Part shown: piece by piece, positions 1-37,272 of the stretch
How the letters are laid out: the number at the start of each line of letters is the position of its first letter
Position numbering within the stretch: the stretch's first letter is position 1
Assembly (NCBI GenBank): GCA_964467335.1
Contig: CAYXPX010000001.1
Coordinates: 12,320 to 49,591 of the forward strand
Length of the DNA: 37,272 nt
Reading direction: 5' to 3'
Source of the DNA: Candidatus Woesearchaeota archaeon
Lineage (GTDB): Archaea > Nanobdellota > Nanobdellia > SCGC-AAA011-G17 > GW2011-AR18
Position numbers and translations under genes: made by a program
The notes under the pieces: model-generated
What the model was told of the DNA's origin: nothing
What the model saw: only the letters and a program-made list of their open reading frames with translations
Database searches by the model: none

Positions 1-43
1 CTGGCCTCAATAGTTCTTTAAATTTTGCTGAGATCAACGTGGC

Positions 44-811
44 ATGGACGGACAGACAGCACCTTTGGCAGAATCAGGTAAAGATATTCCTGATTCTGGA
101 GAGAAAATCCCTGATTCAATAACTGAAATAATAGAAGACTGCAAAGAAGAATATGATGTTGAATTTGGAGAAGAACACAGAAAAGTGCAGGCAGGATTTC
201 TTGCAGAAGACATTAAAAGGAACGTTGAACTTTCTGATAGAATACGTTTTAGGCTTGGTTATAAGTATGGTATAAGAAGAAAGATTTTGACAGCAAGATT
301 ATTGCTGTTTTCTTATCTTGCTGGTATAACAGATATAGAGGAGGACACTGAAGGCAGTTGTAAAGGAAAAATAAAAAATCTAGATGACATTTATATGCTG
401 CAGATAAGCGAGGGGAAAAAAGGAATTATTTATAGAGGAAAAGACGAAAGACTGAGAGGGTTATACCAAGGAATAATAAGAAGGGCAGTCAGATGGGATG
501 CGCCCGACATACCAGCACACATAGATGTTATTGGCAGCGATCCATCTGTTGTTGGACATTTTAATGGAAGACCTGTGACATATAAAATGGTTTTAAAATC
601 AGTTATTGAATACCATGAAAGAATGGAAAAACAAAATAAAAAAATTATGCCAAGAATTCACAGGGGTGGCTGTAAACTCACAGAAGAAGATGTAAATTAT
701 ATACTGCAAAGAGGTCCGATGTATGATTGGAGTATAAAGCTGGCAGCGCAGAGCATGCAATACTCAGCAGAGGTGATAGGAAGAGTGTATAGAAAAGCAA
801 AAAAAAGCTAA
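44..811 (+). CDS. hypothetical protein with helix-turn-helix-like C-terminus
   Basis: 255-aa ORF with an ATG start and an acidic N-terminus (DIPDSGEKIPDS). No catalytic motif recognised. The C-terminal LTEEDVNYILQRG...SIKLAAQSMQYSAEVIGRVYRK looks like an HTH. Confidence 0.4.
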   Translation: MDGQTAPLAESGKDIPDSGEKIPDSITEIIEDCKEEYDVEFGEEHRKVQAGFLAEDIKRNVELSDRIRFRLGYKYGIRRKILTARLLLFSYLAGITDIEEDTEGSCKGKIKNLDDIYMLQISEGKKGIIYRGKDERLRGLYQGIIRRAVRWDAPDIPAHIDVIGSDPSVVGHFNGRPVTYKMVLKSVIEYHERMEKQNKKIMPRIHRGGCKLTEEDVNYILQRGPMYDWSIKLAAQSMQYSAEVIGRVYRKAKKS

Positions 812-1272
812 AACAAGCTCTCTTCCTCGTACTCAAACTGCTTTTTTGAAAGCTGGCCCTTAACGATTCCAAACCTGTTCTTCAGGTGCATTAAATTCTC
901 ATTTATTTTAGGCACTGAATACTGCCATTTGATTTTTATGTCAAAATAGCCTGCCCTCATCTTGTACATTAAGATTATGTTGTCAATAATTTTTCCTATT
1001 TCATCGCAGTGCCTTACAAGAATGTCAAAATTTGTTGTTGAATTGAAATTTCCAAGGTGCCCGCTTCTGGTTTTCATGACTGCCTCTTTGAAGGGAGGAA
1101 TGTGCTGTTTTATAATTCTTTCAATGTAATCCTGCATCCATACAGGATTTGAAATTACTCTCTCGCTTTGCTTGTTCTCAAATTTTTCTTTAAGATCTCT
1201 TATTCCCCTGTCAATATCAAGAAGCCTAAGTTCAGCAGTTTCCAATGGGGTCTTTATTATTGGTGTTGCCAT
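808..1272 (-). CDS. hypothetical protein (start placed at internal ATG; the ORF extends to 1383)
   Basis: The ATG at 1270-1272 (MATPIIK...) lies 22 nt downstream of TTTAAATA (1295-1302). This is the same TATA-to-ATG spacing seen at other first genes in this window. No family recognised. Confidence 0.4.
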   Translation of the reverse strand: MATPIIKTPLETAELRLLDIDRGIRDLKEKFENKQSERVISNPVWMQDYIERIIKQHIPPFKEAVMKTRSGHLGNFNSTTNFDILVRHCDEIGKIIDNIILMYKMRAGYFDIKIKWQYSVPKINENLMHLKNRFGIVKGQLSKKQFEYEEESLF

Positions 1273-1431
1273 ACAAAAGTAGTGGTGGTCTAAATATTTA
1301 AATTTTGTTATATGCAGATCTTCAGAATTTAACCAATATACGGAGGTTATATTTTTAGGAATATGCGCTTCAGTCCTGCACATCAGGAGGTTATAGAAAC
1401 TTATTTAAACTTCTAATAAGCTGTCAATTAT

Positions 1432-1896
1432 ATGAGAAAGGCAGCATTACTGATAATTTTTCTTCTATTTGTTTTTATAATTCCTTTGGTATTAGCGCAC
1501 GGCGAGGATCAATTTGACGAAGCAAAAGAATTGATAGATTCTAAGGCTAGCTGTAATGATCTTAGTGACGAACAGCTGGAAATGATTGGAGATTATTTAA
1601 TGGAGCAGATGCATCCAGGGGAACAGCATAAAAATATGGATGATGCATTGGGCGGAGAAGGTTCTGAAAATTTAATGCAGACACATATTAGGATGGCCAG
1701 AATGATGTACTGCGGAGAGATGAGTTCCATGATGAACATGCCGATGATGGGTGCAGGAATGATGCAGCAGAATAATTTCAGCGCAAGTTTAACAGAAAGC
1801 AGATTTTTCTGGCTGGTTATGGGATTTATAGTTGCATTATTAATCTTCATGATAATAAAGTTTCTAAAAAAGCCTAAAATAAAAAGTGCAAAGTAA
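1432..1896 (+). CDS. Met-rich secreted or membrane-anchored protein
   Basis: N-terminal hydrophobic signal/anchor (AALLIIFLLFVFIIPLVLA) and a C-terminal TM helix (FFWLVMGFIVALLIFMII) followed by a basic tail. The central part has Met/His clusters (MEQMHPGEQHKNM, MARMMYCGEMSSMMNMPMMGAGMM). Confidence 0.5.
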   Translation: MRKAALLIIFLLFVFIIPLVLAHGEDQFDEAKELIDSKASCNDLSDEQLEMIGDYLMEQMHPGEQHKNMDDALGGEGSENLMQTHIRMARMMYCGEMSSMMNMPMMGAGMMQQNNFSASLTESRFFWLVMGFIVALLIFMIIKFLKKPKIKSAK

Positions 1897-1960
1897 GATT
1901 TGTTAAAAGCAGGATATTAAGCTTAAAAGCAATGAGAAAAAGATTAGAAAAAACATTAGC

Positions 1961-3406
1961 TCAATAGCTCTTTCCAAAGTAACATACTGCTTTTGCATCA
2001 TTTCCGCAGTTGAAGCATTTCTTGCCTTTTACCATGGGTTCATCCAGAGGTATTACAATTGATTTTGCTCCATCGCATTTTGCTTTTATGTCTTCTTCGC
2101 ATCTAACTCCAGTGCACCAGTTTCCCTTTACAAGTTTTCTGCTTTTTATGGCATTTTCCATCTCCTTTATGCCTGCAACAAAAACAGTATTTTTTCTCAG
2201 GTGAATCCTTGCATTCTCAAGAAGTTCATCATGCATCCTTGCAAGGGCCTTCACAGCCCTTTCCTTGACGTCTTCAAGCTTCACGCTCTCCTTTTTTGAA
2301 TCATGCCTTGTAACCAGGACCGCCTGTTTTTTTTCAACGTCTTTTGGGCCTATCTCTATTCGTAAAGGAATGCCCTTGAGCTCCCACTCATTAAATTTCC
2401 AGCCAGGAGTATATTCTTTTCTGTCATCAAGAATAGGATTAAGCTCTTTAAGTTCTTTGTAGATTTTTTCAGCAGCCTTCATGACTTTAATTCTGTCTTT
2501 GTCTGAACATATTGGAACAATAACAGCCTTCTCGTCTGCAACATTTGGAGGAAGGACAAGCCCAGTGTTATCAGAGTGCATCATCAGCATAACTCCTATT
2601 GCCCTTGTTGATATTCCCCATGATGTCTGGTGAACAAGCTTTACTTTTTCATCCTGGTCTGAATATTTTATATTAAAAACATCTGAAAAATTTTGTCCAA
2701 GATAGTGGCTTGTAGCGCCCTGTATTGCCTTTCCATTGGGCAGAAAAGTCTCAACGCTCAGTGTATATTCAGCGCCTGCAAATGCTTCATTCTTGGATTT
2801 CCTCCCTTTTATCACAGGAACAGCAAGAAGTTTCTCATAGATTTCTGCGTAATAATTCAGAATTTCATGCGCCTCTTTTTCAGCATCATCCTGGTTTGAA
2901 AATGCAGAGTGTCCCTCCTGCCACAGAAATTCCCTTGATCTTAGGAAGGGTGTTGGATGCTTGAATTCCCATCTTACAACATTGCACCACTGATTTAATC
3001 TCAGCGGAAGGTCTTTGTAGCTTCTTATCCATTTTGGCAGTGTATTGTGTATTATTGTCTCAGAAGTCGGCCTTACAGCAAGAGGATCATTTAACTGGGT
3101 TTCCCCTCCCTTTGTAACCCATGCAACCTCTGCCTTAAATCCCTTAAAATGTTTCTCCTCTTTTTTTAGGAGGCTCTCAGGTATGAACATTGGAAAATAA
3201 AGATTTTTAACCCCGGAATTCTTTATTTTTGGGTCAAAATATTCCCTTATTTTTTCCCAGACAGCAAATGCCCTGGGTCTTAAAATATAACATCCTGAAA
3301 CATCAGTATATTCTGCGAGTTCTGCCTTCTGTATCAGCTGGCTGTACCACTCAGAAAAATCCTGTTCCTTTTTTACGCTTATTCCCCTCTCATCCCTGGC
3401 TTTCAT
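1961..3406 (-). CDS. proS: prolyl-tRNA synthetase, archaeal/eukaryotic type
   Basis: 481 aa. Contains FSEWYSQLIQKAELAEY, RPTSETII, FLRSREFLWQEGHSAF, a class II core, and a C-terminal Cys cluster ending in a terminal Tyr (CYFGKSY), typical of archaeal-type ProRS. Confidence 0.9.
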   Translation of the reverse strand: MKARDERGISVKKEQDFSEWYSQLIQKAELAEYTDVSGCYILRPRAFAVWEKIREYFDPKIKNSGVKNLYFPMFIPESLLKKEEKHFKGFKAEVAWVTKGGETQLNDPLAVRPTSETIIHNTLPKWIRSYKDLPLRLNQWCNVVRWEFKHPTPFLRSREFLWQEGHSAFSNQDDAEKEAHEILNYYAEIYEKLLAVPVIKGRKSKNEAFAGAEYTLSVETFLPNGKAIQGATSHYLGQNFSDVFNIKYSDQDEKVKLVHQTSWGISTRAIGVMLMMHSDNTGLVLPPNVADEKAVIVPICSDKDRIKVMKAAEKIYKELKELNPILDDRKEYTPGWKFNEWELKGIPLRIEIGPKDVEKKQAVLVTRHDSKKESVKLEDVKERAVKALARMHDELLENARIHLRKNTVFVAGIKEMENAIKSRKLVKGNWCTGVRCEEDIKAKCDGAKSIVIPLDEPMVKGKKCFNCGNDAKAVCYFGKSY

Positions 3407-3422
3407 GGAATTTTACTTTCAG

Positions 3423-3442
3423 GGTGTTTAATAAATCTTGTT
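3423..3442 (-). promoter_or_regulatory. BRE/TATA-like promoter element upstream of proS (AACAAGATTTATTAAACACC)
   Basis: A-rich and TTTATTAAA-containing 20-mer lying 16 nt upstream of the proS ATG. It is identical to the 20-mer at 21087-21106. Confidence 0.5.
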
Positions 3443-3873
3443 TTAAACAAAAACTACCAAATAGTTACTAATTGATAAGGCTGAAACATGCTCCCTCTAC
3501 GTTAGGTCCATGCATTGCCATCCAATTCCTTATCAATACAAAAATAGCATTATGCCACAGATAATTTTTTCTTAGCCATGTGACAGGCAGTCAGGAATGT
3601 AAAAAAAGTTTTTTAAGGCGTAATATCCTCTTTCGTCAGGAACATTCACGATTTTTGCTATATATTCTTCCGTATAATAGCCGTAAAAACAAATTTATTT
3701 TTTATAAATCACAAAAGTACGGCAGAATATAAAAAATTTCCTGAAAAATCATTCTAAAAAAGAAAAAGAAAAACTTATAAAGCATTTTCAACACAATTAT
3801 TTAATGGAAAAAGGGGGAAAAAGATCATTAACTGTCAGTTTTATTTCTGCTGTTTCAAAAATTTTCTCAAGGG

Positions 3874-4542
3874 GTGGCTATCTTGCAGGACACTGACATG
3901 ATTCTTAGCATTGTAAGAAGCACAAATGCAGCATTGGTGGCGATTGATCTTGATGGGAAGGTCAGGTTCTGGAGCAAATATGCTGAAAATCTTCTTGGAT
4001 ATACTGAAAAGGAAGTTATGGGAAAAAATCTTCCGTTCATAAAAAAAGAATTTACATATGAAATTGAAAAAGTTATAGCGACAGCAAGGGAGGGCAGGGC
4101 AATAGTTTTCAAGACAACAAAGCAGAAAAAAGACGGAAGCGAGGTGGAGCTTGTTGTTCATGCAAACCCGATACAAAAAGAAAGTTCAGTAACAGGCATA
4201 TCGATGCTGCTGCAGGAGTCAAATGTGCTGAAAAAAGTGTGCTACCTTCCGTTTGGAAATGAGAATTACACAAAAGAGCCAAAGAGAACATTCGTAGAAA
4301 TAAGGGATATAATATTTGTGACTCTGGACGAGGGAAGGAAAACAATAAACCAGATTTCAAATGAGAGCGGAGTGAACTGGAGAACAGTAGAAAAACATCT
4401 CACATATTTGATAGGAAAAAGGTATGTGAGTGAAGTATTTAGCTCTGAGTACGTAAGAATATTTGAACTAACAGCGCTTGGGCTTGAATATCTTTCTGAA
4501 ATAAAGGCAAGGACGTTGCAGAAGCATGTAAAAAAGACCTGA
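3874..4542 (+). CDS. PAS-domain sensor fused to a winged-helix DNA-binding domain (putative transcription regulator)
   Basis: The N-terminal ~115 aa is PAS-like (ILSIVRSTNAALVAIDLDGKVRFWSKYAENLLGYTEKEVMGKNL...DGSEVELVVHANPI). The C-terminus is wHTH-like (RKTINQISNESGVNWRTVEKHLTYLIGKRYV). The ORF-track start is GTG at 3874; an alternative ATG is at 3898. Confidence 0.6.
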   Translation: MAILQDTDMILSIVRSTNAALVAIDLDGKVRFWSKYAENLLGYTEKEVMGKNLPFIKKEFTYEIEKVIATAREGRAIVFKTTKQKKDGSEVELVVHANPIQKESSVTGISMLLQESNVLKKVCYLPFGNENYTKEPKRTFVEIRDIIFVTLDEGRKTINQISNESGVNWRTVEKHLTYLIGKRYVSEVFSSEYVRIFELTALGLEYLSEIKARTLQKHVKKT

Positions 4543-4546
4543 AATT

Positions 4547-5608
4547 ATGAAAATTTTAATGTTGGGGTGGGATTTTGTGCCTTATTTTTCGAATGGATTG
4601 GATTGTCTTTCTGATGCAATGCTGAAAATTTTTTTTAAGAACAATTTTGAAGTTCATTTGCTTCTTCCGTACAGGCACAGGAATCAGGAAGCTGTTGAGC
4701 TGACAGATCTAAAGCCGGTACACTATGAATCAGCCATTAAAAATAAGGAGGAAGAAATTGATGTTTACGCATCAAGGGCAAAAAGTTTTGTCAGGAAAAA
4801 TCATTTTGATGCGGTATATTGCAACAGGTGGCTTGCCTACAAGGCAGCAGTAGAGGCAAAAAAAATCTCAGGAAAACCTCTTGTTATCCATGTAAGAAAT
4901 GCTGTCTTTAACGCCACATTTGACAGCTTAAGAGGTGATATTGAAAAAGAAGCATTCCAGAAAGCAGACAGGATAATTGTCTCTTCTGAGCATCTAAGAA
5001 GAATTTTAAGAAAAAAGTATAATATAAATGATAAAAAAATAAAACTTTTAGGATTCAATATTGCTTCTGATAATGTCACGTCAGGTAATGAAAAGAATAT
5101 CATGCTGTTTGCAGGCGGTATAAAGCAGAAGGATATGGAATATTTTGCGAGAATAGCAAAGGATGTTGTTGACTGCATTCCAGGCACGAATTTTTTTGTA
5201 GTTTCTGCAGATGAAAACCTGAAAACACTTGTCAATAGGGCGATGGATTTTAGGATAATAGATAGCATAAAACATGTAAAATGTGATACAGGGGATGATC
5301 TTAGGAAGATAGTATCAAAATCGCGGATTCTTCTTGTGCCGAACGCATCAGATGCGGCTATAAACTTCTCACTTGTCAGCTCGGGAATTCCTGCAGTTGT
5401 TGACAGGAATTCAGAAATTAAAAAAATATTTAGGAATGTAATAATCTCTGACTTTTGGGATACAAAGCAGACATCATCAAAGGTAATTTCGCTTATTAAG
5501 CACGATGATTTGGTTTCAGAAATAAAGTCCGGCATTAGTGAAGAATTAAAAAATTACAGCACAAAAGAAAGGGCGGTGGAAATTAAAGAGGTGTTTGAAT
5601 TTGGTTAA
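4547..5608 (+). CDS. GT-B fold glycosyltransferase-like protein (GT4/GT5-like, divergent)
   Basis: 353 aa. The N-terminus MKILMLGWDFVPY and the overall layout match GT4-type transferases. The region expected to hold the EX7E motif reads PNASDAAINFSLVSSGIP, so the second Glu appears absent. Confidence 0.5.
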   Translation: MKILMLGWDFVPYFSNGLDCLSDAMLKIFFKNNFEVHLLLPYRHRNQEAVELTDLKPVHYESAIKNKEEEIDVYASRAKSFVRKNHFDAVYCNRWLAYKAAVEAKKISGKPLVIHVRNAVFNATFDSLRGDIEKEAFQKADRIIVSSEHLRRILRKKYNINDKKIKLLGFNIASDNVTSGNEKNIMLFAGGIKQKDMEYFARIAKDVVDCIPGTNFFVVSADENLKTLVNRAMDFRIIDSIKHVKCDTGDDLRKIVSKSRILLVPNASDAAINFSLVSSGIPAVVDRNSEIKKIFRNVIISDFWDTKQTSSKVISLIKHDDLVSEIKSGISEELKNYSTKERAVEIKEVFEFG

Positions 5609-6827
5609 TATAAATCTCTGTTTTAGGGTGGACTGTCATGTTTTATTAAATAATTTTACAGTGTTCGATATAGGGAAGAATAGTGAATACTTTGAAAGCC
5701 CTAAAAAGAAATTTAGTGATTTTGCAAATAACTGCCTGCATGCGAACGGTCTTATTCTGCGCAAGCTTGAAGAGAACTTTAATTTAAGGGTTTCATATGT
5801 GCTGTCAGGCTCTGCAATTGATATTTTTGAGAAAAATTTTCCTGAAGTAATAGAATCTTTCAGAAAGATATCTAAAACAGGAAATGCTGAATTTCTTGCA
5901 GTGCCGTATTTCAGCCAGCTTTCATGCCTTTATTCAAAAGAAGAATTTTTGGAGCAGGTAAAAATGCACTCTCAAAAAATAAGGCAGCTCTTTGGTTTTC
6001 AGACAAAATTTTTCTTTGCAGATACAGGAATCACAACGGATTTGATAAAAAGTATAGAGAAAATAAAACTAAAGGGCATACTTGCAAAAGACAGCTTTCA
6101 TAATAATAACTATATATACAATTCGAGTGGTTCAAAAATAAAGATTATGCTAAAAAATTCCTATCTCTCATCATGCATAAACCAGCAGTTTTCAAACATG
6201 AACTGGAAGGGATGGCCGCTGACGTCTGAAAAATATGCAGGATGGATAAATAGGGAGGGGTTTCAGGCAGAATGCATTAATCTGGTGATTGATTATAATT
6301 CGTTTGGTACAAGGCATTCAAAAAGTTCCAGAATATTTTCACTATTTGCAAATCTTCCTGAAGAACTGCTGAAAAACCCTGCAAATATGTTTAGGACTCC
6401 GTCAGAGCTGGCTGATTTGTACAAATCACAAAATAAGTTCAGGCTGCAGAAAAGAATAAAAAAAATTTCAGGCGGCAGGCTTCAGATCAATGCCCTGGAA
6501 AAAATCTATTCACTTGAACATGATATAAAAAATACTGAAAAAAACACGTTGAACGCATGGAGAAATCTGCAGCATCCAAGCGTAATATCCTCGCTTTCAA
6601 AAAACAAAAACCCGCAGGAATCATATGAAAATTATATAAGGCTCTCGAATATTCTTGAAGATTTAAGGCATAAAATTGGCAAAATATCTGAAAAAAAGCC
6701 TAAAAAACAGGCTGTAAGACAGAAAAACCAAAATGAAAAAATTAATAAAGACCAGATTAAAAGGATTTATGTAGAAACACAAGAGGATATCATAAGAAAT
6801 CTGAAAGAGGTGTACAAAATTGGGTAA
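5595..6827 (+). CDS. GH57-like (alpha-amylase family 57-like) protein without recognisable catalytic motifs
   Basis: 410 aa with a TTG start that overlaps the upstream stop by 14 nt. The N-terminal half follows the GH57 layout (SYVLSGSAIDIFEKNFPEV, AEFLAVPYFSQLSCLY, FGFQTKFFFADTGI). HQP is replaced by DCH, and the NTE nucleophile position reads ADT. Confidence 0.4.
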   Translation: MNLVNINLCFRVDCHVLLNNFTVFDIGKNSEYFESPKKKFSDFANNCLHANGLILRKLEENFNLRVSYVLSGSAIDIFEKNFPEVIESFRKISKTGNAEFLAVPYFSQLSCLYSKEEFLEQVKMHSQKIRQLFGFQTKFFFADTGITTDLIKSIEKIKLKGILAKDSFHNNNYIYNSSGSKIKIMLKNSYLSSCINQQFSNMNWKGWPLTSEKYAGWINREGFQAECINLVIDYNSFGTRHSKSSRIFSLFANLPEELLKNPANMFRTPSELADLYKSQNKFRLQKRIKKISGGRLQINALEKIYSLEHDIKNTEKNTLNAWRNLQHPSVISSLSKNKNPQESYENYIRLSNILEDLRHKIGKISEKKPKKQAVRQKNQNEKINKDQIKRIYVETQEDIIRNLKEVYKIG

Positions 6828-7629
6828 GGTAATAGGGTTAATATCAATAAAAGGCGGTGTTGGAAAGACAACAGCGGTTATAAATATTGCCCATTCTCTT
6901 GCATCCTGCTATGGGAAGAAAGTGCTTGTTATAGACGCAAATTTTTCATGTCCTAATTTAAATCTTTATCTTGGAAACACAAACCCGAAACACACAGTGA
7001 GGGATGTGCTTAACAGCAGGGTAAAGGCAGGCTCTGCAGTCTATGAGCATGAGTATGGTTTTCATGTTCTCCCTTCATCTTTTAATGTCACAAACGGCAA
7101 CAACTTTCTTGGCTTGAAGGCAAGGGTGCAGAACTTTAAGAAATACTATGATTTTATAATTCTTGATTCCTCGCCTTCATTGAGCAACGAGCTTCTTGCG
7201 GCAATTGCAGCATCTGATGAGCTTTATGCTGTAAGTACGCCTGATTTGCCTACCTTAAGCACGACATTAAAGGCTGTAAAAGTTGCAAGGGACAAAAAAA
7301 TGAACATAAGCGGCTTAATATTAAATAAAGTAAGGGGAAAAAATTATGAGCTGAAGCCTGATGACATGGAGCGTCTGAGCGGGATTCCATTGTTTGGTGT
7401 CATAAAAGATGATGTGATGATTCCGGATTCTGTAGCAAGAGTAAAGCCTGTAACTCTTCTAAGCCACGATTCTGATATTTCAGAGGCATTCAGGAAAATC
7501 GCTGCGAAAATTGCAGGTGTAGAATATGAAGAGCCGAGATGGCACAGGAAATTATTTGCAAACATTAAAAATGATTTTTCTAGATTGTCAGCGCATAAAT
7601 TCTCAAGGGGATTGCTGTATTATAAGTGA
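6820..7629 (+). CDS. MinD/ParA-family P-loop ATPase
   Basis: Deviant Walker A motif (SIKGGVGKTT), plus VIDAN and ILDSSPS motifs. TTG start overlaps the upstream stop by 8 nt. Confidence 0.8.
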   Translation: MGKVIGLISIKGGVGKTTAVINIAHSLASCYGKKVLVIDANFSCPNLNLYLGNTNPKHTVRDVLNSRVKAGSAVYEHEYGFHVLPSSFNVTNGNNFLGLKARVQNFKKYYDFIILDSSPSLSNELLAAIAASDELYAVSTPDLPTLSTTLKAVKVARDKKMNISGLILNKVRGKNYELKPDDMERLSGIPLFGVIKDDVMIPDSVARVKPVTLLSHDSDISEAFRKIAAKIAGVEYEEPRWHRKLFANIKNDFSRLSAHKFSRGLLYYK

Positions 7630-7635
7630 AATTTG

Positions 7636-8196
7636 TTAATTTCTTATTCCAAGGCTGAAAACCAGATCCTCAAGCTTGTTCAGATTCCATTTTATTGCAT
7701 CAGACTTCTTTCGCAGTTCTCCATTCCTCAAATCAAATTTCAGAAATTCTCCGTAAATCTCTTCAACAATGTTTTTTATATTCAAAACGCTCTCAAAATC
7801 CTTCTTTATTGCATCATGCACTGCCTTTCTTCCAAGTTCGCCTGTCAGATCAGCAAGCCCAGACAAATAGGAAAATACATCAATGTTGAGATTTTTGGCT
7901 GTTGGCAGCCTGTTATTTTTTATAAGCTCAAAAAAAGCAACAGCCTCAACATATTCCTGATATGCAACACAGCTTATTGAAGTGTCATAATTTTTGTTTT
8001 TATCAAGCAGCTTTATCCTGCCATGTATTTCTTTGAGTAGTTTGGCTGCATTGTCAAAATCATTTCTATGCATAGAGTATATTATCTGTTTTGAAAGCCT
8101 GATTATGTCCCTTGAATTTCTTATTGTTTCCTCTCTTTTTTCCTCAAAATCATCAAGCTCCTTCCTTATGTTCTCAAAGTTTTTTTTGTCTATCAT
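7636..8196 (-). CDS. translin-family protein
   Basis: 186 aa. AYQEYVEAVAFFELIK and YLSGLADLTGELGRKAV match the translin/TRAX signature (GLADLTGEL). A TATA box lies 23 nt upstream of the ATG. Confidence 0.75.
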   Translation of the reverse strand: MIDKKNFENIRKELDDFEEKREETIRNSRDIIRLSKQIIYSMHRNDFDNAAKLLKEIHGRIKLLDKNKNYDTSISCVAYQEYVEAVAFFELIKNNRLPTAKNLNIDVFSYLSGLADLTGELGRKAVHDAIKKDFESVLNIKNIVEEIYGEFLKFDLRNGELRKKSDAIKWNLNKLEDLVFSLGIRN

Positions 8197-8219
8197 CTTC
8201 CAAAAGATATATTTTGTAG

Positions 8220-8227
8220 TATATAAG
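8220..8227 (-). promoter_or_regulatory. TATA box (CTTATATA) for the translin-like gene
   Basis: 23 nt separate it from ATG 8196. Confidence 0.4.
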
Positions 8228-8295
8228 TCTTGTGCAGCGATTTTTAAAAGATTTTTTGAATAAATTTAAAAAGTTATTTAATTCTCAGGACTGTC

Positions 8296-9330
8296 TTAAA
8301 ATTTGATTATTTCCCTAAAGATTTCTTCCTCTTCATTGGTGTGCAAAACTAAAATATTTTGGTTTTTTATCCCAAGGAACTTAAATTTTTTAATGATTAA
8401 GTTTCTTATAAAATGGGAATTCTCGCCGATTGCTCCTGTAAAAACAAGAAAATCCACGCCTCCAAGCACGGCCGCATATGCCCCGATATACTTTTCTACC
8501 TCATAGACAAATTTATCAACAGCCAGACTTGCTTTCTTATTGCCTGATTTTGAAAGTTTTGTAAGCTTGTCCATGCTGTCTGAAATTTCGCTTATGCCTA
8601 AAAATCCTGATTTTTCATTCAGGTATTCCTCAATACTGGTTATTTTTTTTGATTTTAAAATGTATAGTCCGGCATTAAAGTCAATATTGCCTGATCGTGT
8701 GCTCATCGGCAGGCCCTCCAAGGGAGTAAATCCCATGGAAGTTTCCACAGATTTTCCGTTTTTTACAGCAGTAATGCTTGAGCCGCCTCCAAGGTGGCAT
8801 ACAATTATCCTGGAAGGAATTTTCTTGTACTTTGACTTAATTTGCGAGATGACAGAACTAACAGATATGCCATGATAACCATATCTGTAAATTTGTAATC
8901 TCCTTGAATCCCTGATTGGAATGGCATAAAGTTTTGCAATTTCAGGCAGTGTGGAATGAAATCGGCTGTCTGAAACTCCGATGATCATTGAACTTGGAAA
9001 TTGTTTTTGCAGCTCTTTAATCTCTTCAAATGTCGGTCTGATATGCAGAGGAGCCATAGATACAGACTTTCCCAGCATTCTTAGATAATCTTTGTCAATG
9101 ATCCTATTTTGCTGAAAATAGAGTCCAGGCGAAACAACCCTTACTGCTATTTTTGTAATCTCCACTCCATTTTTTATTACATTGTTTTTCTTTAACACAT
9201 CTGAAATTTTTGGCAGGCCGCTGTTAGTCTTGAAATGTATATTAAATACAGACTTGTTTCTAAAGTAAACAGCATATCTCTTGGATGTGCTTCCAACGTT
9301 TACAATCAGATATTTGCCTTCCATTTCCAC
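8296..9330 (-). CDS. ackA: acetate kinase-like (short form)
   Basis: VNVGSTSKRY, SDSRFHSTLP, YGYHGISV, CHLGGGSSITAVKNGKSVETSMGFTPLEGLPMSTRSGNID and FTGAIGENS follow the acetate/propionate kinase motifs. It is 344 aa, versus about 400 aa as usually seen (recalled from memory). The start overlaps the phosphoketolase stop. Confidence 0.75.
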   Translation of the reverse strand: MEMEGKYLIVNVGSTSKRYAVYFRNKSVFNIHFKTNSGLPKISDVLKKNNVIKNGVEITKIAVRVVSPGLYFQQNRIIDKDYLRMLGKSVSMAPLHIRPTFEEIKELQKQFPSSMIIGVSDSRFHSTLPEIAKLYAIPIRDSRRLQIYRYGYHGISVSSVISQIKSKYKKIPSRIIVCHLGGGSSITAVKNGKSVETSMGFTPLEGLPMSTRSGNIDFNAGLYILKSKKITSIEEYLNEKSGFLGISEISDSMDKLTKLSKSGNKKASLAVDKFVYEVEKYIGAYAAVLGGVDFLVFTGAIGENSHFIRNLIIKKFKFLGIKNQNILVLHTNEEEEIFREIIKF

Positions 9331-11636
9331 TCGCTTATTTCAATTGGATCAACACCGTGCTTTTTAATATACACACAATGGTCTTTTAATTTTTTTTGGT
9401 ATTCCTGAATTAGTGTTTGTGATTTTTCTTTATTCATTACTTTCATCTCAGCCATCAGAGAAAGCGCCTCTGTCACCAGATGATACCTGCTTGTTTCATT
9501 TCTGACATGCATATCAAAGGGCGTTGTAGTAGAACCGTGCTCTGTATAGCCGTGAACTGAAAATCTCCCTGGATTGTTCTGGTATAAAAGCATCTGTTTG
9601 ATATCATTTGGGTAGCCGTGGTAATTCACAATTACTGGCTTGTTTTTTGTGAAATATTTTTCATATAATCCGCCTGCCATATGCGTTTTGCTGCCTATGC
9701 CAAAACTGGAAAGCTCCACTATGTTTACAAATCTTATTTTTATTTCTGGAGCAATATTATTTAATATCTGGATTGCTGCAAGAGATTCTTTGGTTAGATA
9801 ATCGCCTGCTGCAGCGAATATTATGTCTGGATTTTTGTCTGATGCAAATTCCCATGTCATCATGCCGTGCTGCATCGCCTCTCTTGCCTGCTGTGCTGTA
9901 AGCCATCTTGGTTCAAGCGTTTTTCCAGCAACAATAATATTTATGCCGTTTTTGGATTTTAGGCAATGCTCTAATACAACCAGGGTTGAATTTCCATCAG
10001 GCGGAAAATAAACTCTTGTAAAATCCCCGCTTTTTTCAAGCATTCCTGTAATAAATTTTGGATTCTGATGCGAGAAGCCGTTGTGCTCCTGCCTCCAGCC
10101 GGATGATGTAAGAATATAATTAAGGGACGCGATATTTCCTCTCCATGAAACAGTGTTTGCTTGCGATAAAAATTTTGCATACTGGTCTGCCATGCTACTC
10201 ACAATCTCAACAAAAGCTTCATAGGATGCAAAAATGCAATGCCTGCCTGTCAGTATATAGCCCTGTGCCAGACCCTGGAGAGAATGTTCACTTAGTATCT
10301 CTATGACTCTGCCAGAAGGAGAAATATCCCTGTCCCAGCTTTTTAACGGCCAGACAAATGCTCTTTTCGTTGTCCTGAATATTTCATCAAGTTTATTTGA
10401 ATAAGTTTCATCAGGAGAAAACAGTCTGAAGTTTTTTTTGTTTAGCTTAAAAACCTCATTCAGGTAAGATCCTGTTCTTCTCATGCTGCTCGAACCAATA
10501 ATGCCTGGAAAAGGAACTTCTTCTTCAAATTTTTTAATATCAGGCAGTTTAAGCGGTTTGTAATCTTTTGCAAATGCATGTATATTGCTGCCCATCCTGT
10601 TCTTTGGAACCAGATACATAATCTCCTGTATAAATCCGCTTTTCCTGTCAAACAGTTCATAAAATTTATATGATTTTAACCATTTCTCCACTGCTGTTAA
10701 ATGTATCTTGTTCTCTTTGGCTTCTTTTGCAATAACCTGGTGTGATAAGCAGTTGCCCTCAAGTTTGTCTCCATCAAGATTTTTTATTCCAGTCCAGCCC
10801 TTTGGGGTTTTTAAAATAATCATTGGAAATCTTGGAGAAACAAGACTGCTTTTTCCTCTCGCTTTGATTTGTATATCTTTGATTATTTTATAACTTTTTT
10901 CAAGGGCATTGATCATTTTGCTGTAGGGATTCTTGCCTTCAACAATTATAGGACAGTAACCATAGCCGTAAAATAATGATTTTAACTCTTTATTTGACAT
11001 TCTGCCAAAGATTGTCGGTCCTGAAATTTTGTATCCGTTTAAATGAAGTATCGGAAGAACTGCGCCGTTTGTTTTTGGATCTATAAATTTATTTAGGTGC
11101 CATGCCGCTGCTGTAGGACCTGTTTCTGCTTCCCCGTCACCAACAAGACAGGCAACAATTAAGCCAGTGTTGTCAAGTATTGCTCCATAAGAGGTTGACA
11201 ACGCATAACCCAGTTCTCCTCCCTCAAGTATGACTCCCGGAGTGCCAGGATTGCTGTGCGATGGGAATCCATAAGGAAAACTAAAATTTTTAGTAATATA
11301 TTCTATTCCCTCATTTGTTTGTTTTGCATTTGGATAAAATTTAGCGAGCGTTCCCTCTATGAACAAGTTTGCCTGCAGACCAGGGTATCCGTGCCCGGGA
11401 CCAAGCACAAACATCATGTTTAAATTGTGTTTTTTTATTAAGTAGTTTAAATTTGCATAAACAAAATTAATGCCAGGGCATGTTCCCCAGTGCCCGAGCA
11501 GCCTTGGTTTTATGTCTTCAGGAGTTAATTTCTCTTCTAAAAGAATATTGTACTGCAGGTAAATCTGAATTGCAGAAAGATAATTTGCTGCCCTTACATA
11601 TTTCTTCAAATATTGTACAACATCCCTCTTTTTCAT
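9306..11636 (-). CDS. xfp: xylulose-5-phosphate/fructose-6-phosphate phosphoketolase
   Basis: 776 aa. Contains LLGHWGTCPGINFVY, EGGELGYALS, GDGEAETGP, HLNGYKISGPT and the YGYxHGS-type C-terminal region, all typical phosphoketolase signatures. Confidence 0.9.
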   Translation of the reverse strand: MKKRDVVQYLKKYVRAANYLSAIQIYLQYNILLEEKLTPEDIKPRLLGHWGTCPGINFVYANLNYLIKKHNLNMMFVLGPGHGYPGLQANLFIEGTLAKFYPNAKQTNEGIEYITKNFSFPYGFPSHSNPGTPGVILEGGELGYALSTSYGAILDNTGLIVACLVGDGEAETGPTAAAWHLNKFIDPKTNGAVLPILHLNGYKISGPTIFGRMSNKELKSLFYGYGYCPIIVEGKNPYSKMINALEKSYKIIKDIQIKARGKSSLVSPRFPMIILKTPKGWTGIKNLDGDKLEGNCLSHQVIAKEAKENKIHLTAVEKWLKSYKFYELFDRKSGFIQEIMYLVPKNRMGSNIHAFAKDYKPLKLPDIKKFEEEVPFPGIIGSSSMRRTGSYLNEVFKLNKKNFRLFSPDETYSNKLDEIFRTTKRAFVWPLKSWDRDISPSGRVIEILSEHSLQGLAQGYILTGRHCIFASYEAFVEIVSSMADQYAKFLSQANTVSWRGNIASLNYILTSSGWRQEHNGFSHQNPKFITGMLEKSGDFTRVYFPPDGNSTLVVLEHCLKSKNGINIIVAGKTLEPRWLTAQQAREAMQHGMMTWEFASDKNPDIIFAAAGDYLTKESLAAIQILNNIAPEIKIRFVNIVELSSFGIGSKTHMAGGLYEKYFTKNKPVIVNYHGYPNDIKQMLLYQNNPGRFSVHGYTEHGSTTTPFDMHVRNETSRYHLVTEALSLMAEMKVMNKEKSQTLIQEYQKKLKDHCVYIKKHGVDPIEISEWKWKANI

Positions 11637-11687
11637 AAATTTTCAGTTGTTTTTATATATAATAATTTATCGCAGCTCAAATAAAAA

Positions 11688-12443
11688 TTAAATCAGCCTT
11701 CTTGCCTCATCAATGGGATTAAATCCCTTGATCTGCGATTTTATATTTAAGGTCTTGTCTGTGGCTGTGAGCAGTATGCTGTCAAGAAGTTCATTAAGGT
11801 GGCCGTGAATAAGCCTCTCCCTGGCCTCTTTCTCAATGTCTTTTTTATATTCAGGATTTCTTTCAGGATTAAATAGTTCATCATATCCTGCAACATTTGT
11901 CAGGCTGCTTTCCATTGTCGCTACCAGGCGCCTCTGTTTTTCAACATTGTCTATTATGTTATGGATTTCTTTTTTATTGATCTTTTCATTAACTTTCTTA
12001 AGGGCTTCAGCTACCGGCGCATAATAATGGTCTTCAAGGATTGCAAGCAGATTTTTTAGTGCAAGCCCGTGCATTGCTATTAATTTGATCTTTCTTCCGA
12101 TTGCTTCAATGATATTCTCAATCTGCTTTTTATCCTTTATATGCGGCTGGAATTTGTCAAGGTCCTGAAGAAGGCTTCTTACATAATTTGCTATTGCTTC
12201 AGCCTCGCCCTGCATTTTCTCAAAACCAAGATATTCATAGTTTATTTTTACAGAATCAAGAATATCCAGCAGTTCGCTCTTTTCTGCAGCAGATTTAAGG
12301 TCAGCGCCGCCATTAATTTCACCAGACAACTCTTCTTTTGTTTTCAGGGGTTTTTCTCCAAGAACTTCCTTCACTTTTTCAGGCGAAATTTTTTCATTTG
12401 CTCTAAATAACTTTTTTATTTTGTCAAAAAAAACCATATACAT
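11688..12443 (-). CDS. hypothetical helical protein
   Basis: 251-aa ORF rich in Lys/Glu, predicted to be helical. No motif recognised. Confidence 0.35.
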   Translation of the reverse strand: MYMVFFDKIKKLFRANEKISPEKVKEVLGEKPLKTKEELSGEINGGADLKSAAEKSELLDILDSVKINYEYLGFEKMQGEAEAIANYVRSLLQDLDKFQPHIKDKKQIENIIEAIGRKIKLIAMHGLALKNLLAILEDHYYAPVAEALKKVNEKINKKEIHNIIDNVEKQRRLVATMESSLTNVAGYDELFNPERNPEYKKDIEKEARERLIHGHLNELLDSILLTATDKTLNIKSQIKGFNPIDEARRLI

Positions 12444-12506
12444 CAGGATGCTGATCTGTTTTTATAGTTTTCTTTATACCCTTAAATTTAATGCAGCCCA
12501 AAGATA

Positions 12507-13274
12507 CTAAATTGCTACAAGGCCAGCATAACTTTTAAGCCTTGGAACATTAAGGCCGGCTTCAGGATTAGTTTCGTTCCTTATATTGGGCCCTAAGATA
12601 ACCCCTTCAGCTATGTTAGATGCAACTAAACCATCTGCAGTATTTAGGACTGGATCAAAAAGAACTAGGGGGTATCTTTCAGACATTGAATCACAATTTC
12701 TTCCCATTATATCACTAAAATTTCTAACTCGCTCAGCCAAAGAATATCTGTCGCCGTTTACAACCACTGCATCAGCTCTTCTCATGCCTTCACGAACATC
12801 ACATTCAATTCTTGAGCCGCTGACAGGAGTGTATCCATGAGGATGGACGCCTCCTAAAATAATAACGCTTGGATATTCTCTTCTGAAATCAAAATATGCA
12901 CCAGTATCAAAATCAGGCCCTTGAGTATAAACCCCTGCAACATAATCAAAGTAAAAAAAATCTAAATCAAATCTTTTGACAAGTTCCAGGGATCTTCGCA
13001 TATTATTTGGAAAAACACCGGCACCAATCTTAATACCATTGCCTGAATATTTATTTCTAACAGCATCCATAGCATTGGCAACCCTTGCTGCAGGCGCATT
13101 TTTGCAGTAATTTGCTAAAAGTATTGCATCACAGCCGGCATCAACAAAAAGCTCAGCCTCAGACATTGCTCTTCTTGTTGCATGATAATAATCAATGCCG
13201 CCAAGGGTTATCATTCCGATAATGGCTCTATCTCTTCTTGAAATTCTTGAAAATCTTTGCCTTGCTTTTAACAT
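12507..13274 (-). CDS. TIM-barrel protein, BtpA/SgcQ-like (tentative)
   Basis: 255 aa. AIIGMITLGG...AELFVDAGCDAILLANY...ADAVVVNGD...ADGLVASNIAEGVILG loosely follows the BtpA-family layout. The gene appears less AT-rich than its neighbours. Confidence 0.3.
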   Translation of the reverse strand: MLKARQRFSRISRRDRAIIGMITLGGIDYYHATRRAMSEAELFVDAGCDAILLANYCKNAPAARVANAMDAVRNKYSGNGIKIGAGVFPNNMRRSLELVKRFDLDFFYFDYVAGVYTQGPDFDTGAYFDFRREYPSVIILGGVHPHGYTPVSGSRIECDVREGMRRADAVVVNGDRYSLAERVRNFSDIMGRNCDSMSERYPLVLFDPVLNTADGLVASNIAEGVILGPNIRNETNPEAGLNVPRLKSYAGLVAI

Positions 13275-13313
13275 AAATTAACAAATACCAGAATAAATTT
13301 AAATTTATCTAAT

Positions 13314-15488
13314 TTATTTTACTCCTTTTCTCTGCCTTATTTGCTGCACAACCTTCTGCTGCAATTCAATTGGCATCTTCTGGTATTCCTGGTCTGCAAC
13401 AAAGAAAGTCCCTCTTCCCTCAGTGGCGCTCCTCAATTCAGAGCTTAATCCAAACATCTCTCCGACAGGAAGTTTTGCCTTAACAACAACATAATTTCCG
13501 TCCTCCTTCATGTCAATGAGCTGTCCCCTCTTGTTTGCAATAAGTTTTGAAATTGCTCCCATGTGGTCCATAAGCCCCTCAATCTGCAGGACCTGGACAG
13601 GCTCAAATATAACAGCAGCAGCCTGCGTCATTGCCTCTCTTATGGCGTCCCTTATTGCAGGATAAACCTGCGCTGGCCCCCTGTGTATGCTGTCCTCATG
13701 AAGCTTGCAGTCATGCAGTTTAACAAGAATTTTAGCGCACGGTTCTCTTGCAAGAGGTCCGCCGTTCATCACCTGCTCAAAGCCGTCAAGCACAAGCTCA
13801 ATAACCTCTCCAAGCTGGACAATGCCCCTTGTAGCATCAACAAAAGCATTGCTGTTGTAAAAATGCCTGAAATTATGCGCTTCCTTTGTTTCAACGCCTG
13901 CCTCTACAAGCGCCTTTATTATGCTGTCATCTTTCTTTTTTATTCTTCCGCCATTTATTCTTCCCTCTTTTATAGCAGCATATATTGGATCTGGGAGCGG
14001 CTCAACAGTCAGGTAAAATTTATTGTGTTTGTTGGGCGTTTTTCCCTCAACTTCAATGCTCTTTTTGGAAACAGTTTCACGGTAAACAACAAGCGGCTGG
14101 CTTGATTTTATCTGCACGCCCTTCTCGCTTATTATCCTGTTTTCAATAATTTCAAGATGCAGTTCCCCCATTCCGCTCATTAAACATTCTCCAGTCTGCT
14201 CGTCAATCTGTATTTTTATTGAAGGATCTTCTTTTGCTGCAGCTTTTAAGACCTCAATTACTTTTGCAAGATCCTGCGGCTTTGTTGGTTCAATCGCCTT
14301 TGTGATTACAGGCTCAAAAATATGCCTCAGCTCTTCAAAAGGCTGTTCAGGTTCAAGTGTTATGGTTTCTCCTGCCTCTGCTTTAATACCTGCAAGTGCA
14401 AGAACATTGCCTGCAACAACATTCTCCATTATCTGCGTCTTGACGCCGTAATACATAAATACCTGCTGCAGTCTTGTTCTTAACTTTGCATTATTAAGAT
14501 AAATCTCAATGCCTGATTCAACAGTTCCTGAAAAAAGCCTGCCTGCAGCAATCTCTCTTCCTGTTCTCGGATCAATCATAATTCTTGTAACGCAAAAAGC
14601 AACTTTGCCGTTTTTATCGCAGTTGATTAAATTTTTTCCCAGTTCACTCTCAATATCACCGTGCCATATCTTGGGAATTCTGTATTTTTGGGCAACTAGT
14701 GGATCTGGAAGATGCTTGATTGCCATGTCAAGAATTACTTCATAAAGAGGTGCATTCTCCCATACCCATTTCTTCCTCTCCTCTTCAGGCATTTCATAGA
14801 TTTTTAGTATGTCTTTGAATGTAATGCCCTTTTTCTGCATAAATGAATAAGAGAGCGCCCAGTTCTCCCTTGCACTGCCGAATGCAACGCTTCCCTCTTG
14901 TATGCCAACCTTCCACTTTTCTTTGTAATCAGGTTCTGCAATCTGTTCAACAAGCCTGTTAAACTCTATTATTATTTCAGTAAATCTTTTCTGGATCTGC
15001 TCAGGAGTATACTGCATCTCTTTTATCAGCCTGTCAACCTTGTTCAAAAACAAAACAGGTTTTACTCTTTCTCTCAATGCCTGTTTTAACACAGTCTCCG
15101 TCTGTGGCATTATGCCCTCTGAAGCGCATACTAAGACAATGGTGCCGTCAATAGCCCTCATGGCTCTTGTGACATTCCCGCCAAAATCAACATGACCGGG
15201 AGTGTCAATAAGATTGATTAAATATTCTTCGCCACCATATTTATGAATCATGGAAACATTTGCTGCATCAACAGTCATTAATCTCTCCTGCTCGTCAGTA
15301 TGCTGCCATGTTGCCATGCCTGCATCAAGATCGCCTGCAGATTTTGTGCTCATCAAGCCCGCTGCTGCCAAAAGATTGTCAGTCATTGCCGTTTTTCCAT
15401 GGTGTATGTGGGCACTGGTGCATATATTTCTGATAAATTCAGGCCTGTTCATTGCCTTGCCAAACATTTTTACTGGATCATCTGCCAT
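13314..15488 (-). CDS. fusA: translation elongation factor 2 (aEF-2)
   Basis: AHIHHGKT P-loop, LIDTPGHVDFGGNVTRAMRAIDG, NKVDRLI, and the diphthamide-region HEDSIHRGPAQ. The start is placed at ATG 15488, 22 nt downstream of TTTATATA; the ORF track starts at 15500. Confidence 0.92.
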   Translation of the reverse strand: MADDPVKMFGKAMNRPEFIRNICTSAHIHHGKTAMTDNLLAAAGLMSTKSAGDLDAGMATWQHTDEQERLMTVDAANVSMIHKYGGEEYLINLIDTPGHVDFGGNVTRAMRAIDGTIVLVCASEGIMPQTETVLKQALRERVKPVLFLNKVDRLIKEMQYTPEQIQKRFTEIIIEFNRLVEQIAEPDYKEKWKVGIQEGSVAFGSARENWALSYSFMQKKGITFKDILKIYEMPEEERKKWVWENAPLYEVILDMAIKHLPDPLVAQKYRIPKIWHGDIESELGKNLINCDKNGKVAFCVTRIMIDPRTGREIAAGRLFSGTVESGIEIYLNNAKLRTRLQQVFMYYGVKTQIMENVVAGNVLALAGIKAEAGETITLEPEQPFEELRHIFEPVITKAIEPTKPQDLAKVIEVLKAAAKEDPSIKIQIDEQTGECLMSGMGELHLEIIENRIISEKGVQIKSSQPLVVYRETVSKKSIEVEGKTPNKHNKFYLTVEPLPDPIYAAIKEGRINGGRIKKKDDSIIKALVEAGVETKEAHNFRHFYNSNAFVDATRGIVQLGEVIELVLDGFEQVMNGGPLAREPCAKILVKLHDCKLHEDSIHRGPAQVYPAIRDAIREAMTQAAAVIFEPVQVLQIEGLMDHMGAISKLIANKRGQLIDMKEDGNYVVVKAKLPVGEMFGLSSELRSATEGRGTFFVADQEYQKMPIELQQKVVQQIRQRKGVK

Positions 15489-15510
15489 GAAGTTCCGCAT
15501 TTAGGAATCG

Positions 15511-15518
15511 TATATAAA
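15511..15518 (-). promoter_or_regulatory. TATA box (TTTATATA) for aEF-2
   Basis: 22 nt separate it from ATG 15488. Confidence 0.45.
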
Positions 15519-15541
15519 CCTTTTGGAGAAAATTCGTTAAG

Positions 15542-15549
15542 TTTATATG
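15542..15549 (+). promoter_or_regulatory. TATA box (TTTATATG) for the 67-aa ORF
   Basis: 22 nt separate it from ATG 15572. It is divergent from the aEF-2 promoter. Confidence 0.4.
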
Positions 15550-15571
15550 CAAAAAGAAACTAAAACTAAAT

Positions 15572-15775
15572 ATGAAAAAAGATAAGGAAAGTTCAGTGCA
15601 GGCAGCCTTGGAAGAAGCAGTATTTATTCTTAATGAGATTAGGATAAATAAAGTAAAAAAACTTGAGGAAACAAAACTTACACCAAAGCAGGAAAAAATA
15701 CTTGAAGAAATTGAAAATGATATTAATGCATGTGTCACAAAATTAGGCCTTCTTCTTCATGCAAAAGAATTATGA
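15572..15775 (+). CDS. small helical hypothetical protein
   Basis: 67-aa ORF. TTTATATG lies 22 nt upstream of the ATG. Coiled-coil-like composition. Confidence 0.35.
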   Translation: MKKDKESSVQAALEEAVFILNEIRINKVKKLEETKLTPKQEKILEEIENDINACVTKLGLLLHAKEL

Positions 15776-15838
15776 GTTGATTTATTGTTTATTTTATACT
15801 AAATAATCTTGTTATAATTTCTGTGGCTGAAATGTTGT

Positions 15839-15855
15839 ATAATTCCTGTTAGTTT
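15839..15855. repeat. 17-nt direct repeat copy 1 (ATAATTCCTGTTAGTTT)
   Basis: Exact match to 17500-17516. It is intergenic, upstream of the 114-aa ORF. Confidence 0.8.
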
Positions 15856-15882
15856 CTCAGAATGAAATGAGGAACTGAAAGG

Positions 15883-15890
15883 TTTATAAA
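15883..15890 (+). promoter_or_regulatory. TATA box (TTTATAAA) for the 114-aa ORF
   Basis: 22 nt separate it from ATG 15913. Confidence 0.45.
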
Positions 15891-15912
15891 GTTTAATCTC
15901 AAACCAATTAAT

Positions 15913-16257
15913 ATGGTAAGACCACTTGAGTATAATACTGGATTAAATTTGCAAGAAGCAGAAGAAAGATACAGAGAAGTAAGGGCTGAATTTGAAAAAG
16001 TTAAATCCCATTATTCTGGATTATTGGGGAGATTTAAAAAAAATTTGTGTGAAGGAGATAATAAAACATTAGTTGACTGTACAGGAGTTCTTCTGCCATT
16101 AGGAATGGAAGCTTCAGTTCAAGATCAAGTCAGGCAAACACAAAGTATTGAAGATACATTACACTATCAAATTGGGCAACTTAATTTTCAGATTATAGAT
16201 TATCTTGCAAATTTCAAAAATACTGGAGTTACAAGATGGTTCGAGCGAACATTGTAG
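15913..16257 (+). CDS. hypothetical protein (114 aa)
   Basis: TTTATAAA (15883-15890) lies 22 nt upstream of the ATG. Helical N-terminus. No family recognised. Confidence 0.45.
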   Translation: MVRPLEYNTGLNLQEAEERYREVRAEFEKVKSHYSGLLGRFKKNLCEGDNKTLVDCTGVLLPLGMEASVQDQVRQTQSIEDTLHYQIGQLNFQIIDYLANFKNTGVTRWFERTL

Positions 16258-16344
16258 GCTTTTTGATAGTACTTAAGATGGTCCCCTCCCATTCTAGACC
16301 CTAAAACCATTAATAATTTAAGTAATCGCTGTTTAATAATATAG

Positions 16345-17490
16345 ATGGTAAAGCTCTACGGAATAACACATAGTGCAAGCATAAATTCATTATTTTTTTC
16401 TATGCCTATAAATATTTCCCCTGCTCCAGAATTACTAGAAGATCTTGCAGAGCTTCCCAAAAGTTCAAAAATTGGTATTGAATGGATTGGAGAAACTGGC
16501 TGGCAGGAAGTCCAAGATGATTTAATGGGAAGAAGTTTTGATGCTGGATTGCAAGAGATCCCATTTTTTGATGACTTGGTTTCCAATTACTGGAGAATTA
16601 TAATTAATGAATTGCAGAGGCATTGTTTACACCCTGTTTTCTTGGAAAATAAAGATGTTTGGCTAAAATATAATCAAGCTGTTGTTGCTTTAGCAAAAGA
16701 AAGGCAGAATCAATTGTTTCATGGAGGAGAAGATGATAGAGATTATCATGAAAAATTATGCAGGCATAATGAAGCAAGAAAAAAAAGAGTTTTGGTCGCA
16801 AGGAGAATTCATGAGATTGAAAGAGACGAAGTTTTACTTTCTGCAGTTTCATCTGGGAATTTAGATGCTGCTATTGTTGGTTATGGACATGCAGATTATT
16901 GGATTGCAAATAAACAAAGAATTCAGCAACAAACAGGCATAATCTTTGATTCTTATTCCAAACAACAGCAAAATGGAAAAGGTTATCCGCTAACAGTCTT
17001 TGTAAGAAATGCAGAGCCAGACAAAAATATTATTTATCAGAGAAAAAGTCTTGAAAGGGCAATTAGATTAATGGAGCAGGGGAGAATTGCTGAAGGCACA
17101 CCAGATTATATTGGAACTTGGTGTGATTATGAGCCATCACAAGGGTATTTTGAAGTTTTTGTCCGTAAAAGAGATGGTGAAGATATTTCTGGAGTTATTG
17201 AGGATGTTTTAGGAAGTGCAACATTTAGTGGTAGAGTTAATAAAAAAGGCATTCAATTCACTAAAAATTATACTGATGCTTCGCCTGAAGCCATTAGAGG
17301 AGAAATACCGTACGAAGCAGAAAGAACAGGACAAGAATTTTATGGATTTTTCAAAGTCTCTGGTTTTAGAGCTCCATTTTATTTAATTGAAGCTGATAAA
17401 AAAGAACCTATTGAAATGGGCATAAGGTTGTTTGAGTTATTTCATCCAGGGAGAGTGCCAAATACAATTTTTCTTAGTGCCTCCGAGTAA
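16345..17490 (+). CDS. TraB/PrgY/Tiki-superfamily-like N-terminal domain fused to an uncharacterised beta-rich C-terminal domain
   Basis: Three N-terminal motifs match the family: LYGITHSAS (compare GTAHVS), IERDEVLLSAV (compare ERDxxM) and AIVGYGHADYW (compare VVGxGHxxG). The C-terminal ~140 aa has a G-x-W...G-x-F...F-x-K-x-Y strand pattern and is not assigned. Confidence 0.45.
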   Translation: MVKLYGITHSASINSLFFSMPINISPAPELLEDLAELPKSSKIGIEWIGETGWQEVQDDLMGRSFDAGLQEIPFFDDLVSNYWRIIINELQRHCLHPVFLENKDVWLKYNQAVVALAKERQNQLFHGGEDDRDYHEKLCRHNEARKKRVLVARRIHEIERDEVLLSAVSSGNLDAAIVGYGHADYWIANKQRIQQQTGIIFDSYSKQQQNGKGYPLTVFVRNAEPDKNIIYQRKSLERAIRLMEQGRIAEGTPDYIGTWCDYEPSQGYFEVFVRKRDGEDISGVIEDVLGSATFSGRVNKKGIQFTKNYTDASPEAIRGEIPYEAERTGQEFYGFFKVSGFRAPFYLIEADKKEPIEMGIRLFELFHPGRVPNTIFLSASE

Positions 17491-17499
17491 TAATTCAAC

Positions 17500-17516
17500 A
17501 TAATTCCTGTTAGTTT
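17500..17516. repeat. 17-nt direct repeat copy 2 (ATAATTCCTGTTAGTTT)
   Basis: Exact match to 15839-15855. It starts 10 nt after the stop of the 381-aa ORF. Confidence 0.8.
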
Positions 17517-17622
17517 AGTCTGACAGAAGGGAAGACCCAAATTTTATTGCAACGTTCCTAAGGAAAATTTTATATTTTAAGAGCCAGAGCTTTTATCAAT
17601 AATCTGCGAAGCAGACAATATT

Positions 17623-18033
17623 CTAGGGGTGCCCACTTATTTTACTTAATTCGTGTGTATTATGGACTTTTATTTTATCTTGCTCTTTTAGTCTCTTGTC
17701 ATTACTCCAAATGGCACAATTCAGTTTCAATGCAAGTGCAAAATAAGCCATGTCAGCAGGGTCAGGAGTAATCTTTTTTGCTTCTCCAACATAAGAAATA
17801 ATTTCTTCCAGAGGAACAATAACAATTCTTCGCTTTAATGTTTCAAGTAGTCTGAAAAATTCTTCTTCTGTTCGTTCTGTTTTCTCAAGAAGTTCCTCTT
17901 TATGCTTTTCCAATTCTGTGAAAATATATTCTGGAGTAAAGAGGTGAAATGAACCGCTAAAGAGAAGATTGTAAGCAAAGCTATCTTTAATCAAAACTGA
18001 AAATAGAACATTGGCATCAATGACGAGAACCAT
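17623..18033 (-). CDS. PIN-domain toxin (VapC-like)
   Basis: MVLVIDANVLF, FTELEKH, DPADMAYFALAL and IWSNDKRL supply the four acidic PIN residues. The start lies 2 nt after the upstream antitoxin stop. Confidence 0.75.
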   Translation of the reverse strand: MVLVIDANVLFSVLIKDSFAYNLLFSGSFHLFTPEYIFTELEKHKEELLEKTERTEEEFFRLLETLKRRIVIVPLEEIISYVGEAKKITPDPADMAYFALALKLNCAIWSNDKRLKEQDKIKVHNTHELSKISGHP

Positions 18034-18035
18034 AT

Positions 18036-18266
18036 TTACCTCGCCAGTTTACGCAACCTATCACTTACAGATTTACTAACCTCTTTTCCTAATCTCAAAG
18101 CGTCAGCTTCACTAAGCTTGCTTTTCTCTTTGAATTTTCTCAGAAACTCCATATCATCTATTTTCTGTATGAATGCTTGCCGAGCTACTTCAGACCAATT
18201 CATCTCTGGAAAAGAATCCATCTTCTTCTTCATCTCATCTGGAACAGCTAAAGTTAGGGTTGTCAT
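18036..18266 (-). CDS. RHH-type antitoxin (VapB-like)
   Basis: 76 aa. LTLAVPDEMKKKMDSFPEMNWSEVARQAF is the common archaeal antitoxin N-terminus. GGAGGT lies 6 nt upstream of the ATG. Confidence 0.6.
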   Translation of the reverse strand: MTTLTLAVPDEMKKKMDSFPEMNWSEVARQAFIQKIDDMEFLRKFKEKSKLSEADALRLGKEVSKSVSDRLRKLAR

Positions 18267-18280
18267 TTGAATACCTCCTG

Positions 18281-18310
18281 TATTATGTGTATATAATTAT
18301 ATTATGTGTA
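18281..18310. promoter_or_regulatory. two direct TATTATGTGTA repeats in the vapB-like promoter region (putative operator)
   Basis: 11-mers at 18281-18291 and 18300-18310 flank an AT-rich TATA-like stretch, 15-45 nt upstream of the antitoxin ATG. Confidence 0.4.
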
Positions 18311-18438
18311 AGTATTTAAATGTTTTTGTTGGTTAAATAGTTACTTACAAATAGTAACATAATATAAAGATTTATAGAGATGTAGTTTATTTATATTTAA
18401 GAAGAATAAAATGTTTAGAAGTAAAAAAGTTCCATCAT

Positions 18439-18448
18439 CTTTATATAT
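18439..18448 (+). promoter_or_regulatory. TATA box (CTTTATATAT) for the 243-aa ORF
   Basis: 23 nt separate it from ATG 18472. Confidence 0.45.
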
Positions 18449-18471
18449 GGGTATTCCTCTTTTATGATTTA

Positions 18472-19203
18472 ATGTTAGCATTACTTAAAAGAAAAATAGA
18501 TCCAGAACAAGCGAGAGTTGAAATTTCTGATGTAATTGAAAGGATTGAAGTAACTGCTTTTCCGATAATGCGAAGTTTTTATGTTGGGAAAAAAGTTGAT
18601 CCTGCTTTGGAAAAAGTTAATCCTGAACATAGAATCAGATTTTTATCTGATTCAAGGAGGGAATTAGGCTATCCAGTTAGTGAAGATGAATTATTCGTTC
18701 CAAATTATGCACGTCAGGAATTTCATTTTGATGTTGGATGTTCCGCTTTTTATCTTGCAGAAGGAACTCTTGTTCTTCCGGGATTGTCCGATAGGACTTA
18801 TGGATTAAAATTTGGGTTACCAACGCATCAATCACGTGAGCATTGGTGGTTTTTGAGATTGAGAGAGAAAAGTAATTCATATCATGGTTGCTCGGGAAAA
18901 AGAGTTGTTAAAGAATTATTAGAAGGTTCTGGAATCTCTGTTACAGGAGATGTTTTTCAAGTTGCTGGGATGGTAGCAGAGAATATCATGTTACATATTT
19001 TGGGACCTAAAGATGATGATGGACAATTGTTGGGGAGACAAAGAGCCCAAAATTTAATTGAAAAGGGATATGGAGCAGCAAGAGAAACCTATAAAGGATT
19101 AATGGAAAAAAGATTAAAACAAGGAATTTCAGAGAGATTACTTCCAGAAACCTTTGTGTATGAATTGGTAGGAAATACAGAGATAAATCCTCTTAACCAT
19201 TAA
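18472..19203 (+). CDS. hypothetical protein (243 aa)
   Basis: CTTTATATAT (18439-18448) lies 23 nt upstream of the ATG. No family recognised. Confidence 0.45.
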   Translation: MLALLKRKIDPEQARVEISDVIERIEVTAFPIMRSFYVGKKVDPALEKVNPEHRIRFLSDSRRELGYPVSEDELFVPNYARQEFHFDVGCSAFYLAEGTLVLPGLSDRTYGLKFGLPTHQSREHWWFLRLREKSNSYHGCSGKRVVKELLEGSGISVTGDVFQVAGMVAENIMLHILGPKDDDGQLLGRQRAQNLIEKGYGAARETYKGLMEKRLKQGISERLLPETFVYELVGNTEINPLNH

Positions 19204-19237
19204 TTCTATTCCATAAGCTTCTTTTTGTTGCCGCTAA

Positions 19238-19840
19238 TTACCTGCTTGAGGCAGCCTGTCTCTCAAGTTCAAGTTTTTTTGCTATTGCTTGGCTTCCTGC
19301 CTGGTCACCTCTGTAAGCAGCTAGAATTTCATCAGCAAGAGCCTGTGCAAGAGTCTTCTTCTTGCCAAAACTTTTGCTGTATGTCCCCTGAGTAAACTGC
19401 CTTAATGCAATGTCAACTCTTCTTTGCGGTGCGCAGTCAACAGCCTGCGGATATCTTGCTCCGCCGTATTCAATGGTTGTAATCTCCTCCCTTGGAGCTG
19501 CATTTTCCAGGGCTTTTACAAAAACTGCAACAGGATTTTGTTTTATATTTTGTTCAATGATTTCAAAGCACTTTCTTACAGCATTATAGACGTTCATGCT
19601 CTTGCCTGTCATATGGCTGCTCGTCCTGAAATGCTTTTTTCCCTTGTGTCCGGGCACCATAAGTTTGTTCATAAGCCTCTCAACAATATTTAGTTTGCTC
19701 TTTGCAAACCTCTGATTTGCATTCCTTCCAAAGCTTCTTGGAACTAGGACAGGATTAAGACCGATATATTTTCTAAGTCCAGGATCCTCTACAAAAACAT
19801 CTTTTATATCCCACATTCCAAATATTTTGAATTCAGCCAT
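19238..19840 (-). CDS. rps7: 30S ribosomal protein S7 (uS7)
   Basis: LVPRSFGRNANQRFAKSKLNIVERLMNKLM, and ENAAPREEITTIEYGGARYPQAVDCAPQRRVDIALR. The start is placed at ATG 19840 (MAEFKIF); the ORF track starts at TTG 19852. Confidence 0.92.
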   Translation of the reverse strand: MAEFKIFGMWDIKDVFVEDPGLRKYIGLNPVLVPRSFGRNANQRFAKSKLNIVERLMNKLMVPGHKGKKHFRTSSHMTGKSMNVYNAVRKCFEIIEQNIKQNPVAVFVKALENAAPREEITTIEYGGARYPQAVDCAPQRRVDIALRQFTQGTYSKSFGKKKTLAQALADEILAAYRGDQAGSQAIAKKLELERQAASSR

Positions 19841-19863
19841 AATCCAGGGCAAATGTCTAAAAT

Positions 19864-20631
19864 TTATAAGCTTTCTGTTTCAAAATCCAGCTTTATCTCA
19901 GTGCTGTAATATGTAGCGCCGCCTGTAAATCTTATCGTGCATATGAATAATCTTGTTTTTTCAGGAACACCGTTGATTTCAAGGTAATATAATGCAGTAT
20001 TATTGGGAAAGTAATTTCCCTTAAGCACAACCTTGTTTTCATCACCCTCGAAATAGTCCTTCATGGAAATATTGTTGTAAACATCCTTTTCATTTTTCTC
20101 ATCATAATAAATAACATTAGAATCTATCCGCCTGCATGTAAAGGAAGAAGACAAACTGCTTAATGGGAGCTCGCCGATGTTTTCCATCTGTGATTTTAGT
20201 ATGCTGCTTCCTGTTACAATAAAATTATCCTCGTTTAAAGTGCATCTTCCCTCGCAGCTGAATTCAGACAGCGTTAGAACGCCAGCGCAGGTTCTTGGGC
20301 AGTCTAAAGGACAGACCGTCATATGGGTTTCATCATTGCATCTCTCTGAAAAATCGCAAAAGCCGTCGCCGCAGCATGTTTCAAGTCTTTTATACTCGCA
20401 TTTTCCAGTTGCCTCATTAAAAACATCATCTGTGCAATCATTGTTGTCATCACACGAGGGAATCTCAAAAGCCTCTTCGTCGTCAGCATTCTCTTTAAGT
20501 GAATCATCAGAAACATTTTCAGTGGCATTGCCAACATCAGCATCTGATATGCTGATTTCTTCAGAAGGACTTGCACAGGCTGTAAAAAAAATTGCAAGGC
20601 ATAAAAATAAATAAAATAAAACTTTTGGCAT
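19864..20631 (-). CDS. Cys-rich secreted lipoprotein-like protein
   Basis: Signal peptide with a lipobox-like FTAC, then an acidic linker. A Cys module follows (CDDNNDCTDD...CEY...CCGDGFCDFSERCNDETHMTVCPLDCPRTC), then a beta-rich C-terminal domain. The ATG shares one base with the rps12 stop (TAATG). Confidence 0.6.
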   Translation of the reverse strand: MPKVLFYLFLCLAIFFTACASPSEEISISDADVGNATENVSDDSLKENADDEEAFEIPSCDDNNDCTDDVFNEATGKCEYKRLETCCGDGFCDFSERCNDETHMTVCPLDCPRTCAGVLTLSEFSCEGRCTLNEDNFIVTGSSILKSQMENIGELPLSSLSSSFTCRRIDSNVIYYDEKNEKDVYNNISMKDYFEGDENKVVLKGNYFPNNTALYYLEINGVPEKTRLFICTIRFTGGATYYSTEIKLDFETESL

Positions 20632-21068
20632 TATCTCCTGCCCTTCTCAATCTTGCCGCTAAGCAGGGCATTCAGGCTCTGGTCATTTACCTTTATAACC
20701 TGCCACCTTACACAGGGAATATCACCTTTTGCCCTTCCCATCTTGCCGCCGATGCACTCAATAATAACCTCGTCATGCTCATTAATAAATCTCTGTGCAT
20801 TGTCTCCTGGAATAAATGCAGTAATCTGTTTTCCGTTTTTCAATAGCTGAACAACACACGCCTTTCTCATGGCACTGTTTGGCTGCTTTGCCTCAAGCTG
20901 CCTTTTCTCAAGAACTATTCCCTTTGCCTGATGTGCTCCCTCAAGAGGGTCAGCCTTCGCCTTAAGATTCAGTGCTCTTTTAACAAACCATTTATTGCTC
21001 CATCTGGCCTTTTTCCTTCTGTTTTTAAGTCTCTTTCCTGTCATTAAGCCATTGGACTTGTTTCCCAT
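20631..21068 (-). CDS. rps12: 30S ribosomal protein S12 (uS12)
   Basis: [46 protein letters not shown] and [22 protein letters not shown]. Confidence 0.93.
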
Positions 21069-21086
21069 ATATATTAAAAGAAAATA

Positions 21087-21106
21087 GGTGTTTAATAAAT
21101 CTTGTT
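21087..21106 (-). promoter_or_regulatory. BRE/TATA-like promoter element upstream of rps12 (identical 20-mer)
   Basis: Same 20 nt as at 3423-3442, lying 18 nt upstream of the rps12 ATG. Confidence 0.5.
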
Positions 21107-21108
21107 GT

Positions 21109-23565
21109 TTAATCTCTGTATCTAAGTCTTACAGCAACTGTATATCCTGTACCGCCGCCACCGCCGTCTCCGCCTCCATCACCACTATGACCTCCTCCGC
21201 TATCTCCGCCAGAATATCCTCCCTCTCCTCCGCTATAACCTCCGCCTCCAAATCCTTCACCAGAATATCCTCCGCTCCCTTCGCCCCCGCCACTAAAGCG
21301 GTAACTTCCCTCAGAACCTCCTCCGCTAAAGTAAGATTCATATCCTTCAGGAGGGCTAAAACCTTCAGGTACTGAAAATCCCTCTCCATATGGTCCGCCA
21401 ACATATCCCCCGCTAGTGTAGGCTTCATAAGCTCCGCTGTCTATCTCTCCCCCATGCTCAAAGTAAGCCTCATAACGCCCCTCCCTATCCTCTTCACTTA
21501 AAGAAAATACCTCGCCAAATATTCTCTGTCTGTCCTCTTCAGAATATGAACTTCTGAATTCTTCTCTATGGCTGTCAAATCTCCCAAGCATCCCGCTCAC
21601 AGAACTTTCATAGGTTCCAGCGCGCTCTGGATGTGCAGTCAAATAATCTTTTTCAGGACCGTCAGGCAATGAATCAACTCCCCCGGCAAGATAAGCCTCG
21701 TAAGCCTCTCTAACACTCTCAACATGTGCAGCAACATCAGGAACAACAAAGAACTCAGGCCTCCTGTTGAGTACATCAGGATTATTCTCGACAAAATAAG
21801 CAGCCTCCTTTCCAAATCCAAACTCAGCATGCTCAATCAAAAACTTCTCATATTTTTTAGTCATCTCAGGATTAATATTCTCAAGTCTCTTTGCCTCTAC
21901 GCTGAGGTCATCTGCCAGATTTGGGTTATCATCAAGATAAGAAGCATAATCTTTTTGATAAGTTACTAAATAAGTTTCACGGAAGTTCTTAAAATCTTCA
22001 GGATTTTCAGAATCTCTCATTGCATCTATAAATTCATGAGGAATATTCTCAACAGGAGAAAATGTTAATCCTGTGTCTATGAATCTCTCAAAATTATAAT
22101 AGTCAATAGCATCAGGAACATCATTGCCGTTTGCATCATCATCATCCTCGTTCAATTCTCCGTCGCCGTCAATGTCATCGTCATCATAATCATAAATTCC
22201 ATCATCATCAGTATCAATAAAATCACCATAGTTTTCAGCAACTTCATCCCTGTGTTCATAGATATCATCTAAATTGCCTGAAAATGTCAGGCCATCTTCA
22301 ACTCCATCTCCATTTATGTCATCATCCTCTCCATTCAGAATTCCATCGCCATCAAAATCACCGCCGGCAAAATCATCAAACTCCTCAATATCATCTGTGC
22401 CGCTTCCGTCAGCATCGCTATCTTCCCAGTCAACTATGCCATCATCATCAAAGTCATTGTCAGGCAGCGTAACAGCAAAAATCTCAAGTCTCTGCCCGTC
22501 ATATTCCTCCTGGCTTATTAATCCATCGCCGTCGCTGTCAGTAAATCCTAAATCTGTTAATTCAGTCTGTCTTTCTTCACTGTTTATATCAGCCTGAATT
22601 GGGGCAGGAAATATGCTGGGCCTCTGTTCATCATATTCATCAGCATCAATAAGACCATCGCCGTTTGTATCAGTAAATCCTATTTCCCTTAGTTGGTTTT
22701 GACGGTCAACACTATCTATTATTTCTTCTATATCATCGTCAAAAAGTCCATCGCCATTCCAGTCATTCTGGATATCGCTTTCGCTCATAGGCTGACCATT
22801 CCAGTCATACAATCCGTCGCCGTCAAGATCAAAGTCATCCTCATTAACAACTCCATCACCATTAAAGTCAGCATCCTCCATAGTCATTCTGCCGTCTCCA
22901 TTCAGGTCATCATTGTCTCCATCCCCGTCAGGGTCAGTATCAATATCATCAGGAATCCCATCACCATCAAAATCTCCAGGACCAAGGTTTGTCTCAAAAT
23001 CATCTGAAAAGTCTCCTGTATTTTGTTCCAGTTCACTAAGGTGCTGCTCCATAACATCCAAATGGCTAAGCAGTAGGGTATTGCCGCTTTCCTCAGCAGC
23101 GCTTCTCATTTGTTCTAAAATTGCTCCAAGTTCATCAATCTCAACATTAAGCTCAAGCAGGTAATTATCAGCAGTTTCCTCAACACCCTCTGAAAGCTGG
23201 TCATCCAGCTCATCAACATAGAATGAAATTGTGTTGCTTGTATATAATCTTCTGATTCTTAATGCAGCGTCCATCACAGCAGGATCTCTTGATTCAATTG
23301 CAATATTAACCAGGGCATTAACATCATCACTAAGTTTATTATCAGATTCCCTGACACCAGAAAATGATTCCTTGAGGTTATCTCTTTCAATAGCACTCAA
23401 TGCAGGAGCAACATTATCTGCTCTTAATCCTGACAATGAAGAAACACTCTGTGCTTCCTCCTGGGTTTCAGCCTCTTCACTAACCTGCTGCTGCTGACAG
23501 GAAGCCAAAATTAAAATCAAAACTAGAAAAAATACCCAAAATACGCCATATCTTTTTTTAAACAT
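21109..23565 (-). CDS. large hyper-acidic secreted lipoprotein-like protein with DxDxDG calcium-binding-type repeats and a Gly/Ser/Tyr-rich tail
   Basis: The start is placed at ATG 23565 ([23 protein letters not shown], with lipobox-like LASC), with a TATA box 23-24 nt upstream. Many DFDGDG, DPDGDG, NGDG and DIDGDG loops are present. There are two FTD(T/S)(N/D)GDGLI..EEYD units. The C-terminus is made of GGYSGG-type repeats. Confidence 0.65.
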
Positions 23566-23588
23566 AGAGTATTTCAAGAAAGCAAATA

Positions 23589-23597
23589 GTATAAAAA
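23589..23597 (-). promoter_or_regulatory. TATA box (TTTTTATAC) for the acidic lipoprotein-like gene
   Basis: 23-24 nt separate it from ATG 23565. This implies the gene is its own transcription unit inside the superoperon. Confidence 0.4.
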
Positions 23598-23633
23598 CTT
23601 TGTGAAAATACGTTTATAATTATCAAGTAGCAC

Positions 23634-24044
23634 TTAAGCAACAACCACAGTATCAGAAACATCGAAATAATTTTTGATAATTTTATTTATTTTTTTTAAA
23701 TTTTCCCTGTTCCTGCCGAGAATCCTGCCCCTCAAAAAAGAATCGCCGGCACGTATCTTCAAAGTTTTTTCTTCAAGAAAAATTTCATCAGCCTTGATTG
23801 GATATATTAAATTTGCAGCAAACTTGCAGACATCGTCTGAAAATGCCAGAATTTTAACTCTTTTTTTTAGGATATCTGAAATTTTTTTGATATTTGAATT
23901 GTTTTTTCCAATTGCGATTTTCACATTTCCAGTTTCAACAAGAAAAACAAGAACATCACTGTCAAAAAAGCAGTCCTTCAGTTTTGCTCCAGTAAGGCTC
24001 TCAAAAAGATTAATGTATCCTATCGACTCTGTTGTAAGTTTCAT
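23634..24044 (-). CDS. nusA: archaeal NusA-like protein (two KH domains)
   Basis: 136 aa. YINLFESLTGAKLKDC and GRILGRNRENLKKINKIIKNYF. It sits in the conserved position after rpl30e. Confidence 0.8.
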   Translation of the reverse strand: MKLTTESIGYINLFESLTGAKLKDCFFDSDVLVFLVETGNVKIAIGKNNSNIKKISDILKKRVKILAFSDDVCKFAANLIYPIKADEIFLEEKTLKIRAGDSFLRGRILGRNRENLKKINKIIKNYFDVSDTVVVA

Positions 24045-24286
24045 TATTCAATGCCGATTACTGAAATAGAAAATGGTTTTTTGCATAAAACCCCAAAATC
24101 CTTGCTGTTCTCGCCTGCAAATTCTGCCTCAACATTGAACTTTTTGCATAAATCAGAAATATGTTCTTTCATGTGTGAATTTGAGGCAACGTAAACCTTC
24201 TTTATTTTCTGATTTTTTATTTTCTTGACTGTTCTCTCAAGCCCGAATACAAGTTTTTTATTTTTAATGTCATTTTCAAGGCTCAT
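24044..24286 (-). CDS. rpl30e: 50S ribosomal protein L30e (short)
   Basis: 80 aa with an L7Ae/L30e-like layout (KLVFGLERTVKKIKNQKIKKVYVASN...LCKKPFSISVIGI). It sits in the conserved position between rpoA'' and nusA and overlaps both neighbours by a few nt. Confidence 0.7.
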   Translation of the reverse strand: MSLENDIKNKKLVFGLERTVKKIKNQKIKKVYVASNSHMKEHISDLCKKFNVEAEFAGENSKDFGVLCKKPFSISVIGIE

Positions 24287-25401
24287 TTCTGCACCTTCAT
24301 TTTTGCTGTAAGCCCCGGAAGTCCTGTGCCAAGGGGAACAGGCTGGTTTATTATAACATTTTCAACAACGCTTCTCAGGTTGTCAACCTCTCCTATAAGG
24401 CTTGCATTCACAATGTGTTTTATCGGAGTTTCAAAGCTTGCTCTTGCAATCACGCTTTCCTTCTCGCCTGTAATGCCTGTTCTTGTAACTCCCTTTATCT
24501 CTCCGCCTCTTGTCATCACATCAGCAAGAAGCATTATGTGCCTTATGTCAACGTCAATGCCCTGGTCTTTTAATTCTTTGGAAGATTCCTCTATGACTGA
24601 TTCTCTTGCAGCCTCAATTCCAAGAACCTCTCCTATTTCAAAAATATTGTTGGTTGTTATTCTGGAAGTATCAGCCTCCTCAAGAGCAAGGGCGTCCTCT
24701 AAATTGCTGCCTGCACAGTGTATGACATAGCTGCCGTCATCTTCTTTTACAGGCAGAACATGCGTAATTCCCTTTAGGCCCATTATGTGTGTATTCTTTG
24801 CCTTTTCCTTAATTTTGTAAATTTCTGAGATTGGCAGCTCTTTCTCTTTTGGCTTTATAATAAATCCGTTGTCAAGATCCTTGATCTCAACGCCCTTCAT
24901 TGCCTCTTTGAGTGTATCGTAAATAAACTTTTGTTTAAGTTCAAGCTCTCTTGTCTTTTTTCTGTCAAGTATAATCTCTACGCTGCCCTTTGCAACGTTT
25001 ATGGAAATTTCCTGTGCGATGTCGCTGAGTTTTGTCTCTTTTATTTTCATGGCAACAAGCCTTACATCTTCGGTTGTTTTTGAAAATTTTGGTTTTATCG
25101 GTATCTTCATTTTTGGGGTGCTCGGCCTTTTTCTTGCATCAAAAATTTCTATGAGTCTTGGCAGTCCTACAGTGACCTGCATCTCTGCAACGCCTGCAAA
25201 ATGGAATACATTAAGTGTCAGCTGAGTGGCAGGCTCTCCAAAACTTTCAGCAGTGACAATTCCAATGGATTCCCCGGGATCAATCTTTGCATTCTCATAT
25301 TTTTCATCAACTCTCTTTTCAATTTCCTTTTTGTCCCTGTCAGAGATATTGTATTTCTTGGCATACTTTTCAATTTTTTCAGATAGATGGAATGGCAGCA
25401 T
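24283..25401 (-). CDS. rpoA2: DNA-directed RNA polymerase subunit A''
   Basis: Trigger-loop region GESIGIVTAESFGEPATQLTLNVFHFAGVAEMQVTVGLPRLIEIFDARK. The C-terminus ends with INQPVPLGTG. Confidence 0.92.
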   Translation of the reverse strand: MLPFHLSEKIEKYAKKYNISDRDKKEIEKRVDEKYENAKIDPGESIGIVTAESFGEPATQLTLNVFHFAGVAEMQVTVGLPRLIEIFDARKRPSTPKMKIPIKPKFSKTTEDVRLVAMKIKETKLSDIAQEISINVAKGSVEIILDRKKTRELELKQKFIYDTLKEAMKGVEIKDLDNGFIIKPKEKELPISEIYKIKEKAKNTHIMGLKGITHVLPVKEDDGSYVIHCAGSNLEDALALEEADTSRITTNNIFEIGEVLGIEAARESVIEESSKELKDQGIDVDIRHIMLLADVMTRGGEIKGVTRTGITGEKESVIARASFETPIKHIVNASLIGEVDNLRSVVENVIINQPVPLGTGLPGLTAKMKVQK

Positions 25402-25402
25402 C

Positions 25403-27673
25403 TTAGCTTAGCACCTCTCTTATTATTCTTGCAACATTAATCTTCCCGCCCTCTGTTTTTGAAACATCAAGGCCATCCTCGCCGTATAAAAATTGGATGA
25501 TATTCTGCTCAGCATCTCTCACAGTAGAATCATATTCCACTTTTATGTCCTGCAGTGCGCTTGACAGTCTCCTGTAAAGATATCCTGATTTTGGAGTTCT
25601 TAAGGCAGTGTCCATAAGTGAGTCTCTTCCTGTCATTGCGTGCATAAAATATTCCTCAGGTGAAAGCCCCTCTTTATATCCCCTTTTTATAAAACCCTTT
25701 GCCCTTGGGCTCAGGTCATTTTTTTGAAATATGCACAGTGTCCTGCCCCTGTATCCTATGTCAATCCTTTTTCCCCTTAATGCCTGTAAGCCGACGCATG
25801 CAGCCATCATGGAAAGATTCATGTTGCTCCCCTTTGCTCCTGAATTTGCCATGAGAATTGTGGAATTTTCCTCAAGGTCTGCTTCAGCAATAATTTCTCC
25901 AGTACGCTGCCTTGCCTTGTTCAGGACTTCCATGATTTTAATTTCAAGCGTATCCATCGTGCTTAGCCCCGGAAGGGCATCAAGTTGTTTTGATTTGTAT
26001 TGTTCAATAAGCTGGCTTACTCTTTTTTCAGCATTGTATATTGTCTCTTTGCATTTGTCAGATACTTCTTTCGGAAGGTCTGTATCGCTTATGGAAGTTG
26101 TAAATCCATGCCTGAGCAGCACTCCTATTCCAAGTCTGAAAATCTTTCCAAGTATATCAAGACCGACATCAGCACCGTACTTTGCATACACAGCTCTTAT
26201 CAAGTCTCCCTTGTCTTTTCCAATTGTTGCCTTGTCAATCACTCCTTCAGTTAAAAATCCATTCTTTACAACAACAGCCTCCTTTGATTTTGAATGGCCT
26301 ATGAAACTAAAGTCATCAGGCAGCAAAGCGCTGAAAATCTCCCTTCCGTCAGCTGTTTTTTTGAACTTTTCAAATCTTTCAGGCCTGAAAACTCCAACGC
26401 TGTGAAGAAGCTGTATCGCATCAGCCCTGTCCATCTTAATGTCCTTTGTTAGAATGTAATTGCCAGTAACAGCATCGTCGCTGCATCCAACAACATGGGT
26501 TTCATCAGTTATTTTTTTCTTTTTTCCGTCAGGCCTTATAACATAGTTGCTGCCTGGATATTTTTTTGGGCCGTTTTCCACAAATTTTTTTAGTCTCTTA
26601 AGATTCCATTCAGTAACCCTTTCAGGTGTAGTAAGCTCCATTGCAACAACAAGCGGGATGCCGACCTCATTAAGTTCTATTTTTGAGTCAGGACTTATGA
26701 CAGTTCTTGCAGCGTAATTAACTCTTTTGCCGGCAAGGTTGTGCCTGAATCTTCCCTCCTTGCTTTTTATCCTTTCAGTAAGTGTTCTTAATGCCTGCCC
26801 GCTCCTGTGCCTTGCAGGAGGAATTTGGCTTACCTCATTGTCAAAATAAGTTGTAATATGATACTGCAGTAAATCCCAAAGATCTTCTATAATAATCTCA
26901 GGTGCTCCTGCATTTATGTTTTCAAAAAGTCTCTGGTTTATTCTTACAATATCTCCAAGCTTGTGTGTCAGATCATCTTCACTCCTTTCGCCTGTTTCCA
27001 GCGTGATGCTCGGTCTTATTGTAACAGGAGGCACTGGAAGTATTGTTAAAACACCCCACTCAGGTCTTGCATATTCAGGATTCAGTCCGAGGAACGCAAT
27101 ATCACTATCGCTTACTCTCTCAAGTCTTGTCCTTATATCAATAAGGTTCAATCTCTTGTCGCCTTCAAGAAATGTAGTCGGCCTCTCAAGTTTTATATTT
27201 TCCTGCTTTGCACTGCAGTGCTGGCACTTTTTTATATTCTTAAGTGAATTTCTAATGCTTTTGGCCTGCTTTTGTGTAGATACTTCAACCTCAGGATTTT
27301 CTCCTGCATTTTCCTCTTCTACAGTTAGTCTTGCCTTGCTGTCAGCTAGAAGCTTTCCGCATTCTCTGCATGTGCATCTTAAAACTCCGAGTATTATATC
27401 AGCGTATTTAATATGTATCACAGGTCTTGCCAGATCAAAATATCCAAAATGCCCCATGCAGTCCCTCAAATTTCCTCCGCATGTTTTGCATCTTAAGCCG
27501 GGATCAATGACTCCAAGTCTCACATCCATCAGCCCGCCGTCAACAGGATAGCCCTCTCTGTCATAAAGTTCAGGTGTAACTATTTTCGCAACAGCCATCT
27601 TCTTTATCATTGTAGGTGAAAACATCCCGAAAATTATGCTGGTTATTTTTTTGTATACGTATGTTTCTGCCAT
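25403..27673 (-). CDS. rpoA1: DNA-directed RNA polymerase subunit A' (atypically short; active-site segment not found)
   Basis: Zn-ribbon/clamp motifs (CKTCGGNLRDCMGHFGY), LPVPPVTIRPS, EDDLTHKL, GKRVNYAARTVISPD, and funnel/cleft motifs (SGAKGS, MTGRDSLMDTALRTPKSGYLYRRL). The start is placed at ATG 27673. The NADFDGDEMN region is absent (see findings). Confidence 0.85.
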   Translation of the reverse strand: MAETYVYKKITSIIFGMFSPTMIKKMAVAKIVTPELYDREGYPVDGGLMDVRLGVIDPGLRCKTCGGNLRDCMGHFGYFDLARPVIHIKYADIILGVLRCTCRECGKLLADSKARLTVEEENAGENPEVEVSTQKQAKSIRNSLKNIKKCQHCSAKQENIKLERPTTFLEGDKRLNLIDIRTRLERVSDSDIAFLGLNPEYARPEWGVLTILPVPPVTIRPSITLETGERSEDDLTHKLGDIVRINQRLFENINAGAPEIIIEDLWDLLQYHITTYFDNEVSQIPPARHRSGQALRTLTERIKSKEGRFRHNLAGKRVNYAARTVISPDSKIELNEVGIPLVVAMELTTPERVTEWNLKRLKKFVENGPKKYPGSNYVIRPDGKKKKITDETHVVGCSDDAVTGNYILTKDIKMDRADAIQLLHSVGVFRPERFEKFKKTADGREIFSALLPDDFSFIGHSKSKEAVVVKNGFLTEGVIDKATIGKDKGDLIRAVYAKYGADVGLDILGKIFRLGIGVLLRHGFTTSISDTDLPKEVSDKCKETIYNAEKRVSQLIEQYKSKQLDALPGLSTMDTLEIKIMEVLNKARQRTGEIIAEADLEENSTILMANSGAKGSNMNLSMMAACVGLQALRGKRIDIGYRGRTLCIFQKNDLSPRAKGFIKRGYKEGLSPEEYFMHAMTGRDSLMDTALRTPKSGYLYRRLSSALQDIKVEYDSTVRDAEQNIIQFLYGEDGLDVSKTEGGKINVARIIREVLS

Positions 27674-27675
27674 TT

Positions 27676-28104
27676 TCAAACTCTTGCATAACCTCCGGCT
27701 GTATTTGGTCTGATTGTAACGATCTTGTGTGCTTCTGTGCCGCTGAATATTACTCTGCCTGAATTAAATAAAACAGATTCGATTCCTGCCAGATCTTCAA
27801 TAAGGCTCTGAGATAGAGAACTTAAAATTCTGTTGGCTAGTTCATCCTCAGTTGGAGTTTTTCTTTTGATTTTATCAGCAAATTTTAAAAAAGAAAAAAC
27901 ATCATCATGAGCTTCAAAAAGCCTTTCAGTTCCATAGATATAAGGCACAGAAAATGTAATGGTTTCCTCTCCGCGTGAAAGAGCAAGACCGTCAGCAGGA
28001 GGAAAAATAATAACCCCATAACTTGTTTCATGGCTGTCTTTCTCATCTAAGACAATATATGGAAATCCTCCAGCATCTCTTAGTTTATATTTAGGTAAAT
28101 TCAT
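27676..28104 (-). CDS. hypothetical 142-aa protein embedded in the RNA polymerase operon
   Basis: The ATG at 28104 lies 1 nt after the rpoB' stop and 8 nt downstream of AAGGAG. Its TGA stop lies 2 nt before the rpoA' ATG. No family recognised. The ORF-track start at 28146 would overlap rpoB'. Confidence 0.55.
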   Translation of the reverse strand: MNLPKYKLRDAGGFPYIVLDEKDSHETSYGVIIFPPADGLALSRGEETITFSVPYIYGTERLFEAHDDVFSFLKFADKIKRKTPTEDELANRILSSLSQSLIEDLAGIESVLFNSGRVIFSGTEAHKIVTIRPNTAGGYARV

Positions 28105-28105
28105 T

Positions 28106-29908
28106 TTAATATCTCCTTCCCAGCACAAGTTTTGGATATAATCCAAGGGCCTTAAGCTCGTCTAGCAGTAGTTTGAATGCATAACTCATCTCAACAGCGC
28201 TTATCTTTGTGTTTCCTCCGCATTTTGTGCAGTGTTCCCTGTCTTTGTATGAATCATAAATTCCAAGAAGGCCGCAGCTTTCGCATACATAAACAAGAGT
28301 TCTGTCAGAGTCAAACCTTTCCTTCAATAATAAGGATGCACCACGCGAAACAAAGCAGTCCTTCTCCATCTCTCCAAGACTTAATCCTCCTCCCTGCGCC
28401 CTTCCCTCTATAGGTTGTCTTGTAAGCAGTTGTATCTTCCCGGTTGCCCTTGCATGCAGTTTATTGGCAACCATATGTTTGAGCCTCAGGTAATACATAT
28501 TCCCAACATAAATCTTTGCCTTTAATTCTCTCCCGTCAATGCCGCTGTAGACAGTCTCAAATCCATTGTCCCTGAATCCAAGTCCAAGCAGCATTTTTCT
28601 TAGCTCACTTTCAGGAACAGAATCAAAAGTTGTTCCGTCAATATATTCCCCGGATAAAGCGCCTGCCTTGCCTGCAATCACTTCTATAAGATGTGATATT
28701 GTCATTCTTGATGGAATTCCGTGCGGGCTGAATATAATATCAGGAGTTATTCCAGAGGCAGTAAAAGGCATGTCAGCAGGATTTACAAGCATGCCAACAA
28801 CTCCCTTTTGTCCGTGGCGCGAAGCAAACTTGTCTCCGATCTCAGGTATTCTCTGCTGCCTGAGTTTAACACGGACAATTCTGTTCCCCTCTTCATTCTC
28901 AGTAATTAAAGTCATGTCAACAATCCCATTTTCTCCATGGGTAAGCGCGACAGAGCTTTCTCTTTTTACATTTGTGGCAACATTAAATTCTTCAAACTCC
29001 CCCAAAAATCTTGGAGGGCTTACCTTTCCGATTAAGACATCATCCTCTTTTACTTTTGAGCTTGTAAAAACAATTCCGTCCTCCTCTAGCATGCGGTAAT
29101 CCTTTTCAGACTTGTAGCCTTTGACATCTTTGTCAGGTATGCATATCTCGTCAACAAGTCCTCCCTGGTATCTTACCTCTTCTGTGTTAAAAGGTTTGAA
29201 GTAAGTTGATCTTCCAAAACCTCTCTGTACACTGCCGAGATTTATTATGATTGCATCCTCCATGTTGTATCCTTCATAGCTCATCAGGGCAATCACAACA
29301 TTCTGTCCTGACGGATGTTTGTCCCAGTTGACAACAGGATGCATAAAAGTGTTTGTAACAGGCCTCTGCGGATAATATAAAACATTTACATCAGTGTCAA
29401 TTCTCATAAGGTAATTTGCTGCATAAACTCCAAGAGCCTGCTTTTGTATTTTGTTCCCTCTTATAAGTCTGGAGCTTCCGCCAAAGTTTGAATAAGGTAT
29501 CAGCGAAGTGCATAGTCCAAGAATGACTATTGGTGATATTTCAAGGTGGGTATGTTCTTTTGTTAATTCTTTTTCATCAAGTGCAATATAGCAGTTCTCC
29601 TCCTCTCCAGCATCAATGTATTCCATAATCCCGTCTTTCACAAGCTTTTCTATCTTAAGCGTGCCGTCCTCTATCCCCTTAATGTGCGCATCAGTCAAAA
29701 GAGGTTTGCTGTTTTCAACAACTATCAAAGGTCTTCTTGCCCTTCCCTTTGTGGTATCAACATAAAATTCATCATACTCCTCATCGTAAAAAAAATTAAC
29801 ATCCTGGTTTAATGAGCCCTTTCTTCTCTCATTCCTCAGCTGTTTGATAAATTCTTTTGAATTTTCTATAGTTCCTATGAATTTTTCATTTAAAAATACG
29901 TCTGTCAT
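28106..29908 (-). CDS. rpoB1: DNA-directed RNA polymerase subunit B' (C-terminal half of B)
   Basis: GDKFASRHGQKGVVG, DMPFTASGITPDIIFSPHGIPSRMTISHLIE, and the C-terminal Zn ribbon CESCG...CTKCGG. Confidence 0.92.
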   Translation of the reverse strand: MTDVFLNEKFIGTIENSKEFIKQLRNERRKGSLNQDVNFFYDEEYDEFYVDTTKGRARRPLIVVENSKPLLTDAHIKGIEDGTLKIEKLVKDGIMEYIDAGEEENCYIALDEKELTKEHTHLEISPIVILGLCTSLIPYSNFGGSSRLIRGNKIQKQALGVYAANYLMRIDTDVNVLYYPQRPVTNTFMHPVVNWDKHPSGQNVVIALMSYEGYNMEDAIIINLGSVQRGFGRSTYFKPFNTEEVRYQGGLVDEICIPDKDVKGYKSEKDYRMLEEDGIVFTSSKVKEDDVLIGKVSPPRFLGEFEEFNVATNVKRESSVALTHGENGIVDMTLITENEEGNRIVRVKLRQQRIPEIGDKFASRHGQKGVVGMLVNPADMPFTASGITPDIIFSPHGIPSRMTISHLIEVIAGKAGALSGEYIDGTTFDSVPESELRKMLLGLGFRDNGFETVYSGIDGRELKAKIYVGNMYYLRLKHMVANKLHARATGKIQLLTRQPIEGRAQGGGLSLGEMEKDCFVSRGASLLLKERFDSDRTLVYVCESCGLLGIYDSYKDREHCTKCGGNTKISAVEMSYAFKLLLDELKALGLYPKLVLGRRY

Positions 29909-29909
29909 T

Positions 29910-32903
29910 TTAAACTTTAGTTTTCACCCCGAGATTATCAAGTGTTTTTTTTACCTTTTCTTCCTGCGAGTCTCCCTTTGATGCAACACAAAGCAGTGCT
30001 ATATTTTTTCTTAAGCCTATTGGTGTTCCCTCAGGAGTCTCAATAGGGCAATTGTGGGTTATAAACCCATTAGCAATTAATGTATGAGTATTTTCTTTTG
30101 TGGTAAGGTCTCTGACGTCATCTATTTCCTGTGCGCTCTTTTGTATAATTCTCTCCCATACTGCCCCAGATTCCCCTAATTTCGAAGATTCCAGCCATTT
30201 AGTATACGATTGCAATAAATTTTGTGTATTTCGGGTTTTCTCATATATTTTTTGGTTAAATAACCACCCATTGATTACCCTATAATTTATTCCAAACCTT
30301 TCTGATATTCTTTTAGGTGTTAACCCATCTGAATATAATTCTTTGACATCATTCTTTAATTTTTTTCTTTGGTTTATCACCATTTCTCTTATTCTCAGCC
30401 ACTCGCCAATATAATTCGAGTTCATTTCCTTTTGTTTGCAGTATCTGTAACCTATAACATTTAGGGTTTTCTTTATATTATTGTAATCATTTGCAAATAT
30501 AATTTTGCATTTAAGCATAATTGCCTTGTCTTTTCTTATATAATCTTCAGCTAGTTCTATATTTTTTATTTTAACACCAAGATACATGAAAAGTTTTTTT
30601 ATATCTTCAGCAAATCTCTGTATATTATTTTTTAACTCTTTTCTCTTATGAAAAATAAAGTTCCCTAAATTTAATTTTTCTCCAGACAATCTTTCATTTC
30701 TTATTGATATCCTTGGCTTGGAACCATCACCGCCAAGCAAAGCAGCTAAAAATTCCCTTTTAACTGATAGGCTAGACTTAAATAACCATTTAGGAACATA
30801 CAACTCAGTGTCTGTTTTTCTGCCAACAGGAGCACCAGCACAAACCATTAAAGAATGTAACGCCCCGCCCTTGCTCAACATAAAAGTTCTATAATTCACC
30901 TCTCTATCAGACAATTTTATTTTAGTATCCTTTTGTATTATTTTGGACGGCTCAAACCCCAATAATCTTATATCATTAGCCACAGCCTCAGCATCATTCC
31001 TGCTGCCGCAATAAAATTCCAGGTTATACTTTCCACAATGCCCATCTGAAAATAAGTGGCCCATTAACCTTGCAATTATCTCAATTTTATAGTTGTTTGT
31101 AGTTAAGGGTAGCAATTCATTTGAATGCAGTTCTTTTATATCATGTTTAAATCTTTTTTGGTAATTTTTTTCAATATCGCTAACACTAACTATCATTTCT
31201 CCTAAATTTTCATTTGGTAATTCTGGAGTATTAATTTTATCAAGAGTAGGATAAACAGCAACATTATCTCCGACATTAAGTTTAGCAGCATCAATCCAGC
31301 CATGTTTTGTATAAAAAGGATGGTCCTGCGTGGCAAGTATCTCTCTTCCGCTTTCAGAAACCAATTTATAAACAGTTTTGCCCATTAATTTGGGATTTGA
31401 AGTATAATATTTGGATATACTTGATTTTATTAGTGCCTTATCTTTAATATTATATGTCAAAATCTTATGATGATTCCAGCAATTTTGCAGATTTTCTAGA
31501 GTTTTCGTTGAATATCCGTCTGCCAGCAAAACATTTGTATCCTTGCTCAAGCATAATCTTCCCCAATGCGTCGGATGCAGCGCCCTTGCCTCAAAATTTT
31601 CCTGCGTGCTTGTCAGCAGGGAAACAACCCTCTGGAGATGTGAATAAGTTGCAAGTATATTTGTTCTGTCAATATTTTGGCTGACTCCCTTTCTTCCGCC
31701 TGTCCATGTGCCTGTTGCAAGTGAACTCTTTATATTTGATGTAAGAAGCTCATCTCTTATTATTATTTTGATGCTCTGGAATTTTCCTCTCTTTACAAGC
31801 CTCTGGAAGTTATACAGTATATCCTGCACAAGGCTTCTAAGGTTTGTTCTTATAAGGTCCTCAAGTAAATCCCCTGCAAGCTTGAGTCTTTTGTTGGCAT
31901 AATGATCCTTGTCAGGCAGTGGAAGTCCGTCGCTGCTTGCCTGCAGAAATTTTCTTATCATTTTGCATAAGTTATATGCTTTTACAATCCTGTCTTTTGG
32001 CGAAGTTCCAACATGCGGCAAAAGATATCTGTCAAGCTGCTCTTTTGTTCTCTCATATTTTGCTTCCTTTGGCTGTGAAATTCCTGCCCTTTTTGAAAGA
32101 TATTCAAGTGCATCATCCTCTGTCTTTATGCCGGCTGAATCATATAAATTTATAAAAACAGAGTCATAGTTTTTTTCGGGGCAGATCATCTTTACTATCT
32201 CCTGATCCTTGGTCATTCCAAGTGCTTTTAGGATAGGGAAAAGTGGTATTCTCTTAAATCTTGTAAATGTTAAGTAAAAAATTCCATCCTTCATCTGCTC
32301 AATAGTATGGGGTATTCTGTAGCTTCCCATCTCTGAAAAAACCCTTGCAACATACTCGCTTGGTCCTATCTCTTTTTTTTCTATAAAAATGCGGTTTGAT
32401 GCAAGATCTTCAACAGTGACAAGAACTCTCTCATTTCCGTTTATCATAAAATATCCGCCAGGATCATCAGGATCCTCGCCTTTTGAAATAAGTTCCTCTC
32501 TCTTAAGTCCGTGAAGATGGCAGTATTTTGACCTGAGCATTATCGGAAGCTTTCCAATCATTGTAACAAAATTTTCTCTCTGTATGTCATCAACATATGC
32601 GCTGACCTCAAGAAACATCGGAGCAGAGTATGTCAGCATCCTGAGCCTTGCCTCTGATGGAAACACATCTCTTTTGCTGCCGTCAGCTTCAATTATTGTG
32701 GGTTTTTCTATCCATATTTTTTTTAATTTAATAACAAAGCTCTCAACTTCCTGGGGAATAATTGTAGGGGAAATATCTCCGACTTCATCCACAAGAATCT
32801 GAAGTCTTCTGTCAACAAAATCATTAAAGCTTTGTATATTCGCCTCTACAAAAGGATTTTCCTTAAAATATTGTTTGATAAGATTATGATATCCCTTAAC
32901 CAT
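29910..32903 (-). CDS. rpoB2: DNA-directed RNA polymerase subunit B'' (N-terminal half of B) interrupted by an intein
   Basis: 997 aa. Extein motifs GYFMINGNERVLV, HYANKRLKLAGDLL and HPTHWGRL / CPIETPEGTPIGLRKN flank a 501-aa insertion. The extein sums to 496 aa, a normal B'' size. Confidence 0.9.
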   Translation of the reverse strand: MVKGYHNLIKQYFKENPFVEANIQSFNDFVDRRLQILVDEVGDISPTIIPQEVESFVIKLKKIWIEKPTIIEADGSKRDVFPSEARLRMLTYSAPMFLEVSAYVDDIQRENFVTMIGKLPIMLRSKYCHLHGLKREELISKGEDPDDPGGYFMINGNERVLVTVEDLASNRIFIEKKEIGPSEYVARVFSEMGSYRIPHTIEQMKDGIFYLTFTRFKRIPLFPILKALGMTKDQEIVKMICPEKNYDSVFINLYDSAGIKTEDDALEYLSKRAGISQPKEAKYERTKEQLDRYLLPHVGTSPKDRIVKAYNLCKMIRKFLQASSDGLPLPDKDHYANKRLKLAGDLLEDLIRTNLRSLVQDILYNFQRLVKRGKFQSIKIIIRDELLTSNIKSSLATGTWTGGRKGVSQNIDRTNILATYSHLQRVVSLLTSTQENFEARALHPTHWGRLCLSKDTNVLLADGYSTKTLENLQNCWNHHKILTYNIKDKALIKSSISKYYTSNPKLMGKTVYKLVSESGREILATQDHPFYTKHGWIDAAKLNVGDNVAVYPTLDKINTPELPNENLGEMIVSVSDIEKNYQKRFKHDIKELHSNELLPLTTNNYKIEIIARLMGHLFSDGHCGKYNLEFYCGSRNDAEAVANDIRLLGFEPSKIIQKDTKIKLSDREVNYRTFMLSKGGALHSLMVCAGAPVGRKTDTELYVPKWLFKSSLSVKREFLAALLGGDGSKPRISIRNERLSGEKLNLGNFIFHKRKELKNNIQRFAEDIKKLFMYLGVKIKNIELAEDYIRKDKAIMLKCKIIFANDYNNIKKTLNVIGYRYCKQKEMNSNYIGEWLRIREMVINQRKKLKNDVKELYSDGLTPKRISERFGINYRVINGWLFNQKIYEKTRNTQNLLQSYTKWLESSKLGESGAVWERIIQKSAQEIDDVRDLTTKENTHTLIANGFITHNCPIETPEGTPIGLRKNIALLCVASKGDSQEEKVKKTLDNLGVKTKV
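30051..31553 (-). mobile_element. intein with double-motif LAGLIDADG homing endonuclease domain in RpoB''
   Basis: Begins with Cys (CLSKDTNVLLADG) right after HWGRL. Ends with THN followed by the +1 Cys (CPIETPEG). LAGLIDADG-type motifs are LMGHLFSDGH and FLAALLGGDGS. There is an HTH-like segment (LTPKRISERFGINYRVINGWL). Confidence 0.85.
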
Positions 32904-33138
32904 CTACCACCAGCCTGTAATAATCAGTTTCCTTTGCTGTATGACTTTTTCTTTTTATTAATATAACATCCCCTGCCTTCACTCCAAGATCTTTTATTGC
33001 AGGATCGCTTATTTTTATCATCGGAAGCTGCTTTTCAGAGATATTGAAGGTTTGTAACAGCTGTTCCTTCTGGTCTTTGGTAAGCTTTATGTGCTGGGGT
33101 ACCAGAAAATGCTGGTTAATTTGAAGTTGTTCAACCAT
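32896..33138 (-). CDS. rpoH: DNA-directed RNA polymerase subunit H
   Basis: 80 aa. HFLVPQHIKLTKDQKEQLL...QLPMIKISDPAIKDLGVKAGDVILIKRKSHTAKETDYYRLVV follows the Rpb5 C-domain pattern. It overlaps the rpoB'' start by 8 nt. Confidence 0.88.
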   Translation of the reverse strand: MVEQLQINQHFLVPQHIKLTKDQKEQLLQTFNISEKQLPMIKISDPAIKDLGVKAGDVILIKRKSHTAKETDYYRLVVDG

Positions 33139-33151
33139 TTTGTATTATTAT

Positions 33152-33293
33152 TGGGCCGGATGGGAAATGCACAAACAAACATTTCTGCTTAGTCTGTTTT
33201 GAACCCACGACCACCTGCTGTCTTCAGCCTGTTAAAAGGAACACCGCCAGTTTTAATTGGCTCAGGTGCTCTACCAAGCTGAGCTACCGGCCC
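33152..33293 (-). tRNA. tRNA gene with two intervening sequences, probably tRNA-Phe(GAA)
   Basis: The reverse complement reads GGGCCGG-TA-GCTC-AGCTTGGTA-GAGC-A-CCTGA-[34 nt]-CTGAAGA-CAGCAGG-TGGTC-GTGGG-TTCAAA-[32 nt]-T-CCCAT-CCGGCCC-A. The acceptor, D and T stems all pair. The loop CTGAAGA gives anticodon GAA (33223-33225). No CCA is encoded. The 3' strand of the anticodon stem is not canonical. Confidence 0.7.
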
Positions 33294-33421
33294 TAGCTGG
33301 GGTTATTAATCCCTCTAAAGTATGTGATAAATGCACTTATGATTACTTCTAGAAGGGACCATAAATTTTGGAAATTCCGTCTCTATTTAAAGCTAACGCT
33401 TTTTTGTAAGTTGTGTAGACA

Positions 33422-33437
33422 GGTGACATATGTCACC
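33422..33437. repeat. perfect 16-nt palindrome GGTGACATATGTCACC
   Basis: Read directly from the sequence. It lies between the EndoIII-like stop (33449) and the region upstream of the tRNA. Confidence 0.8.
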
Positions 33438-33448
33438 AGTACTATAAG

Positions 33449-34198
33449 TTATAGTTTTTTATAATGACTGCAATTGTTTTTTATTGGACAGCTTTTGCAT
33501 TGCGGTATCTTTTTGCAGTGTCTTTTTCCATGTTCAACAAGCAGCGCATGATATTCATTGAATAACTGGCTGTTATTATCTAAATTATTTTGAAAAATTT
33601 GCTGCAGGTTGTCATAGGAAATATTTTCATTGCATAACCCTATTCTAGAAAAAATTCTTTTTGTATAGGCATCAATGACAAAAATTGGTCTTTGGTAAGC
33701 ATATAATAACATTGAGTCTGCAGTTTCTCTTCCAACTCCCCAGACAGAAAGCAGATTTTCTCTGCTAATTTCTTTTCCTGAATCTAAGAACGTAATAAAT
33801 TCTTTAATTTTTTTTGCTTTTTGGTTATTGTAGCCTGAGCTTTTTATTAATTCTGCTAGTTTAGCAGAGTTTATTAATATTAATTTATCTCTCTTTAACA
33901 AGTTGTTTTCTCTTAAATTTTTTAGTGCCTTTTCAGCATTTTTCCATGAAGTATTTTGGGTTAGAATTGCCCCCAGGCAAATTTCAAACCTTTGCGCATC
34001 ATTTTTAGGTAAGATGTAATCCTTTTGATGATATTCAATCTTGCCTGTTTTACCATTAAACAGGGGCCACCAGCCCTGATAGCCATACTCAGCTAAAAGC
34101 TTTTTGTATATTTCTTCTAGCTCCCTTTTATAGTTTTTTGCTATTTTTTTGTCCAAACCAACTTGAAGAGGTATATTTTCATCAGCCAGGAATTTCAT
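33449..34198 (-). CDS. endonuclease III-related HhH-GPD family protein (COG2231-like) with a foreign N-terminal stub
   Basis: GWWPLF...FEICLGAILTQNTSWKNAEKAL, the HhH segment LLSVWGVGRETADSMLLYA, a catalytic-region Asp (VIDAYTKRIFSRIG), and a C-terminal Cys cluster (HCKKIPQCKSCPIKNNC). Confidence 0.75.
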   Translation of the reverse strand: MKFLADENIPLQVGLDKKIAKNYKRELEEIYKKLLAEYGYQGWWPLFNGKTGKIEYHQKDYILPKNDAQRFEICLGAILTQNTSWKNAEKALKNLRENNLLKRDKLILINSAKLAELIKSSGYNNQKAKKIKEFITFLDSGKEISRENLLSVWGVGRETADSMLLYAYQRPIFVIDAYTKRIFSRIGLCNENISYDNLQQIFQNNLDNNSQLFNEYHALLVEHGKRHCKKIPQCKSCPIKNNCSHYKKL

Positions 34199-34200
34199 TA

Positions 34201-34437
34201 TTATAAAGGATAAATTGATTCTAACTTAAGAGAGTGAGCTGAGTATTCCAAAGCAGCATGTATATCTTTTTCTTTTAATTGGGGGTAATTTTTAAGTATG
34301 TCATCTACACTCCATTTTTGGGCCAATAACTCAAGTATAAAATCAACACTTATTCTCGTACCTTTTATTATAGGTTTTCCTACTAAAATATTAGGATTTA
34401 CTTCTATAATTTTTCTCCAATCATTTGTATTTTTCAT
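34201..34437 (-). CDS. DUF433-family protein (antitoxin-like)
   Basis: 78 aa. NPNILVGKPIIKGTRISVDFILELLAQKWSVDDILKNYPQLKEKDIHAALEYS follows the DUF433 pattern. Confidence 0.7.
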   Translation of the reverse strand: MKNTNDWRKIIEVNPNILVGKPIIKGTRISVDFILELLAQKWSVDDILKNYPQLKEKDIHAALEYSAHSLKLESIYPL

Positions 34438-34550
34438 ATAGTATTTTAACTCAGCTTATTTATATAATTTGCGCAAAAAATTGTCATTATGCTGTCCTTG
34501 ATTAGTAAGACTTAATTTTCCAGACTTGATATCATTATAATAAAATAAAT

Positions 34551-34889
34551 TTACAGCAGCTTAAGTTCTTTTGTAATCTTGTCTATCTTCTCGTCATCAT
34601 CAGGGCCAATTGCGCATACTGTCACAGTCCCTGGTTCAACAGTTGTTCTTCCTGCATCTGTAATCAGGGCAGTAACCAGGCCAAAATCCTTTGCAATCTG
34701 GTTGTATTTTTGTAATTCTTTTAAATCTTTGACTTTAAGAATGATCTTGGCCATGCCGTCTTTTCTCCATTCGTTAACTTTGTTTTTATCGCTTCTAAGA
34801 ACAGCTTCAACAGAGGCATGCGCACATTGTGCTGCCATCTTTCCCTTTGGCAGTTTTAAATCCTGCCTTGCAATTATCGCCTGTTTCAA
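34551..34889 (-). CDS. pth: peptidyl-tRNA hydrolase, archaeal type (Pth2)
   Basis: 112 aa. Contains RQDLKLPKGKMAAQCAHAS, ITDAGRTTVEPGTVTVCAIGP. Confidence 0.88.
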   Translation of the reverse strand: MKQAIIARQDLKLPKGKMAAQCAHASVEAVLRSDKNKVNEWRKDGMAKIILKVKDLKELQKYNQIAKDFGLVTALITDAGRTTVEPGTVTVCAIGPDDDEKIDKITKELKLL

Positions 34890-36646
34890 CTTATCCTCCT
34901 GAGCTCCCCGACAATCTCTTTAATCAAATCAAATCCGCTCTGCCAAAATTTTTCATCTTCAATGTCAATTCCTATCTCTTTTAATATTTTGCCTGGATTC
35001 TCTGAACCGCCATAGCTTAAAATTTTTAAGTATTTGGGAACAAAAGATTTTCCCTCTTTTTTATATTTTTCATACAGGGCTAAAACAAGCAAATTTCCAA
35101 AAGTGTAAGCATAGCAGTAAAATGGAGAATGATAGATATGCGGGATTGAAGTCCATTCATACTTAAACTCATCTGGCACTGTCAAAGAATTGCCGAATTG
35201 CTCTTTTAGATTTTCAAGATAGGCCTTGTTCAAAGAATCCAGGTCTGTGCCTTTGTTTATCATTTCATGCGCCTTAATCTCAAATAAAATAAAATAAGCC
35301 TGCCTGATGACTGTAGCATAAGTGTCATCCAGCTTTTGGATCAGCAAGCTCTTCTTTATCTCCCTGTCTTTGGTTTCTTTGATTAATTTGTCAAACAAAA
35401 GCATCTCTCCAAAGACAGAAGCAGTCTCAGCTAAAACTAATGGCGGATGTGCAGTTAAAATAGAATGATTGTCAGCCAATAAATCATGAACCCCGTGTCC
35501 AAACTCATGGGCTATGGTAAAAACATCCCTCATGTGATCGTTATGATTCAGCAGAACATAAGGCACAACACCAGGAGCAATATACATGCAGTAAGCCCCG
35601 CCCATTTTGTTTTTTCTGGTTTCATAATCAACATGGTTAGCTTCAACAATCTTCCTGGCTAATTCATGCATCTTGCCTGAATACTGTTTATAGGCATCAA
35701 AAACTAATTTTTGTGATTCAGCATAGCTGAATTTCTTTTTTTTCTCTTTATAAGAAGTGTAAATGTCATATCTCTTCATATTTTTAATTTTGCATAACCT
35801 GGCTTTCAGCTTAAAATATTCCTGGAACAAAAACCTGTTTTTTCTGCAGACATTTAGCAGAGTTTCAATTGCCTTGGCGCTTACATCGTTGGAAATATTC
35901 CTGGGAGAAATTGGTTCCTTATATTTTCTTAAGTCAACATTTTCATTCTTCCAGTCAAGAACAACGTTCCTGTAAATCTCATTTAAAACATCAGAATGCT
36001 TGGAATAAACATTATACATCTCCTGATAAGCTGCTTTTCTCACATCTGCCCTGGTATCTTTGACATAACTTGTTAATTCATCTCTGGTTAGCTCTTTTTT
36101 TCTGCCGTCAGTCTTTAAATTAAAAACAAAGCCATTTGTGATTGTATCATATAACTTTATCAGGGCATTTCCGCCGGTAACATCCTTAAGATTTATTAAT
36201 TTCTCTTCTGGCTCAGACAAGGTATATGGCTTTAAAATTCTTATATACTCCAGATAATATTTGTAATCTTTTGGGACTTCATTGATAATCCTGCTGGTAT
36301 TTTTATCATCCAGGCTCTTGAACCACAAATTAAAAAACATAATCCTGTTGCAGACATTGACAGATAACTGCTCGGCTGTAGCCCTGAATTTTTTTGCCTG
36401 CTGGTCAGAAGTATCTTCGGAAAACCAGAGATAAGCATAATCAGTTAATCTGGAAATTAATTCAGATATTTTCTCTTCTGCTTTTATTATCAGCATAAAA
36501 TCATCCGCAGAAATTTCTGGTTTTAGTTTATCTCTAAAAAGTTCGATAAATTTAACATTTTTTTCTAAATTTTCTAATAATAAGTTATATTCACGGGAAT
36601 TTATATCAGGTAAAATGTCCTTTTTATTCCATGTTTTTTTAGCCAC
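34886..36646 (-). CDS. pepF: oligoendopeptidase F (M3B metallopeptidase)
   Basis: HEFGHGVH zinc motif with a downstream ETASVFGE, and M3B-like length. The start is placed at GTG 36646 (MAKKTWNKKD), 21 nt downstream of TTTTTATA. The longer ORF to 36814 overlaps aspS and looks spurious. Confidence 0.82.
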   Translation of the reverse strand: MAKKTWNKKDILPDINSREYNLLLENLEKNVKFIELFRDKLKPEISADDFMLIIKAEEKISELISRLTDYAYLWFSEDTSDQQAKKFRATAEQLSVNVCNRIMFFNLWFKSLDDKNTSRIINEVPKDYKYYLEYIRILKPYTLSEPEEKLINLKDVTGGNALIKLYDTITNGFVFNLKTDGRKKELTRDELTSYVKDTRADVRKAAYQEMYNVYSKHSDVLNEIYRNVVLDWKNENVDLRKYKEPISPRNISNDVSAKAIETLLNVCRKNRFLFQEYFKLKARLCKIKNMKRYDIYTSYKEKKKKFSYAESQKLVFDAYKQYSGKMHELARKIVEANHVDYETRKNKMGGAYCMYIAPGVVPYVLLNHNDHMRDVFTIAHEFGHGVHDLLADNHSILTAHPPLVLAETASVFGEMLLFDKLIKETKDREIKKSLLIQKLDDTYATVIRQAYFILFEIKAHEMINKGTDLDSLNKAYLENLKEQFGNSLTVPDEFKYEWTSIPHIYHSPFYCYAYTFGNLLVLALYEKYKKEGKSFVPKYLKILSYGGSENPGKILKEIGIDIEDEKFWQSGFDLIKEIVGELRRIS

Positions 36647-36667
36647 GAAAATATAAAAGATATTGCA

Positions 36668-36675
36668 TATAAAAA
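36668..36675 (-). promoter_or_regulatory. TATA box (TTTTTATA) for pepF
   Basis: 21 nt separate it from GTG 36646. Confidence 0.35.
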
Positions 36676-36688
36676 CTTTGCCATAAGT

Positions 36689-36696
36689 TTTATAAA
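36689..36696 (+). promoter_or_regulatory. TATA box (TTTATAAA) for aspS
   Basis: 24 nt separate it from ATG 36721. It lies back to back with the pepF promoter. Confidence 0.4.
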
Positions 36697-36720
36697 GATA
36701 CTTAAGGGTAAAAACAAGGC

Positions 36721-37272
36721 ATGGCATCAACAGCATTAAGGACACACACCTGCTGCGAATTAAACAGGCAGTGTCTAAAAAAAGAAGTAAAAATATGCGG
36801 ATGGATTGACTCAAGAAGGGACCACGGCGGCATAATTTTTATAGATTTGAGAGACAGATACGGTCTTACACAGGTAAGGTTTGATCCAAAAAAAATTCCT
36901 GAAGCAGAGAAACTTAGGAGAGAGTGGTGCATCCAGGTTTATGGAAACGTTATTGCAAGGCCCAAGGGAATGGAAAATGCAAAATTAAAAACAGGGGATA
37001 TAGAGGTTGATGCCGCCTCGCTGAACATATTAAACGAATCTGAAACACCTCCGTTCGAGATTGATGATAAGATAGAAACAAATGAAGAATTAAGATTAAA
37101 ATATAGATATCTGGATTTAAGAAGGCCTGTAATGCAGCAGAGACTTTTAACAAGGCACAAGGCGTCGCAGGCAGCAAGAGAATATCTTTCATCCCAGAAT
37201 TTTCTCGAGATAGAAACGCCAATGCTTGTAAAGACAACACCAGGTGGCGCAAGAGAAAATAAAAAAACGTAA
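36721..37272 (+). CDS. aspS: aspartyl-tRNA synthetase, N-terminal part (bacterial-type features); the ORF ends in a stop at the window edge
   Basis: RTHTCCELN...VKICGWIDSRRDHGGIIFIDLRDRYGLTQV (OB fold), EELRLKYRYLDLRRP, and motif 1 FLEIETPML. The sequence then reads TPGGARENKKT-stop instead of continuing into the catalytic core. Confidence 0.75.
   Translation: MASTALRTHTCCELNRQCLKKEVKICGWIDSRRDHGGIIFIDLRDRYGLTQVRFDPKKIPEAEKLRREWCIQVYGNVIARPKGMENAKLKTGDIEVDAASLNILNESETPPFEIDDKIETNEELRLKYRYLDLRRPVMQQRLLTRHKASQAAREYLSSQNFLEIETPMLVKTTPGGARENKKT

Follow-up and report, generated by a model that had tools for sequence, protein, structure and literature searches.

Genes between EF-2 and S7

The 3.7 kb stretch that separates the genes for elongation factor aEF-2 and ribosomal protein S7 was analysed within a 37,272-nucleotide segment of Woesearchaeota DNA (hereafter, the window). 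Its features are collected in Table 1. The flanking EF-2 is identified by matches above cut-off to five EF-G/EF-2 Pfam domains, GTP_EFTU, EFG_III, EFG_IV and EFG_C among them. Between EF-2 and S7 lie six open reading frames, and the inventory proposed in an initial annotation of this DNA was recovered in full, positions included. As that annotation had also supposed, four of the six genes belong to no recognisable family: the proteins of 67, 114, 381 and 243 amino acids gave no match in Pfam, NCBIfam, PADLOC or PHROGs. The six genes are an ordinary VapBC toxin–antitoxin (TA) pair and lineage-specific unknowns. The G+C content of the stretch is 31–35%, compared with 39–43% in EF-2 and S7; because non-core parts elsewhere in the window are equally low, this composition is not considered foreign.

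Table 1. Features of the EF-2 to S7 interval and its flanks (positions in the window)
Feature	Position	Strand	Evidence or remark
aEF-2 gene	13314-15500	-	five EF-G/EF-2 Pfam domains > cut-offs, best E 1e-47
TATA-like octamer TTTATATA	15518-15511	-	5' of EF-2
TATA-like octamer TTTATATG	15542-15549		sequence reading; 22 nt 5' of the 67-aa ATG
67-aa helical protein gene	15572-15775	+	ORF
17-nt direct repeat ATAATTCCTGTTAGTTT, copy 1	15839-15855	+	perfect match to copy 2
TATA-like octamer TTTATAAA	15883-15890		sequence reading; 22 nt 5' of the 114-aa ATG
114-aa protein gene	15913-16257	+	ORF
381-aa two-domain protein gene	16345-17490	+	ORF
17-nt direct repeat ATAATTCCTGTTAGTTT, copy 2	17500-17516	+	perfect match to copy 1
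VapC-type PIN toxin, 136 aa	17623-18033	-	Pfam PIN_2/PIN
VapB-like antitoxin, 76 aa	18036-18266	-	weak NF050799 match
Tandem 19-bp repeat (TATTATGTGTA...)	18281-18318		over the vapBC promoter
TATA-like octamer TTTATATA	18440-18447		sequence reading; 24 nt 5' of the 243-aa ATG
243-aa protein gene	18472-19203	+	ORF
Ribosomal protein S7 gene (right-hand flank)	19238-19852	-	Pfam Ribosomal_S7 2.3e-35

Promoters and transcription units

The initial annotation had assigned every plus-strand gene a TATA box of its own. This holds for the 67-, 114- and 243-aa genes, but was slightly overstated for the 381-aa gene, where just a weak A/T-rich candidate is present. Since the plus-strand genes have individual promoters the stretch is not an operon, and its genes appear to be separate transcription units, for which leaderless transcription would be expected. 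A separate promoter had likewise been proposed for EF-2, at 22 nt from its start codon. A promoter-like element is indeed present; the 22 nt spacing, however, applies to the second in-frame ATG (15488, MADDP...), the first ATG (15500) being 10 nt away. Homologues of EF-2 align from about residue 5, that is, at the second in-frame ATG, which is likely to be the true start.

The VapBC pair

The proposed PIN toxin and antitoxin were confirmed as a genuine pair. The 136-aa protein matches Pfam PIN_2 with an E-value of 1.6e-26 (93.5 bits, cut-off 22.4) and PIN with 4.3e-8, and acidic residues D6, E40, D94 and D112 are seen by eye at the canonical positions of the translation. The 76-aa protein is matched more weakly by the NCBIfam model for Sulfolobus-type VapB, NF050799 (1.9e-6, 28 bits, below the cut-off of 60). 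Its stop codon lies 2 nt ahead of the PIN start (18033), and a GGAGG ribosome-binding site and a TATA element are found 5' of the gene. Homologues of the pair are kept together in the relative L025, with 46% and 42% identity. On these sequence features the two genes appear to form an ordinary type II VapBC module, in which VapB would neutralise the PIN RNase. The tandem 19-bp repeat is possibly an antitoxin operator, through which VapB would probably repress its own promoter.

The 381-aa protein

Homologues of the 381-aa protein number only 12. Its N-terminal alpha/beta domain carries the motifs G6xxH9, E46, E101, R160-D161 and G179xxH182, and across the 12 sequences the corresponding residues (G6xxH9, E46, E101, R153/R160 and G179xxH182) either do not vary or are conserved to at least 90%. 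In the AF2 model (pLDDT 88.7) this domain is built of beta-alpha units, the motif residues sitting at the C-termini of the strands, and the C-terminal domain (approximately residues 255–348) is a calycin-like beta-barrel. When the whole chain was compared with the PDB using Foldseek, the best 50 matches listed were all to beta-barrels, with no TIKI-fold structure among them. The barrel gave weak matches to avidin, FABP, nitrobindin and TbpB in the PDB and to a Pithovirus protein in BFVD, and it also occurs free-standing, as a 147-aa paralogue in L005.

The initial annotation had described this protein as a TraB/Tiki-like fusion. The conserved motif pattern agrees with that description, but profile searches gave no match: neither PF01963 nor any other Pfam family matched any of the 12 family members, even at E<=10, and alignment of the family to Escherichia coli YbaP with hhalign gave a probability of 0.65%. 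YbaP itself matches PF01963 at 8.8e-44, and intermediate sequences that would bridge the family to TraB were absent from the related loci. The protein is probably a hydrolase with TraB/TIKI-type catalytic motifs and a small beta-barrel of ligand-binding type. The family may constitute an unrecognised, Woesearchaeota-restricted branch of TIKI/TraB hydrolases fused to a calycin-type ligand-binding barrel.

The 67-, 114- and 243-aa proteins

In the closest relatives, too, EF-2 has the 67-aa gene as a conserved, divergently oriented neighbour. L021, L024 and L023 carry homologues, with 65%, 60% and approximately 50% (partial) identity respectively, which lie upstream of EF-2 and on the strand opposite to it.

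For the 114-aa protein, 30 homologues were identified with 50–88% identity, and the mean column identity of the family alignment is 64%; the protein is a member of a well-conserved Woesearchaeota/Nanoarchaeia family. A four-helix bundle is predicted in the AF2 model (pLDDT 91.5), for which a fold search of the PDB returned no match at E<1 (best E=1.3). In other genomes homologues immediately precede rpoH or rps12, and further examples lie beside an M48 peptidase, near Dph2 and beside DnaJ. When metagenomes were scanned with the family, four loci were returned, three of which repeated contexts already known. A lineage-specific role connected with the machinery of transcription or translation is conceivable for this family.

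The 243-aa protein has four close homologues, and its family, a very sparse one in Woesearchaeota, comprises 16 clusters in 1.84 billion representatives. No member matches Pfam. A match of the family profile to a designed repeat protein was discarded as spurious, being due to low complexity; searches of solved structures with the profiles of the 114-, 381- and 243-aa families were otherwise devoid of significant matches. Both the 381- and the 243-aa families are represented by small samples of three to four independent genomic contexts each. The former is found beside CysRS, beside UPF0147 and beside histone and T4SS-like genes, and the latter beside TFB, beside ABCE1 and beside Nre and iPGM.

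The S7/EF-2 junction in related genomes

A set of 80 related Woesearchaeota/Pacearchaeota genomes, fetched by EF-2, was scanned with tblastn, and 67 of these were informative for the S7/EF-2 junction (13 uninformative). S7 is situated 300 bp or less upstream of EF-2 in three of the 67, at 301–1000 bp in 11 and at more than 1 kb in five; it is downstream of EF-2 in two, and in 46 it is missing from the 2–10 kb upstream of EF-2. Gaps of 0.3–2.3 kb between S7 and EF-2 in 16 relatives differ in content and hold mostly unknown genes. The gap in L022 contains HMG-CoA reductase and a 176-aa unknown, that in L015 a transporter and membrane proteins, and the open reading frames in the others are mostly Pfam-less. 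These last are mutually dissimilar, except for a single related pair and a duplicate within one locus. Of 64 genomes informative for the EF-2/EF-1alpha junction, only 14 have the two genes side by side. Within the window, the cluster is also split by extra genes at the rpoB'/rpoA', NusA/S12 and S12/S7 junctions.

The comparison of rps7-fusA junctions that the initial annotation had suggested therefore reveals a region that varies from genome to genome, and its premise of a highly conserved locus fails in this lineage, where erosion extends to the EF-2/EF-1alpha junction. As EF-2 of the nearest relative examined is just 80% identical, the recent history of the stretch and exact insertion boundaries are not reconstructable from the DNA.

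Our preferred reading, which we regard as probable, is that the stretch is a mosaic of independent chromosomal genes, each transcribed separately, at a junction that is unlinked throughout the lineage, and neither one insertion nor one system. The junction of the RNA-polymerase/str cluster has lost its linkage across the Woesearchaeota/Pacearchaeota lineage. The 67-aa gene would travel with EF-2 as its divergent neighbour, and the 114-aa gene would be core-like in the lineage yet mobile in position, often heading rpoH or rps12 operons. The 243-aa gene would be an orphan-family component of the mosaic.

The str-cluster junctions could instead be hotspots for the gain and loss of accessory and TA genes, in which case the stretch would be a loose islet of genes that do not cooperate. 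The varied cargo at the S7/EF-2 junction in 16 genomes is consistent with this, as is the presence of TA modules near EF-2, both in the window and in the three close relatives L025 (the homologous pair), L022 (where a PIN protein and a 79-aa gene separate EF-2 from EF-1alpha) and L024 (an AbiEii-type pair). These modules count against the mosaic to the extent that they could signify a true accessory-gene hotspot, not passive erosion. We nevertheless consider a hotspot unlikely, as part of the cargo is plainly housekeeping (HMG-CoA reductase, transporter), neither integrase nor att-like ends were found, and the majority of genomes have S7 far from EF-2, which looks like rearrangement and not insertion.

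Repeats and mobile elements

No recombinase domain (integrase or transposase) was detected with Pfam, no tRNA in the window and no Rfam element in or beside the stretch, and the 114-, 381- and 243-aa families were not found in viral contigs. An integrated mobile element was rejected on these grounds. Nor does the stretch resemble a genomic island, given its non-foreign composition and the scattering of its component genes in relatives.

In place of att-like ends, the sole flanking repeat is a perfect 17-mer around two inner genes. Its copies are located in the intergenic regions that bracket exactly the 114- and 381-aa genes and, contrary to a mosaic, could mean that these genes arrived together, conceivably as a 1.66-kb segment with the repeats as a duplicated target or recombination site. 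However, the homology stops at 17 nt, an exact repeat of at least 17 nt arises somewhere in 27% of Markov-simulated windows of the same size and composition, and none of 100 related loci contains the motif. With no recombinase nearby and the two genes never neighbours in other loci, joint insertion appears very unlikely. The idea that the repeat is an insertion scar was rejected, being statistically uncompelling and contradicted by the lack of co-occurrence of the 114- and 381-aa genes.

Co-occurrence and defence genes

The stretch had been proposed to form a coherent defence or addiction island that might harbour an undescribed system, and searches with defence predictors and for co-occurrence of the 114-, 381- and 243-aa genes had been recommended. 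In a profile HMM search of 110 related loci (1.56 Mb), a test of linkage over about 10 kb, no locus contained two of the four families (67, 114, 381 and 243 aa); functional links between genes farther apart are conceivable. Homologues of the 114-, 381- and 243-aa proteins reside instead in unrelated housekeeping neighbourhoods. Genes scattered at unrelated loci and never co-occurring are what the initial annotation had itself named as evidence against an island, and that proposal fails. PADLOC-DB 2.0 yielded zero matches for the 67-, 114-, 381-, 243- and 76-aa proteins, and for the PIN protein just a weak match (2.9e-4) to part of a methyltransferase model. A defence system was thus discarded as a candidate, the PADLOC, PHROGs and NCBIfam scans being blank apart from the TA pair.

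That the unknown genes and VapBC make up a single undescribed defence or addiction system is suggested by their physical adjacency in one genome, by the four genes without a known family and by the TA pair in their middle, but it is largely refuted because the families do not co-occur, and mixed orientation, individual promoters, the blank PADLOC result for the unknowns and a 114-aa family that is too conserved for typical defence cargo (mean column identity 64%) leave it extremely improbable.

Implications

The main value of these results is cautionary: RNAP–str gene order, despite its repute as universally conserved, is heavily eroded in DPANN such as Woesearchaeota. In these lineages a broken str order with hypothetical genes and a TA pair is normal and does not flag mobile or defence DNA, and island scans keyed on broken core synteny will over-call. 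Of secondary value are two uncharacterised, lineage-restricted families (114 and 381 aa) with confident predicted structures, which are modest leads. It is conceivable, at rather low probability, that the 381-aa family as a new TIKI/TraB branch with a barrel and the 114-aa bundle as a machinery-linked factor represent new biology apart from any island.

Comparison with known systems

The canonical archaeal RNAP–str cluster has the order rpoH-rpoB-rpoA-L30e-NusA-S12-S7-EF2-EF1alpha-S10. The window resembles it in carrying rpoB''-rpoB'-rpoA'-rpoA''-NusA-S12-S7-EF-2 on one strand, and differs in that the series is broken at four junctions and EF-1alpha does not follow EF-2. In contrast to the canonical cluster, only a minority of the 80 relatives have S7 beside EF-2, or EF-2 beside EF-1alpha.

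The toxin–antitoxin pair corresponds to type II VapBC in its order of antitoxin then toxin, its 2-nt spacing, its small antitoxin, its PIN_2/PIN toxin with all four acidic residues and the repeat over the promoter. Nothing essential is different, although the score of the antitoxin falls short of the NCBIfam cut-off.

The fold of the TIKI superfamily has a central parallel beta-sheet that can be superposed on ChaN, Bcr135 or RRSP. In sequence, the superfamily is marked by two histidines and two glutamates (2His/2Glu) together with a basic residue (PMC6254334), and this pattern, common to the TIKI/TraB/PrgY/GumN/erythromycin-esterase superfamily, is present in the 381-aa family. The order of the motifs is also that of E. 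coli YbaP, with GxxH after strand 1 and a glutamate after each of strands 2 and 3, followed in both by (E)R(D/N) and a second GxxH 22 residues on (23 in YbaP). Beside these shared motifs, the 381-aa protein carries the calycin-like beta-barrel at its C-terminus, which may set it apart.

Gene content of the S7–EF-2 stretch

The six genes between S7 and EF-2 are probably a mosaic: chromosomal genes, transcribed independently of each other, at a junction of the RNA polymerase/str (RNAP-str) cluster that has eroded. They include one ordinary VapBC module and probably constitute neither a defence island nor a new multi-gene system. The ORF map agrees with the six-gene inventory of the initial annotation (Table), whose toxin–antitoxin (TA) pair is supported by Pfam PIN_2/PIN matches in the 136-aa protein and a sub-threshold VapB model match in the 76-aa protein. 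The 67-, 114-, 381- and 243-aa proteins had no matches in Pfam, NCBIfam, PADLOC or PHROGs, in keeping with their description as lacking a recognisable family. Reading of the intergenic DNA identified TATA-like octamers 22–24 nt before the ATGs of the 67-, 114- and 243-aa genes, and the vapBC pair has a TATA element and a GGAGG ribosome-binding site. EF-2 has a promoter-like element of its own, as had been proposed, a TATA-like octamer 22 nt from its second in-frame ATG, the point where homologue alignments begin. The claim of a TATA box for every plus-strand gene holds for three but not for the 381-aa gene, before which no clear box was found. The original observation is thus confirmed, with minor corrections needed.

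Features of the S7–EF-2 stretch and other parts of the window
Feature	Position	Strand	Evidence or location
Phosphoketolase (XFP, 776 aa) and acetate kinase	8296-11636	-	downstream of EF-2
EF-2	13314-15500	-	ORF map, Pfam
67-aa gene	15572-15775	+	ORF map
17-nt repeat ATAATTCCTGTTAGTTT	15839-15855, 17500-17516		perfect, direct
114-aa gene	15913-16257	+	ORF map
381-aa gene	16345-17490	+	ORF map
136-aa gene, PIN_2/PIN domain	17623-18033	-	ORF map, Pfam
76-aa gene, VapB-like	18036-18266	-	ORF map, sub-threshold VapB antitoxin model match
19-bp tandem repeat	18281-18318		overlaps vapBC promoter
243-aa gene	18472-19203	+	ORF map
S7	19238-19852	-	ORF map, Pfam
255-aa Cys-rich secreted (signal-peptide) protein	19864-20631	-	between S12 and S7, Pfam-less
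822-aa acidic, Gly-rich secreted protein	21109-23577	-	between NusA and S12, Pfam-less
156-aa ORF	27676-28146	-	between rpoB' and rpoA', Pfam-less
rpoB'' (997 aa)	29910-32903	-	intein, Pfam Intein_splicing 6e-14
20-nt repeat GGTGTTTAATAAATCTTGTT	3423-3442, 21087-21106		perfect; just upstream of the ProRS (3406, -) and S12 (21068, -) starts

Erosion of the RNAP-str cluster

The comparison covered the EF-2 loci of 80 genomes, each representing a species and almost all carrying the label Woesearchaeota, Pacearchaeota or Nanoarchaeia; EF-2 identity was 59–80%. L numbers below denote loci of related genomes. S7 and S12 were placed by tblastn, and 67 loci were informative. The locus had been described as highly conserved; S7 lies no more than 300 bp upstream of EF-2 in just 3 of the 67. 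The gap is 301–1000 bp in 11 and 1.0–2.3 kb in five, S7 lies downstream of EF-2 in two, and it was not found in 46, with 2–10 kb upstream of EF-2 available. The EF-2/EF-1alpha side is eroded too: EF-1alpha follows EF-2 directly in 14 genomes and after 0.5–7.9 kb in 28, and is missing within at least 3 kb of EF-2 in 22.

The cluster in the window is ordered rpoB'' (intein), rpoB', rpoA', rpoA'', NusA, S12, S7, EF-2, followed by metabolic genes and not EF-1alpha. Three more of its junctions hold extra genes (Table), and the S12–S7 junction of a close relative (L022) is without the 255-aa gene. Since the junctions of relatives are eroded and the window's cluster is interrupted elsewhere, broken synteny is the norm of the lineage.

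Some further features of these loci were observed. The EF-2 genes of several relatives carry intein-sized insertions, such as a 1219-aa ORF in L024 (6229–9888), and EF-2 tblastn spans reach 2.7–3.7 kb in L029, L046, L048, L061 and L076. The repeat GGTGTTTAATAAATCTTGTT is probably a promoter/TATA element shared by two translation genes, ProRS and S12. The adjoining phosphoketolase and acetate kinase genes make up a compact pentose/hexose-phosphate-to-acetate module, notable in a reduced DPANN-type genome.

TA modules and variable gap contents

The toxin retains D6, E40, D94 and D112 of the PIN domain, and the antitoxin gene stops 2 nt ahead of the toxin start; this is one ordinary VapBC module, for which the 19-bp tandem repeat is a plausible candidate operator. 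In L025, 6 kb downstream of EF-2, there is a homologous pair (identities of 46% and 42%), and unrelated TA pairs occur near EF-2 in L022 and L024. The lineage thus commonly has TA modules around this region, and their positions vary. The contents of the S7/EF-2 gaps also vary: HMG-CoA reductase and a 176-aa unknown in L022, a Na/sulfate-type symporter and membrane proteins in L015, and DUF1428 in L076; the remaining ORFs are Pfam-less and mutually dissimilar, apart from a single related pair and a duplicate within one locus. That str-cluster junctions are true hotspots gathering accessory and TA genes is a milder rival to a mosaic, and we consider it rather improbable.

Independent contexts of the four families

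Each family was found in settings of its own. In three of the closest four relatives, L021, L024 and (in partial form) L023, a 67-aa homologue stands divergently upstream of EF-2; the fourth, L022, is without it. The 67-aa gene thus belongs with EF-2 and not with any insert. Homologues of the 114-aa gene lie directly upstream, on the same strand, of rpoH in L011–13 (973–1320 and equivalents) and of rps12-rps7 in L015–17 (8001–8348 and equivalents), all of them other Woesearchaeota, adjoin M48 peptidase (L007) or DnaJ (L104), or lie near Dph2 (L101); in three of six contexts studied closely the gene is associated with the transcription/translation supercluster. Those of the 243-aa gene adjoin TFB (L018), follow ABCE1 and an F420-oxidoreductase-like gene (L020), or are flanked by Nre and phosphoglycerate mutase (L109, a contig of about 1 Mb). 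In three independent genomes, 381-aa homologues adjoin CysRS (L001), UPF0147 (L004), and histone and T4SS-like genes (L005).

In two of these three contexts, the opposite strand carries a minimal nucleotidyltransferase (NTP_transf_2/Polbeta) gene upstream of the 381-aa homologue, directly adjacent in L001 (9255–9869, -) and separated by two small ORFs in L004 (6846–8822, -). As such genes are common in archaea, the proximity may be coincidence.

A profile-HMM search covered every ORF in 1.56 Mb of related loci. Apart from the window, no locus was found to contain two of these four families, an outcome that the initial annotation had itself named as refuting its proposed island. The perfect 17-nt repeat ATAATTCCTGTTAGTTT flanks the 114- and 381-aa genes, which might suggest that both were inserted jointly. 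Similarity between its copies ends at 17 nt, and the motif was not found in related loci. When the window was simulated with a third-order Markov model, 27% of the simulations had an exact repeat of 17 nt or more somewhere, so that the repeat is not clearly beyond chance; joint insertion is unlikely because the two genes never adjoin elsewhere. The defence island or undescribed system originally proposed is contradicted by the lack of shared loci. No tRNA, Rfam element or recombinase was found, and scans of viral contigs gave no relatives of the 114-, 381- and 243-aa proteins; the low G+C of the stretch is similar to that of the window's other non-core parts.

Predicted structures and comparison with known systems

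The 243-aa family comprises four close members (16 clusters among 1.84 billion representatives), and in its alignment only G98 and Y207 are invariant, with nothing polar or catalytic-looking among the invariant positions. Its sequence would fit a lineage-specific soluble protein, and no further prediction is justified. For the 114-aa family (30 members, 50–88% identity), the AlphaFold2 model from 29 sequences is a confident four-helix bundle (pLDDT 91.5). The best PDB match has an E-value of just 1.3, and the HEPN-type Rx4-6H motif was not found in the family.

The 381-aa protein (12 family members) is confidently modelled (pLDDT 88.7), with an alpha/beta domain at the N-terminus and, at the C-terminus, an antiparallel barrel for which at least seven strands are predicted. 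In Foldseek only the barrel was matched, to avidins, FABPs, nitrobindin and TbpB (E 0.03–0.15) and a Pithovirus protein (E 1.6e-3). L005 also encodes a stand-alone 147-aa paralogue of the barrel (5438–5881, -; hmmsearch 5.5e-13), 4 kb from the full-length homologue; the barrel is accordingly an independent module, which supports the 'fusion' label given to this protein.

The (near-)invariant residues G6xxH9, E46, E101, R153/H156/E157/E159/R160-D161 and G179xxH182 map to strand ends, and the motifs are ordered as in the E. coli TraB-family protein YbaP (GSIH, VEAD, IELEG, QRN, VGALH), with an Arg-to-His spacing of 22 residues versus 23 in YbaP. TIKI-superfamily enzymes are defined by two His, two Glu and a basic residue (PMC6254334), a definition that the conserved residues fit. 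Three tests lent this no support: PF01963 matched no family member, hhalign against YbaP was negative, and the Foldseek matches were confined to the barrel. The protein is likely to work like a TIKI/TraB-type hydrolase and is a possible member of that family. The 114- and 381-aa families hold the remaining interest, as leads on their own. Otherwise the stretch consists of known kinds, with little that is new: a VapBC module, lineage-specific hypothetical genes and the synteny erosion of DPANN genomes.

Follow-up and report, generated by a model that had tools for sequence, protein, structure and literature searches.

The DNA analysed here, a 37,272-nt stretch of a Candidatus Woesearchaeota contig referred to below as the window, contains a segment that sits within an otherwise canonical S12-S7-EF-2 cluster. 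This segment carries genes for proteins of 114 and 381 aa on the forward strand, beyond which lies a VapBC toxin-antitoxin pair on the opposite strand (Table 1). The 17-mer ATAATTCCTGTTAGTTT occurs exactly twice in the window, both times on the + strand, and no further copy was found there with up to three mismatches allowed. Both copies are intergenic, with the 114-aa and 381-aa genes between them; the first ends 57 nt before the ATG at 15913 and the second starts 9 nt past the stop codon of the 381-aa gene. These coordinates confirm the sequence-only reading, which had described an exact intergenic repeat at both sides of two genes, and the peptide motifs it quoted are present. It had also reported no integrase in the window, and none was found by Pfam, NCBIfam and PHROG scans at the segment or by Pfam on most other long ORFs.

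Thirty homologues of the 114-aa protein were recovered (50-88% identity). The protein itself matched nothing in Pfam, NCBIfam, PADLOC, PHROG or the PDB, and none of the local ORFs matched PADLOC or PHROG. The likely promoter of its gene is the box TTTATAAA, 20-28 nt before the ATG. The neighbouring toxin matched PIN_2 (PF10130) with an E-value of 1.6e-26 and its partner the VapB model NF050799 with 1.9e-6, below the curated cut-off. These two genes are adjacent on the same strand, the small antitoxin gene lying upstream of the PIN toxin.

Table 1. Genes and element parts at the studied segment (positions are those of the window; R1 is the covariance model described in the text).
Feature	Position	Strand	Description
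Element copy 1	15831-15896	+	Short, degenerate; 37 bits, E 3e-5 (R1)
Copy 1, parts			5' AAUG..GU lead, 17-mer, P1, vestigial P2, terminal AAAGUUUAA
17-mer copy 1	15839-15855	+	3' strand of possible hairpin P0 (AUAAUUCC) and conserved linker UGUUAGUUU
Copy 1 hairpin P1	15856-15871	+	CUCA-GAAUGAAA-UGAG
114-aa gene	15913-16257	+	Helical protein; family conserved in Woesearchaeota/Nanoarchaeia-type contigs
381-aa gene	16345-17490	+	N-terminal alpha/beta domain, residues 1-245; C-terminal 8-stranded beta-barrel, residues about 255-348
Element copy 2	17492-17641	+	Full length; 85.5 bits, E 1.5e-14 (R1, of which this copy is itself a seed); core 17492-17580
Copy 2 lead and 17-mer	17500-17516 (17-mer)	+	Lead AAUUCAAC, then 17-mer
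Copy 2 hairpin P1	17518-17536	+	GUCU-GACAGAAGGGA-AGAC
Copy 2 P2	about 17538-17573	+	Long A/U stem, internal loop UUGCAAC, inner hairpin UUCC-UAA-GGAA
VapC (PIN, 136 aa) and VapB-like (76 aa)	17623-18266	-	Neighbouring toxin-antitoxin pair, outside the element

Sequence similarity between the window copies ends sharply at both edges of the 17-mer, and no extended sequence homology was found around the two repeats. Beyond the 17-mer the copies are alike in structure, each continuing into hairpins P1 and P2, but not in sequence. An exact 17-mer repeat somewhere in 37 kb is not by itself rare: the longest repeat reached at least 17 nt in 41 of 200 third-order Markov simulations (37 kb, this composition). 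The window also has a 20-mer repeat, at 3423 and 21087, which resembles a shared promoter. Locally, the length of the 17-mer repeat is unusual, since 800-nt and 400-nt segments about 2 kb apart had at most 13 nt in common, except in two draws that sampled this very repeat.

The two 17-mers are copies of one conserved, strand-specific, structured intergenic element, and form the least variable stretch of its core. The element spans about 70-90 nt and consists of the 17-mer as a conserved single-stranded core, hairpin P1, hairpin P2 and then AGAGUU. The order within the core is a semi-conserved lead (A)AUUGNNN, AUAAUUCC-UGUUAGUUUC, the variable hairpin P1, hairpin P2 and (A/G)AGUU. P2 occurs in two forms. 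One is a short hairpin, NNNC-GUCC-GNNN; the other is a long A/U stem that is interrupted by the internal loop UAGUGCAAC and tipped by NCC-GAA-GGN. In a metagenome scan at least 120 contigs contained the 17-mer, and the same hairpin architecture, with differing hairpin sequences, was seen in about 40 among the matches listed. Conservation of the 17-mer is overstated in this set because its members were picked by an exact match; copies recovered with the model show variants of it such as TAAATTCCTGTTGGTTT and CTAATTGTTGTTATATT. The exact 17-mer was also present in 13 viral contigs, none of which had the element architecture (0/13).

Covariance model R1 was built from nine seeds, drawn from other contigs plus window copy 2 itself, and its search of the window returned nothing other than the two copies below E = 1. 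Copy 2 is a full member and copy 1 a truncated or degenerate one. From 15831 to 15873 copy 1 is 93% identical to a metagenome locus (L117) that has the full element, and its 3' part overlaps the TATA-like box of the 114-aa gene. Copy 2 has a conserved 3' extension to about 17641, overlapping the last PIN-gene codons on the opposite strand; window positions 17493-17641 are 82% identical (152 nt) to positions 591-742 of L088, and shorter matches were found in L074, L030, L105, L110, L054 and L028. A chance match in AT-rich DNA, which a repeat of at least 17 nt in about 20% of composition-matched simulations would allow, is so improbable as to be negligible: both copies are significant against the structure-plus-sequence model (copy 2 being itself a seed), and the contig matching the copy 2 region is unrelated. 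The sequence-only reading was thus right that chance is unlikely, by virtue of homology to a conserved element, but not in resting this on the bare 17-mer match.

The hairpins are real, their pairs being kept by compensatory changes beyond shuffled and slid controls. In the Class A alignment 99.2% of cells were paired and 9 of 12 pairs showed compensatory changes, with a covariation of 0.72 against 0.23 for shuffled alignments and at most 0.20 for slid partners. Class B was 87% paired (compensatory changes in 9 of 13 pairs) and the 30-sequence model alignment 92% paired (12 of 13). Many copies have in addition an upstream 'U' domain that opens with GAAACUAACA[UC]GGAAUU, the complement of the 17-mer. 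With regard to strand, a conserved helix end, AGUUG/CAAUU, has a G.U pair on the + strand where the other strand would give a C.A mismatch. Wobbles within P1 and P2 (14 G.U against 9 A.C) do not settle the strand. The promoter and terminator signature of a small RNA gene is weakly supported: of 30 copies, 9 have a TATA-like box between -45 and -15 and 7 have five or more T in a row.

The sequence-only reading had taken the 17-mers for an att core or a target-site duplication left by insertion of this two-gene cassette. The repeats are indeed exact, direct and sharply bounded, and lie at both edges of the gene pair in a ribosomal cluster. However, this very 17-mer also heads the element at some 40 unrelated loci in metagenomes, a finding which overturns that proposal. 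The window copies also run into different P1/P2 subtypes common to other genomes, so they are old paralogues rather than a fresh duplication. Nor does the gene pair behave as a unit: 381-aa family members lacked a 114-aa homologue at eight distinct loci, and 114-aa family members lacked a 381-aa homologue at two. No direct repeat longer than 14 nt brackets the 381-family gene at eight other loci, no integrase or transposase accompanies the pair, and none of the loci retrieved for comparison had an empty site. The 17-mers are not the scars of one cassette insertion, an origin we judge highly improbable; the element recurs in clusters between genes of DPANN archaea.

All 38 copies inspected were intergenic, all four combinations of neighbour orientation were seen, and no conserved neighbouring protein was found beside them. 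We consider it improbable that the 17-mer serves the local genes as a common promoter, terminator or regulator-binding motif. Both window copies are intergenic, one upstream and one downstream of a gene, and the promoter-like 20-mer offers a parallel for such a motif. Against this, copy 2 lies between convergent genes, copies elsewhere have no consistent orientation to their neighbours, and the likely 114-aa promoter TTTATAAA lies downstream of the 17-mer. Compensatory changes in the hairpins would moreover be unexpected for a protein-binding site in duplex DNA.

Within contigs the copies are strictly co-oriented. A set of 23 copies in nine contigs lay on a single strand within each contig (9/9), an outcome that random orientation would give with a probability of 2^-14, about 6e-5. 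They are clustered in arrays with edges, neighbouring copies lying 0.6-4.5 kb apart with at most five ORFs of mixed orientation between them. P1 subtypes followed one another in the same order in nearly all nine clusters, which could be no more than synteny between orthologous loci of related genomes. The genes around copies are housekeeping genes, aminoacyl-tRNA synthetases included; GNATs, isochorismatase and MNT/HEPN genes were also found at copies. In 4 of 14 pairs, adjacent copies were joined by complementary flanks that enclose the intervening genes (-39 to -53.5 kcal/mol, against a background of -22 +/- 6 kcal/mol with a 5th percentile of -32.4), and these flanks contain exact inverted repeats of 12-29 nt. 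The window pair gave -18.3 kcal/mol, within background, and no long-range complementary partner above background was found for either window copy.

On balance we lean towards the view that the elements are structured RNA modules made from the + strand, or at least that they fold as single strands of that strand. At several loci the 3' flank of one module (from AGUU) would pair with the 5' flank of the next (to AAUUG), so that the 0.6-3.3 kb of genes between them would be looped out and the modules brought side by side. Such a geometry would resemble archaeal rRNA processing stems or the leader/trailer pairing of split tRNAs. The 114-aa and 381-aa genes would then be ordinary chromosomal genes between two modules of one locus, itself lodged between S7 and EF-2, and the window pair would be a case in which the long-range helix is missing and the upstream module has decayed. 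Genes inside the loops lie on either strand, which is odd for RNA processing and fits a DNA-level role equally well. More tentatively, the elements may be ordered pieces of a large archaeal RNA locus with gene-looping helices, or non-integron cassette-exchange sites of DPANN archaea, an undescribed class either way. A large RNA locus of this kind might contain genes in its intervening sequences, or its pieces might be assembled in trans as in split tRNAs.

Possibly, though we consider it unlikely, the elements are instead recombination sites that fold as ssDNA and bound mobile cassettes, integron-like or similar to Xer/ssDNA-hairpin sites but of another architecture. A core-core crossover would excise a circle, in which the complementary flanks rejoin as a long stem capped by the core, and the 114-aa and 381-aa segment would be one cassette or its remnant. 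The co-oriented, clustered copies in arrays with edges are in keeping with this. So is the inverted repeat, unique to each of the best segments, that flanks the segment right up to the cores irrespective of how its genes are oriented. Mosaic junctions coincide precisely with the 5' edge of the core: downstream of it L054 and L041 have 190 nt in common but upstream they differ, and L028 and L044 have 125 nt in common upstream and differ downstream. L105 and L110 have a methyltransferase gene in opposite orientations beside a GUCUGACC-type copy. The GNATs, isochorismatase and MNT/HEPN genes, with VapBC adjoining, are typical of cassettes, and the window segment interrupts a canonical S12-S7-EF-2 cluster. 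Integron-type arrays, among them clusters of attC sites without integrase (CALINs), are also reported in Archaea, including Nanoarchaeota (Ghaly et al. 2022, PMC9668308), and most of the archaeal examples likewise have no integrase nearby.

Several observations run counter to recombination sites. Neither the window scans nor the 25 commonest Pfam families (84 ORFs) of 13 element-bearing contigs revealed a recombinase, and this applies to the IntI tyrosine recombinase in particular. Module order is kept while the intervening genes vary, the reverse of cassette shuffling, and housekeeping genes such as those for aminoacyl-tRNA synthetases adjoin copies. The window pair has no complementary flanks, and no elements flank the 114-aa and 381-aa genes at their other loci, L007 excepted, where a 114-aa homologue is found some 70 nt downstream from an element copy. 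On inspection, canonical attC features were missing from the window copies.

The attC comparison deserves detail. Like attC sites in CALINs, the elements form co-oriented, single-strand-folding arrays between short, varied genes and are conserved in structure more than in sequence. The attC R' consensus is GTTRRRY, to which GTTAGTT within the element core comes close. However, no R'' partner (RYYYAAC) for GTTAGTT was found by inspection within 150 nt upstream of either window copy, and an inverted copy occurs only in a marine 'U1' subclass (GAAACTAACA[TC]GGAATTATCAG ... CTGATAATTCCTGTTAGTTTC). An attC site is a single 55-140-nt imperfect palindrome whose ends are conserved and whose middle varies, whereas the element has a conserved middle (linker and three separate hairpins) and complementary halves set across genes. 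Unlike CALINs, the arrays have genes of mixed orientation, and the order of modules is fixed whilst gene content varies.

Other known elements were compared in the same way. Archaea have processing stems around 16S and 23S rRNA, and split tRNA genes of Nanoarchaeum equitans show leader/trailer complementarity. As in these systems, unique complementary sequences directly abut conserved structured pieces and would pair across kilobases or in trans, bringing the pieces together; unlike in these systems, the element loops enclose protein genes on either strand rather than rRNA, no bulge-helix-bulge was recognised, and the pieces resemble one another, not halves of a known RNA. The ends of IS200/IS605 elements and REP/PATE sequences share with our element a short single-stranded motif by hairpins, strand-specific co-orientation and intergenic position. 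Unlike these, no TnpA, TnpB or RAYT gene was seen, and copies on the same contig are highly diverged with compensatory changes rather than near-identical recent insertions.

Further candidates were set aside. Rfam gave no match at gathering score for the window and ten element-bearing loci, and only noise with E up to 10. A CRISPR array would have near-identical repeats every 25-40 nt, whereas these copies are diverged and 0.6-4.5 kb apart. For a tRNA or split tRNA, ARAGORN predicted nothing in the window or across 28 contigs with the element. This absence is uninformative, since tRNAs are sparse at other DPANN loci as well; no T- or D-arm features and no T-loop motif were seen. For C/D-box and H/ACA RNAs, RNase P RNA, SRP RNA and hammerhead-type ribozymes, box motifs or universal regions were absent on inspection, with Rfam silent. 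The 17-mer matches the reverse complement of what we take to be the universal 16S 907-925 region at 13 of 17 positions; about 0.1 such match is expected when scanning rRNAs, so an antisense role was rejected and the match judged to be chance. Resemblance to archaeal ORB or dif sites is only partial, and those sites are single-copy or origin-linked. A literature search with the 17-mer core returned only unrelated primer or sequence matches.

DPANN archaea have tiny genomes and, to our knowledge, almost no experimentally studied non-coding elements. On either reading the element would be new, as a class of structured RNA or as a type of recombination site by which variable gene neighbourhoods are shaped. 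A structured RNA organised in such modular, split fashion would be out of the ordinary in any domain of life. A recombination site would account for the entry of toxin-antitoxin, GNAT and 381-aa-family genes even into a ribosomal-protein/RNA-polymerase cluster.

The analysis also defined a large uncharacterised protein family, represented by the 381-aa protein, in which a TIKI-like domain is joined to an avidin-like barrel. Nothing connects the function of this protein with the element. The family has 557 cluster representatives, 205 of them below 1e-30 and mostly full length, and has no Pfam model. An AlphaFold model of the protein had a pLDDT of 88.7. The sequence-only reading had described a fusion with a beta-rich domain: the two domains and the beta-rich nature of the second stand, but this is no special fusion, the two-domain form being standard across the 557 representatives. 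Members conserve H9 (90%), E46 (96%), [D/E]101 (98%), R160 (100%) and H182 (94%). The conserved N-domain residues each follow a predicted strand (2-7, 42-45, 96-99 and 175-179), so that the predicted fold places a set of two histidines and two acidic residues at C-terminal strand ends, in a TIKI/TraB-like pattern.

A 2His/2Glu arrangement has been described for the TIKI/TraB/ChaN/erythromycin-esterase superfamily (PMC6254334). As in that superfamily, which also includes PrgY and GumN, the N domain is predicted to be a parallel beta-sheet flanked by helices. The conserved residues fit as well: strands 1, 2 and 3 are followed by G-x-x-H, E and D/E respectively, strand 4 by a second such motif, G-x-G-H, and R-[ED] lies in a helix some 22 residues ahead of the latter. 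E. coli YbaP (H41, E67, R228-N229, H252) has the same motif order and similar spacing. The three motifs earlier assigned to TraB/Tiki are thus the family's own conserved residues, in TIKI/TraB order, but profile support for the assignment is absent. Unlike superfamily members, the N domain has no HMM or profile-profile similarity to them: PF01963 matched none of 99 family members with E up to 1, and the hhalign probability was 0.2% both with YbaP as a single sequence and with a YbaP profile of 12 sequences, a narrow one (at least 65% identity) and hence of low power. In Foldseek searches with the N domain, ChaN (2g5g) had the top TM, a non-significant 0.31 (E 1.4, probability 0.13); the full-length model gave a probability of 0.63 against ChaN. 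Erythromycin esterase (Bcr135, 3B55), RRSP and HopBA1 did not appear in the Foldseek hit lists.

Probably the 381-aa protein combines a small-ligand-binding barrel with a hydrolase of the TIKI/TraB/ChaN/erythromycin-esterase type, or with an inactive binding relative. Like avidin/streptavidin, FABP and nitrobindin (calycin-like), the C domain forms an antiparallel barrel, with eight strands in about 95 residues. Foldseek matched it to wilavidin, shwanavidin, FABP and nitrobindin with probabilities up to 1.0; target-normalised TM was 0.55-0.60 to wilavidin and shwanavidin, at E-values of 0.05-0.15 and 8-12% sequence identity. Unlike in the avidin and FABP barrels, its W259, E270, D287, K307, Y309 and Y323 are specific to the family.

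Exact word search placed the 17-mer ATAATTCCTGTTAGTTT twice on the + strand of the window, both copies intergenic and bracketing two + strand ORFs of 114 and 381 aa, which confirms the repeat described in the sequence-only reading. No third copy was found in the window with up to three mismatches allowed, and similarity between the copies' surroundings breaks off sharply at either edge of the 17-mer. The claim that such a match is unlikely by chance held locally, as control segment pairs ~2 kb apart shared at most 13 nt (barring two draws that caught the repeat itself), but not window-wide, where 41 of 200 third-order Markov simulations had an exact repeat of 17 nt or longer. As a bare statistic for the whole window the repeat is unremarkable, and a longer one is also present; 17-nt identity between segments only ~2 kb apart is exceptional. 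The longer repeat, the exact 20-mer GGTGTTTAATAAATCTTGTT, lies just upstream of the genes for ProRS and ribosomal protein S12 and looks like a shared promoter, because each copy has a TTTATTAAA box on the gene strand.

Features of the window discussed in the text (window positions; R1, covariance model of the element)
Feature	Position	Strand	Remark
ProRS gene	1961-3406	-	
20-mer, first copy	3423-3442		
NusA-S12-S7-EF-2 cluster	13314-24044	-	broken at three points
67-aa ORF	15572-15775		upstream of element copy 1
Element copy 1	15831-15896	+	R1 37 bits, E 3e-5; not an R1 seed
17-mer, copy 1	15839-15855	+	
114-aa gene	15913-16257	+	
381-aa gene	16345-17490	+	
Element copy 2	17492-17580	+	R1 85.5 bits, E 1.5e-14; score partly circular, as copy 2 is among the nine R1 seeds
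17-mer, copy 2	17500-17516	+	
VapC (PIN_2) and VapB-like pair	17623-18266		directly adjoins element copy 2
255-aa Cys-rich ORF	19864-20631	-	hydrophobic segment at N-terminus
S12 gene	20631-21068	-	
20-mer, second copy	21087-21106		
822-aa ORF	21109-23577	-	no Pfam match
Acidic 50-nt repeats	22159-22967		within the 822-aa ORF
RNA polymerase B' gene	29910-32903	-	997 aa

A metagenome collection scanned for the exact 17-mer yielded at least 120 contigs (other loci carry L-numbers), many unrelated to the element. A shared architecture with differing sequences follows the 17-mer in ~40 contigs: C, then hairpins P1 and P2, then (A/G)AGUU. Examples of P1 are GUUUUCCG-CUACGAAGUC-CGGAAAAC, UUUUCCCA-UACGAAGUG-UGGGAAAA, GUCU-GACCAACGGGA-AGAC and CCCUC-AAUA-GAGG. 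P2 is either a short hairpin NNNC-GUCC-GNNN (class A) or a long A/U stem with internal loop UAGUGCAAC and tip NCC-GAA-GGN (class B). Window positions 17493-17641 share 82% identity over 152 nt with L088, and 15831-15873 share 93% with L117. Both window copies are thus members of this family, and the two 17-mers belong to two diverged copies of one structured element. The proposal of an att-type or target-site duplication left by insertion of the two genes is contradicted, since the 17-mer heads the same architecture in ~40 contigs; nor is the 17-mer private to the cassette, being an intergenic motif common to many unrelated loci. Overall, the earlier observation is confirmed and its interpretation partly supported. 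Around 12 contigs, several labelled human gut, carry the exact 17-mer in a different, unrelated conserved context. Near-copies also occur in a giant-virus-labelled contig (L114/L142), three to four of them (ATAATTTCTGTTAGTTT + TATTCTCTC) within its first 1.3 kb as read in the matched orientation; they are part of a local repeat with no relation to the archaeal element.

The hairpins are real. In plain MAFFT alignments, 99.2% of cells were paired in class A (11 sequences), with compensatory changes at 9 of 12 pairs and a covariation of 0.72 against 0.23 when shuffled and at most 0.20 with slid partners; class B (9 sequences) gave 87%, 9 of 13 pairs and 0.47 against 0.23. The alignment derived from the model, which is fitted to the structure and hence biased towards it, gave 92% paired cells, 12 of 13 compensatory pairs and 0.58 against 0.22 over 30 sequences. 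R1, built from the class B alignment, had exactly two significant matches in the window. In copy 1, P2 is almost lost, and the 114-aa gene has its TATA-like box in the copy's 3' part. Model-detected copies vary inside the 17-mer (TAAATTCCTGTTGGTTT, TTAATCGCTGTTATATT, CTAATTGTTGTTATATT), so ascertainment explains part of the 17/17 conservation in the first match list. Neither the window nor ten element-bearing loci matched any Rfam family, and a full-text literature search with the core sequence returned nothing relevant.

The 17-mer's first eight bases (AUAAUUCC) are able to pair with a GGAAUU or GAAUU that lies a few bases before it, making a further hairpin, P0, possible. In a marine subclass this pairing is extended to an 11-bp helix (GGAAUUAUCAG/CUGAUAAUUCC) that closes an inserted, well-folded 'U' domain of ~100 nt, whose 5' end, GAAACUAACA[UC]GGAAUU, complements the 17-mer plus C. 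A related upstream domain is present in many other copies, and several have extra conserved blocks 3' of AGAGUU. With these upstream and downstream parts, the element is modular and often far longer than its core. A near-identical well-folded domain, TAACATCGGAATTATCAGAAGTTTTTTGGTGAGGCAACCCACACCAAAAAATTTGGGAAACATTCGGGAAATCGCTTGGCGATTTAGGCGAAGCCGACCGAATTTTCCTG, takes up the ~125 nt upstream of the 17-mer in L028, L037, L041, L043, L044, L073, L084, L089 and L098; the marine contigs that carry it differ downstream, with the junction exactly at the 17-mer start.

All 38 copies inspected were intergenic, the four combinations of neighbour orientation were about equally frequent, and no conserved protein was found among the neighbours. 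Copies are clustered (four in 6.5 kb of L028, four in 7.2 kb of L054, three in L110). L105 and L034 each have two copies at one end and none in the other 10-12 kb. By contrast, only one copy, that in L007, turned up in ~180 kb of other loci of Woesearchaeota type. In nine contigs, counting the window, no two copies of a contig lie on opposite strands, giving 14 concordant orientations (~6e-5 under random orientation). The order of P1 subtypes is near-constant among clusters (GAAU-type, GUCUGACC-type, (GAAU-type), class A, type X, UUAGG-type), which may simply reflect orthologous loci; the window has a GAAU-type followed by a GUCUGAC-type, and exceptions to the scheme are the subtypes of L118 and of the second L079 copy. 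Intervening genes run in either direction and have varied functions (GNATs, NTPase, PanE, isochorismatase, methyltransferases, MNT/HEPN proteins and unknowns), and aminoacyl-tRNA synthetase genes occur near copies. Homologous methyltransferase genes adjoin the GUCUGACC-type copy in L105 (1-575) and L110 (5683-6342) in opposite orientations, a hint that the flanked segment was inverted; in L074 (3060-3677) the gene follows the next copy instead.

In 4 of 14 adjacent pairs, the sequence 3' of one core (from AGUU) is complementary to that 5' of the next (up to AAUUG), across 0.6-3.3 kb of genes. Predicted pairing energies were -53.5, -44.4, -42.0 and -39.1 kcal/mol against a background of -22 +/- 6 (5th percentile -32.4), and these flanks contain exact inverted repeats of 12-29 nt. 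Every flank pair has its own sequence, indicating that complementarity rather than sequence is maintained. The window pair forms no such helix (-18.3 kcal/mol), and more distant partners were also not above background.

On balance, we lean towards the copies being structured RNA modules. This reading is favoured by the rich, modular secondary structure with GNRA-like loops, by the G.U pair that the + strand forms at the conserved helix end AGUUG/CAAUU, and by an arrangement similar to archaeal rRNA processing stems and to split-tRNA leader/trailer pairing. Wobble-pair counts (14 vs 9) do not decide the strand, and promoter and terminator signals were weak (9 and 7 of 30 copies). The main rival, a DNA-level recombination site bounding mobile cassettes, is a less probable but serious reading: co-orientation, array edges, mosaic junctions at the core's 5' edge, cassette-like gene content and position within a conserved operon all suit it. 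Against it, no recombinase was found in scans of the window and of the commonest families on element-bearing contigs, canonical attC features are lacking in the window copies, module order is conserved while genes vary, and the window pair has no complementary flanks. Under either reading, the object of interest is the element family rather than the cassette: it is uncatalogued, with strong covariation, co-oriented clusters and, at some loci, complementary flanks spanning kilobases.

The window is unexceptional chromosomal DNA from an AT-rich DPANN archaeon, of Woesearchaeota/Nanoarchaeia type by the source names of homologues. Its minus strand carries rpoB' (with an intein), rpoB'', rpoA', rpoA'' and a NusA-KH protein gene, then the 822-aa ORF without assigned identity, S12, the likewise unassigned 255-aa ORF, S7, a 3.7-kb interval and EF-2; phosphoketolase, acetate kinase, ParA, glycosyl-transferases and ProRS lie further along. 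S7 and EF-2 genes are neighbours in the canonical archaeal cluster. Here that cluster is interrupted between NusA-KH and S12 by the 822-aa ORF, between S12 and S7 by the 255-aa ORF, and between S7 and EF-2 by the 3.7-kb interval, which holds a 243-aa ORF, the VapBC pair, the 381-aa and 114-aa genes, the doubtful 67-aa ORF and both 17-mers. In agreement with the sequence-only reading, which saw no integrase, neither an integrase nor a transposase was found by Pfam, NCBIfam and PHROG scans of the ORFs in and near the bracketed segment and Pfam scans of most of the window's other long ORFs. The PIN ORF, on the opposite strand, shares its final codons with the conserved 3' extension of element copy 2. 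The 67-aa ORF has no homologue in the fetched loci and no family match, and may not be a gene. The B' protein matches intein splicing domain PF14890 at residues 459-951; its orthologue in L010/L011 is only 496 aa, so the window copy carries the intein.

The 114-aa protein, which matched nothing in Pfam, NCBIfam, PADLOC, PHROG or PDB, forms a conserved helical family with 30 homologues (50-88% identity). The two bracketed genes are not regular partners: genes for 114-aa homologues lie in other contexts, such as upstream of rpoH, that lack a 381-family gene, and eight distinct 381-family loci had varied neighbours with neither the 114-aa partner nor a bracketing repeat. In L007 a 114-aa homologue again has an element copy ~70 nt upstream.

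The 381-aa family is larger than the first search suggested, with 557 representatives at E <=1e-3 (205 below 1e-30). Nearly all are full length, so the two-domain 'fusion' is ancestral rather than local. In a confident AlphaFold model (pLDDT 88.7), residues 1-245 form a predicted alpha/beta N domain. The residues conserved in it family-wide (G6, H9, E46, [D/E]101, R160, [E/D]161, G179 and H182) each follow a predicted parallel strand or precede the last one. They reproduce the motif order and the 2His/2Glu pattern (cf. YbaP) of the TIKI/TraB/ChaN/erythromycin-esterase superfamily, of which this pattern is a feature (PMC6254334). The proposed TraB/Tiki motifs thus stood as residues, order and pattern, but all statistical tests failed or were weak. 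The protein matched nothing in Pfam/NCBIfam or among PDB sequences, and none of 99 relatives matched PF01963. Alignment of the family by hhalign with YbaP and with the YbaP profile, which is narrow, gave a probability of 0.2%, and ChaN was best among non-significant Foldseek matches (TM 0.31, E 1.4). A TIKI/TraB-type N domain is a reasonable lead from conserved residues, not a finding. The C domain (residues ~255-348) is modelled as an 8-stranded barrel like bacterial avidins, FABPs and nitrobindin (Foldseek probability up to 1.0, target-normalised TM 0.55-0.60, E ~0.07), which suggests small-ligand binding. Among 381-aa homologues, P0003 and P0005 each lie downstream of an MNT-type nucleotidyltransferase gene that is transcribed divergently. 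The distant homologue P0010 (L005, 7510-11857) lies beside a type-IV-secretion-like cluster (VirB4/TraC-like ATPase, TrbC/T4SS pilin), and in L012 a 381-family gene is followed after 50 nt by a tRNA-Met gene (1185-1260).

Follow-up and report, generated by a model that had tools for sequence, protein, structure and literature searches.

In the canonical archaeal rpo-str cluster, genes are ordered rpoB-rpoA'-rpoA''-L30e-nusA-S12-S7-EF-2. A 37,272-nucleotide stretch of DNA from a Candidatus Woesearchaeota archaeon (hereafter, the window) carries the full set, in this order, on its minus strand, and rps12 is not immediately followed by rps7 at this locus. Instead, a gene encoding 255 residues, here called X, lies between them, which raises the question of what this gene encodes and how the three genes are expressed. 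rps12 (uS12; 20631 to 21068, minus strand, 145 residues) matched Pfam PF00164 (E=8e-38) and the NCBIfam archaeal uS12 equivalogs (E=1e-60), and rps7 (uS7; 19238 to 19840, minus strand, 200 residues from the ATG at 19840) matched Pfam PF00177 and the NCBIfam archaeal uS7 equivalog (E=3e-72). Gene X occupies 19864 to 20631 on the minus strand and starts with an ATG (20631-20629), whose first base also ends the TAA stop codon of rps12 (20633-20631). Its stop codon ends at 19864, leaving a 23-nt spacer before the rps7 ATG. The 790 nt between the two ribosomal protein genes (19841-20630) therefore correspond to the 768-nt X gene, with its shared first base, and this spacer. An earlier sequence-only reading had described the 255-residue ORF, its neighbors and their order, the TAATG overlap at 20629-20633, and the 23-nt spacer, and all of these were confirmed.

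X is a genuine, functional, and conserved protein-coding gene. Pfam and NCBIfam scans of its protein gave no match, as might be seen if the ORF were spurious or the contig a chimera of the assembly. This explanation is nevertheless extremely improbable, given that the same arrangement is found in more than 15 independent assemblies, that X is under purifying selection (dN/dS of 0.22 to 0.35), that its fold is predicted with confidence, and that a profile search of all proteins gathered a family of 109 clusters at E≤1e-3. A lack of conservation and noncoding statistics, named by the sequence-only reading as grounds for abandoning its proposal, are the opposite of what we found: six clusters of X homologues share 40 to 75% identity, and 50 family members have 13 invariant residues in common.

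Comparison of the rps12-rps7 junction in related genomes, a check that the same reading had called for, revealed that the placement of X is conserved. The S12-X-S7 order recurs in assemblies from NCBI, ENA, JGI, and Logan, with 25 to 100% protein identity. All close-clade members examined follow S12, and all precede S7 except L005; in two other loci, L017 and L101, a family member with 25% identity also lies between S12 and S7. The divergence of X tracks that of S12, with S12 identities of 100, 97, 91, 86, and 84% pairing with X identities of 75, about 60, 32, 40, and 25%, respectively. At nonsynonymous sites, X evolves approximately 12 times faster than S12 (dN of 0.258 versus 0.021 between this locus and L001). 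A position between S12 and S7 is confined to a narrow clade in which S12 is at least 84% identical. Both genes were located in 64 relatives lacking X, and in 50 of these the gap between S12 and S7 was 15 nt or less. The near-universal adjacency of rps12 and rps7 that had been assumed thus holds roughly, although other loci without X carry unrelated small ORFs at the junction, i.e., L044 (78 and 141 residues), L031 (90 residues), and L055 (63 residues). A single capture of X was also considered. A neighbor-joining tree, which carries no support values, groups the members that overlap S12, but P0020, which is not linked to S12, clusters on the side of the tree that holds the L017/P0044 group, and the tree does not establish a single capture.

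The X protein can be divided into four parts. Residues 1 to 19 (20575 to 20631, minus strand) form a predicted signal peptide with a lipobox-like FTAC; its n-region is charged, with a lysine at position 3, its h-region is hydrophobic, and residues 3 to 17 are helical in the AlphaFold2 model. Residues 20 to 57 (20461 to 20574, minus strand; pLDDT of 52 to 60) form a presumably disordered tether, in which 13 aspartate or glutamate residues against one lysine or arginine bear out the acidic linker noted earlier; its sequence is unconstrained, since pN is about equal to pS. Residues 58 to 131 (20239 to 20460, minus strand) make up a cysteine module (CDDxNxCTxD... then CCGDGxCDxxERC...H.TVCPxDCPR.C) with pLDDT values above 90 and a pN/pS ratio of approximately 0.25 to 0.39, and all 12 of its cysteines are invariant across seven close homologues. 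The remainder, residues 132 to 255 (19867 to 20238, minus strand), contains an invariant N151-x-G153-E154 motif and a Cys166/Cys231 pair and, like the cysteine module, evolves under constraint. The sequence-only reading had counted about 16 cysteines in the module. That number is correct for the whole protein (residues 11, 19, 60, 66, 78, 86, 87, 92, 98, 107, 111, 115, 126, 130, 166, and 231), but the module itself holds 12 (residues 60 to 130), which together with the two in the C-terminal domain gives 14 cysteines after that of the lipobox.

The beta-rich domain that had been proposed is supported by structure prediction, which places nine strands within residues 125 to 250 (pLDDT of 95 to 98) in a model with an overall pLDDT of 88.9 and mature domains above 90. 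The C-terminal half of X is thus predicted to adopt an Ig-like beta-sandwich fold. Foldseek matched it to the GH123 N-domain, HAP2 D3, GAE, NPC2, and DUF4426 (probability of 1.0, target-normalized TM scores of 0.4 to 0.62); with TM scores of 0.3 on the query, these matches are generic Ig-like similarities at the fold level and indicate no specific family. The Foldseek matches, drawn from the PDB and from viral models, were all generic Ig-like sandwiches and offered no functional lead, and a profile search of PDB sequences gave nothing below E=0.2.

Archaeal lipoproteins provide the closest frame for the N terminus. The lipobox is defined as [L/V/I] at -3, [A/S/T/V/I] at -2, [G/A/S] at -1, and C at +1; in Haloferax volcanii, lipobox lipoproteins are of the Sec type and their lipidation depends on AliA/AliB, and lipobox proteins are reported to be prevalent in DPANN and Euryarchaeota, where AliA is reported as well (PMC12462473). 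The X family shares with these proteins an N-terminal positive charge, a hydrophobic signal, and a small residue followed by cysteine at positions 16 to 25. X differs in the phenylalanine at -3 of FTAC, which lies outside the canonical set, and in mature domains that match no characterized lipoprotein family. Its orthologues carry either canonical lipoboxes (LAGC and LVGC) or variants (FAGC, LFGC, and IYGC). Across the family, 43 of 50 members have a lipobox-like [G/A/S]-Cys after a hydrophobic stretch, fully canonical in 23 of the 50, and the remaining seven have a longer N-terminal hydrophobic transmembrane anchor. No AliA-like gene was found among the proteins scanned within the 37-kb window. 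Judging from these sequence features, X is probably extracytoplasmic and membrane tethered, and may be lipidated and located at the cell surface, where it could have a binding or adhesive role. An adhesin of an episymbiotic archaeon, as the sequence-only reading speculated, would be one such role; the episymbiont label would draw on context, such as related contigs from 0.1-µm groundwater filter fractions, and the generic Ig-like matches favor no specific biochemical function. The position between rps12 and rps7 might instead suggest a cytoplasmic factor associated with the ribosome or with translation. We consider this very improbable, as all 50 members have an N-terminal hydrophobic signal with either a lipobox-like cysteine or a transmembrane anchor, the 14 conserved cysteines are an even number (as is the count after the lipobox cysteine in every family member) typical of disulfide-bonded extracytoplasmic domains, relatives elsewhere lack ribosomal neighbors, and X has the high nonsynonymous rate described above.

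Four other family members that were looked up are indeed located elsewhere, without ribosomal neighbors; three of them have a promoter-like element of their own, and two lie directly downstream of genes for predicted secreted or surface proteins. No full-length relative was found in species-representative genomes, where the cysteine module alone was matched in proteins of Planctomycetota, Myxococcales, and Deltaproteobacteria, the similar module of Planctomycetota and Myxococcales spanning only residues 59 to 126. The first part of the cysteine module (SCDDNNDCTDDVFNEATGKC) shares its Cys/Asp/Asn/Thr pattern with the Dictyostelium CTDC repeat (PF00526, of the C-x-D-x-N-x-C-T-x-D-x-C type). With the PF00526 model, 14 of 50 family members matched (best E=4.4e-5), while the X protein itself did not match even at E≤1, and a family-wide Pfam scan yielded only weak Dicty_CTDC matches and noise. 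The resemblance is therefore one of the family, and X is not itself a member of PF00526. In addition, the motif occurs in X as a single copy rather than in an array, and is fused to a CCGDGxC...ERC...CPxDCP motif and an Ig-like domain.

We then considered how X is expressed. An SD-like AGGAG (20635 to 20639, minus strand) lies inside the last rps12 codons, 4 nt upstream of the X ATG, and an SD scan that assumed the canonical archaeal anti-SD and required exact matches of at least 4 nt returned GGAG at the X start. S12 and X thus have the overlapping stop and start and the ribosome-binding site within the upstream gene that characterize a coupled pair. The stop/start overlap, as TAATG or ATGA, is found at this locus and in L001, L003, L004, L005, L007/8, and L096; the gap is 11 nt in L100 and 31 to 33 nt in L017/L101. 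Where X overlaps or lies close to S12, no promoter-like score was obtained upstream of it (-4.5 to 3.8), while a strong TATA-like element belonging to X itself directly follows the S12 stop in L017 and L101. Given the overlap, the SD-like site, and the lack of a promoter-like element upstream, X is most likely expressed from the rps12 transcript by translational coupling, as the sequence-only reading had proposed, in which case its output would track that of rps12. A T8 run 41 nt into X was considered as an archaeal attenuator after rps12; it is not distinctive, since sense-strand runs of at least six T occur in 14 of 31 window genes, including rpoB'.

The upstream region of rps7 is of a different kind. 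A BRE/TATA-like element, AAGCTTATAAATT (19861 to 19873, minus strand), overlaps the last two codons and the stop of X and begins 33 nt before the rps7 ATG. Written as AAGCTTATAAAT, the element overlies the final codons and stop of X, and the octamer TTATAAAT (19868-19861), preceded by AAGC, covers the last X codon and the stop and reaches into the spacer. A purine-rich BRE and a TATA-like octamer centered approximately 26 nt upstream of the start, the features used here to define an archaeal promoter for a leaderless mRNA, are both present. With a promoter matrix trained on 16 upstream regions, all from this window, AAGCTTATAA at -33 to -24 from the rps7 ATG scored 7.4, within the top 0.16% of window positions; in a random 15-nt window, scores of at least 7 and at least 7.6 are expected by chance with p=0.028 and p=0.020, respectively. 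Its distance to the start matches that at 12 further promoter-proximal window genes. In all orthologous loci, the element scores 7.4 to 8.3 at -32/-33. In the divergent L096 and L100, it scores 7.5 at -33 and is located after the X stop codon. Every S12-overlapping X locus in which S7 is present retains it. In contrast, the median score in the 50 insert-free relatives in which S12 abuts S7 is -0.5, and only one of them reaches 7. Because the X-bearing loci are related, the retention of the motif is partly inheritance. In L096 and L100, however, the motif has moved with respect to the stop codon, which points to constraint.

The SD scan found no SD-like site in the rps7 upstream region. Of the window genes, those whose TATA-like element starts at -28 to -37 have no SD, with the exception of an antitoxin gene that has both such an element and GGAGGT, while window genes that abut the upstream gene have an SD of the GAGGTG/GGAGG type. 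On this basis, S7 resembles the TATA-bearing genes and X resembles the genes that abut their upstream neighbor. Judging from these motifs, S7 is probably transcribed from this candidate promoter as a leaderless mRNA of its own. No oligo-T terminator is present within the 23-nt spacer, and S7 may therefore also lie on the S12-X transcript. The rps7 ATG is conserved among orthologues. An in-frame TTG at 19852, conserved upstream of it, might serve as a second initiation codon if transcription reads through from upstream; as the rps7 start it was rejected, the four extra residues being unconserved and the ATG matching the N-terminal length of relatives.

The rest of the cluster is also modified. 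A BRE/TATA-like element, AGATTTATTAAA (21091 to 21102, minus strand), starts 34 nt before the rps12 ATG and scores 9.7 at -34, having itself belonged to the matrix training set; no SD follows it. It is conserved in L001, L003, L004, and L008, and is present as TTTATAAAA in L005. A second clade-specific insert (21109 to 23577, minus strand) between nusA and rps12 encodes an acidic protein of approximately 818 to 822 residues with a lipobox, LASC, and no Pfam or NCBIfam match; L001, L004, and L016 carry a homologue at the corresponding site, and relatives without this gene there have nusA just upstream of S12. In total, the canonical order is interrupted four times, by an ORF between rpoB' and rpoA', by the 822-residue gene, by X, and by 3.7 kb between S7 and EF-2 that hold a VapBC-like pair. 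Rfam detected no RNA family in the whole window, and no tRNAs were found.

Taken together, these data are best accommodated if, in one clade, the gene for a small extracytoplasmic protein was captured into the rps12-rps7 junction. This protein would combine an acidic, disordered tether with a 12-Cys module knotted by disulfides and an Ig-like beta-sandwich that has a cysteine pair of its own; seven disulfides would be expected, Cys166-Cys231 among them. Most family members would be anchored in the membrane through the lipobox cysteine, and a minority through an N-terminal transmembrane helix. At the end of rps12, X would take up the stop/start overlap and the SD-like site that rps7 uses in relatives, displacing rps7 by 0.8 kb downstream, and rps7 would be translated from a leaderless mRNA starting from the BRE/TATA element over the final codons and stop of X, with read-through from upstream also possible. 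As a whole, we consider this reading reasonably probable. The sequence-only reading had instead seen the stretch from X to rps7 as free of any TATA-like element and concluded that X must be co-transcribed with both genes, a surface protein being hard-wired to two ribosomal proteins on one obligatory transcript without an internal promoter. The start overlap, the spacer of 22 to 33 nt without a run of five or more T in the S12-overlapping lineages where S7 is present, and the persistence of the arrangement over deep divergence are in keeping with a single transcript. The conserved promoter-like element at -33, rare in insert-free relatives, and the lack of an SD before rps7 when operon-internal genes of this genome have one speak against an obligatory one, as do L017 and L101, where the TATA-like element of X implies that its position is conserved without obligatory co-transcription. 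A promoter separating X in related genomes had itself been named as contrary evidence, and promoter-like sequences of this kind are what we found. We therefore regard the single obligatory transcript as unlikely.

The captured gene may also have no regulatory significance in its position. X would then be a functional surface protein that persists where it landed since the junction tolerates inserts, its clean excision being harmful because the rps7 promoter is embedded in its 3' end. The overlap of the S7 promoter-like element with the X stop is in line with this, as are the unrelated ORFs in L044, L031, and L055, the erosion of the cluster in this clade (the 822-residue insert, the rpoB'/rpoA' ORF, and EF-2 displaced by 3.7 kb), and the family members without ribosomal neighbors. 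However, in most lineages the S12 stop/start overlap persists, as TAATG or ATGA, instead of having come apart, suggesting that coupling has been maintained. Such a frozen accident is a plausible account, if somewhat short of probable. At the other extreme, a fast-evolving surface lipoprotein could be deliberately tied to ribosome synthesis through its coupling to uS12, its dosage following growth rate in uncultivated, probably ultra-small archaea, with the S12-S7 junction a recurrent landing site where captures are offset by a new leaderless rps7 promoter. This stronger proposal is doubtful, and the motif evidence alone fits both an accident and growth-coupled selection.

Nonribosomal genes in ribosomal clusters are familiar; secY and adk, within the spc cluster, are examples, and are ancient and near universal. 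X is likewise nonribosomal, envelope related, and apparently carried on the transcript of a ribosomal gene. It differs in being restricted to a narrow clade, evolving fast, and splitting the normally abutting S12-S7 pair, with an apparently compensating S7 promoter. If the favored reading is true, the locus would be a clear natural example of remodeling at a prokaryotic gene junction that ranks among the most conserved, in which the coupling site passes to an envelope gene specific to the lineage and an essential ribosomal gene gains a promoter within the last codons of the newcomer. No general principle is changed, since nonribosomal genes in ribosomal clusters and archaeal lipobox proteins were already known, and the locus appears to be a modest gene-order curiosity rather than a hard-wired three-gene unit. 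The analysis also defines a family of small cysteine-rich lipobox proteins whose members could serve as surface markers or be taken up in studies of host attachment. The family is uncurated and found on archaeal contigs, several of them from groundwater metagenomes.

The archaeal RNA polymerase/str cluster lies on the minus strand of the window and comprises an intein-bearing rpoB'' (29910-32903), rpoB' (28106-29908), rpoA' (25403-27679), rpoA'' (24283-25401), the L30e gene (24044-24286), a gene for a NusA-like KH protein (23634-24044), an unknown gene encoding 822 aa (21109-23577) that is a clade-specific insert, rps12 (20631-21068), the 255-aa ORF X (19864-20631), and rps7 (19238-19840). EF-2 (13314-15500) does not adjoin rps7 and is found 3.7 kb beyond it. 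The boundaries of X were exactly those proposed by a sequence-only reading of this DNA: base 20631 is common to the rps12 TAA and the X ATG, and the X stop codon ends at 19864, with the rps7 ATG 23 nt on at 19840. X is a genuine gene. A search of 5.8 billion proteins returned six clusters of homologues at 40-75% identity. When a profile was run against 1.84 billion cluster representatives, 109 relatives passed E≤1e-3, of which some 50 are full-length proteins of 208-343 aa (mostly 210-280 aa). Thirteen residues are invariant among 50 family members (eight cysteines, G88, E96, and N151-x-G153-E154). These homologues and invariant residues, together with a dN/dS of 0.22-0.35 versus four orthologues, rule against a non-coding or non-conserved ORF, and an artefact is effectively excluded. 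The acidic linker is neutral (pN ~ pS); constraint shows in the Cys module and in the beta domain, where pN/pS is ~0.25-0.39. X evolves far faster than its neighbours at equal synonymous distance, with dN between the window and the related contig L001 of 0.258 for X, 0.021 for S12, and 0.093 for S7.

Residues 1-19 of X form a signal peptide with FTAC at its end. A Gly/Ala/Ser-Cys pair following a hydrophobic stretch was found at residues 16-25 in 43 of the 50 family members and is replaced by an N-terminal hydrophobic anchor in the other 7; the canonical lipobox fits 23 of the 50. Proteins with a lipobox, as well as AliA, an enzyme of lipidation, have been reported to be widespread among DPANN and Euryarchaeota (PMC12462473). 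Past the lipobox cysteine, every family member carries an even number of cysteines (10-20), as expected if all of them pair in extracellular disulfides. An AlphaFold2 model built from the 50-sequence alignment (pLDDT 88.9) predicts a disordered acidic tether (residues 20-57), a compact 12-Cys module (residues 58-131), and a beta-sandwich (residues 132-255). The Cys-rich, membrane-tethered surface protein with a beta domain suggested from the sequence thus agrees with the signals, the cysteine counts, and the model, and assignment of X to the cell surface is well supported; a cytoplasmic ribosomal role is effectively excluded. No specific activity is supported. Foldseek searches against the PDB and viral models matched only generic Ig-like sandwiches (GH123 N-domain, HAP2 domain 3, GAE, NPC2, and DUF4426; TM ~0.3 on the query and ≤0.62 on the target), and X gave no match to Pfam or NCBIfam models or to PDB sequences. 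The first Cys sub-motif of the family resembles the Dictyostelium CTDC repeat, which 14 of the 50 members match (best E=4.4e-5).

In the close clade (protein clusters P0002, P0004, P0005, P0006, P0009, and P0012, and JGI contig L016), X directly follows rps12 in every readable contig and directly precedes rps7 in all but one. The exception is P0007 (loci L005/L006), where X still follows rps12 but a 236-nt spacer separates it from a further gene for a secreted protein (L005 1341-1807; MVKRIIIFGIVFLILLSSIASA...), the L005 contig stopping before rps7 could be located. At the more distant loci L017 (S12 84% identical) and L101, a family member at 25% identity to X also sits between S12 and S7. 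The divergence of X parallels that of S12, which points to mostly vertical inheritance. Four members (P0014, P0022, P0036, and P0020) lie away from ribosomal genes, three of them with their own promoter-like element, and P0022 and P0020 are directly downstream of other predicted secreted or surface protein genes, hinting at cell-surface gene neighbourhoods. The predicted envelope proteins encoded directly before two X-family genes located elsewhere (L102 1834-2997 and L098 3-2188) are a lipobox protein of 387 aa that weakly matches a beta-helix, and Asn/Thr-rich proteins with C-terminal transmembrane anchors.

Among 80 loci with S12 relatives, 64 have both S12 and S7 and lack X, and in 50 of these 64 the gap is ≤15 nt, usually an ATGA-type overlap. 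Unrelated small ORFs occupy the junction at three loci, encoding 78 and 141 aa (L044, 3938-4596), 90 aa (L031, 3577-3843), and 63 aa (L055, 3938-4126); all lack a signal peptide, and Pfam gave no match to either ORF of L044. The junction is usually tight yet repeatedly interrupted in this archaeal group, and insertions seem to recur there. At L026, L070, and L083, gaps of 134-274 nt contain no clear ORF.

We then collected the 60 nt upstream of all genes in the window and derived a 10-nt matrix (A-R-A-n-T-T-A-T-W-W, covering BRE and the start of the TATA box) from 16 promoter-proximal genes, X and rps7 being left out. Two classes emerged: genes with an element starting at -28 to -37 and no Shine-Dalgarno (SD) site, which implies leaderless or near-leaderless mRNAs, and genes that adjoin an upstream gene and bear GAGGTG/GGAGG-type sites. 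The exception to the first class is the antitoxin gene, which has a TATA-like element plus GGAGGT. By these signals X resembles an operon-internal gene, with an upstream score of -4.5, which is not promoter-like, AGGAG 4 nt ahead of its ATG, and a start overlapping the rps12 stop. On the same grounds rps7 resembles a first gene: no SD lies upstream, and AAGCTTATAA at -33 scores 7.4, placing it among the highest 0.16% of positions in the window (for a random stretch of 15 nt, the probability of a score ≥7 is 0.028 and of a score ≥7.6 is 0.020). This element covers the last two sense codons and the stop codon of X (..AGC TTA TAA ATT..). It is present at -32/-33 in all four S12-overlapping lineages (scores 7.4-8.3), and at L096 and L100, whose X proteins are no more than ~32-38% identical, GTTTTATAA stands just past the stop codon at -33 (score 7.5). 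The equivalent stretch in 50 relatives with rps7 abutting rps12 has a median score of -0.5, and 1 of the 50 reaches 7. The sequence-only reading had found no TATA-like element between X and rps7 and held that X must be co-transcribed with both ribosomal genes; the conserved element contradicts the first point and, with the lack of an SD at rps7, leaves the second unsupported. At L017 and L101, a strong element lies directly after the rps12 stop, ahead of the X-family member (10.2 and 10.8, at -33 and -35), and three of the four relatives located elsewhere score similarly (8.3-10.0). Together with the rps7 element, this indicates that conservation concerns the position and does not extend to an obligatory tricistronic transcript. 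No T5+ run occurs in the 23-nt X-rps7 spacer, so transcription from rps12-X may also read through into rps7. Archaeal transcription can end at oligo-T tracts, and a sense-strand T8 run (20584-20591, minus strand) 41 nt into X, within the signal-peptide codons, could attenuate the rps12 transcript, although 14 of 31 window genes, rpoB' among them, have comparable runs. An identical 18-nt promoter-like string, CAAGATTTATTAAACACC, precedes rps12 (~21089-21106, minus strand) and the prolyl-tRNA synthetase gene (1961-3406; string at ~3431-3448, minus strand) at nearly equal distances from the ATG.

These observations are best explained by a surface lipoprotein gene having been captured into the rps12-rps7 junction, where X would use the coupling site at the rps12 end that rps7 uses elsewhere, and rps7 most likely has a promoter of its own within the 3' end of X. 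This position may be selected, so that the amount of a surface protein follows growth, or it may be a frozen accident, and the sequence is compatible with both. That the TAATG/ATGA overlap has been kept speaks for coupling being maintained. A frozen arrangement could be locked by the embedded rps7 promoter inside an already eroding cluster, and the nearby lipobox gene between nusA and rps12 and the variable rps7-EF-2 content speak for such a permissive setting. Archaeal lipobox proteins, Cys-rich repeats, Ig-like domains, and non-ribosomal genes within ribosomal clusters are all known kinds. We found no description of a conserved S12-S7 pair split by a surface-protein gene with an apparent compensating rps7 promoter, nor of the X family, for which Pfam and NCBIfam have no model.

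Other parts of the cluster also vary. The 822-aa product (~818 aa from a likely ATG at 23565) is very acidic; its signal is lipobox-like (LILILASC), repeats of the D-x-D-G-D type are numerous, and the C-terminus is rich in Gly and finishes with RLRYRD. The protein has no match in Pfam or NCBIfam, and its gene has its own, weaker TATA-like element. Homologues occupy the equivalent position in L001, L004, and L016 and are missing there in more distant relatives; in L003, a peptide matching its C-terminus is encoded upstream of S12. Between rps7 and EF-2 (15501-19237) lie two plus-strand genes, a PIN toxin/antitoxin pair of VapBC-like type (17623-18266), and an unknown gene encoding 243 aa; the content of this stretch varies among relatives, with an IS605 OrfB/TnpB-like gene in L001 and a 67-aa minus-strand ORF common to L003, L004, and L017. 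An ORF of 142-156 aa (27676-28146, minus strand) without a Pfam match occupies the 426-nt rpoB'-rpoA' gap and appears to be another clade-specific insert. The rpoB'' intein, matched by the NCBIfam models for intein N and C termini, spans approximately residues 451-954; L001 (1-3258) carries an intein in rpoA' instead, and the window rpoA' (758 aa) is intein-free.

Follow-up and report, generated by a model that had tools for sequence, protein, structure and literature searches.

Attachment to other cells is the presumed way of life of DPANN archaea, Woesearchaeota included, and their surface proteins are to our knowledge almost uncharacterised; we likewise know of no demonstration of archaeal lipidation other than that in Haloferax. 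Lipobox proteins are reported to be prevalent in DPANN, where the AliA lipidation enzyme family is reported present and arCOG02177 occurs with gaps (PMC12462473). Among calcium-type loops, those known of the Dx[DN]xDG type show a strong bias to secreted or surface proteins, and acidic regions readily give rise to such motifs (PMC3123361). The calcium ‘wire’ of thrombospondin/COMP is PDB 1ux6, as cited in the same work (PMC3123361).

The stretch of DNA analysed here (the window, 37,272 nucleotides) comes from a 0.87 Mb Woesearchaeote genome that is 98.8% complete. Its nusA and rps12 genes are separated by a gene, called X below, that encodes a hyper-acidic lipobox protein. Features are given in the order of transcription.

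23634..24044, minus strand: nusA (archaeal, KH-domain), upstream neighbour of X (TIGR01952, E 5.6e-27, 94.8 bits, above cut-off)
23590..23602, minus strand: BRE/TATA-like element CAAAGTTTTTATA, 28 nt upstream of the ATG of X (from sequence; core invariant in three orthologous loci)
21109..23565, stop included, minus strand: gene X, encoding the hyper-acidic 818-aa lipobox protein P0001 (ORF and translation, dN/dS, homologues in five syntenic loci)
23497..23565, minus strand: predicted signal peptide (residues 1-23), whose lipobox L-A-S-C ends in Cys23, the sole hydrophobic segment of X
22981..23439, minus strand: N-domain, residues 43-195, the family-defining helical bundle (AF2 on a 10-sequence alignment)
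22108..22980, minus strand: acidic loop region, residues 196-486, with 15 Dx[DN]x[DN]G loops, 28.5% Asp and a net charge of -100 (motif count against shuffles, register, dN/dS 0.10)
22471..22713, minus strand: two EF-hand-like helix-loop-helix units, residues 285-365 (sub-threshold EF-hand profiles, PDB matches, AF2 helices)
21451..22107, minus strand: C-domain (helical), residues 487-705, in which a Y-x-x-x-[NH]-P-type motif occurs three times (family conservation)
21112..21450, minus strand: Gly/Tyr/Ser-rich tail, residues 706-818, 40% Gly (composition, family conservation, dN/dS)
21091..21103, minus strand: BRE/TATA-like element AAGATTTATTAAA, 28 nt upstream of the ATG of rps12 (from sequence; invariant in three loci)
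20631..21068, minus strand: rps12 (uS12), downstream neighbour of X (TIGR00982, E 8e-60, and NF003254, above cut-off)

The original prediction of an 818-aa hyper-acidic gene between nusA and rps12 was confirmed by the ORF, by the profile matches of both flanking genes and by syntenic homologues. The ATG start agrees with the starts of the orthologues; an alternative TTG at 23577 would extend the product to 822 aa. The protein contains 14.9% Asp, 10.8% Glu and 12.6% Gly, with 26% of its residues being Asp or Glu and a net charge of about -165 for the mature form. Overall dN/dS was about 0.14 (0.14-0.16 against two orthologues), with regional values of 0.10 for the repeats and 0.09-0.17 for the Gly tail, and X is a genuine gene on which purifying selection acts. 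We consider it fairly likely that X is a surface protein, anchored by a lipid and loaded with calcium, that belongs to a small new family, and that its position reflects inherited gene order at a loose junction.

The lipobox-like signal that had been noticed in the N-terminus proved genuine as a sequence motif: LASC, at residues 20-23, is preceded by a basic n-region and then a hydrophobic h-region, fits the pattern [LVI][ASTVI][GAS]C following a signal peptide, and is conserved in the family. In the form [LVIF][ASTV][AGS]C it was shared by all six full-length members and by five of the six N-domain-only relatives that were read, the other (P0055) having a signal peptide but no Cys and hence no lipobox. 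X is thus probably a Sec-exported, membrane-tethered protein with predicted lipidation at Cys23. The N-domain that follows was modelled with confidence from the 10-sequence alignment (pLDDT 86.7, pTM 0.80, five helices) and belongs to no Pfam family. A fold search of the N-domain against the PDB returned nothing significant, the best matches being the periplasmic region of PilJ (E 0.037) and then pectin methylesterase inhibitor, both regarded as generic bundles and not as homologues. The N-domain profile matched only designed helical repeat proteins in the PDB, which was taken as compositional, and a fold search with the full-length model (pLDDT 45), which gave generic helix bundles only (E>0.1), was set aside.

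The six full-length members (the window, L001, L002, P0028 of locus L137, P0044 of locus L139, and G010) align end to end and have in common the order lipobox, N-domain bundle, calcium-type loops, C-domain and Gly tail. Whole-protein Pfam and NCBIfam scans of X gave no family and nothing meaningful, and a single-sequence search of 5.8 billion proteins returned two orthologues, all other matches being compositional hits to insect sarcalumenins. A profile scan of genome contigs with the full X alignment picked up low-complexity acidic patterns and confirmed nothing. X founds a small, previously undescribed family in which the N-domain and the C-domain are both new.

The acidic region holds 20 overlapping matches to Dx[DN]x[DN]G within residues 196-486, against a mean of 1.3 in 5000 composition-preserving shuffles, none of which reached 20. 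These matches collapse to 15 distinct loops, mostly 11-13 residues apart, so that the ‘dozens’ of Asp-rich loops originally described stand as many and conserved but were overstated in number. A homologue of 36-39% identity retains 12 of the 15 loops in register, which is the opposite of scattered low-complexity matches without a repeat register. Thirteen of the loops have TSP3-like spacing, and the remaining two form a genus-specific pair of EF-hand-like units. The AF2 model, built without ions, shows repeats and tail as disordered and yielded no structure for the loop region, and in the Pfam and NCBIfam scans no curated calcium-binding family reached threshold in X. The loops are of the kind that binds Ca2+ in extracellular proteins, and calcium binding by X is probable on this basis.

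A thrombospondin-type-3 style had been proposed for the loops, and this holds for the tandem arrangement and the spacing only. Eight loops fit the longer pattern Dx[DN]x[DN]Gxx[DN]xx[DE], compared to 0.16 expected and with no equal in 5000 shuffles. However, TSP_3 (PF02412; gathering score 25 bits) had no match in the whole of X at E<=0.1 or in the repeat segments at E<=10, no thrombospondin was found among PDB sequences with the repeat block of residues 367-496, and the inter-repeat disulfide cysteines of TSP3 are absent, the lipobox Cys23 being the only Cys of X (0.1% Cys). A TSP_3 scan of the genome returned no match, but neither did its control, which makes that scan uninformative.

The two tandem FTD units were confirmed at residues 297-315 and 341-359, in the form FTD[TS]xGDGLIxxxEYDxQR. 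Their loops start at residues 299 and 343 (44 residues apart), are 12 residues long each and have the canonical positions 1, 3, 5, 6, 8 and 12 filled (Gly6, hydrophobic 8, Glu12). AF2 helices at 277-295/308-318 and 330-338/352-365 (pLDDT 53-71) flank both loops, and X fits the EF-hand loop architecture with ligands at 1, 3, 5 and 12, Gly6 and hydrophobic 8, paired and lying between helices. Nearly all PDB sequences matched by these units are EF-hand proteins (E 0.02-0.6). The profile scores for residues 285-368 are sub-threshold near misses (PF13202, EF-hand_5, E 1.9e-5, 24.3 bits vs a cut-off of 25.9; PF00036, EF-hand_1, 19.3 vs 25.4; PF13499, EF-hand_7, 17.5 vs 30). The EF-hand style is thus weakly supported, and for this pair of loops only. 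The pair is confined to three close orthologues.

The layout that we propose for X runs, from the membrane outwards, through the N-domain bundle, about 290 residues with 15 loops, the C-domain and the Gly/Tyr/Ser tail. After Sec export the protein would be anchored by a lipid on Cys23 at the outer side of the membrane, and its loops may then bind 15 or more Ca2+ ions. Such binding would fold the polyanion, disordered in the absence of ions, into a spacer that is compact and rigid and could hold the C-domain and the tail away from the membrane to contact the cell's own envelope or a partner cell. We infer an adhesin or scaffold role for X, as had been suggested at the outset. No partner protein or ligand was identified in the cohesin and dockerin profile scans of the genome.

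That lack of a partner, the net charge and the Asp and Glu content would also suit a high-capacity, low-affinity cation buffer at the surface, similar to calsequestrin or sarcalumenin, that accumulates Ca2+/Mg2+ close to the membrane or stabilises the envelope without a specific partner. The acidic stretches of insect sarcalumenins were the sole non-family matches of the single-sequence search; however, these matches are compositional, covering 10-35% of the query with E about 1e-6. Loop positions are also kept in register beyond what bulk charge would call for, and the N-domain, C-domain and tail are conserved and under purifying selection although a pure ion sponge would not need them. We consider the buffer explanation unlikely. 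A bolder version of the surface-protein reading would make X the main calcium-dependent attachment protein of its clade, to the envelope or to a host cell, and would in addition have its retention between nusA and rps12 selected and not a neutral accident. In that case, residence in the RNA polymerase-ribosomal protein cluster could provide growth-coupled high expression, or the conserved flanks could allow cassette swapping by recombination. We regard this combination as rather improbable.

The distal part of X, which the surface-protein reading would place outermost, is conserved throughout the family, with the C-domain found in all six full-length members and in the fragment P0074, and the Gly-rich tail in all six. 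The C-domain resembles, weakly, mycobacterial haemophore-related proteins, so that X could be a surface haem or metal scavenger with the acidic region as an accessory. Five of the six C-domains weakly matched PF16525 (MHB; best E 0.0012) and three of the six members matched TIGR04529 (MTB_hemophore; best E 5.4e-5), the members carry a predicted lipid anchor that would place them at the surface, and the Y-x-x-x-[NH]-P motif occurs three times in the X of the window. Against this, all scores lie below the curated cut-offs (for the C-domain of the window, PF16525 14.0 bits vs 27.4 and TIGR04529 16.4 bits vs 32), the similarity covers about 19 residues of a 77-position model (positions ~43-63), and the C-domain profile had no match in the PDB. 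A scavenger role is very doubtful on these grounds.

Regarding expression, the own TATA box ascribed to X and the own promoter ascribed to rps12 were both confirmed as promoter-like elements conserved in five loci. The TATA-like boxes proper are TTTTTATA at 23597-23590 for X and ATTTATTAAA at 21100-21091 for rps12. The distant loci L137 and L139 have a TATA-like box before X and AAGCTTTATAA before rps12, each at the same distance. Overall, such boxes stand 24-30 nt (about 28) before both ATGs in all five syntenic loci, which suggests that X and rps12 are separate units; they look like leaderless transcription units. X would then have a promoter and a leaderless mRNA to itself, and transcription would restart at rps12 from that gene's promoter.

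The order nusA-X-rps12 was found in five independent assemblies (the window, L001, L002, L137 and L139), of which L137 and L139 belong to other genus-level lineages than that of the window; in these two, X is 32-38% identical and NusA 62-63%. Since homologues this divergent occupy the same slot, the placement appears to be old and either inherited or repeatedly re-acquired, and X looks like an old resident of the junction and not a recent insert. Lateral transfer, and not inheritance, could account for the shared position. X had been described as ‘inserted’ at an unexpected place: the position is indeed unusual compared to model archaea, but ‘inserted’ is misleading for a gene found in the same slot in different genus-level lineages. 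X is patchily distributed, with two of the 27 species genomes of the GTDB family carrying it, and is therefore not essential. Woesearchaeales genomes with X include GCA_053532135.1, GCA_053531575.1 and the SRR22388321 bin. The homologue of a sister genus (G010) is located elsewhere, adjoining aRF1/ValRS.

A survey of the junction in relatives, as originally proposed, was run on 80 Woesearchaeota and showed that unrelated genes frequently interrupt it. Where nusA lies upstream (67 junctions), 48 were tight and 19 had gaps of 150-3489 bp, and eight of the surveyed relatives had no nusA within 2 kb or more of rps12. Among the genes between nusA and rps12 in relatives are toxin-antitoxin pairs, regulators, an MDH-like gene and genes on the opposite strand, and no common theme emerged. 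The nusA-rps12 junction is loose in Woesearchaeota. A further lipoprotein gene (Y, 255 aa) is located between rps12 and rps7; X and Y as a unit was rejected, since Y occurs without X in the g5 genomes and G009, and X without Y in L137.

That the same slot is filled in five loci across genus-level divergence could mean that the position is functional, with X co-regulated with or acting on the transcription/translation machinery, or kept there for growth-rate-coupled expression. However, X is predicted to be exported, X and the restart at rps12 have promoter-like elements of their own, the G010 homologue lies beside aRF1/ValRS instead, the gene is missing from most genomes of the family, relatives naturally without X are known from genomes, and many unrelated genes fill this junction in relatives. 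We give this explanation little more than a slim chance; the position is better described as inherited gene order in part of the X family, and does not itself speak for a role in transcription or translation.

A dockerin style had also been named for the loops, and X would on that account belong to a dockerin-cohesin assembly, its duplicated calcium loops acting as dockerin modules that plug into cohesin scaffolds. A weak PDB sequence match (8x39/8x3a, deposited as ‘Serine protease’, E 0.13) aligned over the duplicated DxDxDG loops, and the N-domain relative P0055 has dockerin-like DxDxDxxVxxxDF repeats. However, PF00404 had no match in X, scanned in pieces at E up to 10, or elsewhere in the genome, and the search for a cohesin-like partner failed, with PF00963 absent from the near-complete genome while control genomes responded. 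The loop spacing of 11-13 residues, or 44 for the EF pair, is also unlike that of dockerin, and the dockerin-cohesin reading, which retains hardly any credibility, is already largely refuted. Finally, an artefact from a chimeric assembly at 21.1 or 23.6 kb or from a non-coding low-complexity frame, for which the raised GC of the locus (0.41-0.44 vs ~0.35-0.39) and its strong GC skew might speak, has practically no chance of being right and was refuted by the syntenic assemblies and dN/dS, as both junctions are the same in five independent assemblies, selection is purifying and Asp and Gly codons account for the composition shift.

If X were only a cation sponge, the result would be a modest annotation note. 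As a family with homologues at nusA-rps12 in several Woesearchaeota lineages, tiny archaea of groundwater, it joins a lipid-anchor signal, a confidently modelled new helical bundle, dense conserved calcium-type loops and a new C-domain, and provides a concrete, easily expressed candidate for calcium-dependent surface architecture in DPANN. In this phylum, the ‘universal’ linkage of nusA to rps12 in archaea is a loose one, and a non-housekeeping gene can still persist there for a long time.

Compared to known systems, X has a predicted Sec-type signal peptide ending in the [L/V/I][A/S/T/V/I][G/A/S]C of archaeal lipobox lipoproteins, which undergo AliA/AliB-dependent lipidation in Haloferax volcanii (PMC12462473). 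With TSP3 (PF02412) it shares the tandem D-x-D-x-D-G-x-x-D-x-x-D, the 11-13-residue spacing, the extracellular setting (predicted for X) and little predicted regular secondary structure, and it differs in the lack of disulfides and of a profile match and in its archaeal lipoprotein context. EF-hand pairs such as calmodulin, polcalcins and calcium vector protein (1c7v) have the same 12-residue loops, canonical ligands and flanking helices (predicted in X), whereas the loops of X lie 44 residues apart, in a putatively extracellular setting, score below cut-off and occur in close orthologues only. Extreme acidity is shared with calsequestrin and sarcalumenin, acidic high-capacity Ca2+ stores, but the similarity is compositional only and no domain is in common. 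The mycobacterial haemophore-related proteins (PF16525, TIGR04529) have a counterpart in a short helical Y-L-x-x-H-P-like motif that recurs in the C-domain and yields repeated weak matches; this putative likeness is sub-threshold and spans about 19 residues.

The repeats also link X to giant surface proteins of uncultivated prokaryotes, to whose repeats the blocks 196-255 and 369-484 align. In these proteins of 2-7 kaa the blocks recur up to 39 times per protein, with whole-protein E values of ~1e-63 to 1e-6; three of five mid-sized matches scanned (513-1871 aa) carried Big_9, cadherin or LamG surface domains. P0029 (7284 aa) and P0042 (with Big_9, cadherin-like and PG_binding domains) share the DxDxDG(I/V)xN/D repeat module with X. 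The N- and C-domains of X are absent from all of the giant proteins, and in the three of the five with recognised domains these are of the Ig-like, cadherin or LamG kinds; compared to them X is far shorter and has a predicted lipobox anchor.

The archaeal transcription/translation cluster lies on the minus strand of the window in the order rpoB''/B', rpoA', rpoA'', L30e, NusA-KH, X, uS12, a 255-aa ORF and uS7, X being the 818-aa ORF between nusA and rps12:

24283-25401, minus strand: rpoA''
24044-24286, minus strand: L30e
23634-24044, minus strand: NusA-KH
21109-23565, minus strand: X, 818-aa ORF
20631-21068, minus strand: uS12 (rps12)
19864-20631, minus strand: 255-aa lipobox ORF
19238-19852, minus strand: uS7 (rps7)

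The closest named relatives of the source genome (0.87 Mb, 98.8% complete) are Candidatus Woesearchaeota/Nanoarchaeota MAGs, many of them groundwater-derived. As predicted, X and rps12 each appear to have their own promoter: TTTTTATA (23597-23590) lies 28 nt ahead of the X ATG and ATTTATTAAA (21100-21091) 28 nt ahead of the rps12 ATG, and TATA-like boxes were found 24-30 nt 5' of both start codons in all five syntenic loci, which fits separate, essentially leaderless transcription units.

The 255-aa protein between rps12 and rps7 is Cys-rich and also has a lipobox; its homologues also lie between rps12 and rps7 in several of the family's genera (G004, G016, G022, G009 and G010) and in the syntenic locus L139, are not found in the syntenic locus L137, and are distributed independently of X. 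The rpoA' ORF of the window (within 25403-28146, minus strand) encodes 758 aa compared to 847-863 aa in relatives, and a 142-156-aa ORF (27676-28146, minus strand) lies between rpoB' and rpoA', where the syntenic locus L001 has a 143-aa ORF. Inteins are present in housekeeping genes of this lineage: rpoA' of the syntenic locus L002 contains one, an intein domain is annotated in the L002 orthologue of the 997-aa rpoB'' (29910-32903, minus strand), and aEF-2 of L137 (9561-12145) carries an intein with a LAGLIDADG domain. Just downstream of rps7, L002 has an IS605 OrfB/TnpB-like gene (Cas12f1-like_TNB; 13272-14336, minus strand); the window lacks this gene and has a VapBC-like pair and genes of unknown kind there instead.

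Relatives of X were sought exhaustively by profile among 1.84 billion representative proteins; this yielded two further full-length members (P0028, 714 aa; P0044, 890 aa), two fragments (P0027 and P0074) and short proteins of ~240-310 aa with only the N-domain and an acidic tail (P0045, P0055, P0062, P0070, P0073, P0077 and P0123). A 608-aa member was found in the sister-genus genome G010. End-to-end alignment of all six full-length members gave one common module order:

Module 1: signal peptide and lipobox
Module 2: N-domain, in which the motif D-P-x-x-x-D...R-[IL]-[RK]-[RK]-[LIV]-Y is conserved
Module 3: Asp-rich loops
Module 4: C-domain, in which the motifs E-[FY]-[GS]-F-x-G-K-E and P-E-x-[FY]-V-[IV]-P-[DE]-V are conserved
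Module 5: Gly-rich tail

In the loop module, 12 of the 15 loops of the window protein are in register with the G010 protein (36-39% identical), and an EF-hand-like pair (residues 285-365) is an insertion confined, among the six members, to the three close orthologues. P0055 (240 aa, metagenome) has two dockerin/EF-like DxDxDxxVGLSDFVxF repeats ahead of its N-domain in place of the lipobox, so the N-domain and calcium loops occur together in more than one layout.

We consider X to be probably a lipid-anchored calcium-binding surface protein, and place considerably less confidence in a specific adhesin role. The predicted lipobox-like signal was confirmed as L-A-S-C after a basic n-region and a hydrophobic core, and no other stretch of the protein is hydrophobic. 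In DPANN, lipobox proteins are prevalent and the AliA family is present (PMC12462473). Within residues 196-486, Dx[DN]x[DN]G gave 20 overlapping matches against 1.3 expected from same-residue shuffles (0 of 5000 reached 20). These form 15 distinct loops spaced mostly 11-13 residues apart, so that the Asp-rich loops of the original prediction are present, at a count short of the "dozens" claimed. Dx[DN]xDG sites bind Ca2+ near-identically across many families and are strongly biased to secreted and surface proteins (PMC3123361). X would be exported and lipid-anchored at Cys23, its loop region would bind at least 15 Ca2+ ions and thereby become ordered, and the C-domain and tail would be held off the membrane, in contact with the envelope or another cell. 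X is rich in Asp (14.9%), Glu (10.8%) and Gly (12.6%), the Asp and Gly codons causing the raised GC and GC skew across the region, and the mature chain has a net charge of about -165; that it acts as a plain cation buffer is possible, if distinctly less probable than a calcium-binding surface protein.

The two predicted tandem FTD[TS]xGDGLIxxxEYDxQR units were located at residues 297-315 and 341-359. In keeping with the EF-hand reading, the AF2 model places helices on either side of each loop and nearly all PDB matches of the pair are EF-hand proteins (E 0.02-0.6); its EF-hand profile matches were sub-threshold (EF-hand_5: E 1.9e-5, 24.3 bits, cut-off 25.9). Very large proteins contain repeats to which blocks 196-255 and 369-484 align, one of 7284 aa with as many as 39 such stretches, and three of the five mid-sized matches scanned (513-1871 aa) carry Big_9, cadherin-like or LamG domains, which are typical of surface adhesins.

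Neither the N- nor the C-domain matched a curated family or a solved structure. An AF2 model of the N-domain (10-sequence alignment) predicted with confidence an up-down bundle of five helices (pLDDT 86.7, pTM 0.80) for which Foldseek returned nothing in PDB at E<=0.001 (the best match, at E 0.037, being the PilJ periplasmic region); sequence profiles matched designed helical repeats only, and no Pfam family. A fold search with the full-length model was set aside as the model was poor (pLDDT 45). The C-domain (21451-22107, minus strand) had no PDB relative and shows a weak, recurrent resemblance to mycobacterial haemophore-related proteins at their central motif (PF16525 in 5/6 members, TIGR04529 in 3/6, all below cut-off). 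These matches arise from a Y-x-x-x-[NH]-P-[DEN] motif, present at residues 543, 590 and 641, whose copies may mark an internal helical-hairpin repeat, and a haemophore-like scavenger is unlikely. The tail is 40% Gly and disordered in the model; in three of four lineages its end is a short, beta-like stretch of basic and aromatic residues.

The nusA-rps12 junction also houses the genes for P0028 (GCA_053531575.1) and P0044 (on a contig of run SRR22388321); compared to the window, X is only 32-38% identical, NusA 62-63% and S12 88%. The NusA of these loci is closer to that of the relative G009 (74-76% identical) than to the window's, and in place of X the G009 junction has what looks like a toxin-antitoxin pair, together with a small ORF. 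The slot is old: X either is ancestral, with losses, or has moved into this slot from one lineage to another. In G010 the homologue adjoins aRF1 and ValRS instead, next to a divergent gene for a 353-aa Cys-rich secreted protein (L006, 3364-4425, minus strand). Short N-domain proteins lie in unrelated contexts, and, within the GTDB family, just 2 species genomes out of 27 have an N-domain.

Among 80 named relatives, nusA precedes rps12 on the same strand in 67 loci; the two genes are within 150 bp of each other in 48 and separated by gaps of 150-3489 bp in 19. Eight further loci lacked nusA over at least 2 kb. The inserted genes show no relation to one another, and in this phylum nusA and rps12 are only loosely linked. 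The predicted occupancy of the slot stands, and the age of the slot and this loose linkage temper the surprise at its departure from established gene order. Gaps include a small two-gene pair in G009 (L041, 2106-2960) and a 327-aa gene in G029 (L044, 4139-5122), toxin-antitoxin-like and, from its N-terminus, suggestive of malate/lactate dehydrogenase, respectively, both by sequence reading alone, as well as a 481-aa opposite-strand gene in G005 (L043, 2582-4027). The slot is a recurrent insertion or break point, and a function of X linked to its position is very unlikely.

The predicted kinship with TSP3 repeats and dockerins was not borne out by profile or structure-database searches: the loop region matched neither Pfam TSP_3 nor Dockerin_1, even with segments scanned alone at E<=10, and a PDB sequence search with residues 367-496 returned no thrombospondin. 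Participation in a dockerin-cohesin system is highly improbable. An artefact can be dismissed, as X is a real, constrained gene: orthologues in L001 (ENA metagenome scaffold; 84-85% identity) and L002 (GCA_053532135.1; 74-76%) occupy exactly the same place, followed by rps12-[255/260 aa]-rps7 as in the window, which speaks against a chimeric assembly, and dN/dS (Nei-Gojobori) was 0.14-0.16 overall, 0.10-0.11 in the loop region and 0.09-0.17 in the tail.

A surface-protein gene stably resident inside an RNAP-ribosomal cluster is a curiosity that overturns no expectations, and X offers a tractable way into Woesearchaeota surface biology. Compared to known systems, X fails the membership test for dockerins; it would work like TSP3-type calcium modules yet fails that for TSP_3, and would work like EF-hand-type modules yet narrowly fails theirs. 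X fits best among calcium-loop surface proteins, with domains that are new.

Follow-up and report, generated by a model that had tools for sequence, protein, structure and literature searches.

Does an open reading frame that lies between the genes of the two largest RNA polymerase (RNAP) subunits encode a part of the polymerase? The question is raised by ORF142, a frame of 142 codons located between rpoB' and rpoA' of a Candidatus Woesearchaeota archaeon. The window, by which we mean the whole stretch of 37,272 nucleotides analyzed here, carries on its minus strand a canonical archaeal transcription/translation cluster with ORF142 inside it (Table 1). The rest of the cluster comprises, in order, the genes for L30e, a NusA-like KH protein, an 822-aa acidic lipoprotein, S12, a 255-aa Cys-rich lipoprotein, S7, and EF-2. 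A first-pass annotation of the sequence had regarded ORF142 as a candidate lineage-specific RNAP subunit or factor. Our analysis indicates that it is more likely a passenger of the operon than a polymerase subunit.

Table 1. Positions, in window coordinates, of ORF142, its neighboring rpo genes, and the sequence elements at their junctions.
Feature	Position	Strand	Evidence or remark
rpoH	32896-33138	minus	transcription/translation cluster
rpoB''	29910-32903	minus	contains intein, detected by Pfam search
rpoB' (Rpo2C, 600 aa), upstream neighbor of ORF142	28106-29908	minus	Pfam Rpb2 domains 4-7
AAGGAG, Shine-Dalgarno-like, within last rpoB' codons (GRRY)	28113-28118	minus	8 nt 5' of ORF142 ATG
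rpoB' stop TAA and one spacer base before ORF142 ATG	TAA 28108-28106, spacer 28105	minus	sequence
ORF142 (142 aa + TGA)	27676-28104	minus	ORF and sequence; 78%-identical ortholog P0002; dN/dS 0.22
T6-C-T6 tract, sense strand, mid-ORF142	27887-27899	minus	ortholog: T4-C-T6 (partly conserved)
GGAGG within conserved C-terminal ORF142 codons (GGYARV)	27692-27696	minus	18 nt 5' of rpoA' ATG; kept in L001
ORF142 TGA, 2-nt spacer, rpoA' ATG	TGA 27678-27676, ATG 27673-27671	minus	same arrangement in ortholog
rpoA' (Rpo1N, 756 aa), downstream neighbor of ORF142	25403-27673	minus	Pfam Rpb1_2, Rpo1N alignment
rpoA''	24283-25401	minus	transcription/translation cluster

The coordinates confirm that the frame takes up the whole interval between rpoB' and rpoA' apart from spacers of 1 and 2 nt. 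The start codon of ORF142 occupies positions 28104-28102 of the minus strand, and the AAGGAG embedded in the rpoB' 3' end is present at the distance that had been reported. The B''/B' and A'/A'' junctions have a 1-nt spacer each, which bears out the observation that ORF142 is packed like the subunit genes around it. Co-translation with the polymerase subunits had been proposed from this packing; the coupling geometry is indeed present and is kept in the ortholog (loci L001-L008), and co-transcription and translational coupling with the subunit genes are nearly certain. The arrangement of TGA, 2 nt, and ATG between ORF142 and rpoA' is suited to termination-reinitiation. The GGAGG in the 3' part of ORF142 is a candidate but distant ribosome-binding site for A', and a weaker AAGAG lies 7 nt 5' of the rpoA' ATG. 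A 'stop-N-ATG' of this kind joins B' straight to A' in several insert-free relatives (L012, L014, L024, and L054). A comparison of the junctions showed that insert-free relatives carry GGAGG or GGAAGG in the B' 3' end, just 5' of the A' ATG. Several of them read '...GGAAGGAAATATTAA-A-ATG(A')'; the window sequences are '...AAGGAGATATTAA-A-ATG(ORF142)' for the 5' junction and '...GGAGGTTATGCAAGAGTTTGA-AA-ATG(A')' for the 3' junction. From these sequences, ORF142 occupies the slot held by the A' start codon in the relatives. Rfam and tRNA scans of the window gave no matches.

ORF142 is a genuine protein-coding gene under purifying selection, beyond a chance ORF. A related Woesearchaeote encodes an ortholog (P0002; 143 aa, 78% identity) between its rpoB' and rpoA', again with spacers of 1 and 2 nt. 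Contigs carrying P0002 came from samples in several metagenome assemblies (ENA, JGI) and represent one near-identical population; 11 contigs were read and eight loci (L001-L008) are shown, with the same junction geometry throughout. Two more protein variants (P0008 and P0009) were recovered, and the reading frame is intact in every variant (P0001, P0002, P0008, and P0009). The first 57 residues at the N-terminus are invariant. Of the differences between the window and L001, 37 are synonymous (97.5 sites) and 36 non-synonymous (328.5 sites), corresponding to a dN/dS of 0.22 (binomial P=2e-7 against neutrality). The codon-usage likelihood is highest in the annotated frame, which runs for 142 sense codons in a 37% GC genome. 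Codon usage and Ka/Ks could have indicated non-coding sequence, and both indicate a coding one. The ORF finder also listed a longer form of 156 aa starting from a TTG at 28146. This extension is closed in the ortholog, and the conserved start is therefore the ATG at 28104.

To place the junction in context, we surveyed rpoB'-rpoA' junctions with a B' probe, which yielded 80 loci each from GTDB species representatives and JGI metagenomes, 157 of these loci having both genes. The titled records among them belong to Woesearchaeota, Nanoarchaeia, or unclassified archaea, except for three designated 'uncultured Methanosarcinales archaeon', and the best B' identity to the window in the survey was 78%. 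The distance between B' and A' is at most 30 nt in 135 of the 157 loci, in agreement with the statement in the first-pass annotation that the two genes are normally adjacent; in these Woesearchaeota and Nanoarchaeia the genes mostly abut, with a few unrelated inserts. Distances of 31-200 nt were found in 19/157 loci. Nine of these, all from the GTDB set, were inspected, six having K/E-rich N-terminal extensions of A' and three having short non-coding spacers. Only three loci (L009, L060, and L142) have an ORF-sized distance. ORF142 itself occurs only in the window lineage and the 78%-identical relative, that is, in one genus-level Woesearchaeota lineage of tiny groundwater DPANN archaea. It is missing in L011, which the B' tree places together with the lineage of the window, as well as in the close relatives L012, L014, L015, and L024. 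Conservation in related genomes had been named at the outset as a test: the ortholog sits in the same place, and the lineages nearest on the B' tree lack the gene.

We then searched for families related to ORF142. No Pfam family was found for it or its orthologs, even at E values up to 10, NCBIfam returned noise only, and PHROGs, PADLOC, and PDB sequences gave no matches. A word-index search of 5.8e9 proteins recovered only ORF142 itself and the 78%-identical cluster P0002. When 1.84e9 representative proteins were searched exhaustively with an HMMER profile, only its own cluster and four giant repeat proteins were recovered. The latter were rejected as homologs; they are Ig-like, Calx-beta-like, or coiled-coil proteins in which a short beta-hairpin-like match is summed over near-identical repeats. 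No relative was detected in scans of GTDB genomes and IMG/VR viral contigs. The initial impression that the protein belongs to no recognizable family is thereby borne out, and a confident hit to an unrelated mobile gene, which would have spoken against a polymerase role, did not appear in PHROGs, PADLOC, or IMG/VR. Profiles of known RNAP subunits and factors (Rpo3-Rpo13, Spt4/5, TFE, TFS, TFB, TBP, and NusA) did not match ORF142. Neither did the intein, homing-endonuclease (LAGLIDADG, HNH, GIY-YIG, Hint), PIN, toxin-antitoxin, and defense models of Pfam, PADLOC, and PHROGs; as a control, the same Pfam search picked up the intein of rpoB''. A literature search found no account of genes between rpoB and rpoA in DPANN.

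Two AlphaFold2 runs on ORF142 gave pLDDT values of 52 and 37 and no usable fold. Both low-confidence runs reproduced the same order of secondary structure (four strands, three or four helices, and two strands), and ORF142 is predicted to be an alpha+beta protein. A Foldseek search of the PDB with the pLDDT 52 model listed the type III secretion chaperones Spa15 and SycE at the top, with an E value of 0.57, a probability of 0.23, and a TM score of about 0.3. We also considered whether ORF142 is a partial copy of rpoB''. Residues 50-135 are collinear with residues 283-387 of rpoB'' in the protrusion region (24% identity over 94 columns, hhalign P=0.04; best pairwise BLASTP E 0.007, a post hoc choice). 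This candidate was rejected because it fails the shuffle test: the real ORF142-family sequences are no outliers when the rpoB'' profile is run against 3000 shuffles (P about 0.03-0.1).

ORF142 evolves much faster than the genes around it. Its dN is 0.118, compared with 0.017 for rpoB', 0.022 for rpoA'', 0.005 for rpoH, and 0 for S12, a rate about 7 times that of rpoB'/A''. Expressed as amino-acid divergence, ORF142 differs by 22% and B' by about 4% over the same comparison. The GC content at third codon positions (GC3) is 0.21 in ORF142 versus about 0.37 in rpoB' and rpoA'. The protein is about 16 kDa, mildly acidic (pI 5.4), and lacks cysteine. Its sequence contains no signal peptide and no membrane or hydrophobic segment, and the product is soluble.

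Other ORFs are found at the same junction in the surveyed group. L009 carries a 147-aa ORF (P0007), L142 a 131-aa ORF, and L060 a 143-aa CheY-like receiver (Pfam Response_reg, E=0.0024). L010 has a 123-aa ORF 1 nt after B', followed by a small ORF and a higher-GC gene for a PIN-domain (VapC-like) toxin before the contig ends. By phmmer, Smith-Waterman shuffles, and hhalign, these four inserts show no detectable kinship to ORF142 or to one another. The receiver gene of L060 opens with ATG GCA GAA (MAE), the first three A' codons of its insert-free sister L054, and A' of L060 restarts with ATG CCT GAA, which points to an insertion into the A' 5' end with a short duplication. L060, a receiver in a distant clade with an insert-free sister, and L142 are clearly independent insertions. 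The B'|A' junction of this group has been occupied repeatedly by unrelated small ORFs, at least five in number.

Whether the occupants in the subclade of the window were gained once or several times is less straightforward. ORF142, P0007, and the L010 ORF share the same junction, a similar size (123-147 aa), and a 1-nt spacer after B', all within one subclade, as would be expected if they were orthologs of one old resident gene that was gained once, diverged beyond recognition, and was lost several times. Given the rate of ORF142 relative to B', no similarity would be expected to survive between lineages this far apart in B', and ORF142 and P0007, the best pair, do share 28% identity over 46 N-terminal residues (pairwise BLASTP E=0.014). 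This likeness falls short of significance, with a shuffle P of 0.02 for ORF142 and only 0.17 when the ortholog P0002 is used instead, and hmmsearch against 7028 ORFs yields an E value of 15. L009 and L010 are 88% identical in B', only about 12% apart, and yet their junction ORFs are unrelated; at the rate of ORF142, orthologs so close should stay recognizable. On the neighbor-joining B' tree, the window and L001 group with the insert-free L011, and L009 and L010 group with the insert-free L014/L024, with L012 and L015 also insert-free at B'|A'. A single origin therefore needs at least three or four independent, precise losses (L011, L012, L015, and L014/L024). We consider such an old resident gene improbable, although a single fast-evolving one retains some probability for the pair formed by the window and L009, and repeated capture and replacement at the junction is favored by these comparisons.

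The other junctions of the operon were compared in the same loci. The rpoH|B'' junction is compact in 127/128 loci and the B''|B' junction in 137/146. Among the five large B''|B' gaps, that of L019 contains the same rpoB'' intein as the window and that of L131 is similar in size. The remaining three contain small ORFs (L010, L035, and L012, the last with two tandem copies), which we call the BB family. They are orphans of 130-143 aa with 31-54% identity and conserved NGVWxY and LGDYRK motifs, and the family has five members in 5.8e9 proteins. No relationship between the BB family and ORF142 was detectable (hhalign P=0.45). Estimates for the A'|A'' gap were left out, as very large apparent gaps (~1.4-2 kb in nine loci) and many intermediate values render them unreliable. 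The Woesearchaeal subclade of the window is enriched in small orphan genes at rpo-operon junctions. This enrichment may reflect a lineage-specific propensity for insertion or a polymerase-related role for such proteins. In the window lineage, the 822-aa acidic lipoprotein gene lies at the NusA|S12 junction, and the start of the 255-aa Cys-rich lipoprotein gene overlaps the S12 stop. Since these lipoprotein genes are packed equally tightly, tight packing in the cluster does not imply a polymerase function.

Several readings of ORF142 can be weighed against this evidence. It might encode a lineage-specific RNAP-associated protein that serves as accessory subunit, assembly factor, or regulator. 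Synthesis of such a protein would keep pace with that of B' and A', and it would bind near the clamp, at the meeting point of the B' C-terminus and the A' N-terminus. Such a role would agree with the exact position in the operon, with the 1-nt and 2-nt spacers kept in the ortholog, with purifying selection, and with a soluble product that has no signal peptide or membrane segment. The second small orphan family at B''|B' of the same subclade fits as well, the CheY-like receiver of L060 suggests that regulatory proteins can reside at B'|A', and a passage of PMC3479171 supplies a precedent in Rpo8 (RpoG) and Rpo13, archaeal RNAP subunits of restricted phyletic distribution. The same reading has to accommodate a protein confined to one genus-level lineage, whose nearest relatives on the B' tree (L011 and others) have a highly similar RNAP without it, and whose evolutionary rate is about 7 times that of its would-be partner subunits. 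It would also have to explain a GC3 unlike that of the rpo genes, the lack of a match to known subunit or factor profiles, the unrelated ORFs in the same site of close relatives, and the unrelated lipoprotein genes embedded as tightly in the cluster. We therefore regard an RNAP-associated protein as unlikely, though the most serious competitor. The suggestion of the first-pass annotation stands in so far as ORF142 is a lineage-specific orphan; an RNAP role is neither excluded nor supported by our results, position being what speaks for it. An extended form of this reading, that ORF142 is a stoichiometric, fast-evolving RNAP-bound protein of one Woesearchaeal genus and that P0007, the BB family, and the L060 receiver are analogous, together forming a rapid-turnover accessory layer of the polymerase in episymbiotic archaea, is decidedly doubtful. 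At the other extreme, ORF142 could be a functionless relic or de novo ORF, kept since imprecise deletion would harm the essential flanking genes or their coupling. An orphan of low GC3 that evolves fast and that AlphaFold2 cannot fold might look like this. A dN/dS far below neutrality, a frame intact in all four variants, a globular composition, and the same predicted secondary structure in two AlphaFold2 runs make a relic highly improbable.

The narrow distribution, the fast evolution, the atypical GC3, the turnover at the site, and the tightly embedded lipoprotein genes favor a passenger over a polymerase part. ORF142 is probably, though far from certainly, a captured, lineage-restricted orphan that rides as a passenger at a permissive, translationally coupled junction. 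According to this model, ORF142 would have been inserted at the rpoB'|rpoA' junction, in the A' 5' end. It would have taken over the 'stop-N-ATG' coupling geometry together with the AAGGAG at the rpoB' 3' end, and the 'TGA-NN-ATG' at its own 3' end would hand ribosomes to A'. The protein would be made from the RNAP mRNA, in amounts probably comparable to those of the large subunits. The junction itself would be a strongly expressed, permissive site that appears to have taken up unrelated small ORFs several times. Several observations weigh against a mere passenger. A stoichiometric partner would be expected to lie just here, flanked by coupling spacers between the genes of the two largest RNAP subunits; purifying selection means that the protein does something; and the second orphan family at B''|B' in the subclade could reflect a polymerase-related role and not random capture. 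We found neither a donor sequence for ORF142 nor any hallmark of a mobile element, and no repeats of more than about 5 nt flank it; capture is what we infer. With AlphaFold2 models at pLDDT 52 and 37, a link to a known RNAP factor at the level of the fold may also have escaped detection.

ORF142 can be compared with several known systems. Like Rpo8 and Rpo13, which belong to an otherwise universally conserved enzyme, ORF142 is small and has a narrow phyletic range. Experiments have shown Rpo8 and Rpo13 to belong to the polymerase, and their conservation extends over whole orders or phyla; neither is known to be encoded between rpoB and rpoA. Unlike them, ORF142 is confined to one genus-level lineage, is known from sequence alone, and matches neither of the two Pfam models. 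It resembles the ORFan genes found in conserved operons in having no homologs, evolving fast, showing an atypical GC3, being patchy among close relatives, and apparently riding a strong operon. It differs from the usual ORFan cases in its site, the 1-nt junction of the two largest RNAP subunit genes, with at least five unrelated occupants. Free-standing selfish genes, such as phage homing-endonuclease and toxin-antitoxin genes, likewise lie between essential conserved genes with a patchy distribution, and L010 has a PIN-domain (VapC-like) toxin gene beyond this junction. ORF142, in contrast, carries no signature of a nuclease, intein, toxin, or antitoxin and has no partner gene. A parallel may also be drawn with the BB family, whose members are orphans of similar size, tightly packed between RNAP subunit genes of the same subclade and fast evolving. 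The two differ in that ORF142 lies at rpoB'|rpoA' and the BB family at rpoB''|rpoB', and their sequences are unrelated.

If ORF142 is a passenger only, the locus offers a clean example of an essential, coupled operon absorbing a foreign or new gene unbroken, in which the insert takes the upstream ribosome-binding site and the stop-start geometry and a new stop-start precedes the displaced gene. It also calls for caution in annotation, as a place in the RNAP operon does not on its own make a gene of a DPANN genome a polymerase subunit. Should ORF142 prove to bind the polymerase, archaeal transcription would gain a new lineage-specific component, and this in a group without cultured representatives. 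An accessory layer, if real, could consist of, for example, regulators or guards against viral polymerase inhibitors.

The A' gene adjoining ORF142 in the window lacks its catalytic segment, as had been noticed before. Relative to the full-length A' of L001, which has 856 aa and carries NADFDGD, exactly 100 codons are gone from the window A' of 756 aa, including the catalytic NADFDGD loop. In L001, these 100 residues sit between '...ITDETH' and 'VVGCSDD...'. The gap is a clean, in-frame 300 nt between 26495 and 26494, flanked only by an ATG microhomology. Consistently, the Pfam Rpb1_2 match in the window A' ends at profile position 97 of 166, and about 100 residues of Rpo1N in PDB entry 8cro (roughly 399-499) have no counterpart. 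A six-frame motif scan and tblastn for the missing segment elsewhere in the window matched only the aspartate-rich repeats of the 822-aa lipoprotein. No other assembly spanning the deletion was found; the sole other member of the cluster is a C-terminal fragment that stops short of the junction.

The truncated A' beside ORF142, and the similar sizes of the two (142 aa versus 100 aa missing), might suggest that ORF142 contains the catalytic double-psi beta-barrel segment or makes up for its loss. ORF142 indeed has no DFDGD-like motif, in agreement with the first-pass annotation, and shows no tblastn similarity to the missing segment and no Pfam Rpb1_2 match. The ortholog P0002 adjoins the intact A' of L001, so the truncation is independent of ORF142. 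This coexistence already refutes the idea of a carried barrel, to which we assign practically no probability, and the tie between ORF142 and a truncated A' drawn in the first-pass annotation does not hold. Either 300 nt were deleted in frame as a separate event or the contig was misassembled at this point; the truncation is best handled as a defect or variant of the assembly and not as biology connected with ORF142.

A minor feature of ORF142 is its richness in T runs, with a density of 9.3 per kb compared with 1.3-2.3 per kb in the rpo genes. The T6-C-T6 tract in the middle of the gene resembles, at the level of the consensus, an archaeal oligo-T termination signal.

In the window, rpoA' is shorter by exactly 300 nt, or 100 codons in frame, than the gene of the close relative L001, whose A' has 856 aa, and the absent segment includes the catalytic NADFDGD loop. 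The gap is flanked by ATG microhomology only. It could represent either a genuine variant with a deletion or an error of the assembly. Separately, Lys/Glu-rich N-terminal extensions of A', about 30-65 residues long, were observed in one Woesearchaeal clade.

Within ORF142, the orphan gene between rpoB' and rpoA', T-runs occur at a density of 9.3 per kb, whereas the rpo genes have 1.3-2.3 per kb. Judged from its sequence, the T6-C-T6 tract of this gene may act between B' and A' as an internal signal of the oligo-T type, causing termination or attenuation.

Other genes follow rpoB' in the relatives L060 and L010. The stop codon of the CheY-like receiver gene in L060 overlaps the start of A', and this gene shares its first codons (MAE) with A' of the sister lineage L054. 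The PIN-domain (VapC-like) gene of L010 was assigned with a Pfam E-value of 2e-16 and has a GC content of 0.46 versus 0.33. The L010 contig runs out before any A', and a second rpoB' contig, L035, comes from the same MAG. The L010 gene set after rpoB' could be a mobile insertion or the product of a chimeric contig.

The intein in rpoB'' of the window carries LAGLIDADG-type endonuclease motifs and is inserted at the conserved site between HWGRL and CP(I/V)ETPEG. The relatives L019 and L010 have this intein at the same site; rpoB'' of L001 is intein-free (B'' of 496 aa). In related Woesearchaeota, the rpoB''-rpoB' junction holds a separate family of orphan proteins of 130-143 aa that carry the motifs NGVWxY ... 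LGDYRK; only five members were found in a database of 5.8e9 proteins.

Features of the window and of related rpo loci
Feature	Locus	Position	Strand	Remark
rpoA'	window	25403-27673	-	gap junction between 26495 and 26494
T6-C-T6 tract	window	27887-27899	-	sense strand, mid-ORF142
Intein, 501 aa	window	30051-31553	-	inside rpoB'' (29910-32903)
Lipoprotein gene, 822 aa	window	21109-23577	-	lineage-specific, embedded in NusA-S12-S7 part of cluster
Cys-rich lipoprotein gene, 255 aa	window	19864-20631	-	lineage-specific, embedded in NusA-S12-S7 part of cluster
CheY-like receiver gene, 143 aa	L060	3726-4157		single-domain, between rpoB' and rpoA'
Genes 3' of rpoB'	L010	3636-4538		123-aa orphan ORF, 58-62-aa ORF, PIN-domain (VapC-like) gene
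Lys/Glu-rich extension	L050, L065, L074, L080, L085, L088, L142			at rpoA' start
rpoB''-rpoB' orphan family	L010	1399-1830
rpoB''-rpoB' orphan family	L035	about 1306-1734
rpoB''-rpoB' orphan family	L012	4177-4569 and 4571-4999		tandem duplicate

Both lipoprotein genes are kept in L001. The 822-aa protein is very acidic (pI 4.05) and contains repeats of the DxDxDG type as well as a tail rich in Gly and Ser. The start of the 255-aa gene shares 1 nt with the stop codon of S12.

Follow-up and report, generated by a model that had tools for sequence, protein, structure and literature searches.

The stretch of DNA analyzed here (the window; 37,272 nt, contig C1:12320-49591) belongs to an 867-kb, 35% G+C, 98.8%-complete genome, and the close homologs of its proteins are found in Candidatus Woesearchaeota assemblies. 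The minus strand of the window at 33152-33293 holds a real tRNA gene of 142 nt, which lies upstream of a gene for RNA polymerase subunit H (rpoH; Table I). The 5' part of the tRNA gene reads GGGCCGG-TA-GCTC-AGCTTGGTA-GAGC-A-CCTG and the 3' end CCCAT-CCGGCCC-A. The acceptor stem, the D-arm, and both strands of the T-stem are evident in the unspliced sequence, and CCA is not encoded at the 3' end. A first-pass annotation, made from the letters of the window, had placed a 142-nt minus-strand tRNA gene within these same limits. It had also recognized an archaeal tRNA gene with several noncanonical introns of the bulge-helix-bulge (BHB) type, and had remarked that the anticodon arm deserved a proper fold. 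All three statements hold, and the arm is re-resolved below.

Exon-intron structure and predicted spliced product

All BHB-like candidates in the region were enumerated, and every combination of up to three of them, plus an optional canonical intron, was tried. This BHB-plus-cloverleaf search and ARAGORN, run on the spliced product, agree on the same three introns and the same anticodon. The three-intron parse has a cloverleaf score of 25.6, compared with 22.1 for the top genome-wide parse that was judged spurious. Removal of the three introns leaves a full-length tRNA-Lys(ttt) of 74 nt with all stems paired (74 + 23 + 13 + 32 = 142 nt), in which 21 of 21 cloverleaf pairs are formed. The spliced anticodon arm is a perfect CCTGC-CTTTTAA-GCAGG, and its seven-nucleotide loop, CTTTTAA, has U33 and a purine at 37 and carries the anticodon UUU in register. 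The four exons stand in linear order on the same strand of this 142-nt gene, which is neither split nor permuted.

Table I. Features of the tRNA-Lys(UUU) locus in window coordinates, with the occurrence and length of each intron in the ortholog set
Feature	Coordinates	Strand	Length (nt)	tRNA position	Content or motif	Orthologs with intron	Length in orthologs (nt)
Exon 1	33263..33293	-	31	1-30	Acceptor 5' strand, D-arm (9-nt D-loop), anticodon-stem 27-30 (CCTG)		
Intron 1, AGCCAATTAAAACTGGCGGTGTT	33240..33262	-	23	30/31	Strict hBHBh'	20/24	13-108
Micro-exon, CCTTTTA	33233..33239	-	7	31-37	C32, U33, anticodon U34 U35 U36		
Intron 2, ACAGGCTGAAGAC	33220..33232	-	13	37/38 (canonical site)	Mini-intron; bulge-helix-loop	23/24	11-28
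Exon 3, AGCAGGTGGTCGTGGGTTCAAA	33198..33219	-	22	38-59	Anticodon-stem 3' strand, variable loop, T-stem 5' strand, most of T-loop		
Intron 3	33166..33197	-	32	59/60	hBHBh', one central-helix mismatch	11/24	19-37
Exon 4, TCCCATCCGGCCCA	33152..33165	-	14	60-73	U60, T-stem 3' strand, acceptor 3' strand, discriminator A		
rpoH	32896..33138	-			RNA polymerase subunit H/Rpb5 C-terminal domain; begins 13 nt past tRNA 3' end		

Every exon-intron junction lies in a BHB motif or in an accepted relaxed form of it (arrows mark the cuts). Intron 1 has the strict motif 5'-AGAG-CACC-TG↓A-GCCA-(8 nt)-TGGC-GGTG-TT↓C-CTTT-3', with an outer helix AGAG/CTTT (4 bp), a central helix CACC/GGTG (4 of 4 pairs), an inner helix GCCA/TGGC (4 bp), and the bulges TG↓A and TT↓C. 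One side of this motif, AGAG-CACC, is made up of the D-stem 3' strand and the anticodon-stem 5' strand, and the 3' strand of its outer helix, CTTT, is C32-U35 and thus includes two anticodon bases. The motif of intron 2 comprises a central helix CTTT/GAAG and a 3' bulge AC↓A, with the 5' cut site in a nine-nucleotide loop; there is no room for an inner helix, hence the relaxed bulge-helix-loop form. In intron 3, an outer helix GTGGG/CCCAT (5 bp) and an inner helix CAGAC/GTTTG (5 bp) enclose the bulges AA↓A and TT↓T and a central helix TTCA/TGCA, in which three of the four pairs form and one is a U·C mismatch. Excision of intron 3 gives the T-loop TTCAAAT. Searches of the genome with blastn for further copies of introns 1-3 returned self-matches only.

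For intron 3 the first-pass annotation is exact in every respect, from coordinates, length, and position to helices, bulges, and restored loop. The remainder of its model has to be revised. It had counted two introns and had read the anticodon region as a single 34-nt insert followed by a Phe-type loop, CTGAAGA, with Phe(GAA) as the isotype and an abnormal anticodon arm or a damaged gene as the consequence. The BHB search, ARAGORN, and 24 orthologs instead resolve this region into a 23-nt intron, a 7-nt exon, and a 13-nt intron, giving three introns in all. The CTGAAGA string is enclosed by the 13-nt intron 2, and the spliced product, with its perfect anticodon arm, is tRNA-Lys(UUU), as are the orthologs.

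Orthologs and the identity of the gene

Homologous loci were collected by DNA search from 60 related genomes, and the ortholog set consists of the 24 genes that parsed as tRNA-Lys(UUU), namely the window's own and 23 from relatives. An rpoH-like start is situated 11-88 nt downstream in 23 of these 24 genes, and the rpoH neighbor is a marker for orthologous tRNA-Lys genes. Orthologs carry one to three of the introns listed in Table I. Across related genera every combination of one to three introns occurs, at three fixed positions and with lengths of 11 to 108 nt, a range that amounts to a natural series for intron gain, loss, and length drift. The full three-intron layout is preserved in at least eight genera, with compensatory changes. 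Carriers of intron 3 are ten genes from the window's own family and one further gene (L017). In another locus of the same family (L006), the three-part layout was recognized by eye, a base substitution having caused the parser to misread it.

The exons are conserved and the introns variable. Exon column identity averages 93%, exon 1 is nearly identical across the 24 orthologs, and the introns have little in common apart from the bases of the motifs. In intron 1 the central helix occurs as CACC/GGTG, CACT/GGTG, CACT/AGTG, CATC/GATG, and CATC/GGTG, shifting in a compensatory manner with exon bases 27 and 28, and the inner helices have wholly different sequences among orthologs with pairing kept. 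The inner helices of intron 3 likewise covary among carriers, five of which have a perfect central helix, TTCA/TGAA. After splicing, 99.7% of the cloverleaf pairs of the orthologs are standard, and seven pairs change on both sides among the 17 distinct sequences, counts that lean toward structure given that the splice sites were picked by a parser rewarding cloverleaf pairing. Shuffles and slid registers fall far below the observed ortholog pairing.

Within the stretch formerly taken as a 34-nt insert, the orthologs contain a conserved block, GGTG-NN-x-CTTTTA, of which CTTTTA is invariant. At the position of CTGAAGA, by contrast, relatives have CTGATGA, CTGACGA, GGAATGA, or AAGGGGA. An ortholog from a different genus (L014) possesses the T-loop intron only and displays an uninterrupted arm, CCTGA-CTTTTAA-TCAGG. 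Taken together, the conserved CTTTTA and this uninterrupted arm identify the gene as tRNA-Lys(UUU). The Rfam tRNA model matches orthologs with fewer interruptions, located at this same site upstream of rpoH, at 40-62 bits, and these read UUU.

These comparisons bear directly on the Phe(GAA) interpretation, in which CTGAAGA is the anticodon loop, a single 34-nt insert and the 59/60 intron are removed, leaving an abnormal arm or a damaged gene. ARAGORN does call Phe(gaa) when the 34 nt and the 59/60 intron are taken out; however, the call requires an extra 2-nt "intron" and an A·G mismatch, neither of which the three-intron product needs. The supposed loop is unconserved in orthologs in which CTTTTA never varies, and those with an uninterrupted or once-interrupted arm (L014, L022, L025, L031) read UUU. 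Elsewhere in the genome, at C25:797-883, the minus strand also carries a clean tRNA-Phe(GAA) whose D-loop holds a 14-nt intron. A Phe identity for the gene in the window is therefore exceedingly unlikely. The first-pass annotation had envisaged that an intact second tRNA-Phe gene might leave this copy as a pseudogene; the intact gene is indeed present, but the copy in the window is a functional-looking tRNA-Lys gene and not a pseudogene. Three further ways of folding the region were discarded, each failing on the CTTTTA that orthologs conserve: a class II tRNA with CTGAAGACAG as variable arm, a suppressor-like eight-nucleotide anticodon loop (CCTGC-TGAAGACA-GCAGG), and a 7-bp stem, CCTGCTG/CAGCAGG.

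A different partition of the same tRNA-Lys(UUU) gene would involve two introns, a 24-nt intron before C32 and the one at 59/60; the anticodon stem would then have 4 bp, and CTGAAGACAG would stay in the tRNA as a long variable arm. ARAGORN reports this parse when intron 3 alone is removed, and CTG-AAGA-CAG could fold as a small hairpin. Yet such an arm would be out of place in tRNA-Lys, which belongs to class I and has a short variable loop. The stem would have only 4 bp, with the 31:39 pair missing, and the second CAGG/CAAG that must follow the loop is missing in L008, L017, and L028. In the three-intron structure the 31:39 pair joins the micro-exon to exon 3, and it is C-G in eight of the distinct spliced sequences, A-U in six, and G-C in three; this covariation demands that the 13-nt element be removed. 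Little credence can be given to the two-intron partition, which we rate as extremely improbable.

Pair 31:39 also fixes the boundary of intron 1 in the three-intron structure. Since the micro-exon opens with base 31 and 31:39 covaries, the first splice site is placed at 30/31 rather than at 31/32. Cutting at 31/32 would draw A31 from exon 1 and create an A31·G39 mismatch. The genomic CCTGA does resemble the CCTGA stem of L014 and L022, but the BHB geometry, with its perfect CACC/GGTG, sets the cut after G30. Moreover, the first intron base would mispair with base 39 in L017, L020, and L028, whereas the base following the intron always pairs. The shifted boundary is accordingly very unlikely, and 30/31 is retained.

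tRNA complement and splicing machinery

A genome-wide census gave 17 confident tRNA genes and two more by hand; its seeds require an intact D-arm or T-arm, and about half of the expected set is missing from it. Uninterrupted genes make up only three of the 17 confident calls. A tRNA-Lys(CUU) at C1:4698-4797 has one 27-nt intron. In the tRNA-Leu(UAG) of the same genome, introns at 30/31 and 37/38 flank a 7-nt micro-exon, although the first motif is nearly without an outer helix there, in contrast to the strict hBHBh' of tRNA-Lys. The tRNA-Thr(UGU) has four introns, at 30/31, 37/38, and 59/60 plus a D-loop insert, so that tRNA-Lys has one intron fewer. ARAGORN accepts the spliced products of both tRNA-Leu(UAG) and tRNA-Thr(UGU). 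The 7-nt micro-exon recurs in three genes and is among the less ordinary features of this genome.

The unspliced tRNA-Lys(UUU) gene is invisible to standard tools. ARAGORN called no tRNA in the unspliced window, and with the intron option it missed the gene in a scan of the whole genome. The intron search with ARAGORN that the first-pass annotation had proposed as a check thus fails on the raw gene and succeeds on the spliced product, which is called tRNA-Lys(ttt). Rfam at the gathering threshold returned nothing across the whole window, and at E <= 10 on the gene stretch it returned meaningless weak matches and no tRNA. The sole tRNA found for AAA consequently escapes both ARAGORN and Rfam. 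In such genomes, tRNA counts underestimate the true complement and may falsely suggest missing decoding capacity.

No second tRNA-Lys(UUU) was found in the genome-wide scan, the census of which covers about half of the expected tRNA set. In long ORFs, 9379 of 12954 Lys codons (72%) are AAA, which makes up 6.3% of all codons. As AAA is dominant among Lys codons, the tRNA-Lys(UUU) gene must work. This weighs against a decaying pseudogene, that is, a former tRNA-Lys that has accumulated insertions and is no longer processed. Such decay could account for a gene that standard finders and Rfam do not see, for the central-helix mismatch of intron 3, and for the missing inner helix of intron 2. It is hard to reconcile with a cloverleaf in which all pairs are intact, with a layout maintained through compensatory changes in other genera, with the conserved position upstream of rpoH, and with the lack of any other AAA-reading tRNA among those found, AAA being the most used Lys codon. 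The pseudogene explanation is highly improbable.

The genome encodes the enzymes that protein-mediated splicing would call for. The tRNA-splicing endonuclease EndA is identified by PF01974 at 103 bits, together with its N-terminal domain (PF02778), and the ligase RtcB by PF01139 at 479 bits. RNase P RNA was also detected (92.9 bits), ruling out RNase P loss as an explanation for a structured leader. A search of all ORFs of at least 50 aa for a second EndA subunit (Pfam at E <= 1, phmmer at E <= 100) yielded one EndA gene only and no beta subunit. The core of this gene lies at C16:14866-15126, in an ORF of 167-210 aa. The protein aligns end to end with Methanocaldococcus jannaschii EndA (1a79), with a one-residue difference in length and no insertion. 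On gene content, EndA is predicted to be of the alpha4 type: the one subunit has both the N- and the C-terminal domain and the catalytic Tyr/His/Lys, lacks a fused repeat, and has no beta partner. The type of endonuclease had been named by the first-pass annotation as something to establish, and the genome answers with one plain alpha-type EndA.

In a pairwise alignment with the Aeropyrum pernix alpha subunit, EndA has a nine-residue gap in the N-terminal domain at the presumed site of the Crenarchaea-specific loop (CSL). A pairwise alignment with the Nanoarchaeum equitans alpha subunit shows that EndA is without the six basic residues located just before the catalytic His in that protein, the Nanoarchaeum-type loop. 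Judged from these alignments, EndA appears to be without any of the specificity loops (CSL/L1, ASL/L2, and the Nanoarchaeum-type L3). Published rules hold that a 5' site within a loop, as in intron 2, demands a broad-specificity enzyme, a point against the splicing proposed here. The relaxed motif of intron 2 suggests that the restriction of alpha4 enzymes to strict BHB substrates does not hold here. A single-subunit EndA resembling that of M. jannaschii, found beside many noncanonical or relaxed introns and a micro-exon, puts to the test the rule by which an additional loop is required for broad specificity.

We conclude, with a probability of about 0.92, that 33152-33293 is an intact tRNA-Lys(UUU) gene composed of four exons (31, 7, 22, and 14 nt) and three protein-spliced archaeal introns, the only Lys(UUU) gene of its genome, with predicted processing by EndA and RtcB and probably an ordered course of splicing.

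Proposed splicing order and relation to known systems

In the proposed pathway, EndA would cut the pre-tRNA at six bulge or loop sites, RtcB would rejoin the exons, and CCA would be added afterwards. The 30/31 and 37/38 motifs are mutually exclusive, as both need C32-U35 (CTTT); nor can the first motif form alongside the D-stem and the anticodon stem. Folding models suggest that splicing is probably ordered, with intron 1 leaving before intron 2. Intron 1 would first be cut out of an alternative, rod-like fold, after which the cloverleaf would form and present intron 2. With this order the 7-nt micro-exon would not be set free as a separate fragment. In the alternative fold the mini-intron would pair with the D-arm and leave the D-stem 3' strand available to the first motif.

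Bases 33224-33231 of intron 2 are complementary to bases 33275-33282 of the D-arm (8 bp; D-arm positions 12-18, transcript positions 12-19). For the full-length precursor, the minimum free energy (MFE) fold (-59.5 kcal/mol, z = -4.8) encloses two parts of the first motif, its central helix and its inner helix, in this D-arm:intron-2 helix, with RNAfold favoring a continuous GAGCACC/GGTGTTC helix over the second 3-nt bulge of the motif. When intron 1 is removed, the predicted fold contains the anticodon stem and CTTT/GAAG. A D-arm:intron-2 duplex of -10 to -14 kcal/mol, equaled by at most 3% of shuffled introns, is found in 13 of the 19 orthologs with introns 1 and 2 and at that level in none of the four without intron 1, in a comparison among phylogenetically related genes whose nearly invariant D-arm permits no true covariation with intron 2. 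Both helices occur together in the MFE fold of 11 of the 20 orthologs carrying intron 1. Pairing between the D-arm and intron 2 is weak in L024 and L028, which have altered D-loops, and L031, without intron 1, still shows the helix.

It is tempting to regard mini-intron 2 as a folding guide in cis, in which a conserved CAAGCTGA-like core pairs with the D-arm, the resulting rod fold presents the 30/31 motif to a plain EndA, and the cloverleaf and the second motif arise only after intron 1 has been removed and the exons joined. This proposal is tentative, and we consider it less likely than not. If true, the splicing order would be built into the RNA by mutually exclusive folds, and the micro-exon would never be free. 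A C/D-box guide RNA in intron 2, an idea raised by CTGATGA in relatives, was rejected; 13 nt are too short, and the motif is absent from the window's copy.

Archaeal tRNA genes with multiple introns are known already, and the tRNA-Lys gene described here joins that class. According to the accessible portions of two articles (PMC4033280, PMC4090602, reviewing Sugahara et al. 2007/2008), multi-intron tRNA genes of Thermoproteales (Pyrobaculum, Thermofilum, Caldivirga) contain up to three introns, and the three of tRNA-Lys equal the published maximum as given there. The introns of Thermoproteales are described in these portions as being cut by a protein endonuclease and then ligated, which is likewise proposed here. 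The hosts differ, a mesophilic DPANN archaeon of about 0.9 Mb here as opposed to hyperthermophilic crenarchaeotes. So do the enzymes, here one alpha-type subunit that apparently lacks the Crenarchaea-specific loop, there an (alpha-beta)2 endonuclease that has it. Unlike in Thermoproteales, there is no sign of recent intron transposition at the present gene.

Closer to the present host, alpha4-type EndA has been reported from several DPANN lineages, one Woesearchaeote included, in the accessible part of Kaneta et al. (2018; PMC5829648). There, the enzyme is tied to increased tRNA gene disruption and to incomplete predicted tRNA sets that call for manual curation, and an "L3" loop surrounding the catalytic His is connected with broad specificity. 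The EndA of this genome differs from that description in having no insertion at the L3 site in pairwise alignments. The tRNA-Lys gene is one of the hidden DPANN genes implied by that part of the paper, which holds no description of a three-intron tRNA-Lys layout.

Less ordinary in the present case are the recurrence of the micro-exon, a sole EndA that is apparently without a specificity loop, and, were it to be borne out, the use of a mini-intron as a folding guide. The split and permuted tRNA genes of Nanoarchaeum equitans, Caldivirga, and Cyanidioschyzon merolae rely on the same BHB-based cutting and joining and are likewise hidden from gene finders. In contrast to these, the tRNA-Lys gene needs neither trans-splicing nor permutation.

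Linkage of tRNA-Lys(UUU) to RNA polymerase genes

The tRNA-Lys(UUU) gene is adjoined by rpoH in 23 of the 24 genes parsed by our bulge-helix-bulge and cloverleaf search (the window's own gene and 23 from relatives, at orthologous loci in the range L003–L031), with gaps of 11–88 nt; the gap in the window is 13 nt (table below). The conserved adjacency and short gaps suggest co-transcription of the tRNA with the RNA polymerase operon, and formation of the mRNA 5′ end by 3′ processing of the tRNA. The gene for RNA polymerase subunit B is a 997-residue open reading frame matching Rpb2 domains 1–3, of which residues 459–951 form an intein splicing domain.

Features of the tRNA-Lys(UUU) region and other loci in the same genome
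Feature	Location	Strand	Remarks
RNA polymerase subunit B gene with intein	window 29910–32903	−	downstream of rpoH
tRNA-Lys(UUU)–rpoH spacer	window 33139–33151		13 nt from tRNA end to rpoH start codon
Imperfect inverted repeat, CCCTTCTAGAAG ... CTTTAGAGGG	window 33294–33365	−	~20–70 nt upstream of tRNA-Lys(UUU)
RtcB match	contig C3:17392–18730	−	outside window
tRNA-Phe(GAA)	contig C25:797–883	−	outside window

One ortholog, at locus L006 of a related genome (G016), was misread by the parser because a G replaces C at position 28, so that base 28 no longer pairs with base 42 and the central helix of intron 1 (the intron at 30/31) is broken. This substitution may be a sequencing error or mark a decaying copy.

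The upstream leader

An inverted repeat also occupies the region upstream of tRNA-Lys(UUU) in relatives, at the same place, as TTCTAAGA ... TCTTAGA or TCTAGA ... TCTAGA, and is preceded there by a TATA-like TTTAAATA. The repeat may form a leader hairpin or provide paired protein-binding half-sites; for the window sequence alone, the predicted fold of the leader is unexceptional (z = −1.45). In more distant relatives (L014, L016, L020, L022, L028, and L031), a tRNA-Asp(GUC)-like gene, often interrupted too, lies directly upstream of tRNA-Lys(UUU), and the inverted-repeat leader stands in its place in the window's own family.

Other tRNA genes and RtcB

In the genuine tRNA-Phe(GAA) gene of this genome the anticodon arm is continuous and the D-loop contains an intron of 14 nt; the spliced product is accepted by ARAGORN. 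Together, ARAGORN and the parser recovered ~20 of the roughly 45 tRNA genes expected in the 98.8%-complete genome. All but three of the 17 genes identified with confidence are interrupted, and canonical mini-introns 12–17 nt long occur often, in the Thr(GGU), Val, His, and Gln tRNA genes among others.

The match to RtcB is divided between two adjacent open frames, covering model positions 1–48 and 49–425 and separated by ~30 nt. A frameshift or an assembly error could account for the division, as could a small insert.
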